A stretch of 62,947 nucleotides of DNA, filler included, from Licmophora abbreviata (GCA_900291995.1; 12 parts of 12 records of this genome joined end to end with filler, not necessarily neighbours in it); one strand, 5' to 3'. Shown: positions 1 to 62,947, counted from the whole stretch's first letter. Program-made: numbers and translations. The notes: generated by a model not told the origin, from the letters alone.

Positions 1-190
1 GTTGTACCAAGCTCTGCCTGCACGTCGCCCGCGTGCAGCCACATGGGTGCTTGAATTTTGTGAATTATGAATTCACAATGAACTTCACCACACCTCAAGT
101 CTCTCTTGCATTGGTGCTACAGAACTGCGGCGCTCTGTTGCGTTTGTGCTGCACCTCTTTACTATATTCTATGTTTCCTAGAACTGTAGC

Positions 191-3100
191 ATGACAACAA
201 CAACGACACGAGACGATTCTGAACGTACAGAGTCAAGAGAACAAGACGCTCTTCCGCAGCAACAAGAACCACAAAATGAGAGTACTTCTACTACTACTAC
301 TACTACTACTAGTAGCGCCGTCATGTCTCGAAAACGAAAACGCCAACCGCGTGGCAGCAACGTATTGAGCGCATCTTCGTCGTCGTCTGAAGAAGAAGAA
401 GAAGATGAAGCACCACAGCACGACCAGAAAAAGTCTCCACCAGAACAAGAAGAACAAGTACGAGACGCTGCTACTACTACTTCTAGTAGTACTACTACTT
501 CTTCGAAATCTACCCCACAACAGCAACAATCCGAAGGATGGCGCGTCAAATTATATCGTCTCAACACCGACGGCACCTGGGACGACTGTGGTACAGGACG
601 GATTGCCTGCCACTACAATTCTACTTCCACTCTTCCACAACAAAACCCAGACTCCTCCACATTGACGGCACTGCGACAACACCTCGGTGATCCCACCTTG
701 GTACTTCAAGCAGAATCGACATCGTCATCCTTTCTTCTCAAGACTAAGGTTCTTCTTCGGGATGCCTATCAACGACAGGGCGACAATATCATTACGTGGT
801 GTGAACCCCATTTTGGAAGCGAAACAAGTACTACTACTACTACTACTATAGTAGTAGTGGTACTACTACTACTTCCACATCCACTCCTACTGGCGTTGAT
901 TTGGCCTTGAGTTTTCAAGACAATGCTGGTTGTCTGGCCATTTGGAGGCAAATTACACAAGTGCAATCTCGCGCACAAGACTATTTTCGACAAACTTCTA
1001 ACAACAACAACAACAACTCGGTCACGACCGATATGGCACATGCCGTGGCGGCGGCGCATCATGCCACTATGCAACGACAACAACAGCAACAACAATTGTG
1101 GGCGCATCACATGACAAAGGAGGAATCGACAGAACATCATCGTCAACAACAACAACAACAACAACAACAACAAGACTATAGTAGCGGTAGCAGTGGGGGT
1201 GGCGATGCGGGAGGAGCCGAAGCAGCTGCCGTCAGCATGGCGGCGGCCGCCGCAATGGCCTATGGCAACAACAACAACCACTCTGCTGCTATATCTCACT
1301 TGCCGAATCCACCGACACTGCATAATTTGGAAAAGGTGGCTGATGACATTGCCTTGGCACAGCAACAGTTGCACCAGCGGGAAGCCTTGGCGATGTACAT
1401 TGGCAAGAACGATTGTTCCTACCTCAAGGCACTCTTGTCGCTCTTTCCCTCGGCGGAGACCAAGGGAGACTATGGGGCCTTGGCGACTCTGGCGGCCTGC
1501 ATCAAGACGATATTGTTATTGAACGATCCATCGATTATTGAGTGGATCGTCTCGGAAGAAGCGACATATGAACAAGTCTGTTCCGCCCTCGAGTATGATC
1601 CGGACTTGAGGGACAAGGCGAATCATAGGTGGTTCTTGAGGGAAAGGGCGCGATTTCGGACCGTTGTGCTCATGGAAGATCCCCAACTCGTTGCCACGAT
1701 TCATAGAGCGTTTCGAGTCATGTATTTGAGAGATACCTTGTTGCGACCGACGATGGATGAGAATAGTTTGTCGACGCTGGCGTCGCTGCAGGCATTTACG
1801 CATGCGGATGTTGTCAAGGGAGTTACCATGCCGCGGATGATGAGGAACGAGGATGAAGGACAACAACAGCAACAAGAGCACATGGAAGATAGCTATTTGG
1901 TCCAAGTCATGCGTACGCTGGGACGGGAAGTACGGGAAATTGCTCGTATGGAGTGGGAGGCGTTAGAGCAGAATGAGGGCGCGTCGTCGAAGAGTGGTGC
2001 TGCGGATGAAGCTTCGGAACCTTCCATTGTGGCGGAGCCGGCCTCGTCGTCGTCCTGGAAGCAGTACTTGGCACCGCAGGATGGGTCCTTGGCATCCAGA
2101 AGGATACGAAGGACAGGTTGTCTTTCCTTCTTCCGGGAACTCTTCAATATGGTACGAACTTCTTTACAACCGAATGATAAGGACGATTTCTACTCCGCGA
2201 TTGTCGGTATGGAGCTCGTGGAGCGCACGGAAAAATCGGAAGAACAAGCGGAGAACGAGGTGCCCATCAATCTGTTGTCGCTTTTGGGTACTGTCTTATC
2301 GGACCCGACCGCAGACGCCACCGAGAAGGGAGCGGCTCTCGAAATCATTGGAGCGACTGCCATGCACGATCCAGGTTTGGTGCGACGACACTGTTTGGAA
2401 TTTTATGACGTGTGGAGAAAGGAGGAAGAGGCTGGTCATTGTGGCGTAGGTCCAGGTAGACCCGAACCGAACGAGCGAAAGCAAATTATATTTCGTTGCG
2501 GTTCCAGCGACGTTCTTGCATCGCTTCTATTCTTGCTTGTTGTGGAAACAGATGCTGGCTTGTTGCTGCAGACATCGGAGATTATGCGAATCATTCTCGA
2601 TACAGAAATGCAAGGAGAGCTTGGTGCCGTGGGAATGCCATTGGGCCCCGAAGATATGGAGGGAGCTCCGCCGGGAATGCACAATCCAGCTACCGATCAG
2701 CCAAGTGGCACGAGAACCCTTTCAATGGCGAACGCCGAACAGAACCAGTTTTTGTCATTGTTCTACGAGCACTACATACAGTGGCTGGTTGCTCCGTTTC
2801 AGTATTCTGTGATACATACGGTGCGGCGTATTCCAGATGCAATTCCGGAAGGGTCCACTCTTATGCAGCAAATACTGGAAAACCACAAGAATGGAGTTAC
2901 ATTGGACGATCGCCTGCTCACGCTCGTCCCGATGAATGCAATTCGGAGCTCATTTGCGGTTGAGCTTTTGAGTTTCTGCGTACGCGCCCACTTGTTCCGC
3001 ATGAAAACGTTCCTGTTGAGATCCCGTGTTCTGGGAGGAGTGCTCAAGCTGTTGGGACCAAGCAGGTCCTCTAGCTTCTCCTCTGGGGATCGATGCCTGA

Positions 3101-4105
3101 AGTTATCCGCCTTAAGGTACGTGACGAGAAATAGGATCGATGGGAAAAAAGGAATCCGGGCCTCTTCGCGGCGCCTCAACCTAGCACTGTTCATCACCGT
3201 CTCTACAGGTTTCTCCGCTCAATCCTTTCGGTCAAAGACGAGTTTTATCACAGACACATCATTCAACACAATTTATTTGCGCCGGTGTTTGAAGCGTTCC
3301 GGGCCAATCCAGTGGGCGACAACCTGGTTTCATCGGCCGTCGTCGAGGTAAGTGTGCTGGGACGTTGTGTTTGTTGTGTTTTCTTTGCTAGGAACTGAAA
3401 TTCGCTTACGCATCGATGCTTTCAATCGATCTATCCTTCTCGCAGATGTGTGACTTTATTCACAGCCAGCGCGTCAAGTCCCTGATCGAATATATTGTGA
3501 CGAAACATTTGTCGGTGCCAGTAGCGAATCCTGGATCGGAAAAACCGATGCTGAGTCTGGAAGATGTTGCGACGCCATATGTGACAACGTTGACGAAACT
3601 GCGAAAGGAGTACGAAGCTGATTTATCCGGAAGTACTAGAGGATCAGCAACTCCCGAGCAGAACAAGGACAGTGCGACTCTCAACGGGGATGTTGCTTAT
3701 AATACCAACACGTCCCTGGCTGGTACGCCTCGCGTCGGCATGAGCGAGAAAGCTCTTGAGGACCAGGTGAGCGTGAGATGTGTTTCTGCAACAATACACG
3801 CGCTGTGCTGAGCAAGACGTTGTATAGCTTATCCCGTATGTCTCTTCTTTTTGACGACGCAGCGCAAATTCCGTGAGGCGGACGAGCTTGAATCGTATTT
3901 CGATTGCGATGACGACGACGATGACGAAGAATCAACCCGGATGACTTCCTCGGTATCAGCGGACGAATCGCGCGCTGGTGATCTTCATCGAGCACCTCGT
4001 ATGTTCTCGCTTGTCCAAGCTCCGCTGCTCAACCGTACGATGGAGCGCGAAGGTATAGAAAACGAAACTCGGCAGGAAGCAGAGGGCGATCAAGAGTCCA
4101 ATTGA
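191..4105 (+). CDS. Protein phosphatase 4 regulatory subunit 3 (SMEK/Psy2 family), multi-exon
   Basis: EVH1-like start [35 protein letters not shown]-1-type LEYDPDL..HRWFL and [17 protein letters not shown]. 1-nt frameshift in the ACT/AGT microsatellite near 848. GT-AG introns at about 3117-3208, 3348-3445 and 3767-3862 join ORFs 901, 3416 and 3851. Confidence 0.9.
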
Positions 4106-4404
4106 AAGAGAGCAGCGGGGAGCGATGCTCGGACGATATTTGGAACCTCTACCTACTGGTACCAACACACAATACGGTCAGTCGTGCGATGTGATTCTTA
4201 TCTCAAACAGCGAGCATGATACGAAGTAAACAATGAAGAAGTGGTAGCCGTGTGTGCGTTAAGGACTCAGTCAGACAAAACCCCAAAGTACACTTCTCCC
4301 AACAAAATTCAGCCAGCGCTCCTGAGTCAATACTAAATCCCCTGAACACCGTGTGGGTACCAATATGAGTCGCACTATTTTCATTCATCCCGCTTGAAGA
4401 GCTC

Positions 4405-4990
4405 CTAGCTGTCCAAACGATCCTTGATGACTTGCGCAAGATCGTCAATCTTGGAGTTTGTCGCGTCGAATCTAGCGTCTAGCTCGGAAACTCTGGCGTC
4501 TAGCTTGAAGATTTTAAGGTCTAAGCCGGAGAGCTCGGAGTAAATCTCGTTGTGTCTTTTGATTGCATCGATGTACAAGTCGACGATTTCGCGGTTTGTC
4601 TCGGCGTTTTCTACGCTTGATTTCACGCTTGATTCTCGCCTCGATTAGACCAATTGACGCTTCGATGTAGAACACCAGCGCGATTGAAAAGAAAATTATC
4701 CAGTATGATAACTGATAGAACAGTGACATGGAAGTCTGTGAGTCAGGCAGTTGTTCTATACTCATTGAAGTAAGCAAGGACGAGAAGTGATCCATTGACG
4801 CAAGGACTTGTGCCGGATCCTCCACGGCCGCCTTGACTGGCATCATCACTCCCGATGAGGAGCGCCGCAGGCCATTCCGCTGCTGGAATGGGTCGCGTCT
4901 CCCAATCGTACTTTTGCATCGCGGTGATGGCTGAAATGCAAACGCTACAGTGATGAAGGGCATCCACACGAAAAGCAAGAGAGCTTTCAT
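4405..4990 (-). CDS. Hypothetical protein, probably plastid-targeted, one TM helix plus coiled coil
   Basis: MKALLLFVWMPFITVAFA|FQPS resembles a signal peptide plus diatom AF motif; hydrophobic LSYWIIFFSIALVFYI. Overlapping ORF 4405-4626 (heptad-like) probably continues it through an indel near 4620. Confidence 0.5.
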
Positions 4991-5209
4991 GATGAATCGT
5001 ACAAATTGGTGCTTCTAGAAATTGTGTGTCTACTTTGAGTACTGATCTGCCATATCTAGGCACGACCAACGCTGTGCAGCGTGGACACGGAGCGTGGACA
5101 CGGAGCGACAACGTGTGATCCTTTTTGAACACGCAACACGATGTAATCGAGCTATAGAAGCATGATGTCATGTCAAGAGTCACGAGTTGATTCATTCTTC
5201 TTCGCGCGC

Positions 5210-5810
5210 TTTCTTGGAAGCCAGAGTCAGTCACGAGTGATGAATCGAGTCGAGTCATAGGTAGACTGAGTCGACCGAGTCAACTGAGTCGAACTATCAT
5301 ATAAACTTCGACCCCAACAAGATGACCGCGATGCCATGACTCTAGAGACGACTGTAGTCTAGTCTAGTCTAGTCTACATAAACGCCAGTGCCGCGATCCC
5401 AGTGCGTCTCCCCTTTCGTCAGACTGCATTATCATCGTCATGGTGCGCTTTACGCNNNNNNNNNNNNNNNNNNNNNNNNNNNNNNNNNNNNNNNNNNNNT
5501 TAATTAATTAANNNNNNNNNNNNNNNNNNNNNNNNNNNNNNNNNNNNNNNNNNNNTCTTGGAAGCCAGAGTCAGTCACGAGTGATGAATCGAGTCGAGTC
5601 ATCGGTCAGTCATGGGTAGACTGAGTCGACCGAGTCAACTGAGTCGAACTGTAAACTTCGACCCCAACAAGATGACCGCGATGCCATGACTCTAGAGACG
5701 ACTGTAGTCTAGTCTAGTCTAGTCTACGAGTACATAAGCGCCAGTGCCGTTATCCCATTGCGTCCCTGCTTTCGTCAGACTGCAGCTTTATCTTCATGGT
5801 GCGCTTTACG
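5210..5810. repeat. Imperfect ~245-bp duplication on either side of the gap (about 5210-5455 vs 5556-5810)
   Basis: Both copies run from TCTTGGAAGCCAGAGTCAGTCACGAG to ATGGTGCGCTTTACGC with small indels; both are rich in GAGTC and CTAGT motifs. Confidence 0.85.
5456..5555. other. Assembly gap with six-frame-stop linker TTAATTAATTAA
   Basis: N-run + TTAATTAATTAA + N-run. The same structure recurs at about 10797, 24521, 26439, 31031, 32856, 35113, 42140, 45049, 46380 and 55852. Confidence 0.97.
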
Positions 5811-7196
5811 CAAAAGTTTACTGGCGCCAAGGCCATCGCCTTTGCCCAGGTGTGTCTGCACTACATGGAGGCCGCAGAGCGTGCTTGCAACGACGACCCC
5901 GAGCAGACACCGCTCTTTTCCTGGCTCAGCCCGTACCAGCGCGTGCAACTGGTACGGCAAGTCATGGTGGGACTGCTCTGTGAAGACGAGCCGCTTCCCC
6001 CGGGTACGATCCAGCACTACGCTACCTACCGGGCCATCGTGGAGACTCTCAAGTGCGAAATAGGCGTCGAACTGGATGTGCAGTGGGATGTGGACGATGT
6101 GGGAGAAGACTTGAGACTTTCGGACCGCCACTCCAGCAGAGGGCGCTTTTCAGAGGAAGACATGAGTGAGCGTCACCGAAAGTGGGAGCTGACTCGGTAT
6201 CGTGCGAATAAGAACAAGAAGAAGCTAGACAAGAACAGCGACGCGCATGTCGACTTCAATCCACAGGAGAAGAAAACTGATGTTCGACAGCATCTAGGTA
6301 GGATCCAAGAGGTTGCTAGTGTCCTGTTTGATGGCCCACCCCTCTCCAAGCAAGACCGAGACAAGGTCCGCAAGCCTAATAACATGGATGAGAAGTACGC
6401 CTTTCGCTGGCGTTCTCTCTGTGACGACGCATTCCAAGAAGACACTAACGACGACTTCCTCTCGGTCATGCCACCACTTTCCGCGGTCAGTTTCGATTTC
6501 CGATCCAACAGTGAAGACCAATGGTGCACTGCTATCGATTTCCTCTACGTTACCAAGTCTGACTTCAAGTCGGACTTCAAGGAGAACTTGCTGGTCAATG
6601 GAGCCATTGACGACCGCTCCTACGCCGACGCATCACAGTTCGCTCGAATACAGACCGTCAAGCAGCACATTTCGATTCTTCGAAAGACGTACGAGCGCAC
6701 TTGGGATGCCAATGCCTTGGCAGAGGACCAGCGTTGCGTCTTTGCCGTTTGCTCCAATACTACACACCATGGATATGGACACGACGAGTTTCTCGTGGAC
6801 TTTTTGAGCGAGCTCAACCGGCAAGGTATCGACCATACCGAGCCTGGAAGCTACCAAGAGCGCTACAATATCTACAAGGCCATGGCTTCAGCACACCAGG
6901 AGAGTCTCCAACACCCCTTCTATTCGTATAGGGAGAATATGTTTAGCTTCGATGGTTGTCGCAACCCAACCAACTACACCTGCTCAGACGAAAATATCCA
7001 CAATTCCTGCGGGAGACATGGTTGTTTCAGTTATCGCAAGGAAGACCTGCGCAAGTGCAGCAGGTGTCATGTGGTATCGTATTGCAGTCGTGATTGTCAG
7101 GTGATGGACTATAAGAGGCACCGAAAAGACTGTCAGGCAATGGCAAAGCTGCGGAAAGACAAGGCAGCAGTGACAGAATTTGCGAGAAGTTTGTGA
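5796..7196 (+). CDS. MYND zinc-finger protein (C-terminal zf-MYND, unknown N-terminal region)
   Basis: 466-aa intronless ORF ending in C-x4-C...CSRCHVVSYCSRDCQVMDYKRHRKDC, the MYND pattern. Confidence 0.85.
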   Translation: MVRFTQKFTGAKAIAFAQVCLHYMEAAERACNDDPEQTPLFSWLSPYQRVQLVRQVMVGLLCEDEPLPPGTIQHYATYRAIVETLKCEIGVELDVQWDVDDVGEDLRLSDRHSSRGRFSEEDMSERHRKWELTRYRANKNKKKLDKNSDAHVDFNPQEKKTDVRQHLGRIQEVASVLFDGPPLSKQDRDKVRKPNNMDEKYAFRWRSLCDDAFQEDTNDDFLSVMPPLSAVSFDFRSNSEDQWCTAIDFLYVTKSDFKSDFKENLLVNGAIDDRSYADASQFARIQTVKQHISILRKTYERTWDANALAEDQRCVFAVCSNTTHHGYGHDEFLVDFLSELNRQGIDHTEPGSYQERYNIYKAMASAHQESLQHPFYSYRENMFSFDGCRNPTNYTCSDENIHNSCGRHGCFSYRKEDLRKCSRCHVVSYCSRDCQVMDYKRHRKDCQAMAKLRKDKAAVTEFARSL

Positions 7197-7429
7197 AAGG
7201 ACACGAGATGAAACGATACTCAATCTGCAACTTCAAACGCTGGCTTGTGAGCGTTCAGAGACTATTCTTCCGGTACTTTTTGCAGAGCAAGGAGAAACGG
7301 TTGCATAGCCAAGGGGAAACGGTTTCATAGCTCAAGTCATGGCACATTCACTGAATATCAGAACCGGGTCTGGTATGCGGAATTCGTACAGAAAGAACAA
7401 TGTATGCAATCATAGAGATTATTACCCAT

Positions 7430-9325
7430 TTACTCGCTCGAGTAGTCGACTCTACGAGGAAGGTGGACCCCAAGTTCTTGTAGCTTCGCTCTTCGAGCTT
7501 CCACTAGCTCCAAGGGAACGGCTGTCTGTGGCTTTTGGAGATACCAGAACCGCTGCTTCATGAGCCACCGGCTGAGCTTCGCGTTGGTTGAGGAGCATGC
7601 GCTGATCGAAACATTTCCATGCTTCCTTTTGTACTCCTTCAGCTCCTCAAAGCGCTCTTGCCACACTTCTTCGTCAGTTGGTGTGGACTTGACCAGTTGC
7701 ACTCGAGTGTACGGTTGTGCAATAAAAGATACGCCGAGGGTCTCCAGCTGCTCCCGACGTCGCGTCCGCTCAACGGGGCACCTTATTCGTTTTGGGTGGT
7801 CATGGCGCAGCAAGAAACACCGCTGACTATGTAGCCATCTCGCGAGCTTCTGGTTGGGAGGAAAATTCTGTGGGACACGGGCATGACCGTACTCCTCTTT
7901 GAACTGCACGAGCTGCCTGACTCGAAGGCACCAAGTTTCATCGTTGTACCCGTTTTTCTTAATCGCTTGGTCCCCCTCGCGGTTACCGTCCAATTTTTGC
8001 CGCTTGGGTGAGGCACCATCGATGCAAGATAACAATGGCTGCCTTCGTTTTCCACACATCACTCCCAGGGATTCCAACATTTTCCTCCGGACGTCGCCAA
8101 TTTCGTCAATCTGCCTCGGCAGGTAGAAAAACCGCTGCTTCATCAACCAGCGACCAAGAAGAGGATGATCAGAGGAGTAGGCCGGAACTGAAACATGACC
8201 ATGCGTTTCCTTGAAGTTGCTAAGCTCGCGGTACCGGGCGTACCAGGAGTTCTCATCCTCTTCTTGCAGAGACGCAGGAGTATTGACCGTGAGTGTCGTT
8301 TCGCTCGACGCCGAGTTCTGCCGAGATTCGAAACCCGTTGAAAGTCCTGCAGGATTCGTAGACCTCGGTTCATCCGACGCTTCTTCCTCCAGATTCACAG
8401 GATCGACACGATTCTTGGTTGTGTCTCCAGGAAATTCCACACCGAGGGAACGAAGCTTTGCTTTTCGCAAGTTTCGCGTCACATCACTGCCACCAGAGTC
8501 TTCATCCAACAAGACAAAGCACTGACGTCGGAGCCAGTCCGAGAGTTCTTGATTGGGAGGATACAACGCCGGGATCTGCACATTTCCATGCGCAGCTTTG
8601 TATTCCTCCACTAGACGGAAACATGTCTGCCACACTTTTTCGTCCGAGCGACCCCTCGCTTCCCTCGTAAAATTTATCCCTAGAGCTTCCAGCTGCGCTC
8701 TTCGTCTACTTCGAGTCTCCCGACACGCAATTTTCCGGTCCGAGTTCTCATTCAGCAAGGTGTTCCGCTGAATCGCCAGCCAGTCTGCCAGTTTCGACCC
8801 TTCCGTGATCTCCAGAGACCCGTGCTCTGCGTGGAACTGACGTACACGCCGGAAACTAGCCTGCCAGGCTTCCTCGTCGGATCGAGTCACTAGAGGGCTC
8901 ATTGGCAGTGGCGGGGGCAATTTCTGTCTTGCCCCAGGAGCCCTCCAAGGTGGAGCGAATGTGCCCATTGCTTGAGATCTCTGCATCCGCTGTTGGGCCA
9001 CCCGGGGATTCCAGTCCAAATCGGGCGCAAAACTGTCCGGCAGCGACGCACCCGACGGGTCCCGTTGCAGAGCCTCATCCACTCCTGCCGCAGCACGAAG
9101 TTGCTCCTGTCGAACGGGTCGATTCGGTTGCGCCGCATCGCGCTGCTGCGGTCCAAACAGCCAAGGTCTCAAGTGTCCTGGATGCCATGGCTGCGGTCGA
9201 AGTATCCACGGTCTCGGCTCTGCTTGCATTCCCCCATGCGGAGCGTCTCTGCGGATTCTGGGATTCATGCCGTCTATGATAGGAGACGTGTCGCTGTCGT
9301 TTTCAATCGAAATGGTGCATGGCAA
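7430..9325 (-). CDS. Helicase-associated (HA) domain repeat protein, 5 repeats
   Basis: Five copies of W..r...L..F...HG...VP......L..WL..QR......R...LE.LG, e.g. WYARYRELSNFKETHGHVSVP and WQERFEELKEYKRKHGNVSI. No helicase motifs seen. Confidence 0.88.
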   Translation of the reverse strand: MPCTISIENDSDTSPIIDGMNPRIRRDAPHGGMQAEPRPWILRPQPWHPGHLRPWLFGPQQRDAAQPNRPVRQEQLRAAAGVDEALQRDPSGASLPDSFAPDLDWNPRVAQQRMQRSQAMGTFAPPWRAPGARQKLPPPLPMSPLVTRSDEEAWQASFRRVRQFHAEHGSLEITEGSKLADWLAIQRNTLLNENSDRKIACRETRSRRRAQLEALGINFTREARGRSDEKVWQTCFRLVEEYKAAHGNVQIPALYPPNQELSDWLRRQCFVLLDEDSGGSDVTRNLRKAKLRSLGVEFPGDTTKNRVDPVNLEEEASDEPRSTNPAGLSTGFESRQNSASSETTLTVNTPASLQEEDENSWYARYRELSNFKETHGHVSVPAYSSDHPLLGRWLMKQRFFYLPRQIDEIGDVRRKMLESLGVMCGKRRQPLLSCIDGASPKRQKLDGNREGDQAIKKNGYNDETWCLRVRQLVQFKEEYGHARVPQNFPPNQKLARWLHSQRCFLLRHDHPKRIRCPVERTRRREQLETLGVSFIAQPYTRVQLVKSTPTDEEVWQERFEELKEYKRKHGNVSISACSSTNAKLSRWLMKQRFWYLQKPQTAVPLELVEARRAKLQELGVHLPRRVDYSSE

Positions 9326-9575
9326 CTCGGTGCGTCCGTTGTCTGTGTGACGTCCGTGGCTTGAGCTTCCGAACGAGGCATCTCATAGGGTAACGAAGAA
9401 CTACGACGATGAACCCGTATCTAACCCTCAGCGACTCACACCTTTCAAAGTCTATGAACCGATCAGAGAAACAATGGAAAACAAGAAAAACACCGGCAGC
9501 TATCCAGTGATATGCGTCGTTGTAATGTTGTAAAATCATTTTTATCGCTTTCCATCCTCTCCCCGCCTCAGTTCA

Positions 9576-10772
9576 CTATTCGAAGCAAACTCCAAGATCT
9601 TCGAGTTCCCGTTTCCTTAACGCTCGTGTATTCCTCCTACAATGGATTCTGTTTGGGTGAGTACGGCTAAGGGCAATGCTGCGCTGACGATTCAGCCATA
9701 CACCCAGTTTTCGATACTTGGGATGATTCTCCAACACGCAACTGTGACCATGAAGCTCCCGAAATCGCCTCAACTCAGACAAACGCGCTTCCCACCTGAC
9801 ATCAGCTGATCTGAGCTCACCGAACGTCACACCCAACTTTTCTAGCTTTCTCCTGTGTTCCAGCCTTGTCGCTCTGCATCTTATTTGAACCTTTGAAGAT
9901 GGATCATCCACGAGTGTACAGCGTTGCCGTTTGAGCCAGCGTCCCAGTCTGCCGTACCTGGTTCGATCGCGCTGCGTAATACAACAATGTCCATGACGCT
10001 GATGAAATTGAAATAACTTGCGATACATGCTCTCCCAGTCCTCTAGAGTCGTCGCCATCTCGACATCCTCGGTCGATTCCTCGTCAAGGGAAGACGATAG
10101 ATCTTCCTTAACCTCCTCCAAGCAGTTTGGGCTGGTTGTCTCGAACGTTTTCGAGTTTCCGGAATCGGTCGATGGACTAGTCTTGACAAGATCGATCGTG
10201 ACCGTTCCTGACGCTCTCTGACGAAACGGCAATTGACAGCGACGTCCACTTGAGGCATCTTCACCTCTTTTCTCGTAGCTATTAGCTCTCGTCAATGAAC
10301 GTGCATCATCACTAGTAGGATACGTTTCACGCCAGTGCCGAGAAGCACCGGATCGATTGGGACGAAGGGGCAACTGAAAAACGTTTTCTGAAGCATCCGC
10401 TGACTCAAAGGAAACCTCCGGTTGGCTGTACATGTCGAAATGCCTCCTCATTCTTCGAGGAAGAATCGGCAGGCAGTGAATATCATCCTGCGACTCGGAA
10501 GGAGCAGAGTCGTCCGTAAAGACGCAGTTGATCGGAGAATGGGCGTATGACTGCCCACGTGGAAGACACTCTTGCATCTCCAAGACAATAGCTTGATGAG
10601 CGTGCTCGAGAGCTTTCAGATGGCTGGCATAGTCAGCGTACGACGTCGATGTTGGCCATAAATTTGGGTTCATGCTCGCTCTAGAGGAGAGGAACGAAGG
10701 ACTTTGTCTGTGTCGCCCCAAGCTATTGGACTCTATCCTCGCAGACATCCGACGAATTGTAGCCTCATCCAT
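9576..10772 (-). CDS. HA domain protein, 2 repeats; tandem paralog of 7430-9325
   Basis: WESMYRKLFQFHQRHGHCCI...LGRWLKRQR...LEKLGV and WEARLSELRRFRELHGHSCV...LGVWLNRQR...LEDLGV. Confidence 0.85.
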   Translation of the reverse strand: MDEATIRRMSARIESNSLGRHRQSPSFLSSRASMNPNLWPTSTSYADYASHLKALEHAHQAIVLEMQECLPRGQSYAHSPINCVFTDDSAPSESQDDIHCLPILPRRMRRHFDMYSQPEVSFESADASENVFQLPLRPNRSGASRHWRETYPTSDDARSLTRANSYEKRGEDASSGRRCQLPFRQRASGTVTIDLVKTSPSTDSGNSKTFETTSPNCLEEVKEDLSSSLDEESTEDVEMATTLEDWESMYRKLFQFHQRHGHCCITQRDRTRYGRLGRWLKRQRCTLVDDPSSKVQIRCRATRLEHRRKLEKLGVTFGELRSADVRWEARLSELRRFRELHGHSCVLENHPKYRKLGVWLNRQRSIALSRTHPNRIHCRRNTRALRKRELEDLGVCFE

Positions 10773-10896
10773 CGTTGCAAAGTTCGCTACTCAAGANNNN
10801 NNNNNNNNNNNNNNNNNNNNNNNNNNNNNNNNNNNNNNNNTTAATTAATTAANNNNNNNNNNNNNNNNNNNNNNNNNNNNNNNNNNNNNNNNNNNN

Positions 10897-11286
10897 GTGG
10901 AGGCCCAGATCATGACGCGCTTGAGCTTGGACTGGTGCGGCAAAAAGGATACCAAGGAAGTCGCCGAAACCACCTTCAACATTGTTGCCATCTCCTTTAT
11001 TGTCTTCTTGATTATCGGATGGTGGTTCGTCCCCATTGCCATCATCTGGATCATCTACCAGCTCATCATTGGCACTCGCATGCGTGGATCCTTCCGCCGC
11101 AACTACGACATCCCCGCCAACTACTGCACCTGTTGCGAAGGCGGCATGGAAGACTTTTGCTGTGTCTTCTTTTGCAGCTGCTGCACGGCCTGCCAGTTGG
11201 CCCGCCACACGCACGACGAAGATGAGTACCCCTACCAGTGCTGCACCAACAGTGGCCTCTCGTCGGGTGCTCCTGCCATTGTGTAG
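10897..11286 (+). CDS. PLAC8-family Cys-rich membrane protein (5' end lost in gap)
   Basis: R...RRNYDIP...EDFCCVFFCSCCTACQLARH is the PLAC8 C-terminal signature, preceded by a TM segment. Confidence 0.85.
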   Translation: MEAQIMTRLSLDWCGKKDTKEVAETTFNIVAISFIVFLIIGWWFVPIAIIWIIYQLIIGTRMRGSFRRNYDIPANYCTCCEGGMEDFCCVFFCSCCTACQLARHTHDEDEYPYQCCTNSGLSSGAPAIV

Positions 11287-12075
11287 TCTGAGCGCTCCTT
11301 GTATTCTTTGACTCTTTAGAGGCAACACGTATAATGAGCTTTGCAGGTGTGCTTTGCTTGTCCAGAGTAGAGTCGAAATCTATGTCAGGGAATTCCATGT
11401 GAGAACTGAAGTCCTGTTCCTCTCTCGGCTGGTCGCTCGCCGTAGGTTTGGAGTTAGTTCGTAGCTCTAATCTCCACTCCAATAGGGAGCAGTCTGTTGG
11501 TGACTCAGTCGATTCATTCATTCTATGTGCGAGTCCAATCTCTATGGTTTTGCTAGTTTATAACTTCAGTTCAATCTTCAACTCGCATGGACTGCATATG
11601 GGTATCATAGTGCGGAATGCCACAGATAGACTACCGTGAACCTAGAGGGACTATGACTCATCGTCTTCCACACTATACTCGCATCGTAACCAGCGGTCAC
11701 TGTTGAACCCGTCGACGTCTGGCCATGCCCCGCTTTGCAGCTCTCTCGCGCCCGTGTCCGCCTGCCACAGCCACACACACACGACCAACATCATCTCACT
11801 CCACTCTCACACAGGCGTGCTTGTTCGTGAACCTATGCACACCCACGAACCACGAGCAAACTTCTTGCGACAGCAACAATCTTCCGTCTCGTCCCCCACC
11901 GGGAGATCGTGAAAGAATTGGAATTGAGAAGCTCGAAGTAGAGCTGGAGAAGCGGAATACTTCCATTTCAGCTAGTCAGAGAGCCATTCGTTCTCAAGTT
12001 TCAAATTTCGAAATCAACAATTCAGATTTTTTCATTTCATTATTCTAGTCGCTGCCTGCTACTCGTGCTGTTCTC

Positions 12076-14361
12076 ATGCCACGAAAAGAGGAGCAGCCGC
12101 AAGAGCTGATTGGCTTTGGGTCCAATTTCTTCTACGCGCTGGGTGATTCGAATTCCGCAGATGCCATTGTGCTGCAACACGAGCGTCCGAAAGCGGCGTC
12201 GTTGTCGTCGTCGTTTACTAAGCAGCTCTCGCTGAGAACGGAACAGTCGTGTGTCTAGAGGAGGGACCGAACTTTGACGACACTCACCAAAAACAGGAGC
12301 AAGAACTGACTTCAGACAGTACTAGCGAGAGTCCCGCGGCGACAGATGGCTCCTCAAGCCATCATGAGCCGGCTCATGCCACTACCGCCGCCCAACCGGT
12401 ATCTCCACCAAGAGTGCACGCACGACGATTGCGTCCTTTCTGGAACGGCAGAACCAAAGCTTCTTACGAGTCAAACACAACCTTGGAACAAGTCGTTTGT
12501 ACTGCCACATCGTCCGTTTTTCGCACATCGTCAGGAGAAATACATCAAGTTGGTACTCTACACGGTCGTCTGTATCCATCACCAACACGAGTTGAAATCC
12601 AGTTGCCGCTTCACTGCATACAACTTGCAGCCGGACGACACTTTTGTCTTGCCCTCTTGGAGGGCGGCGTCGGCGTGGTGAGCTGGGGAGCAGGACACTT
12701 TGGACAGCTAGGACATGGTCCGAAGGTTAGTGACCTGGAACAGCCTCAGTTGATTCCACATTTATTGCCACGCGTGCTGGGCATGCGCGTTGCGAGCATT
12801 GCGGCCGGCACATGGCATGCGGCAGCGATTGCACAGAATGGAGCGTGTTGGATGTGGGGGAGCAATCGTCATGGGCAGTGCTGTAGTGCCATGAGCAGTG
12901 GTAGCGGCAAGGCACTGCCGACCTTGGTTGTGCCGACACCCGTGGATACGAAGGTCTTATTTTCTCAAGTGGCATGCGGTAGATTTCATTCCGTTGGACT
13001 GGAACGACAAACAGGACGAGTCTATACGTGGGGATCGAACCTCTATGGTCAAGCTGGACATCCATCATCGTCCTCGCGGAGAGAACGGAGTCGCCGCCGC
13101 CATGTTCGGTTGGTCGAGTCGTTACAACGAGTCGTCATTGCGCAAGTGGCGGCGGGGGATTTGCACACACTCGCCTTGACGGGTGGTGGAAGAGTCTTTT
13201 CGTGGGGATGTGGGATGGATGGGCAACTGGGTGTGGTAGCAGGTAGTACAGTTTGGCCGAGGAGTCGGCCCAAGCTTGTTGGAGATTTGGACTTTGTCGC
13301 CATTGCTGCAGGAGCGGAATGCCGGAAGCCCGAGCAAGCAACAGCAAAAAACAGTGCAGCACATCCCCTCTCCATGGTTCCTCGCGTCATTTCTATTCAG
13401 GCTACGGGCAACTACTCAGTTGCAGTCAGTTCCGCGGGTCACGTGTATGCATGGGGAGGCAACGACACGGGTGTCTTGGGATTACCCACACCTCCCAATC
13501 TCCCTATGATTGATCCACTCGAGCAACATCATCAGCAACAACAACAGCAACAAAAACAAGACGGTCCTTCGTCGTCGTCGTCGCCCTTATTGGGTGGAAA
13601 GCGTACTTTGGAAGCGCAATCATTTGACTGCAAGCACGATGTATGGTTGCCTCGTCGTGTTGATGCATTAACGTCAGGATATCACGTCGGAGGAGTTTGC
13701 CGCCGGACCCGGACACTTGTGGTGCTGGGGCTACAAGCGTGACGAACGGGAGCTATCCGGAGAGGCGGCTCATACTGTAATTGGACGAACTCTGTACGAG
13801 TTGAACGAGGAGAAGCAACGGAAAGGATTCGGTAGACTACGTGATTTCATTGTGAATACGCCAAGAGAGTTTCGAAGCAGTATTGTTGGTGCGGGTCCTC
13901 CCACAAATGATGAAAGTATTGCCAGTGACAATCTCATTGTATCCCCGGAACCTACTGCTGAGGAAGATAGTAGTCGGGCCAATGTTTCCATGGCCACAAC
14001 AGCGAGCAGTACAGCTACATCGCCGCTGGCAGTTCATTCAAGTCCGTCACAGGACGAAAGGCAGCAGCGTCCACCTCGTATTCCAGGTCGCCGCAGTGGT
14101 GGCGCGAATGCCGATGAACAGGAATCCAGCGAGGACGGATTTGTAGACGTTGCTGGGTCATCGGACTCTGGTGTTGAAGCAGCAGCAGGGGACTCTCGCC
14201 GTAAATCGATGGGACGAAGACTATCGTTTGGCGGCCTGTTCAAGAAAAAGAGCAAAGCGAAGATACCGTCCAATAAGGAGGACTCCAATGATCACGGCAG
14301 CAAACGGAGTGAAAATGAAGAATCCCAAAAGGCAACCTTGGACTCCTCGTATAGTTGCTAG
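12076..14361 (+). CDS. RCC1-repeat (beta-propeller) protein
   Basis: Repeats such as QLAAGRHFCLAL..VVSWGAGHFGQLG and QVAAGDLHTLAL..VFSWGCGMDGQLG. Three ORFs join through indels at ~12250 (GT dinucleotide run) and ~13697 (extra T; removing it restores VAAGPGHLWCWG). Confidence 0.85.
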
Positions 14362-14655
14362 AACAAGAGCTATTGTATGTACAGAATTTCACACTCTACA
14401 TTGACTAACAATACTATAACCCACCAAACCAACGAAGAAGAAGGCGCCACGCGATATGACAACCTACAACTCGGCACGACCAAGGTGACCTAGATCAGCC
14501 AAACACTTCGGAAAGGGCGCCTCAGGCGCTTTCACCATAATGTGCAAGTCTCATCATCAGTAGTAGCTTAAAACACTTAGTAGTTGCATTCCTTTCATCT
14601 AGTTTGTAGAACTATTGAAAAAGCTGTAGCACAGACTCCACCTCGTGAAGATCGA

Positions 14656-15429
14656 CTACATTCTCGTATCTTCCGTTTCTTCTGCCGACATGGCATGGAC
14701 GTGATCACCGGAAATCTCGTCTAGGACCTGTCCCAGCGGCTTATCCATCGCATTCGGCACAGCCTTGGCACAAGCTGGAGTGAGGGTGCCACCCCATTGC
14801 TGATAAATCTGTTCGCCCATGATTCTATAGGTTGCCATCATTTCTTTGTTTGACAAACCACTAAAGAACAACACGGGTACGCCTTTGCCATCATGAGCAA
14901 TAAGATCGTCACGGGAGGCAGGTTCATAGTCGTCCGACATGACCCTTTCCAATGCATCACGGACCGACAGATCCATGATATCCTTTCCCACATGATCCAA
15001 TACGACCCCCTCTTCCATCGCTTGCGGCGCACCGTCGCTCAGCATGTCGTAAAATTCGTCGTCTTGGATTCCTAACGGCACATTGTAGAGCAAAACGAGC
15101 GGCCCCGGACCAAAGGCAATATCGTCGCTCTCCAGCTTGACGAAGTCTCCCTCTCGTTCCTGAAGAAATTTAGATACGGAGTCGAAGAGATTCATGGAGC
15201 GAGCCGAGGAGGAGGAGGAATGATGCGAAGGAGCGAACATGACATCACCGGTGTCAGAATGCGGATGGCGGATGGCGGACCAGCGCCCTCGCTTCTTTAT
15301 GACACTATCAATACTGAACGCCTCGACAGGAGAGCGACATGACGCTAGTAGTACCTGTACTATACCGCTACCGGCAGAGAGTAGAACAGCGGACAAGAAC
15401 GTAGAGGGTCTAGCGACGATGCTTCTCAT
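14656..15429 (-). CDS. DUF3783-like protein, probably plastid-targeted
   Basis: Hydrophobic leader then VEA|FS; C-terminal VLFFSGLSNKEM...ACAKAVPNAMDKPLGQVLDEISGDH matches my recollection of DUF3783. Confidence 0.7.
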   Translation of the reverse strand: MRSIVARPSTFLSAVLLSAGSGIVQVLLASCRSPVEAFSIDSVIKKRGRWSAIRHPHSDTGDVMFAPSHHSSSSSARSMNLFDSVSKFLQEREGDFVKLESDDIAFGPGPLVLLYNVPLGIQDDEFYDMLSDGAPQAMEEGVVLDHVGKDIMDLSVRDALERVMSDDYEPASRDDLIAHDGKGVPVLFFSGLSNKEMMATYRIMGEQIYQQWGGTLTPACAKAVPNAMDKPLGQVLDEISGDHVHAMSAEETEDTRM

Positions 15430-16043
15430 GGTGATGTAAAGACGAATTTTGGAATTTGGGTTTAGATTACTTTTTTGTTTCGTTCAGGTTTTCAGCTTTA
15501 CCGTGCTCCAGAGCTCGAGCTGAGCGACCGACGTCACGCACCTTCCAAACCGCGCGAAAAATCCAAAAATCAAAACTTCAAACTCAACATCAACATCGAC
15601 AATGAGCACACACACAGCGGCGATGTGATGCGATGTCGATGCTGCACTGATCCGGGGCAGACGAGGTAGTTTACTGAGTCAAGTCATCGCAAGCAGCACT
15701 CGTCCTCTTTGTATCCTCCTCCTTGCTTTTGCTTTGACTGCAACGAGACCATCATTATGCACCAAAGAAACGAGGTAGCCGGCGGCGCCCGGATGATGTT
15801 TCTGTTCTTTTGCGTGACAGCAACGGCGGCCTGGAATTGTCCTCGACAAAGAAGAGTCAGACTGACGAGAAGGTATAGTAGTAGAAGTAGTAGTGACTCT
15901 AATTCACCGAACCACATCAGAGCTCTACACCCTCCGCCGCCATAGGAGCATCCTCTACAAGTCGAAGTCGACTCGAACGGGCTCTTGATGGACTGGACGG
16001 GACTACTCCTGCTACTACTTCTACTGCCGCTACCAACAACAAC

Positions 16044-17570
16044 ATGCCAGCCCAGTCCAGACAAGGCTTCTATCAGATTGAATCGAAAGAGCAGCACAAG
16101 GCATTCTTAAAGGCCAACTCGGATAAGCTCGTCGTCATCAAGTTCAAGGCTCCCTACTGTCCGGCTTGCAAGGCGATCGAGCCCAAGTTTCTGCAAGTAC
16201 GGAACGACAAGAAATTAGTCAATCTCCCCATTGTATGGGCCGAGTTTACAGCAAGTCCCACCAACAAACCCTTCTTTCGAAGACTCGGAGTCTTGTCACT
16301 GCCGACGGTACATTTCTACGATGGTAATGGACTTGTGGAGAACTTTTCTTGTGGACCGGCCAATATTCCCACTCTCAAACAGAAACTCTCTCAGTTTGTC
16401 AGTAAACGTGTTGATATGGAAACCTTGCAATTGATAGAAAGCGTGACGACCGAAGTGCCGTTGGACGGGCCTCGTGTCGTGCGAGAGGTGCTCCTGGCCA
16501 GTGAGCTTGTCGCGGACGAACATATTGACTACCTGCGCGATGGCATGCCCTTCTTTCAGGATCTCACGGACGACGAATTCTACAACCTCTTGGCCAAGGC
16601 ACGACTCCTCACCTTCAATGCTGGTGATGTCATTATGCGACAATTGAAACCACCCACGTCCTTCTTTGTCATCAAGAGCGGAATTTCCGAAATGAGCATC
16701 AAGAGTCGCTTTGAAGATCCCATATCCACGCCACCCACGTATCTGGGTGCGGTTGTAAATCAACTGACGAAATTTGACTACTTTGGCGAGCGGGCATTGA
16801 CGACGGGAGAGCCGTATGCGGCGTCGGTAAGAGCGCTGGAAAAGACTCGATGCTTTGTCTTTAATGCGGAAGATATTCCAGAGAGCTCGATATTGAGCAA
16901 GAAGCGGCGCGCGTCTCGTGCCATGGTAGAGCAACTGACGGAGCGATATGTACTGCCAGAAGACTATACAGTCACACATCCTGTAACCCAAAAGGATGAA
17001 AGTATACTGGAGTTGCTTGTGAGGTTCAAACAGATCCGTCAAGCTGCCAAGTGTTTCGAGTATGTGAGGAGTGCGGAGCCGCTCCTTGGCGACAGGGGAG
17101 AGATTGCACGTCGGTCCTTGTTGGTGTCCAAGCTATCCAAGAGTCAGCAACAGGATTTCGTGGAGGTTTTTCAAATGGCAGATGTCAATCGGACAGGCAC
17201 GATCAGCCTATTGGAGATGCGACGGTTTATGGAGAGTGCGCGCAAGGGACGAACCGACGAAGAGCTGGTGGAAATGATCAATAAGGCTAACGTGGACAAT
17301 CCAGGATTCGATACTGGAGTTCGGATTACTCTGGATGAGTTCATGGGAGTCATGGCTGAGGCAGAGTTTTATTCCCTATTCACAGAAACGTTTCAAGAGC
17401 TTGACAAAGACAACACTGGGTACGTTCGAGCTGGCGATCTCGATGAAGTTCTCGATGGAGTGCGAGACTTGATCAGCGATGATCGAAAGAGTATTATTGA
17501 TGTCGAGGACCAGGATGTGCAGGTAGACTACGAGCAGTTTGCCAGGATGCTTTTGGGAGCTACTTTGTAG
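16044..17570 (+). CDS. Atypical thioredoxin + cyclic-nucleotide-binding-like domain + EF-hand fusion protein
   Basis: Trx VVIKFKAPYCPACK...LPTVHFY...FSCGP; CNB fold FNAGDVIMRQ...FFVIKSG...DYFGERAL...AASVRA; EF loops DVNRTGTISLLE and DKDNTGYVRAGD. The frame is open upstream to ~15902, so the true N-terminus may be longer. Confidence 0.85.
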   Translation: MPAQSRQGFYQIESKEQHKAFLKANSDKLVVIKFKAPYCPACKAIEPKFLQVRNDKKLVNLPIVWAEFTASPTNKPFFRRLGVLSLPTVHFYDGNGLVENFSCGPANIPTLKQKLSQFVSKRVDMETLQLIESVTTEVPLDGPRVVREVLLASELVADEHIDYLRDGMPFFQDLTDDEFYNLLAKARLLTFNAGDVIMRQLKPPTSFFVIKSGISEMSIKSRFEDPISTPPTYLGAVVNQLTKFDYFGERALTTGEPYAASVRALEKTRCFVFNAEDIPESSILSKKRRASRAMVEQLTERYVLPEDYTVTHPVTQKDESILELLVRFKQIRQAAKCFEYVRSAEPLLGDRGEIARRSLLVSKLSKSQQQDFVEVFQMADVNRTGTISLLEMRRFMESARKGRTDEELVEMINKANVDNPGFDTGVRITLDEFMGVMAEAEFYSLFTETFQELDKDNTGYVRAGDLDEVLDGVRDLISDDRKSIIDVEDQDVQVDYEQFARMLLGATL

Positions 17571-18271
17571 TAAGCTGATTGAGTCGTGTCTGCAAGCTCA
17601 TGATTGGTGCTATAGTGGGTATCGATCGAGATATTGAGAAGTGAAACCAACCAGCTATGAGGTTGATGTCACAAGACGCTACATACAATTGCAAACCGTC
17701 GACGCTCACGAGAAGCTTCCAAGAGCAGTCGTCTCCGCCCCCTGAATCTTTAGAGCTGCTCCTAAACTAATGTACTTCAATGGCTTTGCATCCTCTACTA
17801 GAATCCACCTGCATCACCACCATTCCTACTACTCGTGGTATAGTAAGCACCTCACAAGCCAACTGCCACCTCGTCGCCCTGGCCATGTTGTGTTCTTGCT
17901 CCTTTGTCTTTGTCGATTGGTAGACTCGTACTAGTAAGCAGTGTTTACCGGTATGCGGAAATCGGAGCGAGAGTGGGCGGTGTGTAGCGAAAGGCGGCTT
18001 TTCGATTTGCAGCAAGCTAGTACGTGATCAGCGGGGCCCGAGGAGACTAAGCTGCTGGAAGGGGCCGACCTCAAGTAGTATCTCCAAACTGCATACTTGC
18101 TGATGGGCTACTACTATCCCTGCTTGCTGTCTTTGGATAATAGAAGCCAAACGTGATGGCTGGCTGGTGAGCCGCTGTATTTCGCGCGTGTCGTTCCAAG
18201 CGCACGTTTTTCTTGCTCTTGCAACCGCACAGGTACACACACGACACAGACCTCACAGCGATGGAACGACC

Positions 18272-19813
18272 ATGCCTTTTGATGCTCGACGGCAGATCAG
18301 AATGAGCGGTTCAACCAAGGGCAACGCGGTGGACGTGCTGATCGTCGGGTGCGGACTGTCTGGCATCGCTGCGGCATGCCATCTCAAGATGAAATGTCCT
18401 GAAAAATCGTTTGCCATTTTGGAAAGCCGTCCTCGCATCGGAGGCACGTGGGATCTATTTCGGTATCCTGGAGTTCGCGCCGATTCTGATTTTTTCACCT
18501 TGGGTTTTAGCTTCAAGCCCTGGGAAGGGTCCAACGTCATGGCCGATGGGACTGCCATTCGGGAATATCTTCACGAAACTGTAGCGGAATTCGAACTGGA
18601 CAGACACATTCACTGTAACTCGAGGGCACTGAACTTCCGCTGGTCATCGACAGACGAATGTTGGACAGTTCAAGTTCGGAACCCGGTGACTCAAGAAGAA
18701 GTCATCTGGACAACGAAATTCAACTGGAACTGTACTGGATATTACCGATACTCGGGAGGATACACACCTCCGTTTGCGGACATGGACAAGTTCAATGGTC
18801 AGATTGTGCACCCGCAGCTTTGGGAAAAAGAGGACTGCCACTACGAGAACAAACGAGTCGTCGTCATTGGAAGCGGCGCCACAGCCGTCACGTTGGTACC
18901 GTCGCTCTCGAAGAAGGCTTCCCACGTGACCATGCTGCAGCGCACTCCCACGTACATTGCCAAACTGCCAGCGCGAGACAGGATAGCAGACCTGCTTCGA
19001 GTATGCCTTCCTCGGAAACTAGCGCACTGGATCATTCGGTGGACGTACATTCTCTTTACCATGTCCATGTACCAACTCGCGCGTCATGTTCCTGGAGTGG
19101 TGCGTACCGCGTTGAAACTTTTTACGCGATTGCTGTTGCGTTGTGATAGTGACTACGTGAATACGCATTTTGACCCACCCTACGATCCTTGGGATCAACG
19201 ATTGTGTGTCACGCCGGATGGAGACTTTTTTGACGCCATCCGATGTGGCGATGCTTCCATCGTCACGGATCATATCGATCGATTCACCGAGTCTGGGATT
19301 CTGCTTGATTCTGGCGAGATGCTGGAGGCTGATGTCATTGTCACGGCGACAGGTCTTCAGGTGGAAATCAGTGGCGGATCGACAATCGAGGTGGATGGGA
19401 AGCCCGTCGACCTTGCCGACAAGTTTGTCTACAAAGGCTTGCTGATAAGCGACATTCCAAACACGGCCATGTCGAGGGGATATACCAACGCCTCTTGGAC
19501 ACTCAAGATTGAGTTAGTGTGTGAGTACGTGTGTCGATTACTAGCGTACATGGAACAACATGATTACAGTGTGGCGGTTCCCAGGGTCCCGGATCCCAAC
19601 ATGGAGACAATGCCGTTCATGGACTTGTCTTCGGGCTACATTCAGCGGGCGATTCACTTGATGCCGAAGCAGGGGCGTCGCGTACCGTGGCGGTTCTATC
19701 AGAATTACATCTTGGACAGTCTCATGATTCGCTATAGCAGGATTGACGATGGCTGTGTAGAGTTTCGTTCCGGCAAGAGACCCAACGGAGAAATTTTAAA
19801 GAAACAACAATGA
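18272..19813 (+). CDS. FAD-dependent Baeyer-Villiger/flavin monooxygenase, EthA-like
   Basis: GCGLSG (FAD), GGTWDLFRYPGVRADSD, fingerprint FNGQIVHPQLW, GSGATA (NADPH), PPYDPWDQRLC, ATG, GYTNASWTLK; intronless. Confidence 0.92.
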   Translation: MPFDARRQIRMSGSTKGNAVDVLIVGCGLSGIAAACHLKMKCPEKSFAILESRPRIGGTWDLFRYPGVRADSDFFTLGFSFKPWEGSNVMADGTAIREYLHETVAEFELDRHIHCNSRALNFRWSSTDECWTVQVRNPVTQEEVIWTTKFNWNCTGYYRYSGGYTPPFADMDKFNGQIVHPQLWEKEDCHYENKRVVVIGSGATAVTLVPSLSKKASHVTMLQRTPTYIAKLPARDRIADLLRVCLPRKLAHWIIRWTYILFTMSMYQLARHVPGVVRTALKLFTRLLLRCDSDYVNTHFDPPYDPWDQRLCVTPDGDFFDAIRCGDASIVTDHIDRFTESGILLDSGEMLEADVIVTATGLQVEISGGSTIEVDGKPVDLADKFVYKGLLISDIPNTAMSRGYTNASWTLKIELVCEYVCRLLAYMEQHDYSVAVPRVPDPNMETMPFMDLSSGYIQRAIHLMPKQGRRVPWRFYQNYILDSLMIRYSRIDDGCVEFRSGKRPNGEILKKQQ

Positions 19814-20209
19814 TAGGTGGACTTTCACAAGAAATGAAGCGAGACATCCGCATTGTATCCTCTCGTACTCCTCTCCACTACCACGACATAGTGAGTATAG
19901 TACATGCCCGTCGAGTATAGTGCATGTACCTGGTACAGTGGTGGGGATGGTGTAACCGACTGGAACCTTTTGTCTTTTTTTGTGTTGATTGTGGGTTTTA
20001 GACAGTTGCTGAGAAACCTTAAGTGCATGTGACGTCGATGCGACAGTCATTCTGTTTGAATTCTCTCCAAAAAAAAGAGAAAATCTCAAAATCTCAAGTC
20101 TCAATCAACAAAACTTTCAAAACTGACGTGCCAATGCGACGATGGCCATGCGGCATTGAAAATACCGGCGGTACCCGTCTCTACTTGCTACCAAGACGTG
20201 AACATCCTA

Positions 20210-21184
20210 ATGAAGTCTGGGGACCTTACCCTATCACTTCGACTTGGGTCGATTAAGCGTACGCTCAAGAAGCCGCGACACCCGAAGGCCGCAATTTGCC
20301 TGGCCGTGCTCGTGACCGCAACTGTGCGCTTAGTCATCGGCGAGGCCTTCTTCTTCTCCCTTTTCTTCGGAGAGACTCATAGTCATCAGCTCACCACTGT
20401 CGAAATGGGATGTCAGAATCCTGACTTTCTAGCTGAGCACAAGCTCTCTGTCTGGACCATGCTGTCCTCGGGTGAAGAGTACGTCACAGCAGCCCGCAAG
20501 CTGGGTCGATCCGTCCAAAATCACACTTCCGAGCACAATTTCGACATGATTGTCTTGGAGCTGAGCTCGAACCCCATGAGTGATGAAACCTGGAAGTCTC
20601 TGAGTGAGGTTGGGTGGAAACGATGCGTCGTCGATCGCATTGCTTCCCTGAACAAGCTCCGAACGAAGCGTCGTTTTCTAGATCAGTTCACCAAACTACA
20701 CCTGTGGGGCATGACCGTGTATGAGACCGTCGTATACCTTGATGCCGACACGCTTGTCGTACAGAGCATTGATGATTTAGTCACTATGAAATTGAGTAAC
20801 AGCATGAAAATTGGAGCCGTCCGCGACATTTCGCACGACACATTCAAATGGTCGCCAACCTTCAATGCAGGCGTCTTTCTGTTGCATCCCGACCGAGATG
20901 AGTTTCAGCGTCTCATTCGACTTCAAACGTCCGGTGCCGTCGAAGCAGATCCTTTCTTGGCCGAACAAGCATGGCTCAACATTGTATACGAGGATCAGTG
21001 GCAAGATATTGGCTTTGAGTACAATGCAAAGCTGGCAATGTACCTCAAGCACCGTGACTATTGGAACAGGCTCGATATTCGAATCATTCATTTTACGTAC
21101 AGGAAACCTTGGGCATCATGGCCTTTTCAATGTGGCAACGAACTGGATCCCGTGTGTGATGTGTGGAGGAAAGCTCCCTTGTAA
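20210..21184 (+). CDS. Glycosyltransferase family 8 (glycogenin-like), type II membrane protein
   Basis: FTKLHLW, VYLDADTLV (DxD), FNAGVFLLHP, EQAWLN, IIHFTYRKPW; N-terminal TM segment. Confidence 0.88.
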   Translation: MKSGDLTLSLRLGSIKRTLKKPRHPKAAICLAVLVTATVRLVIGEAFFFSLFFGETHSHQLTTVEMGCQNPDFLAEHKLSVWTMLSSGEEYVTAARKLGRSVQNHTSEHNFDMIVLELSSNPMSDETWKSLSEVGWKRCVVDRIASLNKLRTKRRFLDQFTKLHLWGMTVYETVVYLDADTLVVQSIDDLVTMKLSNSMKIGAVRDISHDTFKWSPTFNAGVFLLHPDRDEFQRLIRLQTSGAVEADPFLAEQAWLNIVYEDQWQDIGFEYNAKLAMYLKHRDYWNRLDIRIIHFTYRKPWASWPFQCGNELDPVCDVWRKAPL

Positions 21185-21467
21185 GCTACAAGCTCGCGAT
21201 TACCATGGCAGCAGGGAAAGCCTGAATCACACGCTGACCTTCAGACTTGGTAGGTGTACATGTACCAGATCGTCTTTGCTACCATACCATGATGGTGTAG
21301 TTTCCACTGTCGAAATCCGATTCTGTTGTACGACGCATGAAAGGCATACCTAATGTTACCGGTAGATACAGCATGAACTACACTAACATACACAGATTTG
21401 TGATGTATGGTCGGTTCTTTCCAGCAGCCAAGAACGCACCCCCTTCTTGACCCGCCTAAGATACCTG

Positions 21468-23015
21468 CTAGGCAGCCCATGCCCTGCGTCCCACACAGAA
21501 GCTATCATGCGACGGCACCTTCAAGCGCTTGCGTTTCGCGCCAAGGAACCCTTCGTCGGCATGGATTCGATCCAAGATGTCAAACGACGGCGAGTCGAGA
21601 TAGTGGAAAGCGCGTCCCTCGAACGACACCAGGTCACCTTCACCGTCCTCGTCGGTACGATTGAGATCCTTCTGCTTCTGTTGAAGCTTGTCGAGATAAA
21701 TGGTGGCAATAGGCGGGATCTTGGCAGGGGCCGTGTTGGACGTGGGTGGAGTGTTCGGAGGCGTCACAAAGGGAACCAATGGGCGAAGCAGTGGTTCGAA
21801 GTCAGCCTTGGCACTCAATGGCGGAGGCAGGTCCACGTCTAGATCAGGAGTCGATAATGCCGAGGAGGAAATAAAAGGCGAGCGGAGAAGATCGAAAGAC
21901 GCATGGGACGCGAGGAACGGCGGCACCATGTCTTGTGCTTCGACAGTAAGACTCCTCACCAAGTCTGGGACCGCGTCGACGTCTTCCGGGGTGTCTTCAA
22001 TAGACAAGGAAGGCATCAGAGGAGGAGAAGGAGCAGTCTGACCCTCTTCATCTTCACCCTCCATCTCGACATCGTCTTCGGGGCTGTGGGACCCGGATCG
22101 CGACGGAAGCACGTCTTCGACCGCGGGCATGCTGTAGAAATCTGGTTCTTCCTTGGGGTTACTGGCAGCCTTGATACCCGTGCCCTTGACGCGAGTACGA
22201 AACATGCGTTGGCAAAGGAACAACTTGTCACGGAGAAAGAGCTCGTGGTACTGTGGAGGTAAGGGAAAGGATGGGTGACAACAGGTGTCAGTATAATATG
22301 GAGGAGTGTGCACGCGCTCATGCATACACGCGTTAGTCTTACATATCCTCCATGATCGACTCCAGTGGTAAGGCGACAAAAGCCGTACAGATTCAACTGA
22401 CGTTGAAAGGAGGTAAGCTTTGTCTGGCGAAAGTAGCGTGGCATCACTTCAGAGACGAAGAGCTTGGGATCATGAACAAGAAAGCACCGTCCGTGCGGCT
22501 GCCAGGAGACCACATGCTCCAGGCCGTCGTCTTGGATGCTGTCCAGCATGATGTGGAGTTTTTCAGGGAAGGGCTGAGCCACACCCCCCACGAGGACCCT
22601 TGCGATGATTCTTGTGGCTTTCCACGGAATCCTTGCGATCGATGACTGGATTGGGCTCGCCGGCGTAATCATGGTAATCGTGAGATACCATGAGGCGATT
22701 GTCGGAGCCTCCGCCAGGGCCGGGGCCGTTCGAGGACGAACCTCGCTTCTTAGTCTTGCGGGTAGGGCCAGAGCGACGCCTTGTGGAACGGGGGAGTCGA
22801 TTCTGATTTCCTTCTTCCTTGCGGTCACTGGCAATCGTAGACGCTGTCTCCGCAGTAGAGCCTGCGCGTGGCAAGCGACTGACGCTTCGATCCGGAGTGG
22901 TAAAGGTGTAACTAGGGCTACTGGACCTCATATTCTGGCCTTTCATGCGCACCTGGGATGCCTCGGAGGCCTTGAGATCTGTCTTGGAGCTGTTACACAT
23001 CAGAATCAGTTGCAT
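21468..23015 (-). CDS. Heat shock factor (HSF DNA-binding domain), copy 1
   Basis: FPEKLH...[10 protein letters not shown]...[19 protein letters not shown]; intron ~22251-22342, then YHELFLR. An extra G in a G6 run near 22585 shifts the frame. Confidence 0.9.
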
Positions 23016-23528
23016 GACAAGAAGTTTGAGACGATCGAAACCTCAGCACCTCGCGTGTAAGTTCGAAGTGTGTCACTCTTGAAGTGGATGGGATTCGCTT
23101 GTCAATTGTAGAAACGATACCAGATCAAACGTAGAAACAGATTCTTTCAAATTTCGAATGCGTGTCTGTGAGCTCGGGCATGTGGGTCCAATAAGTAAAA
23201 ATGTCTTTCATATGTCCTATATATAAGTGAAGTGGCACCTTCGATTGTTCTTCATCGATGACACATCCACGGTGATTTATCACTTCAACCAAAACATGAG
23301 CGCGGACACGTGCTCTGATGGCCTAGATATGGATGTCCGCTTTGCGGAGAAATAAATAGGCTCTTTCGTAAGGAAGAATGTCCGATTTGTCGTAGATTAT
23401 ATTCTTCACGTTTCACAATTAGATGTTTTTGGTTGAACTTTGAACACTCGGCGGCAGCGCCGAGTGTGTTCTCATGACACAAATTCACAAGAACCCTGTT
23501 CGCCATCACATGCAAGGATCCTCCGACC

Positions 23529-24520
23529 ATGTGTGTCACCCAATCCCCACCTTCTCGCTTCCAGATAGCTCAACCCATCACCAACCAAGAAGTGTCCACT
23601 CTGGTGAACCAAGTGGAAGAAGTTGTACGACAGAGGAGCCCAAAACAAGCGAAAATGACCGTCAAGCCTGTCCATCGCGTCGTCCACTGTTACCATGACC
23701 ACCTCTGCGATACTCTCGAATCTCCCTGCCCAGATCCCGTCGCTCGAGGGGGAGTCATGACCCCCTTTCCAGTCAAGCTCCATCAAGTTCTTGATGACAT
23801 CGAGAACGACGGATTCGGCGATGTCATCTCATGGCAGCCTCACGGACGATGTTTTGTCGTTCACAAGCCCGACCAGTTTATCCGAGAAATCTTACCAAAG
23901 TATTTCAATCAGACAAAGGTCGCATCCTTTCAGCGTCAGCTGAACCTCTATGGTTTCCAGAGACTTACCAAGGGACTTGACAAAAATGCATATGTAAGTA
24001 ACGCGAAATCTTGAGAAAAGAACTTTTTCATGACTTCACGCACTAACTTCCTTCTTTCTTGGTCCACCGCTTCCCTACAGTACCATGAACTCTTTCTCAA
24101 GGGCAAGACCTGGCTGGCCCAACGCATCAACCGTCAAAAGGTCAAAGGAACTCGGGTTCGTGCCAAGAGCAGTCCCAAAACCGAGCCCAACTTTTACGCC
24201 ATGCCCTCAGTCACAGAACACCATGAGTACACGGAAAAGAAGGATCCAGAGAACACGATGCCCTCGTCCTCCTCTTCGGTAACGGCAACGGTGGTGTCAC
24301 CACACGTGACGCCCTCGGTCTCTCCCAAGACGATCATTTCTATGCCTCCCTTGACTCCGCTCGAAGCGGCTCCGCGGCTGCCGCACCAAGTCACCGTCGT
24401 TCCGTGTCTTCAGCAACCAGTCTTGCCGCAAGAAATGCAAGAACAGGAAGACGACGACATCTTGTTCTTTGAGGGACGCAAGTTTCACTACCTTGATCCC
24501 TTAATGGAAGAGCAGCGTGC
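23529..24520 (+). CDS. Heat shock factor, copy 2 (3' end runs into gap)
   Basis: FPVKLH...[10 protein letters not shown]...[11 protein letters not shown]; intron 23994-24080, then YHELFLKGK. Confidence 0.9.
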
Positions 24521-24973
24521 NNNNNNNNNNNNNNNNNNNNNNNNNNNNNNNNNNNNNNNNNNNNTTAATTAATTAANNNNNNNNNNNNNNNNNNNNNNNN
24601 NNNNNNNNNNNNNNNNNNNNCGCAATTAGATCGAATTGAATCGAACACTACTCTTTGGTACGGGTCCGTCTTTCCGGTGGTGTCAACAAGTTCTTTCATG
24701 CAAAATTAGTAGGCTAGCCGTCTGTGAGCCCATTGAATCACACAGCTACGACGTCACCACTCGCGTCAGTCATGTCAAAGTCGAATAGAAATTCAAGTTA
24801 TTGGTCTGAAATGGCGGGTGCCGCCGCGACGGGGAGTGGCCCACCAACTATCGCTCGCCACCTTTGCTTCTCAAAGTCGTCAGGGGGCGTCAACACGACG
24901 AGTGTACGCTCGTCAGGCATTGTCGTACCGGTACCACCGGTAATGAAGTACCGAGGGTAGTCGTTACCTGACT

Positions 24974-26163
24974 CTACCGGATCCGGTGGCCACGATCGGA
25001 GGTATGCATCGTGCTGTCGCTTCGTGGCGGAAGTTTCACAGAGCGGTTCACCTCCGCCTCCTCCGCTTCTACTTCTAAGTCATTGATCAGCGCCCTTTCT
25101 TCCGAGCCATGCAGTCTCAAGGTAGGCATGCGGTAAAAGTCTGGTTCGTGATCGGGATCATGAGCCGTCCGGACCCAGGTCCCCTTGATGCGTTTTCGAT
25201 GAATGTGATCACACAAATCTCGCCGGCCACGCAGAAAATACTCATGGTACTGAACAGTGTAAAGGAAGAGGGCAGAACGCAGTGAGCCAGGCATGAATCA
25301 ACACAAGTTAAACGTTTACTATAGCATGCATCACACCCACAGATTCACTACTATACCGTACTCACGTAAGATCCCTTGTCAAGGGTATTTCCACTCAATC
25401 GAATGAATCCGTAGAGGTTCAACTGTCGCTGAAATGATGATAGCTTGCTTTGCTTGAAATAGCGAGGCATGACTACGGCGAGGAACGAGCTCGGATCGTG
25501 CACCTGAAACGCACGTCCGTGAGGCTGCCAAGAGACGATATGGGCCCATTCCTGCGTCTGTACATCTTCCAACATGTCGTGCAAGACGAGTGGGAAGGGT
25601 TTTATTACACCGCCTCGGACGGGTGGGCTACGGTCTTCCCCAAAGAGGCCGGTGACAGGTTTTCCATCGGAAGTCAGAAGATGCAACCCAGACCCAACTG
25701 GATCGCACGAATGATCCTGGTAGCAGTGTTGCACGTAACAACGAGGTCGTTTCTTCGCCTTGAGGTCTGACCTCAATGGACTGTGGGTCTTCGTCTGTCT
25801 CGGCCCTCCGTCTTCTTCCTGGATCGATTCGAGAAAACCAGATAGCGTGTTCGCGGTCGGGTATAGAATCGTGGGATAGTCCGAAAAGCTCAAAGTGGAA
25901 TTCTCAAAGATGCCCCCCATCATCTGCGATTCCGACTCGAGCCATTCCCGAGAAGGAGAGGGCGACAGCGTTCCTGGGTCGGGATCAGAGAGTACGGTCG
26001 AGGTGGACCAAGCAGTGTTCGCACGATCGACGAGAGCGGGTTCGGAACTCCGCGTCCTCTCCGCCAACAAGTTCGTTGCTTCTTCTACGGCAGGAATAAG
26101 GAGTGCCCCCGCTCTGCCTAGTGGGGATGCCTTTGTTTGTGCATGGACAGGACGCTTGCACAT
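24974..26163 (-). CDS. Heat shock factor, copy 3
   Basis: FPLVLH...[10 protein letters not shown]...[11 protein letters not shown]; intron ~25250-25365, then YHEYFLRGR. Confidence 0.9.
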
Positions 26164-26796
26164 GGGATATTAATTTGAGGTCTCAATGTGATGGATGATT
26201 GTGAGATGATGATGTCTTCGAGATATTGTGACGAGCACTTTTTGTGGGCAGATCGACCTCCGGTTCATTCATCTCCACCAACGACAACGATGTGACATAA
26301 AGAATACCTTCTTCGACGATATTTTGACCGATCCAATAATCGACAGTGCATAGATGACATCGTTGCGACATCCGCCTCGAGACCAAGACGTCCGTCCGAG
26401 CTCGCACGAGAACAGACGCTCATAACCCTACGAGTACTNNNNNNNNNNNNNNNNNNNNNNNNNNNNNNNNNNNNNNNNNNNNTTAATTAATTAANNNNNN
26501 NNNNNNNNNNNNNNNNNNNNNNNNNNNNNNNNNNNNNNCGTAGAATTCACATTCAACATGACCAAAGAGTGCAGAAAACCCAACTTGAAACTTTTTGTGG
26601 TCAGCGGAAGCACAGATGTTAGCTATCAACTCCCATCATCAATCTACTACTGAGTTACTCCAGCATGTTGGTAGCAGAAGCAAATAACTGTCACTTCTAC
26701 ATCCATGACCGAACAATGACCTAGCTAGCTAGTCTGCACCGATGATGTCTCCTCCCAATCTATGCCACTCGCTCGCAGTCTCCCCGTTTGTCTTCC

Positions 26797-27396
26797 TTAC
26801 TCATTCATTTTCTCCTTCAAGGCCTTTGCCGCCGTAAACGACACACTCTTGCTAGCCTTGATTTGTATCTCTTCTCCCGTCTGAGGATTCCGTCCCTTGC
26901 GCGCCGCGCGCTGCGACAATTTGAAGGTCCCAAAGCCGGAGAGATTGATGCGCTTTCCAAGCATGACTTGCTACGAACAATAATAATATAACATTAGAGA
27001 GAGAGAGAGAGAGAAAGCAGGCAGAGGGATGAGATATGGGGCAAGAGTCAAACATCGCTGCAACAGCGATGGGCAGTCGCGTTTGTATTGCACAGCATGT
27101 ACACCCACTCCTGTTGGTAGACAAGACGCACGCACGCACGCACGCACCTCCTTGACGGTATCCAGAACGGCCGCCAGCGCCGTTTCCGACTCTGTCTTGC
27201 TCAAGCCCGTCTTTTCCGCCATGGATGCTATGAACTCTGCCTTTTTAAAGGTCTCCTCCTTGGAAGCGGCAAAGAGGGTGTTGTGTCGACTAACAGTGGT
27301 AGAGCGCTGTATCGAGCCTAGCGCCGTGAAGGCGTCGGACCCAAGCGACGACAGGGCCAGCAGAACAGAGATAAAAGACACGACGACTGATTTCAT
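26797..27396 (-). CDS. Nucleus-encoded, plastid-targeted bacterial-type HU DNA-binding protein
   Basis: Exon 1 (27148-27396): [24 protein letters not shown]...[33 protein letters not shown]. Exon 2 (26797-26970), translated by hand: [57 protein letters not shown], the HU signature. GT-AG intron. Confidence 0.93.
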
Positions 27397-27540
27397 AGTG
27401 TTGCGAGAAAGACTGGAGCACGGTGGGACAGACAAGAGTGAACGACAGCACAGAGCAGGCGAAAGAATGAACGGTGCTGCAGCAAAGATCCATCAAATCG
27501 CGCCGGCTGCCGATCCTGTTTCTCTCTTGGAGGACGGCTC

Positions 27541-27589
27541 CTCGCGCGTGAGCGCGCGAAAGAAGAGACGGTTGGACACCATGACGATG
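27541..27589. repeat. 49-bp direct repeat, left copy
   Basis: CTCGCGCGTGAGCGCGCGAAAGAAGAGACGGTTGGACACCATGACGATG; one mismatch to 29160-29208. Confidence 0.93.
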
Positions 27590-27721
27590 GTGGCAGGATG
27601 ACTGTTTTCAGTAAAAAATCACCGCAAAAGAGGAGCAATACAAAGTACGATAGCAAAACAAAAAGCAAGAGCGAGCGACTCACCTATTTTTCACCGCACA
27701 GTGTTCACAGTGGATGACGGT

Positions 27722-28983
27722 ATGGATCAATTGCGAAACCGACTGCGGCAATTGGGCTTGTCGGAAGCCGCGGTCAATGCAACCCTCGATGTAGCCCGAG
27801 AAGAAACGCAGGAAGCTGTGGCTGTGGCTGTCGCAGGAGCACGCGGGGATTTGTACTGTTGCGTGGAGGATCTTCTTGGTATGCAGTGGGAGCGATACGC
27901 TCCGAATGATTTTGCCAGACTGCGACGTGATTGGCCTACTTACTTGACAACACTACCGCAAGGTCACGCTCTACGAAAAGTGTATTCAAAGACAAGGAAC
28001 GCGGCTTATGATCCTCACCGTTACGCTGCAATCTCCACTGCGCTGTCCTCAGTGGACGGTGTGAGTCCAGTGAGACTCTGCGCGTTTCCCAATTCCGAAG
28101 AACATGCCGACAAAGCTCACTTGTGTCCAAAGACTGGAATATCGGGGAAAACGGATACCTGGCTTTATGCGGCGTCGGCTGTTTTCGGGATGGACTACGA
28201 TACACAAAATGATCGGCTCGCTCTATCGAAAGCATTGCGGGGTTCTCATAACGTTGGTGCTCGATCGGTAAGTATTCAGACTGGCCTTAACCGCTCTCCG
28301 TTCAATTTCCTGCTATTCATGGAACACAAAAGGTACTTTGATGAGGCACCTGGCGTGATTGTCCTTCCTGTTCTCGATTTGGACGGAGTAAAAAGTTGGA
28401 ATGGAGCATCCTATCGAGTTATCGTTCTCTGCTCTCGATTCATACGGACGATAACTCCATCGCAAATGGCTGTCAGAATCGGTCTGACGTCAACCGACCC
28501 AGTTTTGTTCAGAAGGCGACTCTCGGAGACCTTGATACGGCCATTGCAACCCTCCGTTCTGTTGTCAAAGCGTCAGCGTTCTGTTTGGAGGAGCTTCCGG
28601 CACCGGAGAATCACCGGGCAAAGCTGTTGTGGAATAAGTATCTTGATAGTGTTCACCAGAACCGAGTAGCTACCCAGTCTATCACGCCTATGCTTGATCT
28701 GGCCGGTAAAATCCCAGTTCCATCAGACCCAAGAAACATCCCCAATGGGAAGTTTGTTGTAATGATAGATCTTGCAAACATGAAGCCAGATCATGGCAAC
28801 GGAGCATATCCTGATCCACTGCTTCTGGCCTACAAGAGCTCCATCAACTGGACACGGCAGCACAAGTTTCAGCTCATGGCAGAGGCAGAGCCTTCAGATC
28901 TCGAGTATCCTGGGGACACTGGAGCAAGTACTGATACGGGAGTCTCGGCGCGTTCGATACCCGAAGAAATTCATGTTGGATAA
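27722..28983 (+). CDS. HNH_2-like endonuclease-fold protein (frameshift near 28505)
   Basis: C....EEHADKAHLCP ... NFLLFMEHKRYFD...VIVLP and C-terminal YPDPLLLAYKSSINW resemble eukaryotic HNH_2/CR-effector domains; intronless; two overlapping ORFs. Confidence 0.55.
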
Positions 28984-29159
28984 GCCCAATATCAACACTT
29001 CAGGAGTCGCGAGCAGTGCACTAGTCCGTTTTGGCTCATTGCAATCATGCCTTTGCTCCTGTCCCTATTCGCATTTCGTAGATGTGACATTCTAGTTCCT
29101 TGCCCCATTGCAAGCTTGGAATGTCGTCGAGTTGTGACGTGATTTGACTTGATTTCTTT

Positions 29160-29208
29160 CTCGCGCGTGAGCGCGCGAAAGAAGAGACGGATGGACACCA
29201 TGACGATG
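29160..29208. repeat. 49-bp direct repeat, right copy
   Basis: CTCGCGCGTGAGCGCGCGAAAGAAGAGACGGATGGACACCATGACGATG. Confidence 0.93.
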
Positions 29209-29515
29209 CACGGCGCCATGAAGCACGGCCATTCGAACCGTCGTCAAGAGTGTCGTGTATCTCGATTGCCACCTTGTTCCTCGTAGATTCGTGGGATCTC
29301 TGAGCGCTGTCTTGTATGCGGTGAGTCTCAGGGAGGGAGGTGCGACTATCACATGAATACAAGAAAGGCAATTTTTGAATTTGAAATTTCGAACTTTCCA
29401 AAAAACGTATCTTCACGCGACGGATGCGGCACTCGTTTGTAGACTATGATTGCTCTCTCGCCGATGTCTCTAGTAGCGCTCTCTGATTTCTGCCGTCTCT
29501 GTCTACTTTTACAGC

Positions 29516-30130
29516 TTGACAGCTTCTTGTCAAAAGGTTCTCGTCACGTACGCTGCGGCCCGTCTGTTTGGTAGTGTTCGCGGTGGTACTATCGTTTCCG
29601 CGTTCGTTGCGAGTGCCACTCCACAACAGTACAACAGCGACAAGAGTCGACACAAAAGTACTCCAAATAGTCTCATTCACACTTCCAACACTCGTCAATT
29701 CATGGGTGGCACAGACGAAGTGGAAGCCGCCAAGACGGCGGCTGCCGCACAGAAAGACTACGAGACCAGCGACAAGGACGGCGCCGGTCCTGCGACGGTC
29801 TTTGACAAGATTCTGAGCGGCGAATGGAGCAGCGATAAGGTCTTGGAAGACGATCTGTGTTTGGCCTTTCGTGACATTAACCCACAGGCACCCGCGCACA
29901 TTGTTTTGATTCCCAAGCATCGGAATGGACTGACGCAATTGAGCAAGGCGGAGGAGTCGCACAAGGCTATTCTGGGGCATCTCTTGTATGTGGCACAGGA
30001 GATTGGCAAGTCGGAATGTCCGAACGGATTTCGGGTGGTGATTAACGATGGAGAGCAAGGTGCACAGTCGGTCTATCATTTGCATGTGCACATTCTCGGT
30101 GGAAGACAGATGCTGTGGCCGCCTGGATGA
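29516..30130 (+). CDS. Histidine triad nucleotide-binding protein (HINT); start uncertain, possible organellar presequence
   Basis: TVFDKI...AFRDINPQAPAHIVLIPK...GFRVVINDG..GAQSVYHLHVHILGGRQMLWPPG. Confidence 0.93.
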   Translation: MTASCQKVLVTYAAARLFGSVRGGTIVSAFVASATPQQYNSDKSRHKSTPNSLIHTSNTRQFMGGTDEVEAAKTAAAAQKDYETSDKDGAGPATVFDKILSGEWSSDKVLEDDLCLAFRDINPQAPAHIVLIPKHRNGLTQLSKAEESHKAILGHLLYVAQEIGKSECPNGFRVVINDGEQGAQSVYHLHVHILGGRQMLWPPG

Positions 30131-30308
30131 ATGAATTGATGAATAGGAACTGCGACTTGCGCGAGTATGGCACGCGAACGAGACTGATCGAGTGAGTGAC
30201 TTCGATGGAAGGCCACGTCTTTCATTGTAAGAGTCGATAGGAACCGAATTGGTCTACCTGGTACGTAGTATGTACAAGATTGTATCTAGTCTAGCTTCGA
30301 CTCTGTGT

Positions 30309-30968
30309 CTACTTTTTGCGCTTTCGAAACATCCGACGATGCAGAGGCAGCCGCTTGTCCTCTGTCAGTTTCAATACTCGATGACAGGCACGCGCCAGTT
30401 CCGTATCCTTCAACAAGCCCCCAATCCGCTCAAACAGTCGAAACGAACTCATAGCCTTGGGAGCGTCCAGCGAACCCAAAAGCAAGGAGAGAGTTTTCGG
30501 TTTGTTTCGACGCAACTGCGCTTCGATCGCAGCCAGCACACTGAGATAATTTTGTCTCAAATTCACCCCCTCAATAGTAGCCAACGACAGATACGCCACT
30601 GCTTGATCGTCTGTCCGAAGAGCATAGTGCCTGTTGGTGGACGATCCCCGTTCGACACCATCCACGACATACGGCGCGGTGGGAAGCATGAACCACAACC
30701 AGCACGACTGCTTGCTCCCGGATTGAATCTCGCGTATGGCCCGTGCAAAAAACTGTCGTTGGGGCACGACAAAGCGCCGTATCAGATCGTGGGGGTCGGA
30801 GGCAGTACTCGTAGACGGAGAGGGGATTCGTGCTTGATCATCCATGCTGCTCATTTCGCTGCTGATGCTGTTCGCGTCGATCGTGTCGGCTGGGTTCGTG
30901 TCGGTTATCATTCTTGCCGGGCCATGCTCTTCTGCAGCAGGAGATCTGCCAATTGCTGTGTCAGGCAT
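30309..30968 (-). CDS. DUF1810-like protein
   Basis: RFVVPQ..FARAIREIQSGSKQSCWLWFMLP...YAL....AVAYL...LLGSLDAPKAMSSFRLF fits the DUF1810 pattern. Confidence 0.75.
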   Translation of the reverse strand: MPDTAIGRSPAAEEHGPARMITDTNPADTIDANSISSEMSSMDDQARIPSPSTSTASDPHDLIRRFVVPQRQFFARAIREIQSGSKQSCWLWFMLPTAPYVVDGVERGSSTNRHYALRTDDQAVAYLSLATIEGVNLRQNYLSVLAAIEAQLRRNKPKTLSLLLGSLDAPKAMSSFRLFERIGGLLKDTELARACHRVLKLTEDKRLPLHRRMFRKRKK

Positions 30969-31130
30969 ACGTATGATACAGTACTTAGGGGAAAGGCCGC
31001 GTCGTGGCGATGGGAAACGAACGCAAGCAANNNNNNNNNNNNNNNNNNNNNNNNNNNNNNNNNNNNNNNNNNNNTTAATTAATTAANNNNNNNNNNNNNN
31101 NNNNNNNNNNNNNNNNNNNNNNNNNNNNNN

Positions 31131-31971
31131 TACTACTACCAGCGCTAGTACTACCATCAACCACACTTGCAGGACAGCCCCAGAATGCATTGGCACCTGC
31201 TTTCATCGTACTTGGGACGAATGCGAGACGCAAGACCCCGAGGTGGTCTCGCAGCAGGTGCGTGACTTTTGCGAGTCTCCTGAACTGCGTGAATTTTGCA
31301 CACGCGCCGGTTTGGTGGAGCCCGCCTTTGAATGGAGTCATCACATGTGCTCTACCCACGGTCTTCTTCACTTTCGCAAAAATCAACTCTATGTGCGCTT
31401 CTGGGAAGCTGTCATGGCACACCCCGACCAAAACATGGCGGTGGTCTTTCATGGAACGTACGAATCGAATGTGCCTCATGTTTTGAAGTATGGACTGGAT
31501 CCAAAGTATCGTCGAACCCAGGCATTTGGCAAGGGAGAGTACTTTGCCAAGGAGCCCGGTCTCTCCACTACGTACTGTCATGGAGGACACAAGATGGTGG
31601 TGTACTTGGTACTCTTGCCCAAAGACAAGGACCAAAAGTGGAGTCAACGAGATCGTGACATTGTCGTGGTGGATCATGTGGAGCATCAACTGCCGATTGG
31701 GGTTGTGACGTACGAAGATACCGATCAGTCGATTGTCCAGAGCTCACAACAAGTGCGGATATGTCAACGAGATTTCAAAAATCATGCCGTGGAAATGGAA
31801 CATTTGGCAAAGGAAGAAAGGCAATTGTGTCACGTGGAGGAGGCGGAATCACTGGAAGCGCAGGCGAAGAATGCGTGGGAACACTATCATGAAATGAGAC
31901 AAGATGACTTGCGAAACATTCACTTGTCGCGGTATGCAACTGCTCCAGAAACGGCTGCTACTAGCTACTAG
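31131..31971 (+). CDS. PARP/ADP-ribosyltransferase-like catalytic domain protein (5' end lost in gap)
   Basis: VVFHGT...GLDP....QAFGKGEYFAK....STTY...VYLVL...IVVVD...QLPIGVV; His and Tyr conserved, no obvious catalytic Glu. Confidence 0.75.
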
Positions 31972-32128
31972 AGTGCCTCTTGAGTAGTAGTCGTGGCACG
32001 AATGAGCTGCTGCCACAGGAAGTAAGACTACAGGCTAGATCAACAAGCAAAATAAATTATAAGAATACAGCATCAAGTAACTTGCAATGCAGCTCTATCG
32101 GATTGATTCTGTTCACACTCATATTTTT

Positions 32129-34078
32129 CTAAAACTCAAACGTTTCCAAGTGCAAGTCAAACACAACACGCCTACCACCCATCATCATCATGTCACTGTG
32201 TTTGCGGCATGCCTCTTGCACCTCTTCCATGAGCGCGCGCGGACCACACCCAAACACCATCACGTGAGTTTGGTGCTTGTCGATGGCAAGCTGCTTCGTC
32301 TCGGCGAAGATAGCGATTATGTCAGGCCGGCCTGTATGAAGAGTCGTGTTGCTGGATGGCACACTACTAGATGCCATAGCAGTGCTGCTTTCGGTGCCAG
32401 TTTCAGCCTTCGTCTGGTAAATATCGGTTTGAAGCACACACTGCCGGCGGCTACGATTAGCATCGTAGACGGTCTCGAGTTCTACTGCCGCTTCCACAGG
32501 ATAGCCCTCGGGTGTCGATGACAAGACCGAACAAGTGGAGCGGGCCAGCTCAATGTCCCCATCGTCGTTTGAGCTCCCAGCACCTGACTTTCTTCGACGA
32601 ACTCGTCCAGACTCTCGGAGCCTCCCATCACGGGCATGTCCTCTACCATGGACAGATCCCGTACGGCCCACACGAAGCGCACATGTCGGAGCGAACGCAT
32701 GTGCTTGTAGTGATCGTAGAGCAAGCTCTTTCCAACACTCTGACAGGGCGTCACGCCAATGCCGCCACTTATCAGTAATGCTACTTGATTGCGCTTTTCG
32801 TTGTCGATATCGACACTCAAGTTGCCATAGGGACCTTCCATGAGCATGGATGTAGNNNNNNNNNNNNNNNNNNNNNNNNNNNNNNNNNNNNNNNNNNNNT
32901 TAATTAATTAANNNNNNNNNNNNNNNNNNNNNNNNNNNNNNNNNNNNNNNNNNNNAAGTTTGTTTGTCAGCTAGGTCCAGCACACGACGACTCCAGTCTC
33001 CCAAAGCACGGATGTGGAGCGTGACGGTCGGTTCATGAGGAGCCGACGATATGCTGATTGGGTGAAACTCTAACACCGACAGGGTCGGAAAGGCAATTTG
33101 TACAAACTGGCCCGGTCGATATGTGAAGGAAGACGGCTTTGGAAAACTGACTTGCACAACGCCATTGCGCAGTTTGGTAATCTCACACTTCGTCGGATAT
33201 CGACATCCCGCACAAATGACATATCGCACAACCCAATCAACAATCCACCACACGACGATGAACCAAATGCTGGAGACGCTGTGCGCAACGCAAAAGACAA
33301 TCACAGCGACTGCCAATGCAATGTGAGACAGCAGCCATAGGTTGAAGCAGTAGCGACGCAGTATTGGAAAGAAGCTGGTCGCCACCAGTCCCACCATGCA
33401 TGCAATAATGAGCGTCCCGCTCGTGTTGGTGCCACCATCCACCAGGAATCTTGCTACGTCCGGATCGGCTCCGTTCTTCCAATGCGCACTGTCACCGCTC
33501 AATCGACGCCGATCGCGAGAGTCACCACTGTTGCTGTCACCGCTACTTCCATACACATACGCCACATAAGTATGGAAGATGCCCAGTACGACACTGACAA
33601 AACTGCACAAGTTGTGTATACCAATCATGCGTTCAAAAGGAATTCCCAGTACAAAGGCAATCAAACTATTGCTCTTGCTGGCTGTCAAGTACGTTAGTAC
33701 TATGGCATACCCAGCCACAGACCCACCGGAATCCAAATTGGGAGAGACAAAGGTCAAGTTGTAGCCGGCCAGTAGCAATAGAAGCAGGGGCGTCGTGAGG
33801 ACGACTTCGCCGAGAGTTACGTATGTGAGGAACTTGACGCCAGGAATAGGAATGCGGGGGACGAAATCGGGCAGAATGCGCATGCTGAGCGGTCGAGCCA
33901 ACCAAAAGCGAACTCGATACAAGACCCGAAGCACCGGCTGTAGAATAAGCAGCAGCGGCTCCATCAAGAGATGGCCCAAAACACATTCGATGGTTTGGTT
34001 CTTGTACGGCTGGAACTTCGTCGTCGATGACCCACGTGTTTTGGTCGGCGCTGGGGGTATAGAAGAAGGAGAAGTCAT
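32129..34078 (-). CDS. Ferric reductase (FRE/NOX superfamily), copy 1; spans a gap, indel near 32590
   Basis: Heme His pairs HNLCSFVSVVLGIFH and HIALAVAVIVFCVAH (both H-x13-H); FAD motif HPISISS; EGPYG, SGGIGVTP, CGP, terminal ETFEF. Confidence 0.9.
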
Positions 34079-34270
34079 GATTCGACTTGTTCACCGGGTA
34101 CTTCTCGGTTCCGTCTACTGTGCCAGGTGTCTCATTCACCTCTTGAACGAAATTATGAGCTCGGTTGGTATCTTTCATGAGTCGTGGTTATCCCGGTTTG
34201 ATGTTCGCCTTCCCAATCTCGCGGGTCTCAGCTCCGCGGTCCTGAGCAGTCGAGCATGGGAGTTCGTACC

Positions 34271-34278
34271 TGACGTCA
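34271..34278. promoter_or_regulatory. Palindromic TGACGTCA (CRE/bZIP-type) motif upstream of FRE copy 1
   Basis: TGACGTCATG lies ~195 nt upstream of the ATG; the same 10-mer is at 36585-36594 upstream of copy 2. Confidence 0.45.
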
Positions 34279-34739
34279 TGCTCAAAATGAGATGACGTGC
34301 TTGCCTCCAGGTTGTGGTTTCGTTTTTGTTTGCTTTGATTCTTCTCCTAGAAGGATCCTTCATCCTTGGGAAAGCAATTTCTGATACCGTGATGCTAGAG
34401 GGAATAGAGTCTTCATAATTCATGAAGTCTTTGAAGCTCACGAAAACCACTGATTTTTTTTATTTTTCCGACATTGAGCCGCGCTCGAGTGTGCTCCGGA
34501 TGTGCTTTCAGCGCGCTCGTGAGTCGATCCCAATCCACCACGACTCAACTCAATGGATCAACTCGTGATTCATTCAACGATGTCTTCGACCTGCACTCGA
34601 GTTGCTTGGAGACAAACACCCATCAACTGTTTCATCATCGTCTCTGAGATCACACTCTAGCTATCAACAATCAAAAGTGCTATGATATGTATGATGTACT
34701 CTCGAGTATGCATTGTCAATCTTGGGGCTTTCGCGTTAG

Positions 34740-36371
34740 CTAAAATTCAAAGGTTTCCAAGTGCAAGTCAAACACAACGCGCCTACCACCCATCATCATC
34801 ATGTCACTGTGTTTGCGGCATGCCTCTTGCACCTCTTCCATGAGCGCGCGCGGACCACACCCAAACACCATCACGTGAGTTTGGTGCTTGTCGATGGCAA
34901 CCTGCTTCATTTCAGAAAAGATGGCATTCACATCGGGCCGGCCTGCGTGAAGAGTCGTGTTGCTGGATGGCACACTGCTAGATGCCATAGCAGTGCCAAT
35001 GGAGTCGCTATCAGTCTTGGTCAGGTAAATATCGGTCTCAACGACGCACCGTCGCCTGCTTCGCCTATCCTCCTCGTTATTCTCCAGCTCTACAGCCGCC
35101 TCCACAGGACAGNNNNNNNNNNNNNNNNNNNNNNNNNNNNNNNNNNNNNNNNNNNNTTAATTAATTAANNNNNNNNNNNNNNNNNNNNNNNNNNNNNNNN
35201 NNNNNNNNNNNNTAGATTGCTTCTCAGCTAGGTTCATCAGACGACGACTCCAGTCTCCCAGAGCACGGATGTGGAGCGTGACGGTCGGTTCGTGAGGCGT
35301 CGACGACAAGCTGACTGGGTGAAACTCTAACACCGACAGGGTCGGAAAGGCAATCTGGACAAATTGTCCTGGTCGATACGTGAAGGAAGACGACTTTGGA
35401 AAACTGACTCGCACAACGCCATTGCGAAGTTTGGTGAGCTCACACTGTTTCGGATACCGACACCTCGCGCAAATGACATATCGCACAACGCAGTCGACAA
35501 TCCACCATACAACGATGAAGTAGACGCTCGAGCGGCTATGGGCCCCGCAAGAGGCAACCAAAGCCATTGCCAATCCAATGTGCGACAGTAGCCACAGGTT
35601 GAAGCAGTAGCGACGGAATATCGGAAAGAAGCTGGTAGTCACCAACGCCAGAATGAATGTGACCACCAATGTCCCACTCGTGTTGATCTCACCGTCCACT
35701 AAGAACTTTGACACGCTCGGTTCGACTCCGTCTTTGCAGTGCTTGGTGTGTTGAGGTGCGTGCGCGCGGTCGGGGTGCAACTCACGCCGATCGTCACCGT
35801 CATTGCTGTCCTCGCTGCCTCCATACGCATATGCCACATAGGTGTGAAGGATGCCCAATACCACACTGACAAGACTGCACAAGGTGTGCATGCCGATCAT
35901 GCGGTCAAAGGGAATTCCCAACACAAAGGCAATCAAACTATTGCTCTTGCTGGCTGTCAAGTATGTGAGAATAATCGCATACCCAGCCACAGACCCACCC
36001 GTATTGATGCTGGGAGAGATAAACGTCAAGTAGTAGCCGGCGACTAGAAGTGCAACGAGTGGAAGTGTCAACAGGAGCTCGCCGAAAGTCGTGTAGGTTA
36101 GGAACTTGGCGCCCGGAATAGGAATGCGGGGTGTCCATTTGGGAAGGATCCGCGTGCTGAGGGGATGTGCCAACCAAAAGCGAACTCGATACAAGGCCCG
36201 AAGCACAGGCTCTAGAGCAGAGAGCAAAGGTTCTAACACGAAATGGCCCAAGACGCATGCGATGGTTTGGTTCTTGTAAGGCTGGAACCTTGTCGTTGAC
36301 GACTCTGGAGGTTTGGTCGGCGTAGTTCTTGCGTGTGCACCGGTACTATTAGAAGACAAAGAAGTAGTCAT
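34740..36371 (-). CDS. Ferric reductase, copy 2 (tandem paralog; middle lost in gap)
   Basis: Collinear with copy 1: HTLCSLVSVVLGILH, HIGLAMALVASCGAH, HPVSLSS, CGP, ETFEF; 3' coding end nearly identical. Confidence 0.88.
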
Positions 36372-36584
36372 GATTCGACGGATTCATACGCTCAGTCTGT
36401 ATCTTTGGCTGCACCTTGTTGTGTATGCCTTTCATTTTTTCGAACTTGTGAGCTCGGTTGGAAACTCCAACTAGCAAGTTTTATAGCCTGGTTTATAAAC
36501 GATACCTGGCAAGGTAGGCGGCCGGTATCTTCACACGGTGGGAGTCGCTCCAAACTAGTGGGAGTCGAAGGTGTCGATTGTCCG

Positions 36585-36592
36585 TGACGTCA
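36585..36592. promoter_or_regulatory. Palindromic TGACGTCA motif upstream of FRE copy 2
   Basis: Position conserved relative to the paralog's promoter. Confidence 0.45.
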
Positions 36593-36989
36593 TGGAAGAA
36601 CACGGAGAGGGCATCGCCATGCGGTCCACGCGGCTTCATGGCTGCTCTGATTCTTCGTTTCCTTCGCTAGGCTTTCAACTTTGGAGTTCCTGCTCTTAGA
36701 TCCTTATTAAGTACACTTTTGGAAGCGAGGGAGAGTCAAAAGATGGAGTCAAAACTCACGCACTTCGTGAAATAGGCTCGTTTCGCCAGTTTCTCTACAC
36801 GCACTCTATGATTGATTCCTGAGTCGAAGTAGTCAAGTAGTGGTTGAAGACAAGACAACACGAAATCTTTCGTTGAATTTTGAGACGGTCGAAAGTTGGC
36901 GCCAACATCACCAATCATCGAGTGGTCATCGTCGTTTCTCTCGACTCTTGAATCAGTAGAGTATCATTTTGCGGCAAAGCGGCTACACA

Positions 36990-38363
36990 ATGAGATTCTC
37001 GATACTATGCGTATCGCTTTTCTGCGTGGCGGTCTCGGTGTTGGCCTACGTGCCTCTGACGACGAGACCGCGTCGAGCTATGATGATTGGGACGACACCG
37101 ACTCGAGTCACTACTTCTAGCTCTACTACTAGTCAGCCCCTGCACGGCAGTAACATGATGGAGGAAGAGCATCGGCCTATCGGTATGGAAGAACAGTCAG
37201 CTTCCGCCATGACTTCTTCTTCCTCTCCCAACGCTCTTCAGATGCAGGCCCTGTCGTTCTTGTCGGCCGGTATTCTCGCGGTCCATGCGGTCGCTCCGCT
37301 CCCTGCCGTGGCGGCCCCAGCCGCCTCTAGTAGCGCTACTGTTACCGTTGCCATTAGTCCCGAACAAAAGGCCGCGACGGCTGCCAAGACTGTCCTTGAA
37401 AAGGCTACGTCCGACTACAGCACCGAGAAAGCGAAACTGGCCTCGGTCGAGTCACAAGCCAACAAGGCCGATGCAGCTGCGAGCAAGGCAGAGAAGAACT
37501 ATCTCGCGGCCAAGGAAAAGTTGGTAGCCAGCAATACCAAGTTGGTTCAGGCGCGTCAGGACGACAAACCGGCAGACGCTCTGGCGGCCAAGTACGGTAC
37601 GTGACCCAAACGAGAAATGGCGAATTGTTTCACTATGTAAATAGTGAAATCTTGGACTCACTTCCATGCTCTGCTGCTACCTTTTTGATCAACAGCCAAA
37701 GATAAGGAAATTGTCAAGTCTCTCGAGGCCGAACTCAAAGCAGCTAAACAGACCAAATCCCAGGCAGACCAGCTCCTCAGCACTACCCGGAAGGAGGCCA
37801 ATTCAGCCGAGCGAGCCTTGGAAGCATCCAAAAAGAGCCTAAATGCCGCGGGAAAGAACCTTGCGAATGCCAACAAGCGTGCCGCGGAAACGGCCAAGAA
37901 GGAAGCCAAGTCAAAGGCCGAAGCAGCGAAGCGTTCCAAAGAGCAACAAAAGAAGGCGGCAAAGCAGGCAAAGGCGCAAGCAGACAAGAAGGCCAAACAG
38001 GAAAAGGAGCGGAGTCAGAAGGAAGCCGAGCGAATCAAGGATGCCGCCAAGAAACAAAAGGAGCGTGACGCGAAGCGAGCAAAGGAACAGGCCAAGGCGC
38101 AAGCGGAGAAACAAAAGAATCTGCAGAAGCGGGATGCGAAAAATGCCAAACTGAAAGCCATTGCGGAGAAGCAGAAACAGGAAAAGGCCAAGGAAGTAGC
38201 CCAGAAAAAGGCAAAAAGAGTGAAGGAAGCTCAACAGAAAATCAAAGAACTGGAAAAGCAAAAGAGCAAAGTGATGTCTTCTAAGAAGCCGTCAGCGAGT
38301 CAACTGGCCACGCTGAACTCACAACTGAAAGCGGAGAGAAGCAAGGTGGAAGCGACAAAGTAG
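36990..38363 (+). CDS. Lys/Ala/Glu-rich coiled-coil protein, probably plastid or thylakoid targeted
   Basis: Signal peptide MRFSILCVSLFCVAVSVLA|YV, Ser/Thr-rich transit, second hydrophobic segment ending AVAA; GT-AG intron ~37597-37694; long AKK/EK helical tail. Confidence 0.7.
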
Positions 38364-38581
38364 AACAGTTTTTGTTTGTTTGTTGGCGAGCCGTTGGGTG
38401 TGGAGCGACGGGTGATCAGAGCATGAGCATCTTGATGCATGCTCGTGTTGACAGAACTGGATGTCCCGTCTGAACAGGATTTCGAACACTAAGTATGCAT
38501 AGAAAGAAACTGACAAGCTAGCTAAAACCGTCGACAATTAGAGTTTGCATGCAGTAGAAAGCATGATTCGGGCCACCTCGT

Positions 38582-39673
38582 TTATAGTTCGTTGCCGATT
38601 CGACTAGAACTATCTTCCTCACCGGACACAGGTCCCAGATACTCATGAATGTCCTCGCCAGCCGCTCGCAGTGCCTCCAACGCCAACGCCGCAGCCTGCG
38701 ACATGGGCGGAGTCCGCGGTTGGACCAAGTGTCGCGTCGCCTGAGGCTCGGTACTCATGACAGCCTCCAGCATGTCCTGACAGACAGTCTGCAACCGCGG
38801 TGTCCGTTCGATAGTCAACAATTCAGCCATGCGGGCAAAGGCATGGCGTCGATGTGAATAGGCTTCCCCCGCCGCCTTCCATAGGAACAGCTCGGATGGT
38901 TTCGACGCGGCGCCTTCGACTTGCTCCAGCCAGTCGGCCAGGGTCAGTTCGATAAAGTCCAGCCATTCCTCTCTGGATAGGTACAGTTTGAATCGTCCCA
39001 GCTCGGGTCGAGCCGTAAACTCGTATGCATCAGTCGTCGTGTTCACGTTGATGTTGTTGTGGTTGTCAAAATAGTCCATCACACTCTTATCCAGCGTAGT
39101 CCGATCAATCATACAAAAGACCCAACACAACTTTTCCGCTCGCTCTCCAATCAACTTCACTATATCCGGCCGTTGCTGTAACGGCAAGGAGAATCCTTGA
39201 AATCCTTCCGTACCATAGATACTATGAAACAAGCCTGCATTCGCAAGGTACTCGGGAGCCTGCCAAAATCGCAATACCGCCTGCACGCCCTTGAGATGGT
39301 CGTCAAAGGCCGAAGCGCCAGTATGATCCAGTACATTAGGAACATGTTCATGCACATAGTCCCACAGTTGCTCGTCTTGGAGTCTCCATTGAGTGCGAAG
39401 GGTATCGGGAGTGTCGTCGTTGGGGGCCTTGAATTTGGAAGAAACGTACGAGTCTTTGGCTGCCGCCGTGTTGCTCGCCGCCATTACGAGCGAGCATTTT
39501 CGAGAGACCATACACAAAGTAGACAATAGAAGTCCGAAAAACAAGCCTCCAGAGTGGGGGAAGCGGCGGAGCATCGTCCGCGTACTCAGCATCCTCATGG
39601 TCCAAGTCAAGAAAGAAATCGCAATCTTTGAGAACCGCGCTTTGCGCTTTGACCTTTGCCTCCGCCGCCCCAA
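38582..39673 (-). CDS. DUF6817-like (HD-like) protein
   Basis: HTG.SAFDDHLKGV..VL..W.......AGLFHSIYGTEGF...LIGERAEKLCWVFC; LADWLEQV. Start codon uncertain. Confidence 0.7.
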   Translation of the reverse strand: MGRRRQRSKRKARFSKIAISFLTWTMRMLSTRTMLRRFPHSGGLFFGLLLSTLCMVSRKCSLVMAASNTAAAKDSYVSSKFKAPNDDTPDTLRTQWRLQDEQLWDYVHEHVPNVLDHTGASAFDDHLKGVQAVLRFWQAPEYLANAGLFHSIYGTEGFQGFSLPLQQRPDIVKLIGERAEKLCWVFCMIDRTTLDKSVMDYFDNHNNINVNTTTDAYEFTARPELGRFKLYLSREEWLDFIELTLADWLEQVEGAASKPSELFLWKAAGEAYSHRRHAFARMAELLTIERTPRLQTVCQDMLEAVMSTEPQATRHLVQPRTPPMSQAAALALEALRAAGEDIHEYLGPVSGEEDSSSRIGNEL

Positions 39674-39861
39674 CGGTCGACGGCGGTACCGTCCCGCTTT
39701 ACTGGTCGACTACTTTGACTAAAGTACGTACTTTCAAACTTATCGCGCCGCTTCGTTTTCGTGTTTGGATCCAATGTGCACATGTCGCGAGTCGCGACCA
39801 TGACGAAAGGAAACCCGTCGCGGTGCTATCGTGCTCGCCATTGCACAGCTGCTGCTTCACG

Positions 39862-41214
39862 ATGAGGCGCCTACTGCTACGATGTTTCGTTTACCTCACC
39901 TCCACGACCCTACTGATATGTTCGTGCCGTGCCTTGTCCAGTCCGCAAGACACAACAAGGCGAACATCACGCTGCCATCATGCTCCGCATCGTTCCGCTA
40001 TTCCGCGACGAGACTGTCTGGAGAAAATCATGCGGTTGCCGCTTACACTAGTTCCTTTGCTTGGGTTCCAGTCGCCAAGTCGCTGTGATGATACGATGAT
40101 GACGATGAGCGACACCTCCACCACCATCCAGGAGCCCATGGAATGCCGCAACGGGGCCATCCTTTCAGGTCAGTGCAGCAGCTAGTAGGTCTACTAGCTA
40201 GTTTATTGTACCACTCTACCCGTGGTAGTTATGCAACAAGGCATTGCCAGAAATGTTTGTGCACTCTTGAAGTGCCCTGGGAGCGTATTTCCCCACTCCC
40301 GATCTCTCACGCGTCACTCTTTCGACTCTCCCGTCGTTGCGCCCTTTTCATACTCAACATCAACCACTGTACACTCTCATATAGAGAGTCAGATTCCGGG
40401 AGCCTACCAACAAGTTTGCATGACTTTGCCCACTCGAAATATTCCGCTCAAGGTGTGTGTATTATTGTAACTTGTATCTTGAAGTCTAGAATGTCTCACA
40501 TCTTGACACTTTCATTGACATCCACCACCGCAGTCCACAGGAGACGTCCTCCACATCCAACAGGGCAGTAGCGTCAGTGCCGGACGCACCGGAGTTGCCG
40601 TATGGAACTCGGCACTCTTGCTGACACGATTGCTGGACAGCGTGACACGAAACAATCCCGATTGGCTCCGCAGCAAGACTGTTCTTGAATTGGGATGTGG
40701 AACCGGCTTGGCCAGTATCGCCGCCTCCAAATGTGGAGCCCAAGCCGTGGTGGCTACCGATGGCAACACGGAAGTCTTGGAATTGGCGCACAAAAATGTG
40801 CGACTCAATGACAGTATGCTTGTACCATTGCAAGTCAAAGTCCGACAATTGCAGTGGGGATATCTATCGGCCATGGACTTCAGCGACTCTGCGGACATTG
40901 TCATTGGAAGTGACCTACTCTACAATTCAGGCATGTGGAAGGTACTGGCCGAAACTATGGTGACGATACTGAAACCGGGTGGGACGGTAGTCTACCTGTC
41001 ACTGGGCCATTCCGGCTTTAGTGTCAACGCTGAGTTAAATGGCTTTCTGGCAGTCGCCCAAGGCGAAGGACTCGAGGTGGATGTGACGAGCGCCTTGTAT
41101 ACTGTGGACGTGTTGACCGCGCTCGATGATTTTTATATCGGAGCAGGAACAAAGCGTCTTGAAGGACTCGGGGGGATTCAAGGTAGTCCTACTGCGCAAG
41201 CCGATCGCAACTAA
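39862..41214 (+). CDS. Class I SAM-dependent lysine methyltransferase (METTL21/Methyltransf_16-like), multi-exon, with targeting leader
   Basis: TGVAVWNSALLL, VLELGCGTGLASI, VVATDG, LQWG, VIGSDLLY; introns ~40169-40384 and ~40454-40533; 3' end possibly frameshifted. Confidence 0.85.
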
Positions 41215-41347
41215 ACTGTCGTGAGTATAGTACTACTGTATATTCGTCTGCGAACTTGCTTCGAAGCAAGACTACTTCTATCTGGTCAAGATCCACCACA
41301 CTTTAACCAAATCACACTTCCTCGCATTATAAAACTACTTCTTATTA

Positions 41348-41971
41348 CTACTTGTAGTACTTGACACGACGCTTTTGCGGTCGTCGCATTGCCATTCCAA
41401 TTTTTTCTCGTTTCCGTTCCCCCATGACTTGTCGAATGGCTCCCATGCTCTTTTGAACCTTGTATCGGCGTTCCGGCTGCGGAAACATTAGGCCATTGAC
41501 TCTGGATAGGTAGGATTCCGTCAAGAGCATGTTGCTCTCCTTGTACAAGATGTGCCTGCGAAATATTCAAAATTAGAACCATAATGTGAAAGAGAGATAA
41601 TAATACAAGTCAGAATGATGAGTTAAAGTGTAAAACTGCAGTAAGCGAGCGACGAGCTAGTATGCTACTACACGCGAGGATACAAGTACTCTAGAGAAAG
41701 ACAAATCGCAAGTGTGATAAAGCACTCACCACAACTTCCACAAGTCATCAAAGCTCTTGCGGCGCAATTCCTGAGCGGACCACGACCGTCCTACTGGTTC
41801 TGTCGATCGTTTCTCTCGAGAGACCGTGTCTCGAAATTCATCAGGGGCATGCGAGTGGGAAGTGTAGTGGAGTAACAGCGATGCTGGTGGAGTGACAAGG
41901 AATTCGCTGTTTTCGTTATCGTTGCGCTGGTTCTTGCCGACAAGAGACGTCGTCCCAAGAATGGAATCATT
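41348..41971 (-). CDS. MRPL47: Mitochondrial ribosomal protein uL29m (MRP-L47)
   Basis: Hand translation gives VGRSWSAQELRRKSFDDLWKLW, then after an intron (~41556-41729) HILYKESNMLLT...KVQKSMGAIRQVMGER; 1-nt indel near 41843. Confidence 0.88.
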
Positions 41972-42239
41972 GTACTGTTAGAATTCAGGGTGCGGCGCAA
42001 CCGGGAGAGACGAAGGACAGCGAAACAAGCATCGCACCAACGACCGCCATTGTGAGGTCGACACGAGAGGCGGTCTCCTTCGGAAGGTTCGACTACATCG
42101 ACTAAGCTCAGTCGAGTCGAGTCAGTCGATCCATTCGAGNNNNNNNNNNNNNNNNNNNNNNNNNNNNNNNNNNNNNNNNNNNNTTAATTAATTAANNNNN
42201 NNNNNNNNNNNNNNNNNNNNNNNNNNNNNNNNNNNNNNN

Positions 42240-44769
42240 CAGTAGCAGCAGCAGTAGAAGAGTACAACAACAACAACAACGACAACGACAACAACAACAA
42301 GCAATAGAAGACGACGAAGAGGTCTACGCCGTCAATATCAGTTTCGAAGACATTTACAAAACCGTCCTCTTCCTGGCAGCCTCATGGGTCCTCGGAACAC
42401 TCTCGGAATACTTGGGCATGCCCAGTTTGGTGGGCGAAATGGCAACTGGCTTCTTACTAGGCCCCCCGCTGGCAGACTTTGTCCCCTTTCCCGACGCCAT
42501 GGTACTGATTGGGAACATTGGTTTGATTGGCTTGATTTTGGAAAGTGGGATTGATATTGATGTAGGTCAATTGAAGGAAACGGGAAAGCGAGCCGTCTGT
42601 ATGGCCTTTGCGGGCACGACGCTCCCACTCTTGGTCGGTTGGGGGCTGGGCGTTGCGGGGGGATACGACTTTCGTCCGGCCTTTGCCATTGGCGCATCCT
42701 TTGCGCCATCCTCTCTCGGTGTGGCGGGGAATGCGCTCAGCAGTGGAGAAGTATTGAATACTCCCATTGGACAAATGATTGTGGCGAGCAGTGTTGTGGA
42801 CGATGTGCTGGGCTTGATCTTGTTGAGTATTCTTGGAGTATTGGTCAGTGACGATCCGCAACCCTTTGACTTTGTACTGCCCTTCTTATCGAGCTTTGGC
42901 TACTTGATTGTACTGGGATACTCGGGCGTGACGTGGATGCCGCAGTTGATTGAGCATCGCATCATGCCACTCTTCCCTACCAACTATCGAGAAGTCGCAG
43001 CCTTTCTCTTGATGTTTGCGTTGCTCTTTGCCTACTTGCCACTGCTCAACTACTCCAAGGCATCCTACTTGACTGGAGCCTTTCTGGCGGGATTGACATT
43101 TTCTCAAATCAATTCTGTTCATGCGACCTTTGTCAATAGGGGAAGGGCAATATTGAACTGGCTGCTCCGGATCTTCTTTGCAGCGACGATTGGATTCTAT
43201 GTGCCCGTTACCAAGTTTGGTGAGCCGTCTGTCTTGAAATGGGGGGTCATCTTTCGTAAGTTTTCTTGTGCTTGTAGTTCTATGATCGACTGAAAACACT
43301 TGTTTGTTGCATCTAAATATGCGTATTCTCACACTGGACCATTGTGGGGGCGTGCTTCCCCATTTTCATACTACAGTTGCAGCAGTGCTGGCCAAGGCCC
43401 CGCTTGGAGTGTTTGTGCCTCGCTTTCAAAAAACAATTCCGGAGGACTTTCCCTACGACCCCTATGTGCGCGACGCCTGCATCACATCCTTGGCTGTGAT
43501 TTGTCGTGGAGAGTTCAACTTTATCATTGCAGCCTTTGCGCTCGGCGAAGGACTCTTCGACGCCGAGCTCTACTCTTCGGTCGTCTTTGCGGTGCTATTG
43601 TCAAGCATCGTTTCTCCTCTAGTCCTTGTGAGGGCTATCGCGTACTACAATGAAAAGTCCAAATCATTTCTAGAAGGCGACCACGATGTCAAGAGAATTG
43701 GCAATACATGCGATGGATACCGTCCCTTGTACCTCGCCATTCAAGCTCGAACACGGATCCATTGGGGAATGCAAGAACGGTTCAAGAGGGCACTGGAGGA
43801 AGCTGGTCTGACGTTGATTGATCACAGATCATGGCACAGTCTCGGTGCCGACTCGGTGGACATTACAGAAATTTTTGCGCAAGATACAAAGGTTAGGATC
43901 AAAGTACCATCTTGTTTTGGTGATATTGAAGATGGAAGGGAGAGATCCGAAAGGCGACTGACGATGGGTAGGGTGAGCGAAGAGCAATTGGAAATCGAAT
44001 TGCGTTGTATCGCGATTCGGGAAGGTACGTTGGTTGTACTGCTTGCTCTGATTGCATATTACGCATTTCTGTCTTGGACTAGTGTCTGATTACTTGTTTG
44101 TTTCCTCTTTGCACGCCGACCCTCAACGCAGTTCTCGTGGTATGCCTCGGAACAGACAAGCCTGAAGAGTACAGTCTTCAGATCACACAGTGGAAGCCAT
44201 ACGAATCATTCGATGCGGAGCGCCCAGACCGACACCAAACGCGTTACTGTTTCTCGCCGGCAGAGACGATTGCTGGAGACTGCTGTGAGGCGCCGGATTT
44301 GACCGAGATGGTTCGCCCCGAGCGTAGTTGGTCGGAGCATGATCCCCAACTGTCACGAACAGATCTGTGGGATTCGGATTTCGTTGCACATCAAGTCGCT
44401 CGGGACGGCTACGTCATGACCCCTTGTTCCGGTGGTCATGATGTTATTCACACAGGAGATCATGGTGCCGGTGCGGTACAAAGCCGAGCAAGTGCTGGTC
44501 GCAGGAGCTCGACGTTAGATGCTAGTGTGCTCAGCGAAGACGACGACGTTGACAACGATCCAGTCGCTACCACCACCATCAAGGATCGCCTGTCTGGGTA
44601 TGTGAGACATCATCACGACGAGTTAGCACAGCATGACGAAGGAGCACTGCATGTCGTTCAGCAAAGGACACGGTCCAGCAGCTTCGCTCCGACGCCTGAT
44701 TCGTCCGGTCCCAGCAATTTGGCAGCCCTCCCCCAGCCGGTACATCGGCGTAACCAGACTCATGGATGA
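42240..44769 (+). CDS. CPA2-family cation/H+ antiporter with cytosolic tail, multi-exon (5' end in gap)
   Basis: MPSLVGEM..G.LLGP, ESGIDID, APSSLGV, SSVVDDVLGLILL, GAFLAGL, IFFAATIG, CRGEFNFIIA; introns ~43257-43377 and ~44025-44131. Confidence 0.88.
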
Positions 44770-44778
44770 GTCTTATGA

Positions 44779-44958
44779 TAGGATGGGACCTCCATGTATT
44801 ATATGTACATTGAAAAGTAGCTCCATAGAATGTATTATCCCTGTGGATTTGCCCATTTTCACCCACTCTTAATTCATGATGGCACATCGATCTTTGCTGT
44901 ACCTCTGTACCTTGTGATCCAAATAGTAAGACACGGCATTGAACAAACATTGGCGTTC
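44779..44958 (-). repeat. ~180-bp copy of the purU 3' end and downstream sequence (matches about 45329-45508)
   Basis: TAGGATGGGACCTCCATGTATT...GAACAAACATTGGCGTTC occurs twice with a few substitutions; the flanks differ. Confidence 0.85.
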
Positions 44959-45419
44959 CCTTCATGATTGCCGTTGCGTTCGAGCCGACAATTCGAAGTG
45001 CTCCACGCCACCAAAGATTGCGCATTGATGCTCCAGTTTTCCTTCCCTNNNNNNNNNNNNNNNNNNNNNNNNNNNNNNNNNNNNNNNNNNNNTTAATTAA
45101 TTAANNNNNNNNNNNNNNNNNNNNNNNNNNNNNNNNNNNNNNNNNNNNCTTGAATGTAATGTCTACAAATACTCAGACGTATCATGTATGATGAAAGCAA
45201 ACGGCTTTCATGACTTCCTATGCAAGTATCATACCAATAATTGAACCACAGCTAGTTCGGCTTGCGAGTACCGCGATGTATCGCGGAAGGACGGACCATG
45301 TGTCTCGACCATAGTGTCAAAGTGTCGCCTAGGATGGGACCTCCATGTATTATATGTACATTGAAAAGTAGCTCCATAGAATGTATTATCCCTATGGATT
45401 TGCCCATTCTCACCCTCTC

Positions 45420-46379
45420 TTAATTCATAATGGCACATCGATCTTTGCTGTACCTCTGTATCTTGTGATCCAAATAGTAAGACACGGCATTGAACAAACA
45501 TTGGCGTTCGAGCGCCCGGGTTCGCGATTTGAATGCTTGCAGTGTATCACGATGAGAGACGCGCTCAATCAATTGCTCAATAATGGGCCCTTCATCAAGA
45601 TCGTCCGTTACAAAGTGGGTCGTCGCTCCGATGATCTTGACACCACTATCGTAGGCCTGCTTGTAGGGATTGGCGCCTTTGAAGGAGGGCAAAAGACCAT
45701 GATGAATGTTGAGAATATCCCTTGGAGCGTAGGATTTGAGAAACGCAGGCGATAGTATCTGCATGTATCTTGCCAGCACAAGAAGATCGGTGTCTTGCAC
45801 AGCCTCCACGACTTGCTCTTCGCATCGATTGTGAGACGTTGCCGGAATGTACTGAAACGGAATTTCGTGTCGTTCCAGCAACTTGAGTAGGAACGAATCG
45901 GACGATAGATTGTGATTGCTCACACAGACGGAAATTTCACAATTCAGCTCGTGCGACTCATATCGGTGCAACAATTCCACCACGCAATGTGTGAGAGAAC
46001 TGCAGAGGATGCCCACTTTTGGTTTCACTTGCAACTGAGGCACGTGCACCTCACTCGCTAGCGCTTGGAAGTGTGTATGCAGCTCTTGAAAGTCAGACTG
46101 CAACTTGGATCGATCCCACGGATGCCTCGGATCATAGGTAAAGACACTTCGGGAATGAAAGACAGGGAGACCGTCGGTAGGTATCGGCATCGACAAAGAG
46201 ATCGCACGTTTGCATGTTGCCGCCGTTGGTCGAAATGAGATCGGAGATACTGGCCACGACACCGCGCTGATCGTTACAGCGAAACAAGTGAATGGCCTTG
46301 TACGGAGGAGCGCCAGTAGGAGTATCGATCCAGGGCCGTAAGGGGTGCATATCCTGCCGTCGCCCATGCTCTTCAGGGG
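45420..46379 (-). CDS. purU: Formyltetrahydrofolate deformylase with ACT domain (5' end at gap, indel near 46185)
   Basis: ACT HLFRCNDQRGVVASIS; HCVVELL, VSNH, LVLARYMQILS, NIHHGLLPSFKGANPYKQAYDSGVKIIGATTHFVTDDLDEGPIIEQ. Confidence 0.92.
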   Translation of the reverse strand, partial: PLKSMGDGRICTPYGPGSILLLALLRTRPFTCFAVTISAVSWPVSPISFRPTAATCKRAISLSMPIPTDGLPVFHSRSVFTYDPRHPWDRSKLQSDFQELHTHFQALASEVHVPQLQVKPKVGILCSSLTHCVVELLHRYESHELNCEISVCVSNHNLSSDSFLLKLLERHEIPFQYIPATSHNRCEEQVVEAVQDTDLLVLARYMQILSPAFLKSYAPRDILNIHHGLLPSFKGANPYKQAYDSGVKIIGATTHFVTDDLDEGPIIEQLIERVSHRDTLQAFKSRTRALERQCLFNAVSYYLDHKIQRYSKDRCAIMN

Positions 46380-46628
46380 NNNNNNNNNNNNNNNNNNNNN
46401 NNNNNNNNNNNNNNNNNNNNNNNTTAATTAATTAANNNNNNNNNNNNNNNNNNNNNNNNNNNNNNNNNNNNNNNNNNNNATCATGACAGATTTCTCCGAA
46501 ACCTCTTGGAAATTTCGAAACAACAGTCATCTCAATCTCAAATTTAGCCGAAAAGAAAGGCCTCATCAGGGACAGGAAACTGCTCTGCAGTTGTTTAGCA
46601 TACTCTCTTTCTCTGTGTCTCAGCCGTC

Positions 46629-48895
46629 ATGTCGTCCAAGAGTCTCGAGACGGACGAAATGGTCGGAGACGATGCGGTGATCCGTGTCGAGAGTGTCACG
46701 ACACAAAAGGGCAAGGTCCTCCTGCATGACATGCTTCTCGATTTCCCCGAAGGCGCGGTCGTCGCGATTCTAGGTCCCTCGGGAGCAGGAAAGACGACCC
46801 TCATGAACACTATTACGAACAATATTCAAAGCGGAGTCGAGACAGTAGCGGAAGGTACGCGGAGAAGAAGTATAGGTACACTGCTACTACTATTGTAACC
46901 AGAGAAGCTGAACTGACATGCTGACATGCGCGGTTCTCTTGCCACTGTTTCCAGTCAATCTCTCCGGACAAAAGGCCTTTGTGCCCCAGGATGATCGTCT
47001 TGCTGGATTCTACTCGTGCAAGAACTACCTTCGTCACTACATACGCCTCACAGGCAGTAAAGTCACACAGGACACGGAGCAAGAAATCGATGCCCTGTTG
47101 ACTCGCTTGGGTCTGCAGGATCAGAAAGATACCATTGTCGGAGATATCTTTCTCAAGGGACTCAGTGGAGGACAGAAGCGTCGTCTCTCAGTCGCATTGG
47201 AAGCTCTCACTCGTCCCAAGAACTTGTTTCTAGACGAACCCACGAGCGGACTGGATGCCGAGTCGGCCTTGCAGCTCATGATGTTTCTCAGGAGCTACGC
47301 GCGCGAGTCACCAGGACGTCACGTCATTCTTACCATCCATCAGCCCTCGTCACACATTTGGCAGCTCATTGATAACGTCGTGCTCTTGTCGAAAGGCAAG
47401 CTCATGTACCAGGGTCCTCGTGACCGCATGGAAGACTTCTTTGCCAGTGTCGGTCATCCAACGCCCTCCGAATACAATCCAGCCGATCATTATGTGACCA
47501 TTGTCAATGACGAATTCCAGAATCATGCCATGGAGGTCGATGCGTGGGTCGAAAAGTTCGCTGGTTACATGTCGAATCTGTCGCAGCAAGATCAAGAGAC
47601 GCGCTGCAGACGTCTCAGTCAAGCCACGTTGGACAAGCAAGTTTCCATTGACACTCGTCGCAGTCGTTCACCAATGGTCGTGGTGGAACTCACGCGTCGG
47701 TACTTTATCAATCTCTGGGCCAACCCTGGTATACTAGGAACGCGTGTCGCCATGTACAGCATGTTGGCACTGGGTGTAGGAGCGCTCTTTTGGGACTTGG
47801 GGGAACGCACGGACCTTGCGAGTATCCAGACTCGTGCTGCTGTCCTCTTCTATTGCGTCGCCTTTTTCATCTTTATGAGTGTTGCCGTGTTGCCATTTAC
47901 GGTCATGGAGCGAGCCATTGTCGATAAGGAAGTGAGAAACGGGTACTACTCCCCAATTTGGTATCAAGTTGCCCAAGGTATCGCGACCGTTCCGGGAGCC
48001 GCTTTGCTGGCTGGTCTGACGACGCTCATTATCATCACGATGACCAAGTTGAACGAGCCGGGGTGGTACTTCTTGACCATGTTTCTGTCGTTGTTGTGTG
48101 CCGAGGCATTGGCTCAAATGGTATCGCATGTGGTGCCACATTTCGTAATTGGCATGGCTCTAATTGCCGGTGTAAGTATCGAGCTTATGTTCGCTCCGCA
48201 GCTTCGTCATGGTTGATCTTCTCGCGTTCGCTCATACGCCGTTTGTTCTCACCGTTCTATAGATGTACGGATTCTTCATGATGCTTCAAGGGTTCATGCT
48301 TATTCCTTCAGAATTTCCCGACTGGTTGAAGTGGACCTATGTAAGTGTGTTTCGTCGTGACGAGATTTTTGTGTGTTCTGTGCGAGACCATCTCCTCCCC
48401 CTCTCACGCTTGAGCAACGTTCTATCACGCTCGCTTGATTCCAGTACGTCCCGTTCCACACGTACTCGTGGCGCACGTTCATGTACTCGGAGTTTATCAA
48501 CGAAGATGAATTTGACAGCGAGCAGACGCCGACTGGCCAGTCTGTCCTCGAGTATTTTGAAATCGAGGATACGAATCGCGGACAAGACGTGAGTGAAATG
48601 ATGTCTCTAGCGAACAGAAGTCTGATGCAACCGAAAACGTCTTTCTTACACTCCCTTCCTCTTTCTAAAGATGGTGGTACTGGTATGTTACGCTCTTATC
48701 ATTCATTTCCTGAGCTGCTTTGTCTTGTACGGCAAGTACAACTGGTTCCACGGCAAGATCATTGCGCCTACCTCGCCTCCTCCCAAGACGCAAACGGTGA
48801 ATGCTGTAGAGGAGAAAAAAGTGCTAGACGAGCAAACGGGCGTGGAAACCCCCAATGTACTTCGGCAAGAGTCAGACCTCTCTGTGTTGGCGTGA
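46629..48895 (+). CDS. ABCG (White-type) half transporter, multi-exon
   Basis: Walker A GPSGAGKT, signature LSGGQKRR, FLDEPTSGLD, TIHQP, NPAD, then ABC2 membrane domain; about 4 GT-AG introns. Confidence 0.93.
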
Positions 48896-49097
48896 ACGGA
48901 TCTGCCCCCCACCAAAAGCTTGCCCGTGTCACGGCAAGTCACAACGCGTCTTGCACGGTTTTCTGCTGTGGTGTCCGGCTACCGAAATGCTCTTCTCGTC
49001 TACAGTTGAGGGCGTAGTTATCCTTTCTTTCAATATCGTTACAGTTTTACAGTGCTAGATCATGACCGCAACTACGTACTTAGCATCCGCCATTCTC

Positions 49098-51385
49098 TCA
49101 TGACTGTCCCTTCTTGTCCTTTTTTGGAAACTTTCGTGCCGACGAGAACAAATCATATTGGTCGGACGTCGCGGCATGATGCAACAAAGTCTTCTTTTGC
49201 ACCACAAACTCTCCTTTGACCATACCAACAGTATTGTCCATGACATCTCGTGGGATTGTACTATCCAAAAGAGCCTTGACGAAGCCAGTCTTGGGCCGAA
49301 TCTGAATGGGCGAGTCCGGAACCATGTCGTACTCCTCCTCCTCGTCCGCATCCATATCGTCGTCCTCACCATCCTCTTCTTCAATCTGCGACGGCGCTCG
49401 CTGTGCCCGAGCAACATTCGGAGGATCCCGATGCGACGATTCCAATGCATTGCTGTTCTCATTCGGCGACACCATTGGCGAGTCGAGCGCCGTACCACTA
49501 GTATGCATGCTCGTCGTATCCAACACCATACTCTCGGCAGCGTCCTGCGACGCCAGTTCCACATCATAATGCTGCGAATCATACGCCGAATTCTTGGACG
49601 ACACGCTCCGGTCATCCCGATGCCCACCACCACCACCACCGTACCATTGCGAATAAGCATGCTTACGACCCAGAACACGTTTATAACCGCCGTTCGCGCC
49701 ACTGTTGCGCGGCTGCGTCCGCGCCGCCACGGCCTCTGCCGTATAGTCGGTATGCGGGAAGACAAAGACGTGAACAATGGCAGCAATGAACATTTCAATG
49801 CAAATCAAGTAATCTTGCAATCCCTTGGCAACATCTTCCGACGTCCACTCATTGTCGGCATTGGATGTTGTCGACGATTGATAATGAGGAATCATGTCCA
49901 TTTGGTACAAAAGCGAGATGCTGACACTCTGCCACCATGTAAAAAACACCAAAGCCTTGACACTCAGGAACTTTCCAACCGGTCGTATCGGAGAGAGTTC
50001 ATTCTTGGTGGCAAAATAGAAGAATATCATACAGTACAGCGCCCAGCATTGCGATAGATTGGTCAAAATACAAATGTATAGATAGCCTCCCGTGTATGTA
50101 AAGTCTCCTTCCTTGTACCATCCATGGAGTTCCAATACCATGACAAAGAGACTACTGACAAACTTCAACAAGACATACTGCAACACTCCGACTTTGCACT
50201 TGACAAAGAAGGGCGACGTCCATTGCACATGCTTAATGGAACGAGGCCTCGTGCCTGTGGTGGTCTGAACGACGCGCCCCGTATCATCCATCTGAGACGA
50301 CATGACCGGCACAACGACTCGTTTTCTCGACACGGGTTGTCCCATGAGCCACGGCTTGACGCACCACTGCAGTCCCCACATGTGTACACCGCGCGTGGGC
50401 GACTTGTCCTTTAGCATGAGTATCAGTTCCTCTTCTCCGCCCAAAACTTGAATGAGAAACTGCAAAAAGCAGTAAAGTACAAAGGATTCATAGCAGTCTC
50501 GCAGCGTTTCAATGTAAATTGCAAGATGATGAAACCGCAAGCACAACCACGATTCAAAGGAATAGATTGGCACCATCCACAGTATTCTGACAATGTAGCA
50601 TTGAATGTGGGGCTGGTTGTAATTGGAAAGGTGCATCACGATGCCGTACATGCTCATTGGGAATCCAAGTAGGACAAAGGCCCCAGCGCTGAACCAAGCA
50701 ATCAAGTGAGGGTCAGTGCTGAACAAGAGAGAGAGAGTAGAACGGCAGCGTAGGGTATCAATGATGAGTGAACCCAGTGTTTCCTTTCGCACGCATGATC
50801 CGCTCTCTATTTTCAAACTTACCCATGCCGCTTGAGTTCATACGAGTACCAGACTACAAAACCCGCCATGAATACGACACTCCCCCAAAACAGAACCTTG
50901 GCGAGCAAATTCATCATGCTCAGGGTACTTCGTACGACCCGATCGTGACAGCAGTAGTTCATCAGGAACGGGAGCCGGCGGCGTGACGGGGCGGTAGTAG
51001 CACCCGTAGAATGCATTGAAGCACGTCGACTTTTGAAAGGACCTCCTGCGCCGCGTCGGGCACGACTGCGAAAGGTCGAATCGGCGTCTCTCGGTACCAC
51101 CAGGGGTGCGAGTAAATTATCATTGCCATCGGGAGCAGAGGAAGACGAGGAAGAAGAGTCATCCTGGCGCTGCTGCTGCTGTTGATCCATGGGTGATAAG
51201 TCTGAAGAAGAAGTCGCGTTTGAAAACGAAGTTTCGTCGCGAAGGTTCGGAGAAGGACTCGGTGACAGAGTCACAATTTTCATGTCGCTGTCGTCGTCGT
51301 CAGTTCGGAGCAAGGCGCCGCGTTCGAGTGATTTTGAGGACCGTTGCGACGCGGGAGACGAAGCAGGAGAAGTCCGAGTCGACAT
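49098..51385 (-). CDS. TMEM184/OSTalpha (Solute_trans_a) family membrane protein
   Basis: HLSNYNQP..Q.YIVRILWMVPIYS, RDCYESFVLYCF, GVLQY, SQCWALY, KFLSVKALVFFTWWQ, QDYLICIEMF; intron ~50719-50822. Confidence 0.92.
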
Positions 51386-52184
51386 TGGACAAATTAGAGT
51401 CTACGGGAGCGACCAGAGACTCTCCAATGTGCCACGAATGCCCAAATAAGTCAAGCTAGTAGTGCTGTTGCTGCTGTGTCCAAGAATGAAATTGGTATAG
51501 CTGTACGATGACCAAACTTCAAAACTGATAAGGGAGCGCATGTCTCTCGTTCGGGTTCTCTCTCGTTCTAGTGCTTCGAAAAGAAACCCGGCTGTTCCAT
51601 TAAAGTTGTTCGTAGATTCTACGTACCCGGGTACCAGGTATCGGACGCCAATGCCCTAATCAGGACAGACGAACAGACGCCTCCACCATCGAGTCTGTAC
51701 GTATGATACCTCAAATCATAGCTCGTACAGCGAGGTGTGAATGTGTTGTTCGAATCGGTCGAAAGGAGCAGTTGCTTTTAGATCATAAGACGCCATCCTT
51801 TCTGTGCTGAGTGGTGTCTAGAGCAATCGCCCCTCGCCATGCAAATGGCAGGAGGAGGTAGAGTAGCAGTAACTGCACCAGCCGCTACCTGTCTGTCTGT
51901 CTATCTGTCTGCACCCATGGTTGACTTACGTCACCCTTTCTACACAAAGTTTAGTACAGTTTCTACACAAGCATTGGGTTCGAAAAACGTTCCAAATTTG
52001 ACATCAGTTTTCCGCCGGTTGGCCTTGTACATGGCTTGTTCCATGGTAACAGTGAGAATCTTCTCGATACAGCAGAATCAACAAGAGCAGCAAAGAGCCT
52101 TATATGAGAAGAGCACGGATCGTACACTCTTTCGTTCGAAACTAAATCAGGAGACAAGACTACTTTTTAGAAGAGCAGAAAATC

Positions 52185-53614
52185 ATGAGGTTTCTGGTGG
52201 CGTTTCTCTTGTTGCTGCTAGCAACGATCTCCACCACAGCGGGGTTTTCCTTGAGACGTCCCATGCCATCGCCCATGGTGCAACCTGTCTATCTTCCTAC
52301 TGCTTCTACTTTTGACACAACTAGAACGACTTCGAGTGCTGTCAGTCCACTGTCGTCGGCTGCCTCGACCATGACTGTCAATGGAGGCACTGCGCCCGTG
52401 ATTACCAGTACCGACGACGAAGGAGCTTTGGGACCCATTCAAAGGCGACTCGTCAAGGTGAGTCTATGTCTGGACAAGTCAAGCGCACGTGTCATGTAGT
52501 CACTCAATGGGGCCGAAGATTCTCTGAAAGGTCCCTCGTCTCTCAATCTACAATGCACTTCGCGTCGTGCCTCATCTTCTGTTTCACATGCCAGATTGGA
52601 ATGCTCAGTTTCATTGCCAGCATGTGCCTGGCCCTTCCCCTGTCCCTACTTCCAAATCATTTGTTGTGGAAACTCAATGTGATCTCTCGAGTCCAAAAGG
52701 AACGAAATGCCCTTTGCATTGGTAAATTCTGTTGTCGATGGGTGCTCAGATTGATCCCCTTTTGCAAAGTCAAGTGCACTCCAAACTATGAAAAAGATGC
52801 GCCTCCCTGTGTCTGGGTGTGCAACCATACGAGCATGCTGGATGTGTTTTTACTTATGGCGAGCGATGGCAAGTTGCGGGGTGAGAGCCAGCGGCCTATT
52901 AAGATTGTCTATGTGAGTAGGATTTTGTTCCAACAAGCGGCTGCGAGTTGGGTCGTTGGGTGATGAGCGTTATTGTACATGTCGATGCAGTAGTGTGATT
53001 CCAGACTCGTCTCATCATGTCTTCCATCATTATGCACTTTCAAAATCTCGAACACCTCATTTCTCACTCAGTGGAAACAACTGGAAGACAATCCCGTTAC
53101 GAAACTACTCTTTCAGGAGTGCGGATTTATTCCAGTCCAAATGGCTGCCAACAAACCGGGAGAAGCAAACGACTATGACCGAGCATCCTTCCGAACGCTT
53201 CTCCAAGAGACCAAACGAGCGTTTGAGGAAGGATTTGATATTGGGATCCTACCAGAAGGACAGTTGAATCCGAATCCTGAAAAGGGACTGCTTCCTGTGT
53301 TTCCTGGTGCCTTTACACTCGCCAAACTAGCGAAGCGTCCGATTCACATGATGGCTTTGCACGGGGCACAGAGATTGTGGCATCCACAGGAGGACATTGG
53401 CATGACGCCGTCTCATAATACTGTACATATCCGATGTTATCCTAATGGAAAGGTCTACCGGAGTGCGGATGAGTTTGTCAAGACATTCACGAACGTTGTG
53501 GGATACTTTGGACAACACGGACGGGACTTGCCGAATTTGGAAGAATGGCTCGATGGGACTGCGTGGGACCGACAACTGCAAGAACAGGAGCAGCAAATGG
53601 AGCAGGAAAAGTAA
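52185..53614 (+). CDS. 1-acyl-sn-glycerol-3-phosphate acyltransferase (LPAAT/PlsC family), probably plastidial
   Basis: Signal peptide + TAG|FS; NHTSMLD (HX4D), ILPEG, GAFTLA; introns ~52458-52594 and ~52913-53071. Confidence 0.85.
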
Positions 53615-53851
53615 ACCTAGGTGGGACAGAAGAGGGAAGTGGTGGCGATGGTGAAGTAGGAGATTGTCAGTCATCGGCTAGGCCTAGATCCCAAGGATAG
53701 TAGGCATGCTATGTTGTTCTAAGTTGTGCATCGAGAGTAGCGTTGGGTATCACCAGCTTGGTGTTCACCATTTTCGGGACGCTTCAACCTCCCACGGATC
53801 TACGACAATGCCTATTCACATGTCTAGCTGGGTTCGCCTACACAAGCAGAA

Positions 53852-54715
53852 CTATGATACTGCTTTCCCCACGAGAAACAAGACAGCGTAGTCTTGCTTG
53901 TCACATCCAGGCACCGCCGGCATTTCTGCCCCCGGACGAACCGGAAAGTCGGCTCGATTGGCCCTTTGCGGGCCACCCTTCTGTTCTCCTAATGGATGAT
54001 ATCGAGCCGAGCGACATGGCAAATGAGTCACATCATACAACGTCGCTCCTTCATCCAACTTCCAGCTGCCATCCTGAAACACGGTCATACCGGTGGTCGT
54101 GGCTCGTCCTCCGGTGACGAGGTATCGCCCGGGCGGTACTGGAAACTTGGGAGACTCCATGATAAGACCATGTTCTTCGAGCCACCAGTCGTTGGGATCG
54201 AATTTCCATCCTCTAGGAGCAATGTTGTCATGAGATGCTAGTTCGGTTTGATAGTCTTTGAGCCAAACACCCCGTGGCCCGGGATCTTCCCGCCAGAGAC
54301 CCCATTGCGTTGCGCCTGTTCCAGAAGATGCGTTTGGATCACCAAGGGCCGCGATGAACTGTGTGACTGGTACTCTCTTGAAGCCAGGAGGGGTATAGAC
54401 GTTGGTCATGAACAAGCTGGCGCTCGCAAGACCAGACGCAGCAATCAAGCCGACCGCCAAGCCGTTTAGAACGAGATTGCGGCGAGCCGCGGTGTTTTCG
54501 TCGAGCGGTTCGACGTACGTTTCGTCATCCTCTGTTTCATCTTGGGGTGACGAGAATAGAGTCGACGGGCGACGACGCGCTTCCTCCACGCGGATTGCTC
54601 TTCCTCGGCAAGGCTGTTTTGGCAGATGGGAGCGATCGACGAGAAAGCCAGATCCAAGCAGTGGAAACAGAAACGTCGAAGCAAGGACACCGACAAGCAG
54701 ATGCTCAGCCTTCAT
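53852..54715 (-). CDS. Uncharacterised Trp/Gly/Pro-rich protein with plastid and possible thylakoid (twin-Arg) leader
   Basis: Signal peptide ..GSG|FL, transit, then ARRNLVLNGLAVGLIAASGLASA; mature region TQFIAALGDP...WGLWREDPGPRGVWL...DWWLEEHGLIME...YDVTHLPCRSARY. Confidence 0.7.
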   Translation of the reverse strand: MKAEHLLVGVLASTFLFPLLGSGFLVDRSHLPKQPCRGRAIRVEEARRRPSTLFSSPQDETEDDETYVEPLDENTAARRNLVLNGLAVGLIAASGLASASLFMTNVYTPPGFKRVPVTQFIAALGDPNASSGTGATQWGLWREDPGPRGVWLKDYQTELASHDNIAPRGWKFDPNDWWLEEHGLIMESPKFPVPPGRYLVTGGRATTTGMTVFQDGSWKLDEGATLYDVTHLPCRSARYHPLGEQKGGPQRANRADFPVRPGAEMPAVPGCDKQDYAVLFLVGKAVS

Positions 54716-55205
54716 TTTCTACGTGCAGAGTGCTTCTATCGCTGCTTGTTCTATCCTTTGACTCGCTAGTGCCAACCTAACACGACGGACGCAATGAACT
54801 ACTACGGTAGCAGGCACGGCTGTGCTCAATGCTCGCAACCTTGTCTACCTGGTACCCCCGCCGGTATCGTCATGGTCATGTCCGACGTCCGATCGGCGTG
54901 CGTCCTGCCTGAATCTCCGACCACTTCGACTCGAATAGTCACACTTTGAACTTTGCTTTTGAACTCCTTTTGGCGCCACAGCGACGACAGCTGGGCTGTG
55001 GGAGATGAGTGGGACGAGCAACACACACATGTCGAATGACACGGTGGATGACGACAACGACGAGGATTACCCACTATCGTCCAATAGCTACGTGCATCGT
55101 CGTCAGCTTTGGGGTCGATCCACCAGGAGCAGCCACACTAGAGAGTAGCTCCATCACATTGTCGTAGGAACATGCTTGTTTTCAACGTAGTAGTCTAGAT
55201 TGCCA

Positions 55206-57035
55206 CTACGCAAAGTACTCCAGCCCTCCTTTCTTCTTTGCTGCCACAATTGCAATCGCTTCCACAAAATCTTCGTGACCGACGGCTGATGCCTCTCGTC
55301 GCAACGCCAACATGCCCGCCTCGACGCAGACGGCCTTAATCTGAGCACCATTGAAACCATCACACGAACTCGCCAGTTCCGAGAATTCAGCACCATGACT
55401 GACATGCATTCTGCGGCTGTGAATGTAAAACATCCGCTCTCGAGCACTCTCGGATGGCATTGGAAGCTCAATCTTACGATCCAATCTACCGCTTCGTAGC
55501 AACGCAGGATCCAAAATATCGGGACGATTGGTAGCTGCAATCACCTTGACTTGGTCGTTTGGTGTGAAGCCGTCTAGTTGGTTCAACAGTTCCAGCATGG
55601 TTCGTTGTACTTCTCGTTCACCAGATTCATCGCCTCCGTATCGCTTTGTTCCAATCGCGTCAAGCTCGTCTATAAAGAGGATGGCACCTTCGCTCTCTTT
55701 GTCCTTGATTCTCTGTTTTGCCAGCTCGAACGCCTGTCGAATCATGCGACTGCCCTGCGGAGAGAAGGACAGAACGAACAACGCGACTTAGACCACGCTT
55801 CGGACAGTCAGGGCCCTTCGTGCGAACGACGATGCATCCATCGAAACAACANNNNNNNNNNNNNNNNNNNNNNNNNNNNNNNNNNNNNNNNNNNNTTAAT
55901 TAATTAANNNNNNNNNNNNNNNNNNNNNNNNNNNNNNNNNNNNNNNNNNNNGAGAGAAGGACAGAACGAACAACGCGACTTAGACCACGCTTCGGACAGT
56001 CAGGGCCCTTCGTGCGAACGACGATGCATCCATCGAAACAACATGCTACGTACTTCTCCTATATACATTTGCACCAGTGTGGGGCCCGCCAATCGAAAGA
56101 ATGTTGCGTTTGTTGAGTTGGCACAGGCACGGGCTAGCATAGTCTTACCAGTACCGGGAGGTCCATGTAGCAACACGCCCTTGGGCGGACGAATGCCAAT
56201 CGTTTCAAACATGTCTTTGTGAGTCATTGGTAGCACGACTGCCTCAATGAGTTCTTGTATCTGCTCGTCGCATCCGGCAATGTCAGCATACGATTCCCGC
56301 GGACGATCGTCTATTTCCATTGCTTTGACGCGTCCATCAAACTCGTCCGGGAGCTTCTCGAAAATCAGATACGAGTCCTTGTTGACTCCCACGAGATCGC
56401 CGGGCTGCAGAGCTTCGGGTGGGACGAGTCCAGGATGAGGTAAGAACATAGTTTGTCGAGTCGAAGTCTTAATTACGACGGTGACACCGCTTCGACTAGC
56501 ACTGCCATCCATGGCTTGACCATCGCCGTCACGATCTGGCACCACCACGCCTACAGTAGCGATGAAACAAGAGAAACAATCCACACTAGTGTGTCAGTCG
56601 TTCGGAAACGCCGAAATCGACGCGAGCATTCAATGAATCTATCGCGATACCTTCATCATTCCCTTCAATAGGCAGTACTTCGACGACTGTCGCTACCAAC
56701 AGTGGCAGCTGCGTGTTGACCTGAATCTTATCCTGGTTCTCTCGAATCTTGCGTCGCTTGGTTTCACTTTGAATGGCAATCATCTGCAGGTCCCTGCGCA
56801 TGACACGAATCTCGTTGTCTATCATCCGAGTCAGCTGTCGCAGCTCACCAGTTGTTCGATGTTGAGCTTCTCGCTCCAAATCATCTTCCAAAGGCATGAC
56901 TTGATTACCAGCACGATATCCAAGAATATCCGTTTCCTCCAGCAGATCAGAATGCGCGGAAGGCTGACTGATAAGGGTGCTGTGATCTTGCTCTTCTGCT
57001 TGCGTCGAGACCGTCTCGTCGTCTGACTTTGTCAT
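55206..57035 (-). CDS. RPT5: 26S proteasome AAA-ATPase Rpt5 (subunit 6A), multi-exon, spans a gap
   Basis: [82 protein letters not shown]. Confidence 0.92.
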
Positions 57036-57444
57036 TGTCCACAAAAGCGAAGTGTGTTTTCAGGGATCAATGTTATTCTGTCTTGGGGTCGTTTTGTGAG
57101 ATCACAATCAGAACACGGAAGATGATGAGAACTCTGTTGACACTGGCATGGTGTCAGCCATAATCCGACCCAGGAGCACAAGACGAAGGGTCACCCGGCG
57201 CGATGTTCGCAACACCCGAACCGTGAGGCCTATTTCTTCTGTGTCCACCATGGCAGCAACACTAAACAAAACGCGGCCAGCGGCAAGCTGATCGACGGAC
57301 TATACATTACGTTTACACCCTCGCAATGAGAGCATACATGATTTGAAGATGGAGCAGGCGTCACCGTTTCATCGTTAACAAAGTGGGGAGACGATGAATG
57401 CCACAGACATCCCCGTTGTACGTGTACATGCATAATATTAATAT

Positions 57445-58203
57445 CTATACTCCATCCTCTATCGCAACCTTCGGCTTGGTCTTACTACAGAACCTTTGGA
57501 CGCCGTCCACCTCTTCCATAAGCTGGTTTAGCGATTTCTGGTTTGCCATTATGGCGTCAATATCGACAAAACAGTAGGTGTCTCCTTCTCGGAGCATGTC
57601 CTCGCACTCAAAGTAGTGATGCGTGTATCCAGCCCCCTTGCACCATTCGAAGTCCGACTTGATCCAGCTCTCTAGCATATGTTTCATGTCAATGCACCAT
57701 GTGGGGAGAGACGTCGATTCTGTGAACTTGACCAAGCGTTTCTTCAGGCAGTCCTTGCCCACGTGATCCCAAGGGTTCACCCAGTTATTTTTGGCCTTCA
57801 ACTGATTCTGGAACAAGTTGATCAATTGCGCGGCCGAGTTGGCGAGGTGAGAGTTGGACACCGTATTCTCGTTCGTTTTGATTGCCCGGAGTGACGGCTC
57901 GATTTCGATCAGTGCCCGAAACGGAGTGACTCCGGACTGTACGATCCTTTCGAGCGACATTAGATAAATATTCTTCGGCCCAAAGGCGTCAGCGTAGGCC
58001 TCTAGCATTTCAGGACGAAAATTTGGATCCCCGCTGCTCCCTATCGTGTTGAGCACACATCTTTCAAAAGTGCGCCCCGGCCCATCCTTGGCCTGCTGAT
58101 TGCATTGAGAAAGTAGCTGTGACGCTTTGCCGCGATGCACGTACACAATCTTGACATGAAAGTCCCGAAGAATCTCAGCAAGCATTTCGATATAGTCCGG
58201 ATC
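57445..58203 (-). CDS. 3' part (252 aa) of a host-like gene, possibly P-loop/sulfotransferase-like; 5' end missing, read in frame from the phage terminase
   Basis: Moderate GC like the host DNA. LAEILRDFHVKIVYVHR...QLLSQCNQ loosely resembles the downstream motif of sulfotransferase-like proteins; no N-terminal P-loop present. Confidence 0.5.
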   Translation of the reverse strand, partial: DPDYIEMLAEILRDFHVKIVYVHRGKASQLLSQCNQQAKDGPGRTFERCVLNTIGSSGDPNFRPEMLEAYADAFGPKNIYLMSLERIVQSGVTPFRALIEIEPSLRAIKTNENTVSNSHLANSAAQLINLFQNQLKAKNNWVNPWDHVGKDCLKKRLVKFTESTSLPTWCIDMKHMLESWIKSDFEWCKGAGYTHHYFECEDMLREGDTYCFVDIDAIMANQKSLNQLMEEVDGVQRFCSKTKPKVAIEDGV

Positions 58204-59622
58204 CTTTGCCAGTTTGTGATTGCCTGCCGGGTCAACGATTGTGATTGCGTCCGCGAAGGCGGAACGCAGCAGCAGCGACGGCAGGGTGCGCACCTTGCCC
58301 TCGAACAGCGCCCGCCGGAACCGCTCCACATCCTCGGAGCCGTCGCGCCAGCCCATCCCGCGCCAGACACAAGGCACGCGCTCCAGCCCGGCCCCACGCA
58401 GCGCCTCGACAAACTCCGCATGGCGGAAACGGTCGCCCACGATTGCGGCCGGTGCCTGCCCGTCCAGAAGCGCCACAACGTCCGCTAAGAAGCGGTCAAC
58501 GGGCACGGTCGTGTCGCCCATTGTCACCAGCTCGCCCCGGTCGCTCATCTCGACATATCGGCCCGACACGCCGTCCGCCGCGCCACGATCCGCAAGGCCC
58601 GGTTTCGTCGGGAAGGCTGCCACGCATTCAAGCCGCGCCGTCTCCGGCCAGTAGAGCGCCGCCGCCGACATGCTGCGCGAACCGCCCAGATCAATGCCCA
58701 GAACGACAGGCCCGGCCCGTTCGGGCAGAGCATCGGGCGCGATCTCGGCCGCAAGCCATTCGTCGGTTGTCACCAGCACCGACCTATCGTCGGACGCGAC
58801 ACGCTCATTGCGGTTGAGATTGCGAAAGCTCGAAAGCGCAGAACCGCCCCGCGCCATCGCGCGCCGCGCCTGCGCAACCAGCCATTCCGGGGTTGAGCCG
58901 ATATTCTGCCGGGCGCCGGGATTGGCGATCAGCAGGCTTTCCAGATCGTCGGGCGGCAAGCCCGGCTCCGGCCGGTGTTCCTGCACGTAACTGCCGGGTG
59001 GCGGTTCATCCAGCCACCGGGAAAAGGTGTTCGCATCATCCGGAGCACTGGTCGAGATAATCAGCGCCCGGCCGTCTCTTTTGCCCAGCCCGGACAGAAT
59101 TGCGTTTTCGAGATTGTCGCCCTTTTCCTTTTCCCATGCGGCCCGTTCGTCAAGGATTGCCAGCGTCGGCGCACCGCCCAGGATCGACTTGCCGTCCGCC
59201 GCGATAACACGCGCCAGCCCGCCGCCTTTCTCGGCCGTCTCCACCTCCAGCTTGGAGCCGCGCCGGATCGTGAATTGTTCCTGTTCTTCCTCGGGCAGCC
59301 CCTCGATGAATCCGAGCAGAAAGCCAAAGGCGATCTTGGCTTGATCCCGGTTCCGGGCCGCGAAGATGATTTCCCGCTTGGGCTGCGGTGCGATCTCGCC
59401 CATCAGGTGCCCCAGCGACAGGCCCGACGAAAGCGCCGTTTTCGCGTTGCCGCGACCGATCGACAGCAGCCCCACGGCCGTGCCCTTGGCGAAGGCCCCG
59501 CGCACAAAGTCCTTTTGATAGCTCGCCAGCTTCAACCGCTTTCCGGCCGTGCGCCCCTCGGGAACCGTGAGCCGCGACAGAAAGCGCAGAGCGGCCGATG
59601 CCTCTTTCGATGCCCGCGCCAT
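58204..59622 (-). CDS. terL: Phage terminase large subunit, C-terminally truncated (473 aa)
   Basis: LASYQ (Q motif), LSIGRGNAKT (Walker A-like), AARNRDQA, LAILDE (Walker B), IIST, ANPG, GIDLG (nuclease), GDRFR; G-rich RBS before ATG 59622; ends at DPAGNHKLAK. Confidence 0.9.
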
Positions 59623-59782
59623 CAGACTGCCCCCCGGAATTTTTCTCGGAGAGAGAACGGAACAGTTGGGTGGTCGGTAACACGCCTGCATAGAAAGCCG
59701 GGTATTGGGACCACAGGCAAGGAAGTGCGCATCCCTCCAAGGGTGCGCACACTTCCCGGGGTATAAGGGGTGTGTGCGAACA

Positions 59783-59828
59783 GGGGGGTGGAACGGGGTT
59801 GGAAGGGGGTTGGAACGGGGTTGGAAAC
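59783..59828. repeat. Four tandem ~11-bp GGGGTTGGAAN repeats (candidate iterons/ori)
   Basis: GGGGTGGAAC GGGGTTGGAAG GGGGTTGGAAC GGGGTTGGAAA, immediately downstream of the helicase stop codon. Confidence 0.75.
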
Positions 59829-59833
59829 TACGC

Positions 59834-61003
59834 TCATTCCGTCACCTCCAGATGCGTGCGCCGCTTGGAAGGCGGTCCATCCTCGGCCACGCGCAGCTTG
59901 CCAGCCGACAGCAGGCGCTCCATCGCCGCCTTGAATGCGCGCTTGGTGACGCCTTCATTGTCGGGGTGATCTGAGAACACCTTGGGCGCGTAGGCTTGCC
60001 CGCCCGCTGCGTTGACGCGCCGCCCTTGCTCGGTCAGCTTGCCCAGCAGCGTGAGGAATACGCGCTCCGCCTTGGCGTTCACGGCCAGCGCATCAAGCCC
60101 GGTCGGTTGCTCATCGGGCACGAACACGCCTTCGCGCCACGTCATGTTGATCTCGCCGCCTATGCGCCCGTAATTCGCCTTCTTGGTGGACATGACGCGC
60201 TTGTCAGGGTCAGGCTCGTATCCGTCCTGAATGATGCGTGACAGGTAGAGCCGTGACCGAACGGAGTTGTTCCAAGCGGTCGAGCCGGACGTGCCGGTGC
60301 CACTGGACAGGCCCGTGAGCGACGGATGCCCCAGCAGCATGACAGCGCACCGTTGCCTCAGCGCAAGACCGCGCAGAATGCCGATGAACTGGCGCACCTT
60401 GGCGCGGTCGTTTTCGTTTGCGGGGAACACGTCCGCGAGCGTGTCCAGCACGATCAGCGCGGGTTGTTCATCCGCCGCCCGTTGCTCCAATTCCTCGAAA
60501 AGAGCGGAGTGCATCAAGGCGAGCTGCGTTTCCACGGCCAGCAGCGCATCCTCGCCCGCGAGCGAACGCAGCGTCAGCCCTTCTACATCTGTGTAATCAA
60601 GCCGCTCCGCCCTCAGAATGTCATTGAGGCGGATATGCAATTCGTCGTCGTCATCCTCGGCGCTCAGAAAGATCACACGGCCGGGATTGACCGGCTTGCC
60701 CATCCAAGCACGCTCCGCCGCCGCCGCGACGGCCAATTGCAGCGCCAAGAGGCTCTTGCCGGTGCCGCCGTCGCCTGAAAACAGCGTGACGGTTTTCTTG
60801 GGCACCAGCCCGTCCACCAGCCATTGCCGCGACGGCACGGGCTTACCTTTGAGGGTGGCGGCGCTGTAGAACGTCGATTGACGCTCGGGCGCAGGCCGAA
60901 TGATCGACGGGCCGGGCGGGTAATGAGGCTCGTCCGGGTCGCGGGGAATGTCCGCCCGGTGCGCGTCCAGGTGCGCCGCAATGTCTGAGAAACTCCGCGT
61001 CAC
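59834..61003 (-). CDS. AAA_25/RepA-like SF4 replicative helicase
   Basis: WLVDGLVP, Walker A GDGGTGKS, VIFLSAED, Walker B LIVLDTL, NEND, LLGHP, SGSTAWNNSVRSR, KANYG; C-terminal wHTH-like tail. Confidence 0.92.
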   Translation of the reverse strand: MTRSFSDIAAHLDAHRADIPRDPDEPHYPPGPSIIRPAPERQSTFYSAATLKGKPVPSRQWLVDGLVPKKTVTLFSGDGGTGKSLLALQLAVAAAAERAWMGKPVNPGRVIFLSAEDDDDELHIRLNDILRAERLDYTDVEGLTLRSLAGEDALLAVETQLALMHSALFEELEQRAADEQPALIVLDTLADVFPANENDRAKVRQFIGILRGLALRQRCAVMLLGHPSLTGLSSGTGTSGSTAWNNSVRSRLYLSRIIQDGYEPDPDKRVMSTKKANYGRIGGEINMTWREGVFVPDEQPTGLDALAVNAKAERVFLTLLGKLTEQGRRVNAAGGQAYAPKVFSDHPDNEGVTKRAFKAAMERLLSAGKLRVAEDGPPSKRRTHLEVTE

Positions 61004-61395
61004 GCCGCTTCCCTCCCCTGCATGTATTCGAGGAAGGCAGCGCGACGGCCGGGTGCCATCGCTTGCACGCAGGCCAGCGCGTAAGCGTCAAGCTCGGCCG
61101 GGCTGGCAATGTCCGCCCAATAAGCCGCCTCGTCCATCGGTGAGATAAAAGGCGGTAGCGGTGCGCCCGCGCCTTGGATGACGGTATAGGCAACCTCGCG
61201 CGCGTGATCCTCGTCAAGGCTGCGCAGAGCGGCCCACGCCAGCGCCGCCCGCTCGGTCTCGGTCAGTCGGGCTTGCCAGATTGCGCTCGCCGCTTCCCAA
61301 GCTTCATAACCGCCAAGGATCAGCGCATAGCCCAGCAGCTTCGCCGCCTTCTTGTGCGCCGTCTTGGCATAGAGCGATATGGCGTTTCGCGTCAT
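61000..61395 (-). CDS. Hypothetical satellite/phage protein
   Basis: 131 aa, translationally coupled to both neighbours; MDEAAYWADIASPAELDAY. Confidence 0.75.
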   Translation of the reverse strand: MTRNAISLYAKTAHKKAAKLLGYALILGGYEAWEAASAIWQARLTETERAALAWAALRSLDEDHAREVAYTVIQGAGAPLPPFISPMDEAAYWADIASPAELDAYALACVQAMAPGRRAAFLEYMQGREAA

Positions 61396-61613
61396 GCCGA
61401 CTCCGCAACAAATCCGGTCAGGCCCTCGTCGGTGAGCTGCATCCGGGCTTGGTTGGCGTGACCGGGCGAGACGCAGAAAATCACTTCCTCCGGCTCGCCC
61501 GCCCGGTGAACCGTGATGATCGTGCGCCCGTTCGGCATATGCTCGACACGGAAATATCCAGCGGGCTTGCGCGCCAGCAGATCGTCAATGGAAAGACTGC
61601 CCGCCCAGCTCAT
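61392..61613 (-). CDS. Hypothetical satellite/phage protein
   Basis: 73 aa; ATGA overlap with alpA and GGAGG-like RBS (GAGGTGG). Confidence 0.7.
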   Translation of the reverse strand: MSWAGSLSIDDLLARKPAGYFRVEHMPNGRTIITVHRAGEPEEVIFCVSPGHANQARMQLTDEGLTGFVAESA

Positions 61614-61798
61614 GCCGCCACCTCAGCCTTGGCGGATTCCCAAGCCTCGATTTCGGACAGTTTCCAACGGGTGCAGCCGGGCGACAGTCGAACCGGGCGC
61701 GGCATGTCGGTGCGCTCGCGCTGCCATCTCCACCATGTGTTGCGGGAAATGCCGTAGCGCGCGGCGCAATCGGTATCTCGGAGAAACGTCTCGGGCAT
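61610..61798 (-). CDS. alpA: AlpA-family regulator/excisionase
   Basis: FLRDTDCAARYGISRNTWWRW......MPRPVRLSPGCTRWKLSEIEAWE; AGGAG RBS upstream. Confidence 0.88.
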   Translation of the reverse strand: MPETFLRDTDCAARYGISRNTWWRWQRERTDMPRPVRLSPGCTRWKLSEIEAWESAKAEVAA

Positions 61799-61805
61799 TG
61801 TCGGC

Positions 61806-61866
61806 TCCTGTTGTTACAGGAACAGACAAATCAGATAGCGACAGGGACAGTGGTGTAAGTGTCCCT
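61806..61866. promoter_or_regulatory. Two inverted repeats upstream of alpA (candidate operator/hairpins)
   Basis: AGGGACA-N10-TGTCCCT (61843-61866) and TCCTG-N6-CAGGA (61806-61821, overlapping the alpA RBS). Confidence 0.45.
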
Positions 61867-62566
61867 AGTTTTTAGAGCGGTGTCGGCTCCATTGTTTCTT
61901 AATGCCCTGCCAGCCGCCAAAGCCGCGCGCCTCAAGATTCTTCGCGGCCGCGTTGACACTCATCTTTTCCGTTAACCTTTCCATCTCGCGCATCCGCGCG
62001 GCTCGCAAATCGCGGTGTTCCCTATTCACCGCGTCGGCTGCCCTCCGCCTGCCTCTTGCGATTGCCTGCGCCTCTGTAACTTCCGCAAGGTGATTGTCGC
62101 GCATTCTCACCATCTCCAAGAGAATACCAATCTGCACAAGGCGCATGTCAGTATCCATGATGCCCCGGGTTCCCGTCGCCTTATCTCTTCGCCAATAATT
62201 GATATGATCGGCCACACGGGCTAGAAACCGCTCGCGGCTTAGAGGCGAACTGAACTCCTCGACATAGTGAGTCGCCGTGCCACGCCGCATAGGTGAAGTA
62301 TCGCCCGGCACGATGTAACTCCAAAAGCCAAACTCATTGAACGCAACTGCGCTTGCGGGATCGGGCAGCCCGCGCGCTTCGAAAAACTCCTTTATTGCCG
62401 CCATTTCCTCAGACAAAAAGCCCTGAATATCCTGTTGAGGCTTGCGCGCATCTTCATCCAGCATCCGGCTTGTAACTTCGGCTGGGTCTTCACCGTCCTC
62501 CCAAATCGGATAGCGGGTCGCATATTCGGCCATCGCATCCTTGTGCACTTCGCGCCGCCATTTCAT
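61865..62566 (-). CDS. Hypothetical protein between int and alpA, possible C-terminal HTH
   Basis: 233 aa; overlaps the integrase stop; tail MSVNAAAKNLEARGFGGWQGIKKQW looks HTH-like. Confidence 0.65.
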   Translation of the reverse strand: MKWRREVHKDAMAEYATRYPIWEDGEDPAEVTSRMLDEDARKPQQDIQGFLSEEMAAIKEFFEARGLPDPASAVAFNEFGFWSYIVPGDTSPMRRGTATHYVEEFSSPLSRERFLARVADHINYWRRDKATGTRGIMDTDMRLVQIGILLEMVRMRDNHLAEVTEAQAIARGRRRAADAVNREHRDLRAARMREMERLTEKMSVNAAAKNLEARGFGGWQGIKKQWSRHRSKN

Positions 62567-62947
62567 CTTGCCGCCTCCATCTTCACCACCTTAGCCCCGG
62601 CCTCGCCTTTGAGGAACCGCGCCCATGCGGCCATCATCTGCCGCCGCTTTTCGATCATGTCGCCGCGCCGATAGGCCCGCTCGACCGTGCTTCCCACGTT
62701 GTGCGCCAAGGCAATCTCGGCCATATCGCGCTCAAATTCGGTGCGCTCCGCCGCCCAGTCGCGGAACGTGCTGCGCAGCCCGTGAGGCACGGCAGGACGG
62801 CCGGAACGCGAGTCGAGATACCCGCCGTCGCGTGCCTCGTTTATCCGCTTCATGCAGGCGCTCAGCGCCATGTCGGACAATGCGCCACCGCGTGCGGCCG
62901 GGAACACGTAGTCGCTGCCCTTCATCCTTGGCAGAGCCTTCAACAGC
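62563..62947 (-). CDS. int: Tyrosine recombinase (P4-like integrase), C-terminal part; continues beyond the window
   Basis: YVFP...LSDM.L; HGLRSTFRDW (H-x-x-R); LAH; ERAYRRGDMIEKRRQMM..W (catalytic Tyr). Confidence 0.95.
   Translation of the reverse strand, partial: LLKALPRMKGSDYVFPAARGGALSDMALSACMKRINEARDGGYLDSRSGRPAVPHGLRSTFRDWAAERTEFERDMAEIALAHNVGSTVERAYRRGDMIEKRRQMMAAWARFLKGEAGAKVVKMEAAR

Follow-up and report, generated by a model that had tools for sequence, protein, structure and literature searches.

At the end of a draft sequence of the diatom Licmophora abbreviata, a run of bacterial, phage-satellite-like genes adjoins diatom genes without a gap. Did a satellite enter the diatom genome or did an assembly step bring the two together, and what kind of element is it? 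The window, i.e. the whole stretch of DNA analysed (62,947 nucleotides, filler included), is a draft in which stop-codon linkers connect 12 contigs, each 1.2-13.6 kb long. In the best explanation, to which a probability of roughly 0.8 is assigned, a fragment of a satellite-like island from a Rhodobacteraceae bacterium was misjoined to diatom DNA, and the island itself would lead the satellite life outlined below. Elsewhere in the window, the best 120 relatives of an ORF at 16044-17567 include six legible organism names, all diatoms; two further MMETSP/EukProt names were incomplete and left out of this count.

The terminal contig comprises 6,996 bp. It is separated from its predecessor by a linker gap at 55852-55951 (44 N, TTAATTAATTAA, 44 N) that lies inside RPT5. 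The sequence-only reading had placed the nearest N gap about 2.2 kb from the join and inside RPT5. The measured distance is 2.25 kb, and the gap is indeed located between RPT5 exons. The 92 bases preceding it are identical to the 92 bases following it, so the terminal contig truly overlaps its neighbour. The diatom part of this contig (55952-58202, minus strand) carries RPT5 exons at 56000-56593 and 56586-57044 and a sulfotransferase-like ORF at 57448-58202, all on the minus strand. The 5' end of this ORF is cut by the join. In four of six homologues, query residue 4-5 aligns to their own residues 57-188. The homologues have 56-187 extra N-terminal residues before the point aligned with the join, and the diatom ORF is devoid of at least 56 N-terminal residues. 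Its identity as a sulfotransferase is only a weak lead.

Composition changes abruptly at the join (58202/58203). GC content is 0.504 at 55952-58202 vs 0.635 at 58203-62947 (window composition), and a 500-bp profile rises from 0.51 to 0.60-0.70 across 58000-58750. This step, the ORFs and the Pfam matches agree that a GC-rich, coupled operon is contiguous with diatom DNA, as had been read from the sequence. The bacterial part had been taken to start at 58204; homology to bacteria begins at 58203. The best 25 alignments against 136 loci all start at 58203-58211. In two public sequencing runs (X2 and X5), contigs continue at 58203 in letters that are unlike the window and equal to the corresponding sequence of a Roseovarius sp. 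locus, L033, the closest full relative.

The bacterial fragment encodes seven proteins on the minus strand. All seven ORFs are intact, GC3 is 0.73-0.81 in six of them, and four of the six gene junctions are 4-bp overlaps, a coupled layout. Three of the seven proteins have no family match in Pfam. Contrary to their description in the sequence-only reading, the two outermost genes are truncated. The terminase large subunit TerL (58204-59691; Pfam TerL_ATPase, E 1.8e-09) is represented by 496 of 533 residues, the last 37 of the L033 protein being absent. It is 98.6-98.8% identical in amino acids to TerL of L033 and of a Rhodobacteraceae MAG (L001), and a full-length relative belongs to PHROG 9. 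At the other end, the tyrosine integrase Int (62563-62947, ORF end at 62946) is cut by the window end. The C-terminal 127 of 415 residues are left and match the end of their L033 counterpart at 98.4% identity. This fragment matches Pfam Phage_integrase below the curated cut-off (E 0.0016); the full-length L033 protein, with the domains Arm-DNA-bind_3, Phage_int_M and Phage_integrase, passes it. Next to int, ORF233 (61865-62566) is a variable accessory gene without a family in Pfam, NCBIfam, PADLOC or Atlas. It shows 42% identity to ORF254 of L033: The last ~60 residues are conserved, ending in a near-identical C-terminus, and the N-terminal ~170 have diverged. In one contig of run X2, it is replaced by 669 other letters.

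The central genes point to regulation and replication. An AlpA-type excisionase/regulator is encoded at 61610-61798 (Pfam Phage_AlpA, E 6.1e-06, 26.5 bits vs a cut-off of 21); its L033 orthologue matches PHROG excisionase families. It is followed by ORF73 (61392-61613), which has homologues in three loci and gave no match in family searches including Pfam, and by the all-helical ORF131 (61000-61395), whose homologues are found upstream of TerL in seven further loci and whose structure model is too poor for use (pLDDT 49.1). Rep (59834-61003) is an AAA_25 protein, a RepA/DnaB-like P-loop helicase (Pfam E 1.8e-36), 92% identical to its L033 orthologue, which matches PHROG primase/helicase families; no primase domain was detected in the Rep of the window. 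The interval from rep stop to TerL start holds four tandem 11-bp repeats at 59782-59825 on the minus strand (unit TTCCAACCCCN on the coding strand). They are putative iterons of a replication origin. All four copies in L033 read TTCGC(A/C)CCCN, so the copies have changed together.

The fragment has close bacterial kin. L033 is 92.7% identical at the nucleotide level over 3,845 bp and 95.9% over 386 bp, and L001 is 96.6% identical over 2,206 bp. In run X20, 11 contigs were found that are all at least 99% alike and confined to 58388-62947, and one of them extends past the window end. Among the X20 matches listed, eight pieces (3,588 bp) have zero differing letters, although this exact match is perhaps not independent, given that X20 may derive from the very sample behind the window. 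Judged by these alignments, the fragment at 58203-62947 is a 4,745-bp internal piece, the int-to-TerL half, of a ~10.8-kb island whose host was a Roseovarius-like member of the Rhodobacteraceae. This bacterium probably lived in the diatom culture. Rhodobacteraceae are described as habitual diatom associates (PMC8383342), an association that would suit gene transfer.

The terminal contig is, with high probability, chimeric. The bacterial fragment would have come to the end of a diatom contig through a chimera at the level of a read or a clone or through a misjoin by the assembler, and it would not be part of a diatom chromosome. This is favoured because both genes at the join are truncated, the break is intragenic and the fragment occupies the very end of the window, in a short contig from a draft whose contigs are connected by linkers; moreover, the listed X20 pieces show no divergence and neither a run nor a contig bridges the join. 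None of the 24 public runs listed contained at least half of the words of 57200-59200, contigs from four public runs aligned to the window did not cross 58203, and the diatom flank had no match in metagenome scans. Since the 92-bp exact overlap and the continuity of RPT5 anchor the diatom part, the chimera would lie inside the contig. The locus shares with contaminant-joined contigs of draft eukaryote genomes the abrupt composition switch, intact bacterial genes near-identical to those of a living bacterium, the terminal place on a small contig and a join unsupported outside the assembly. The sole difference from this class is the position of the chimera within a contig and not at a scaffold gap. 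A chimera inside a contig is less common than a scaffolding error at a linker.

The sequence-only reading had left the choice between transfer and chimera with the latter at least as likely; the chimera is now strongly favoured and transfer has gained no positive support. In the transfer scenario, illegitimate recombination would have placed bacterial satellite DNA in the nuclear genome of the diatom very recently. It would have disrupted the sulfotransferase-like gene, possibly in just one of the haplotypes, and the event would have been caught before any sequence change. The absence of an N gap at the join and the exact overlap of the diatom part with its neighbour are compatible with such an event, and none of the analyses here disproves the join. 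However, the join is unbridged by independent sequence, be it from public runs, metagenome scans or the 136 loci; the composition of the fragment is unshifted and the listed X20 pieces have zero divergence from the bacterial source. Furthermore, only one side of the insertion is present, as the window ends in the integrase, both join genes are cut at arbitrary points, and small contigs in a linker-joined draft would be the setting in which single chimeric reads create joins. Transfer is thus very improbable. The island's own integrase did not make the join, because the ends of the island are tRNA-linked repeats, whereas the break falls inside the TerL gene and not at an att site.

A special way to a chimera would be the joining of two restriction fragments during construction of a clone library, suggested by GGATCC/GATC at 58199-58204. 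A GATC is located at 58200-58203, and just one other occurs within 58001-58400. However, ligation of Sau3AI or BamHI fragments requires the site in both parents, and three bacterial relatives that extend past the join as well as two metagenome contigs differ from the window there and carry no GATC. The site can thus be assigned to the diatom side alone, which makes this route barely credible.

The complete island can be studied in bacterial relatives. The family retrieved comprises 56 genome loci and 80 IMG/VR contigs. Direct repeats linked to tRNA genes were found in 31 of the 56 loci, and in 30 of these they delimit elements measuring 9.4-11.3 kb (10.8 kb in L033). Ten or more different tRNA genes are involved. 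One repeat-bounded copy of 6.6 kb (L022) has no portal gene. According to record titles, the hosts are Rhodobacterales, Sphingomonadales, Hyphomicrobiales and two gammaproteobacterial genera. The gene order TerL-(Hc1)-HNH-capsid-protease-ORF177-portal is conserved, with synteny in nearly all 56 loci, and the frames of the head genes are intact. In L033, an HNH protein, an HK97 capsid protein, an S78 protease and a portal are annotated. The best structural match of the ORF177 model (pLDDT 87.8) is 6te8_B, a neck chain of the Rhodobacter capsulatus gene transfer agent (RcGTA), with Z 10.2 and an rmsd of 3.7 over 144 aligned residues (Foldseek E 1.0e-3). Neck chains of five phages follow with Z 6.4-7.1, and unrelated folds reach at most 5.6. 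ORF177 is adaptor-like, and the predicted fold suggests a function as head-tail adaptor. A PHROG match to head-closure protein Hc1 was obtained in L033 and L002, and tblastn finds this gene in 11 of the 56 loci. None of 103 ORFs of at least 70 aa in the two delimited elements L006 and L002 matched a tail or lysis PHROG (E up to 1e-4), and recognised genes occupy ~8 of ~10.5 kb. Among the ORFs of L033, L006 and L002, no TerS family was the best match, and phrog_4581 was touched by HNH ORFs only.

Taken together with published biology of cf-PICIs (capsid-forming PICIs), this gene content allows us to infer a life cycle for an island that is known here from its genes and boundaries alone. Flanked by short direct repeats, it would reside at the 3' end of a tRNA gene and be excised by Int and AlpA. 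Rep would act on the 11-bp iterons just downstream of its own gene and thereby promote replication. TerL and the HNH nuclease would package ~10.5 kb of DNA into small HK97-type heads, whose portal, protease and capsid protein are encoded by the island itself, and the adaptor, in some copies together with the head-closure protein, would ready these heads for the tails of a helper phage. By analogy, the island probably works like a capsid-forming PICI.

The arrangement int-alpA-rep followed by packaging genes and the resemblance to cf-PICIs, both proposed from the window, hold in the complete element of the relatives. Like the cf-PICIs EcCIEDL933 and KpCIDSM30104 of enterobacteria, the island has an integrase, AlpA, Rep and adjacent origin repeats, all within the window, the integrase with its C-terminal part. 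TerL, HNH, portal, protease, capsid, adaptor and connector of the HK97 type occur in both; TerL is encoded in the window, the HNH, capsid, protease and portal genes in L033, and adaptor and connector are indicated in relatives by the predicted fold of ORF177 and the Hc1 matches. Tail and lysis genes occur in neither, for the island as judged in L006 and L002. Attachment repeats and an appropriate size are seen in the relatives; the window holds 4.7 kb without an att site. In the published criteria consulted (10.1101/2025.02.11.637232, PMC10085698), cf-PICIs are recognised at 10-18 kb. The island, at ~10.5 kb vs a cf-PICI median of 14 kb, is within or near this range, and its variable adaptor/closure slot echoes a variability reported in the same sources. 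Differences concern the hosts, which are marine Alphaproteobacteria and a few Gammaproteobacteria, the unrecognised small terminase and the head order, TerL-(closure)-HNH-capsid-protease-adaptor-portal. The usual order in cf-PICIs is terS-terL-portal-protease-capsid-adaptor-connector. The island TerL is ~29% identical to terminases of the HK97 group of phages.

Two other classes were considered. With classical Gram-negative PICIs (int-alpA-pri/rep plus terS or capsid-redirecting genes), the left half of the element, as seen in the window, shares the layout int-accessory gene-alpA-small ORFs-rep-origin repeats. In contrast to the island, with TerL in the window and portal, adaptor and capsid genes in the relatives, they have no terL, portal or capsid, and this assignment was rejected. 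Correspondingly, the PICI model of SatelliteFinder, as given in PMC10085698, forbids portal, connector and adaptor of cf-PICIs. RcGTA has in common with the island an alphaproteobacterial host, a small HK97-type head and, through the adaptor-like ORF177, the neck-chain fold mentioned above. RcGTA carries tail genes, has neither integrase nor att sites, is inherited vertically and packages random host DNA, whereas the island is tRNA-integrated and repeat-bounded, has Rep with iterons and is devoid of tail genes. An RcGTA-like agent was therefore rejected, too.

Alternatively, the join could be an artefact and the element a decayed HK97-like prophage remnant without tail and lysis genes instead of a functional satellite. 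The small terminase that was not recognised in L033, L006 and L002, the lack of a known helper phage and the portal-less 6.6-kb copy would fit a remnant, as would the absence of terminal direct repeats, expected of an excised or packaged form, from all 80 IMG/VR contigs with this TerL. By contrast, decay does not agree with the narrow size range of the 30 repeat-bounded elements across several host orders, nor with the conserved head-gene order and intact frames. Moreover, TerL is 77-89% identical across genera, yet at most ~30% identical to that of any of the 79 matching deposited phages. Size, conservation and the TerL pattern argue for a transmitted, size-constrained element under selection and against independent decay, so that a remnant is rather unlikely. 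The relatives of the satellite-like island make up a widespread, size-constrained family of ~10.5 kb at tRNA genes of marine Alphaproteobacteria that encodes phage heads only.

Surveys of satellites published so far deal mainly with enterobacteria and Firmicutes. The suspicion that the family is under-described in Alphaproteobacteria agrees with the literature searches made, which yielded no description there; searches for PICI-type satellites in Rhodobacteraceae found no describing paper, and the main text of PMC10085698 does not mention Alphaproteobacteria. If the island depends on a helper, the borrowing of phage tails would extend to abundant ocean bacteria including algal associates.

The join has a practical consequence as well. 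The TerL frame (minus strand) extends into diatom DNA to 57445, and one ORF of 748 codons spans the join. That the terminase and the diatom protein share both strand and frame is put down to chance (about 1 in 6). Gene prediction might annotate this terminase/diatom fusion as a diatom gene, and it could enter the counts of horizontal-transfer surveys; a contamination flag is due unless reads prove the join. Finally, the motif TGGTCCCAAT (59704-59713, minus strand) upstream of TerL is invariant in five of five aligned elements, whereas its flanks differ among them. A role in packaging or regulation is conceivable.

Up to position 58202, the window has a GC content of about 50% (0.51), and from 58203 to its end it has 63.5%. 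The left part is diatom DNA. For an ORF of 508 aa at 16044-17567, 418 relatives were found at E ≤1e-10. Six organism names within the top 120 of these are complete (Seminavis, Nitzschia, Cylindrotheca twice, a Bacillariaceae MAG and Cyclostephanos), all of them diatoms, and two more MMETSP/EukProt names are incomplete. The window contains eleven 100-bp gaps, each composed of 44 N, TTAATTAATTAA and another 44 N. This is a six-frame stop linker for stringing contigs together, so that the window consists of 12 contigs of 1.2-13.6 kb. As the sequence-only reading had stated, the last gap (55852-55951) falls within RPT5, between its exons (55206-55787, 56000-56593 and 56586-57044, minus strand). 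The 92 bases in front of it (55760-55851) are identical to the 92 bases behind it (55952-56043). This means that the overlap between the terminal contig of 6,996 bp and its neighbour is genuine, and the change from diatom to bacterial DNA is therefore located within this contig. Because a linker was put between these two overlapping contigs and they were not merged, RPT5 carries a false 192-bp insertion. Stretches shared near the gaps 5456-5555 and 45049-45148 measure 76 and 64 bases and are found less than 400 bp from the gap. No tRNA genes were found in 55952-62947.

The bacterial part (58203-62947) comprises seven ORFs on the minus strand without internal stops. In the order of transcription, these are the C-terminal 127 residues of an integrase (Int) cut by the window end, ORF233, AlpA, ORF73, ORF131, an AAA_25 Rep and, preceded by a 142-bp spacer, TerL. 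At four of the six gene junctions, a 4-bp overlap was observed. TerL_ATPase, AAA_25 and Phage_AlpA score above the Pfam cut-offs. The Int fragment is under its cut-off and displays 98.4% identity to the end of the integrase of L033, a locus from Roseovarius sp., which is complete (415 aa) and contains all three integrase domains. ORFs, Pfam matches and GC content agree with the GC-rich, coupled operon proposed before (int, an ORF, alpA, two small ORFs, an AAA_25 gene, repeats and TerL). Scans of 58203-62947 yielded no promoter-like sites (0.7 expected) and two terminator-like sites (4.6 expected), counts that are uninformative. The structure model of ORF131 (pLDDT 49.1) was too poor for a fold search.

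ORF233 is the one gene strongly unlike L033, where ORF254 is the counterpart: overall identity is 42%, and the last ~60 residues are near-identical. In the gene between int and alpA (window 61865-62566; L033 4309-5073), the N-terminal part is strongly diverged and the C-terminal ~60 residues are kept. A sensor or specificity domain would be expected to show such a pattern. For ORF233, searches of Pfam, NCBIfam and PADLOC gave no family, and its Atlas matches are without family. In one metagenome contig, the region of this gene is swapped for 669 other letters.

Four tandem 11-bp repeats are located at 59782-59825 in the spacer between rep and TerL. In L033 (7110-7160), the same core letters are changed in all four copies relative to the type shared by the window and L001, a Rhodobacteraceae MAG: they carry CGC(A/C) in place of CCA(A/C). 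The Rep proteins of window and L033 are 92% identical. The shared core change would be expected of iterons co-evolving with their Rep, the putative binding protein, and suggests a joint change of origin and Rep specificity. Just upstream of TerL, TGGTCCCAAT (59704-59713, minus strand) is invariant in five of five aligned elements, including places where the flanks are not alignable. It may serve in packaging or regulation.

TerL relatives were searched in one genome per prokaryote species, which yielded 56 loci. At the nucleotide level, the window shares 92.7% identity with L033 over 58203-62041 and 95.9% over 62562-62947. Identity to L001 amounts to 96.6% over 58203-60408, where the L001 contig ends, and to an IMG/VR contig to 96.8%. 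From the public sequencing run X20, 11 contigs were obtained, each at least 99% alike. The eight pieces listed are located on 58388-62947 and show no differing letter, and one X20 contig extends beyond the last base of the window. X20 is possibly the sample from which the window itself was derived and, hence, may not be independent. All 79 records of deposited phages with matching TerL are below 60% identity (best ~29-30%), which leaves no candidate for a parent or helper phage among them.

The join at 58202/58203 interrupts genes on both sides. All alignments of bacterial relatives that reach the TerL end (those of the nucleotide comparison above and the top 25 in a comparison with 136 loci) stop at 58203-58211. 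In these relatives, TerL runs 37 codons further (533 aa in L033). Loose contig ends were seen exactly at 58203 in the metagenome runs X2 and X5, and these carry on with the same bacterial sequence. For the diatom ORF at the join, six homologues were found. In four of them, the alignment begins at query residue 4-5 and at residue 57, 152, 163 or 188 of the homologue, and in one it begins at query residue 24 and homologue residue 46. The start of the closest one, P0001 (51% identity), corresponds to query residue 66. These alignments indicate that the join most likely truncates the diatom gene at its 5' end. A sulfotransferase is suggested as the product of this gene by weak Atlas leads. As judged from the sequence, TerL and the diatom gene are both broken at arbitrary internal points. 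The minus-strand TerL frame stays open through 252 diatom codons, and both truncated genes share one frame in a 748-codon ORF (57445-59691, minus strand); a gene caller could take this ORF for a diatom protein.

As recombination sites, the L033 island has an 18-nt repeat located in tRNA-Ser and another repeat upstream of int. Since the join lies away from such sites, it was not made by the island integrase. An origin by restriction and ligation at GGATCC was also considered and rejected: the bacterial relatives have no GATC at the position corresponding to 58200-58203. Of 24 public runs listed for 57200-59200, none contains half or more of its words, and the matching runs, metagenomes and X20, carry the bacterial half. 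None of X20, X1, X2 and X5 bridges 58203; the first listed X20 piece begins at 58388. Apart from one weak X1 bin, these four runs do not cover the diatom side, and this missing cover is evidence neither way. An exact 30-nt pattern from the diatom flank had no match in metagenomes, and none of 59 stretches matched in a protein-based metagenome scan encodes a relative. An intact copy of the diatom gene was not found in these two scans. Run search and metagenome scans thus leave the join without support outside the assembly, which is no direct disproof.

We consider a chimeric contig the likely explanation, with a probability of roughly 85-90%. This weighting is based on the truncated genes on both sides of the join, the lack of divergence or compositional change in the fragment, its terminal position in a draft of small contigs, and the lifestyle of Rhodobacteraceae, which are described as habitually associated with diatoms (PMC8383342). 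A real transfer from a bacterium to the diatom, by which the satellite would reside in a diatom chromosome, is very unlikely. The observation that satellite and diatom DNA are contiguous was accurate as far as the sequence is concerned; the contiguity itself is most likely an assembly artefact.

In its bacterial hosts, the element is an island. The L033 copy spans ~10.8 kb, with a repeat (2961-2978) at one end and tRNA-Ser(CGA) (13765-13854) at the other. It starts with int, ORF254, alpA, ORF73, ORF131, rep and the iterons, followed by genes for TerL, a head-closure (Hc1-like) protein, HNH, an HK97-type capsid protein, an S78 prohead protease, ORF177 and portal, and ends with small ORFs, some with zinc-ribbon motifs. 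A transposase gene (528-2093; phrog_1157, E 2.5e-105) is found just beyond the left repeat, outside the island. With 42 homologues, a model of ORF177 was built (pLDDT 87.8). The model matches neck chains of the Rhodobacter gene transfer agent (Z 10.2, rmsd 3.7, 144 residues aligned; Foldseek E 1.0e-3), followed by neck chains of five phages (Z 6.4-7.1), and unrelated folds reach at most 5.6. Therefore, ORF177 is read as a putative head-tail adaptor. Nearly all 56 loci share the order TerL-(Hc1)-HNH-capsid-protease-ORF177-portal, and a mosaic composition is seen on the int/alpA/rep side. In 31 of the 56 loci, direct repeats were detected in association with a tRNA gene (Cys, Asn, Gln, Ser, Arg, Leu, Met, His, Pro or Lys). 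They bound 9.4-11.3 kb in all but one, L022, a 6.6-kb copy without portal. Int adjoins the tRNA in one arrangement and is distal to it in the other, to which the type found in the window belongs. Two circular permutations relative to the att site separate L002, L005, L012 and others from L006, L009 and L033: one has TerL at a distance of ~4.3 kb from the left repeat and int remote from the tRNA; the other has TerL at ~1.5 kb from that repeat and int adjoining the tRNA. None of the 103 ORFs of at least 70 aa in two delimited elements scanned in full matches a tail or lysis family. Terminal direct repeats of at least 15 nt were absent from all 80 IMG/VR contigs, which hence give no sign of encapsidation.

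Working criteria for capsid-forming PICIs (cf-PICIs) include a size of 10-18 kb, an integrase and modules for regulation and replication, and exclude lysis genes as well as a full tail module (10.1101/2025.02.11.637232). Elsewhere, 11 core components are described and tail and holin profiles forbidden (PMC10085698). The bacterial family agrees with all these criteria except for the small terminase, the TerL partner, which was not recognised in any element examined. It differs from cf-PICIs in host range, smaller size and head-gene order. TerL, portal and capsid gene distinguish it from classical PICIs. Integrase, att repeats and Rep, together with the lack of tail genes, set it apart from agents of the Rhodobacter capsulatus GTA type. 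Judging from its genes, the family probably works like a cf-PICI, for which it may depend on a helper, and is a probable new addition to that kind. The main text of PMC10085698 does not mention Alphaproteobacteria, although its supplements may list such hosts. Literature searches for cf-PICIs in Alphaproteobacteria and phage-inducible chromosomal islands in Rhodobacteraceae revealed no description of the family, and those for 'VEIMEs' and for phage satellites and Roseobacter nothing relevant. In PMC12669031, 'phage-inducible chromosomal' appears in the reference list alone. A widespread head-only element family in marine Alphaproteobacteria should be of moderate interest for researchers working on phage satellites.

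The suggestion of an under-described alphaproteobacterial satellite family holds with regard to the literature searched. Two loci from the Gammaproteobacteria Salinisphaera and Wenzhouxiangella (L042, L055) encode TerL proteins with 58-62% identity and keep head-gene order and tRNA-linked repeats. Hence, the family is not confined to Alphaproteobacteria. In Mesobacterium hydrothermale (L019), a second capsid and protease pair (1504-3300) is located ~8.5 kb upstream of the main element (10001-15641), which suggests two related elements in one neighbourhood.
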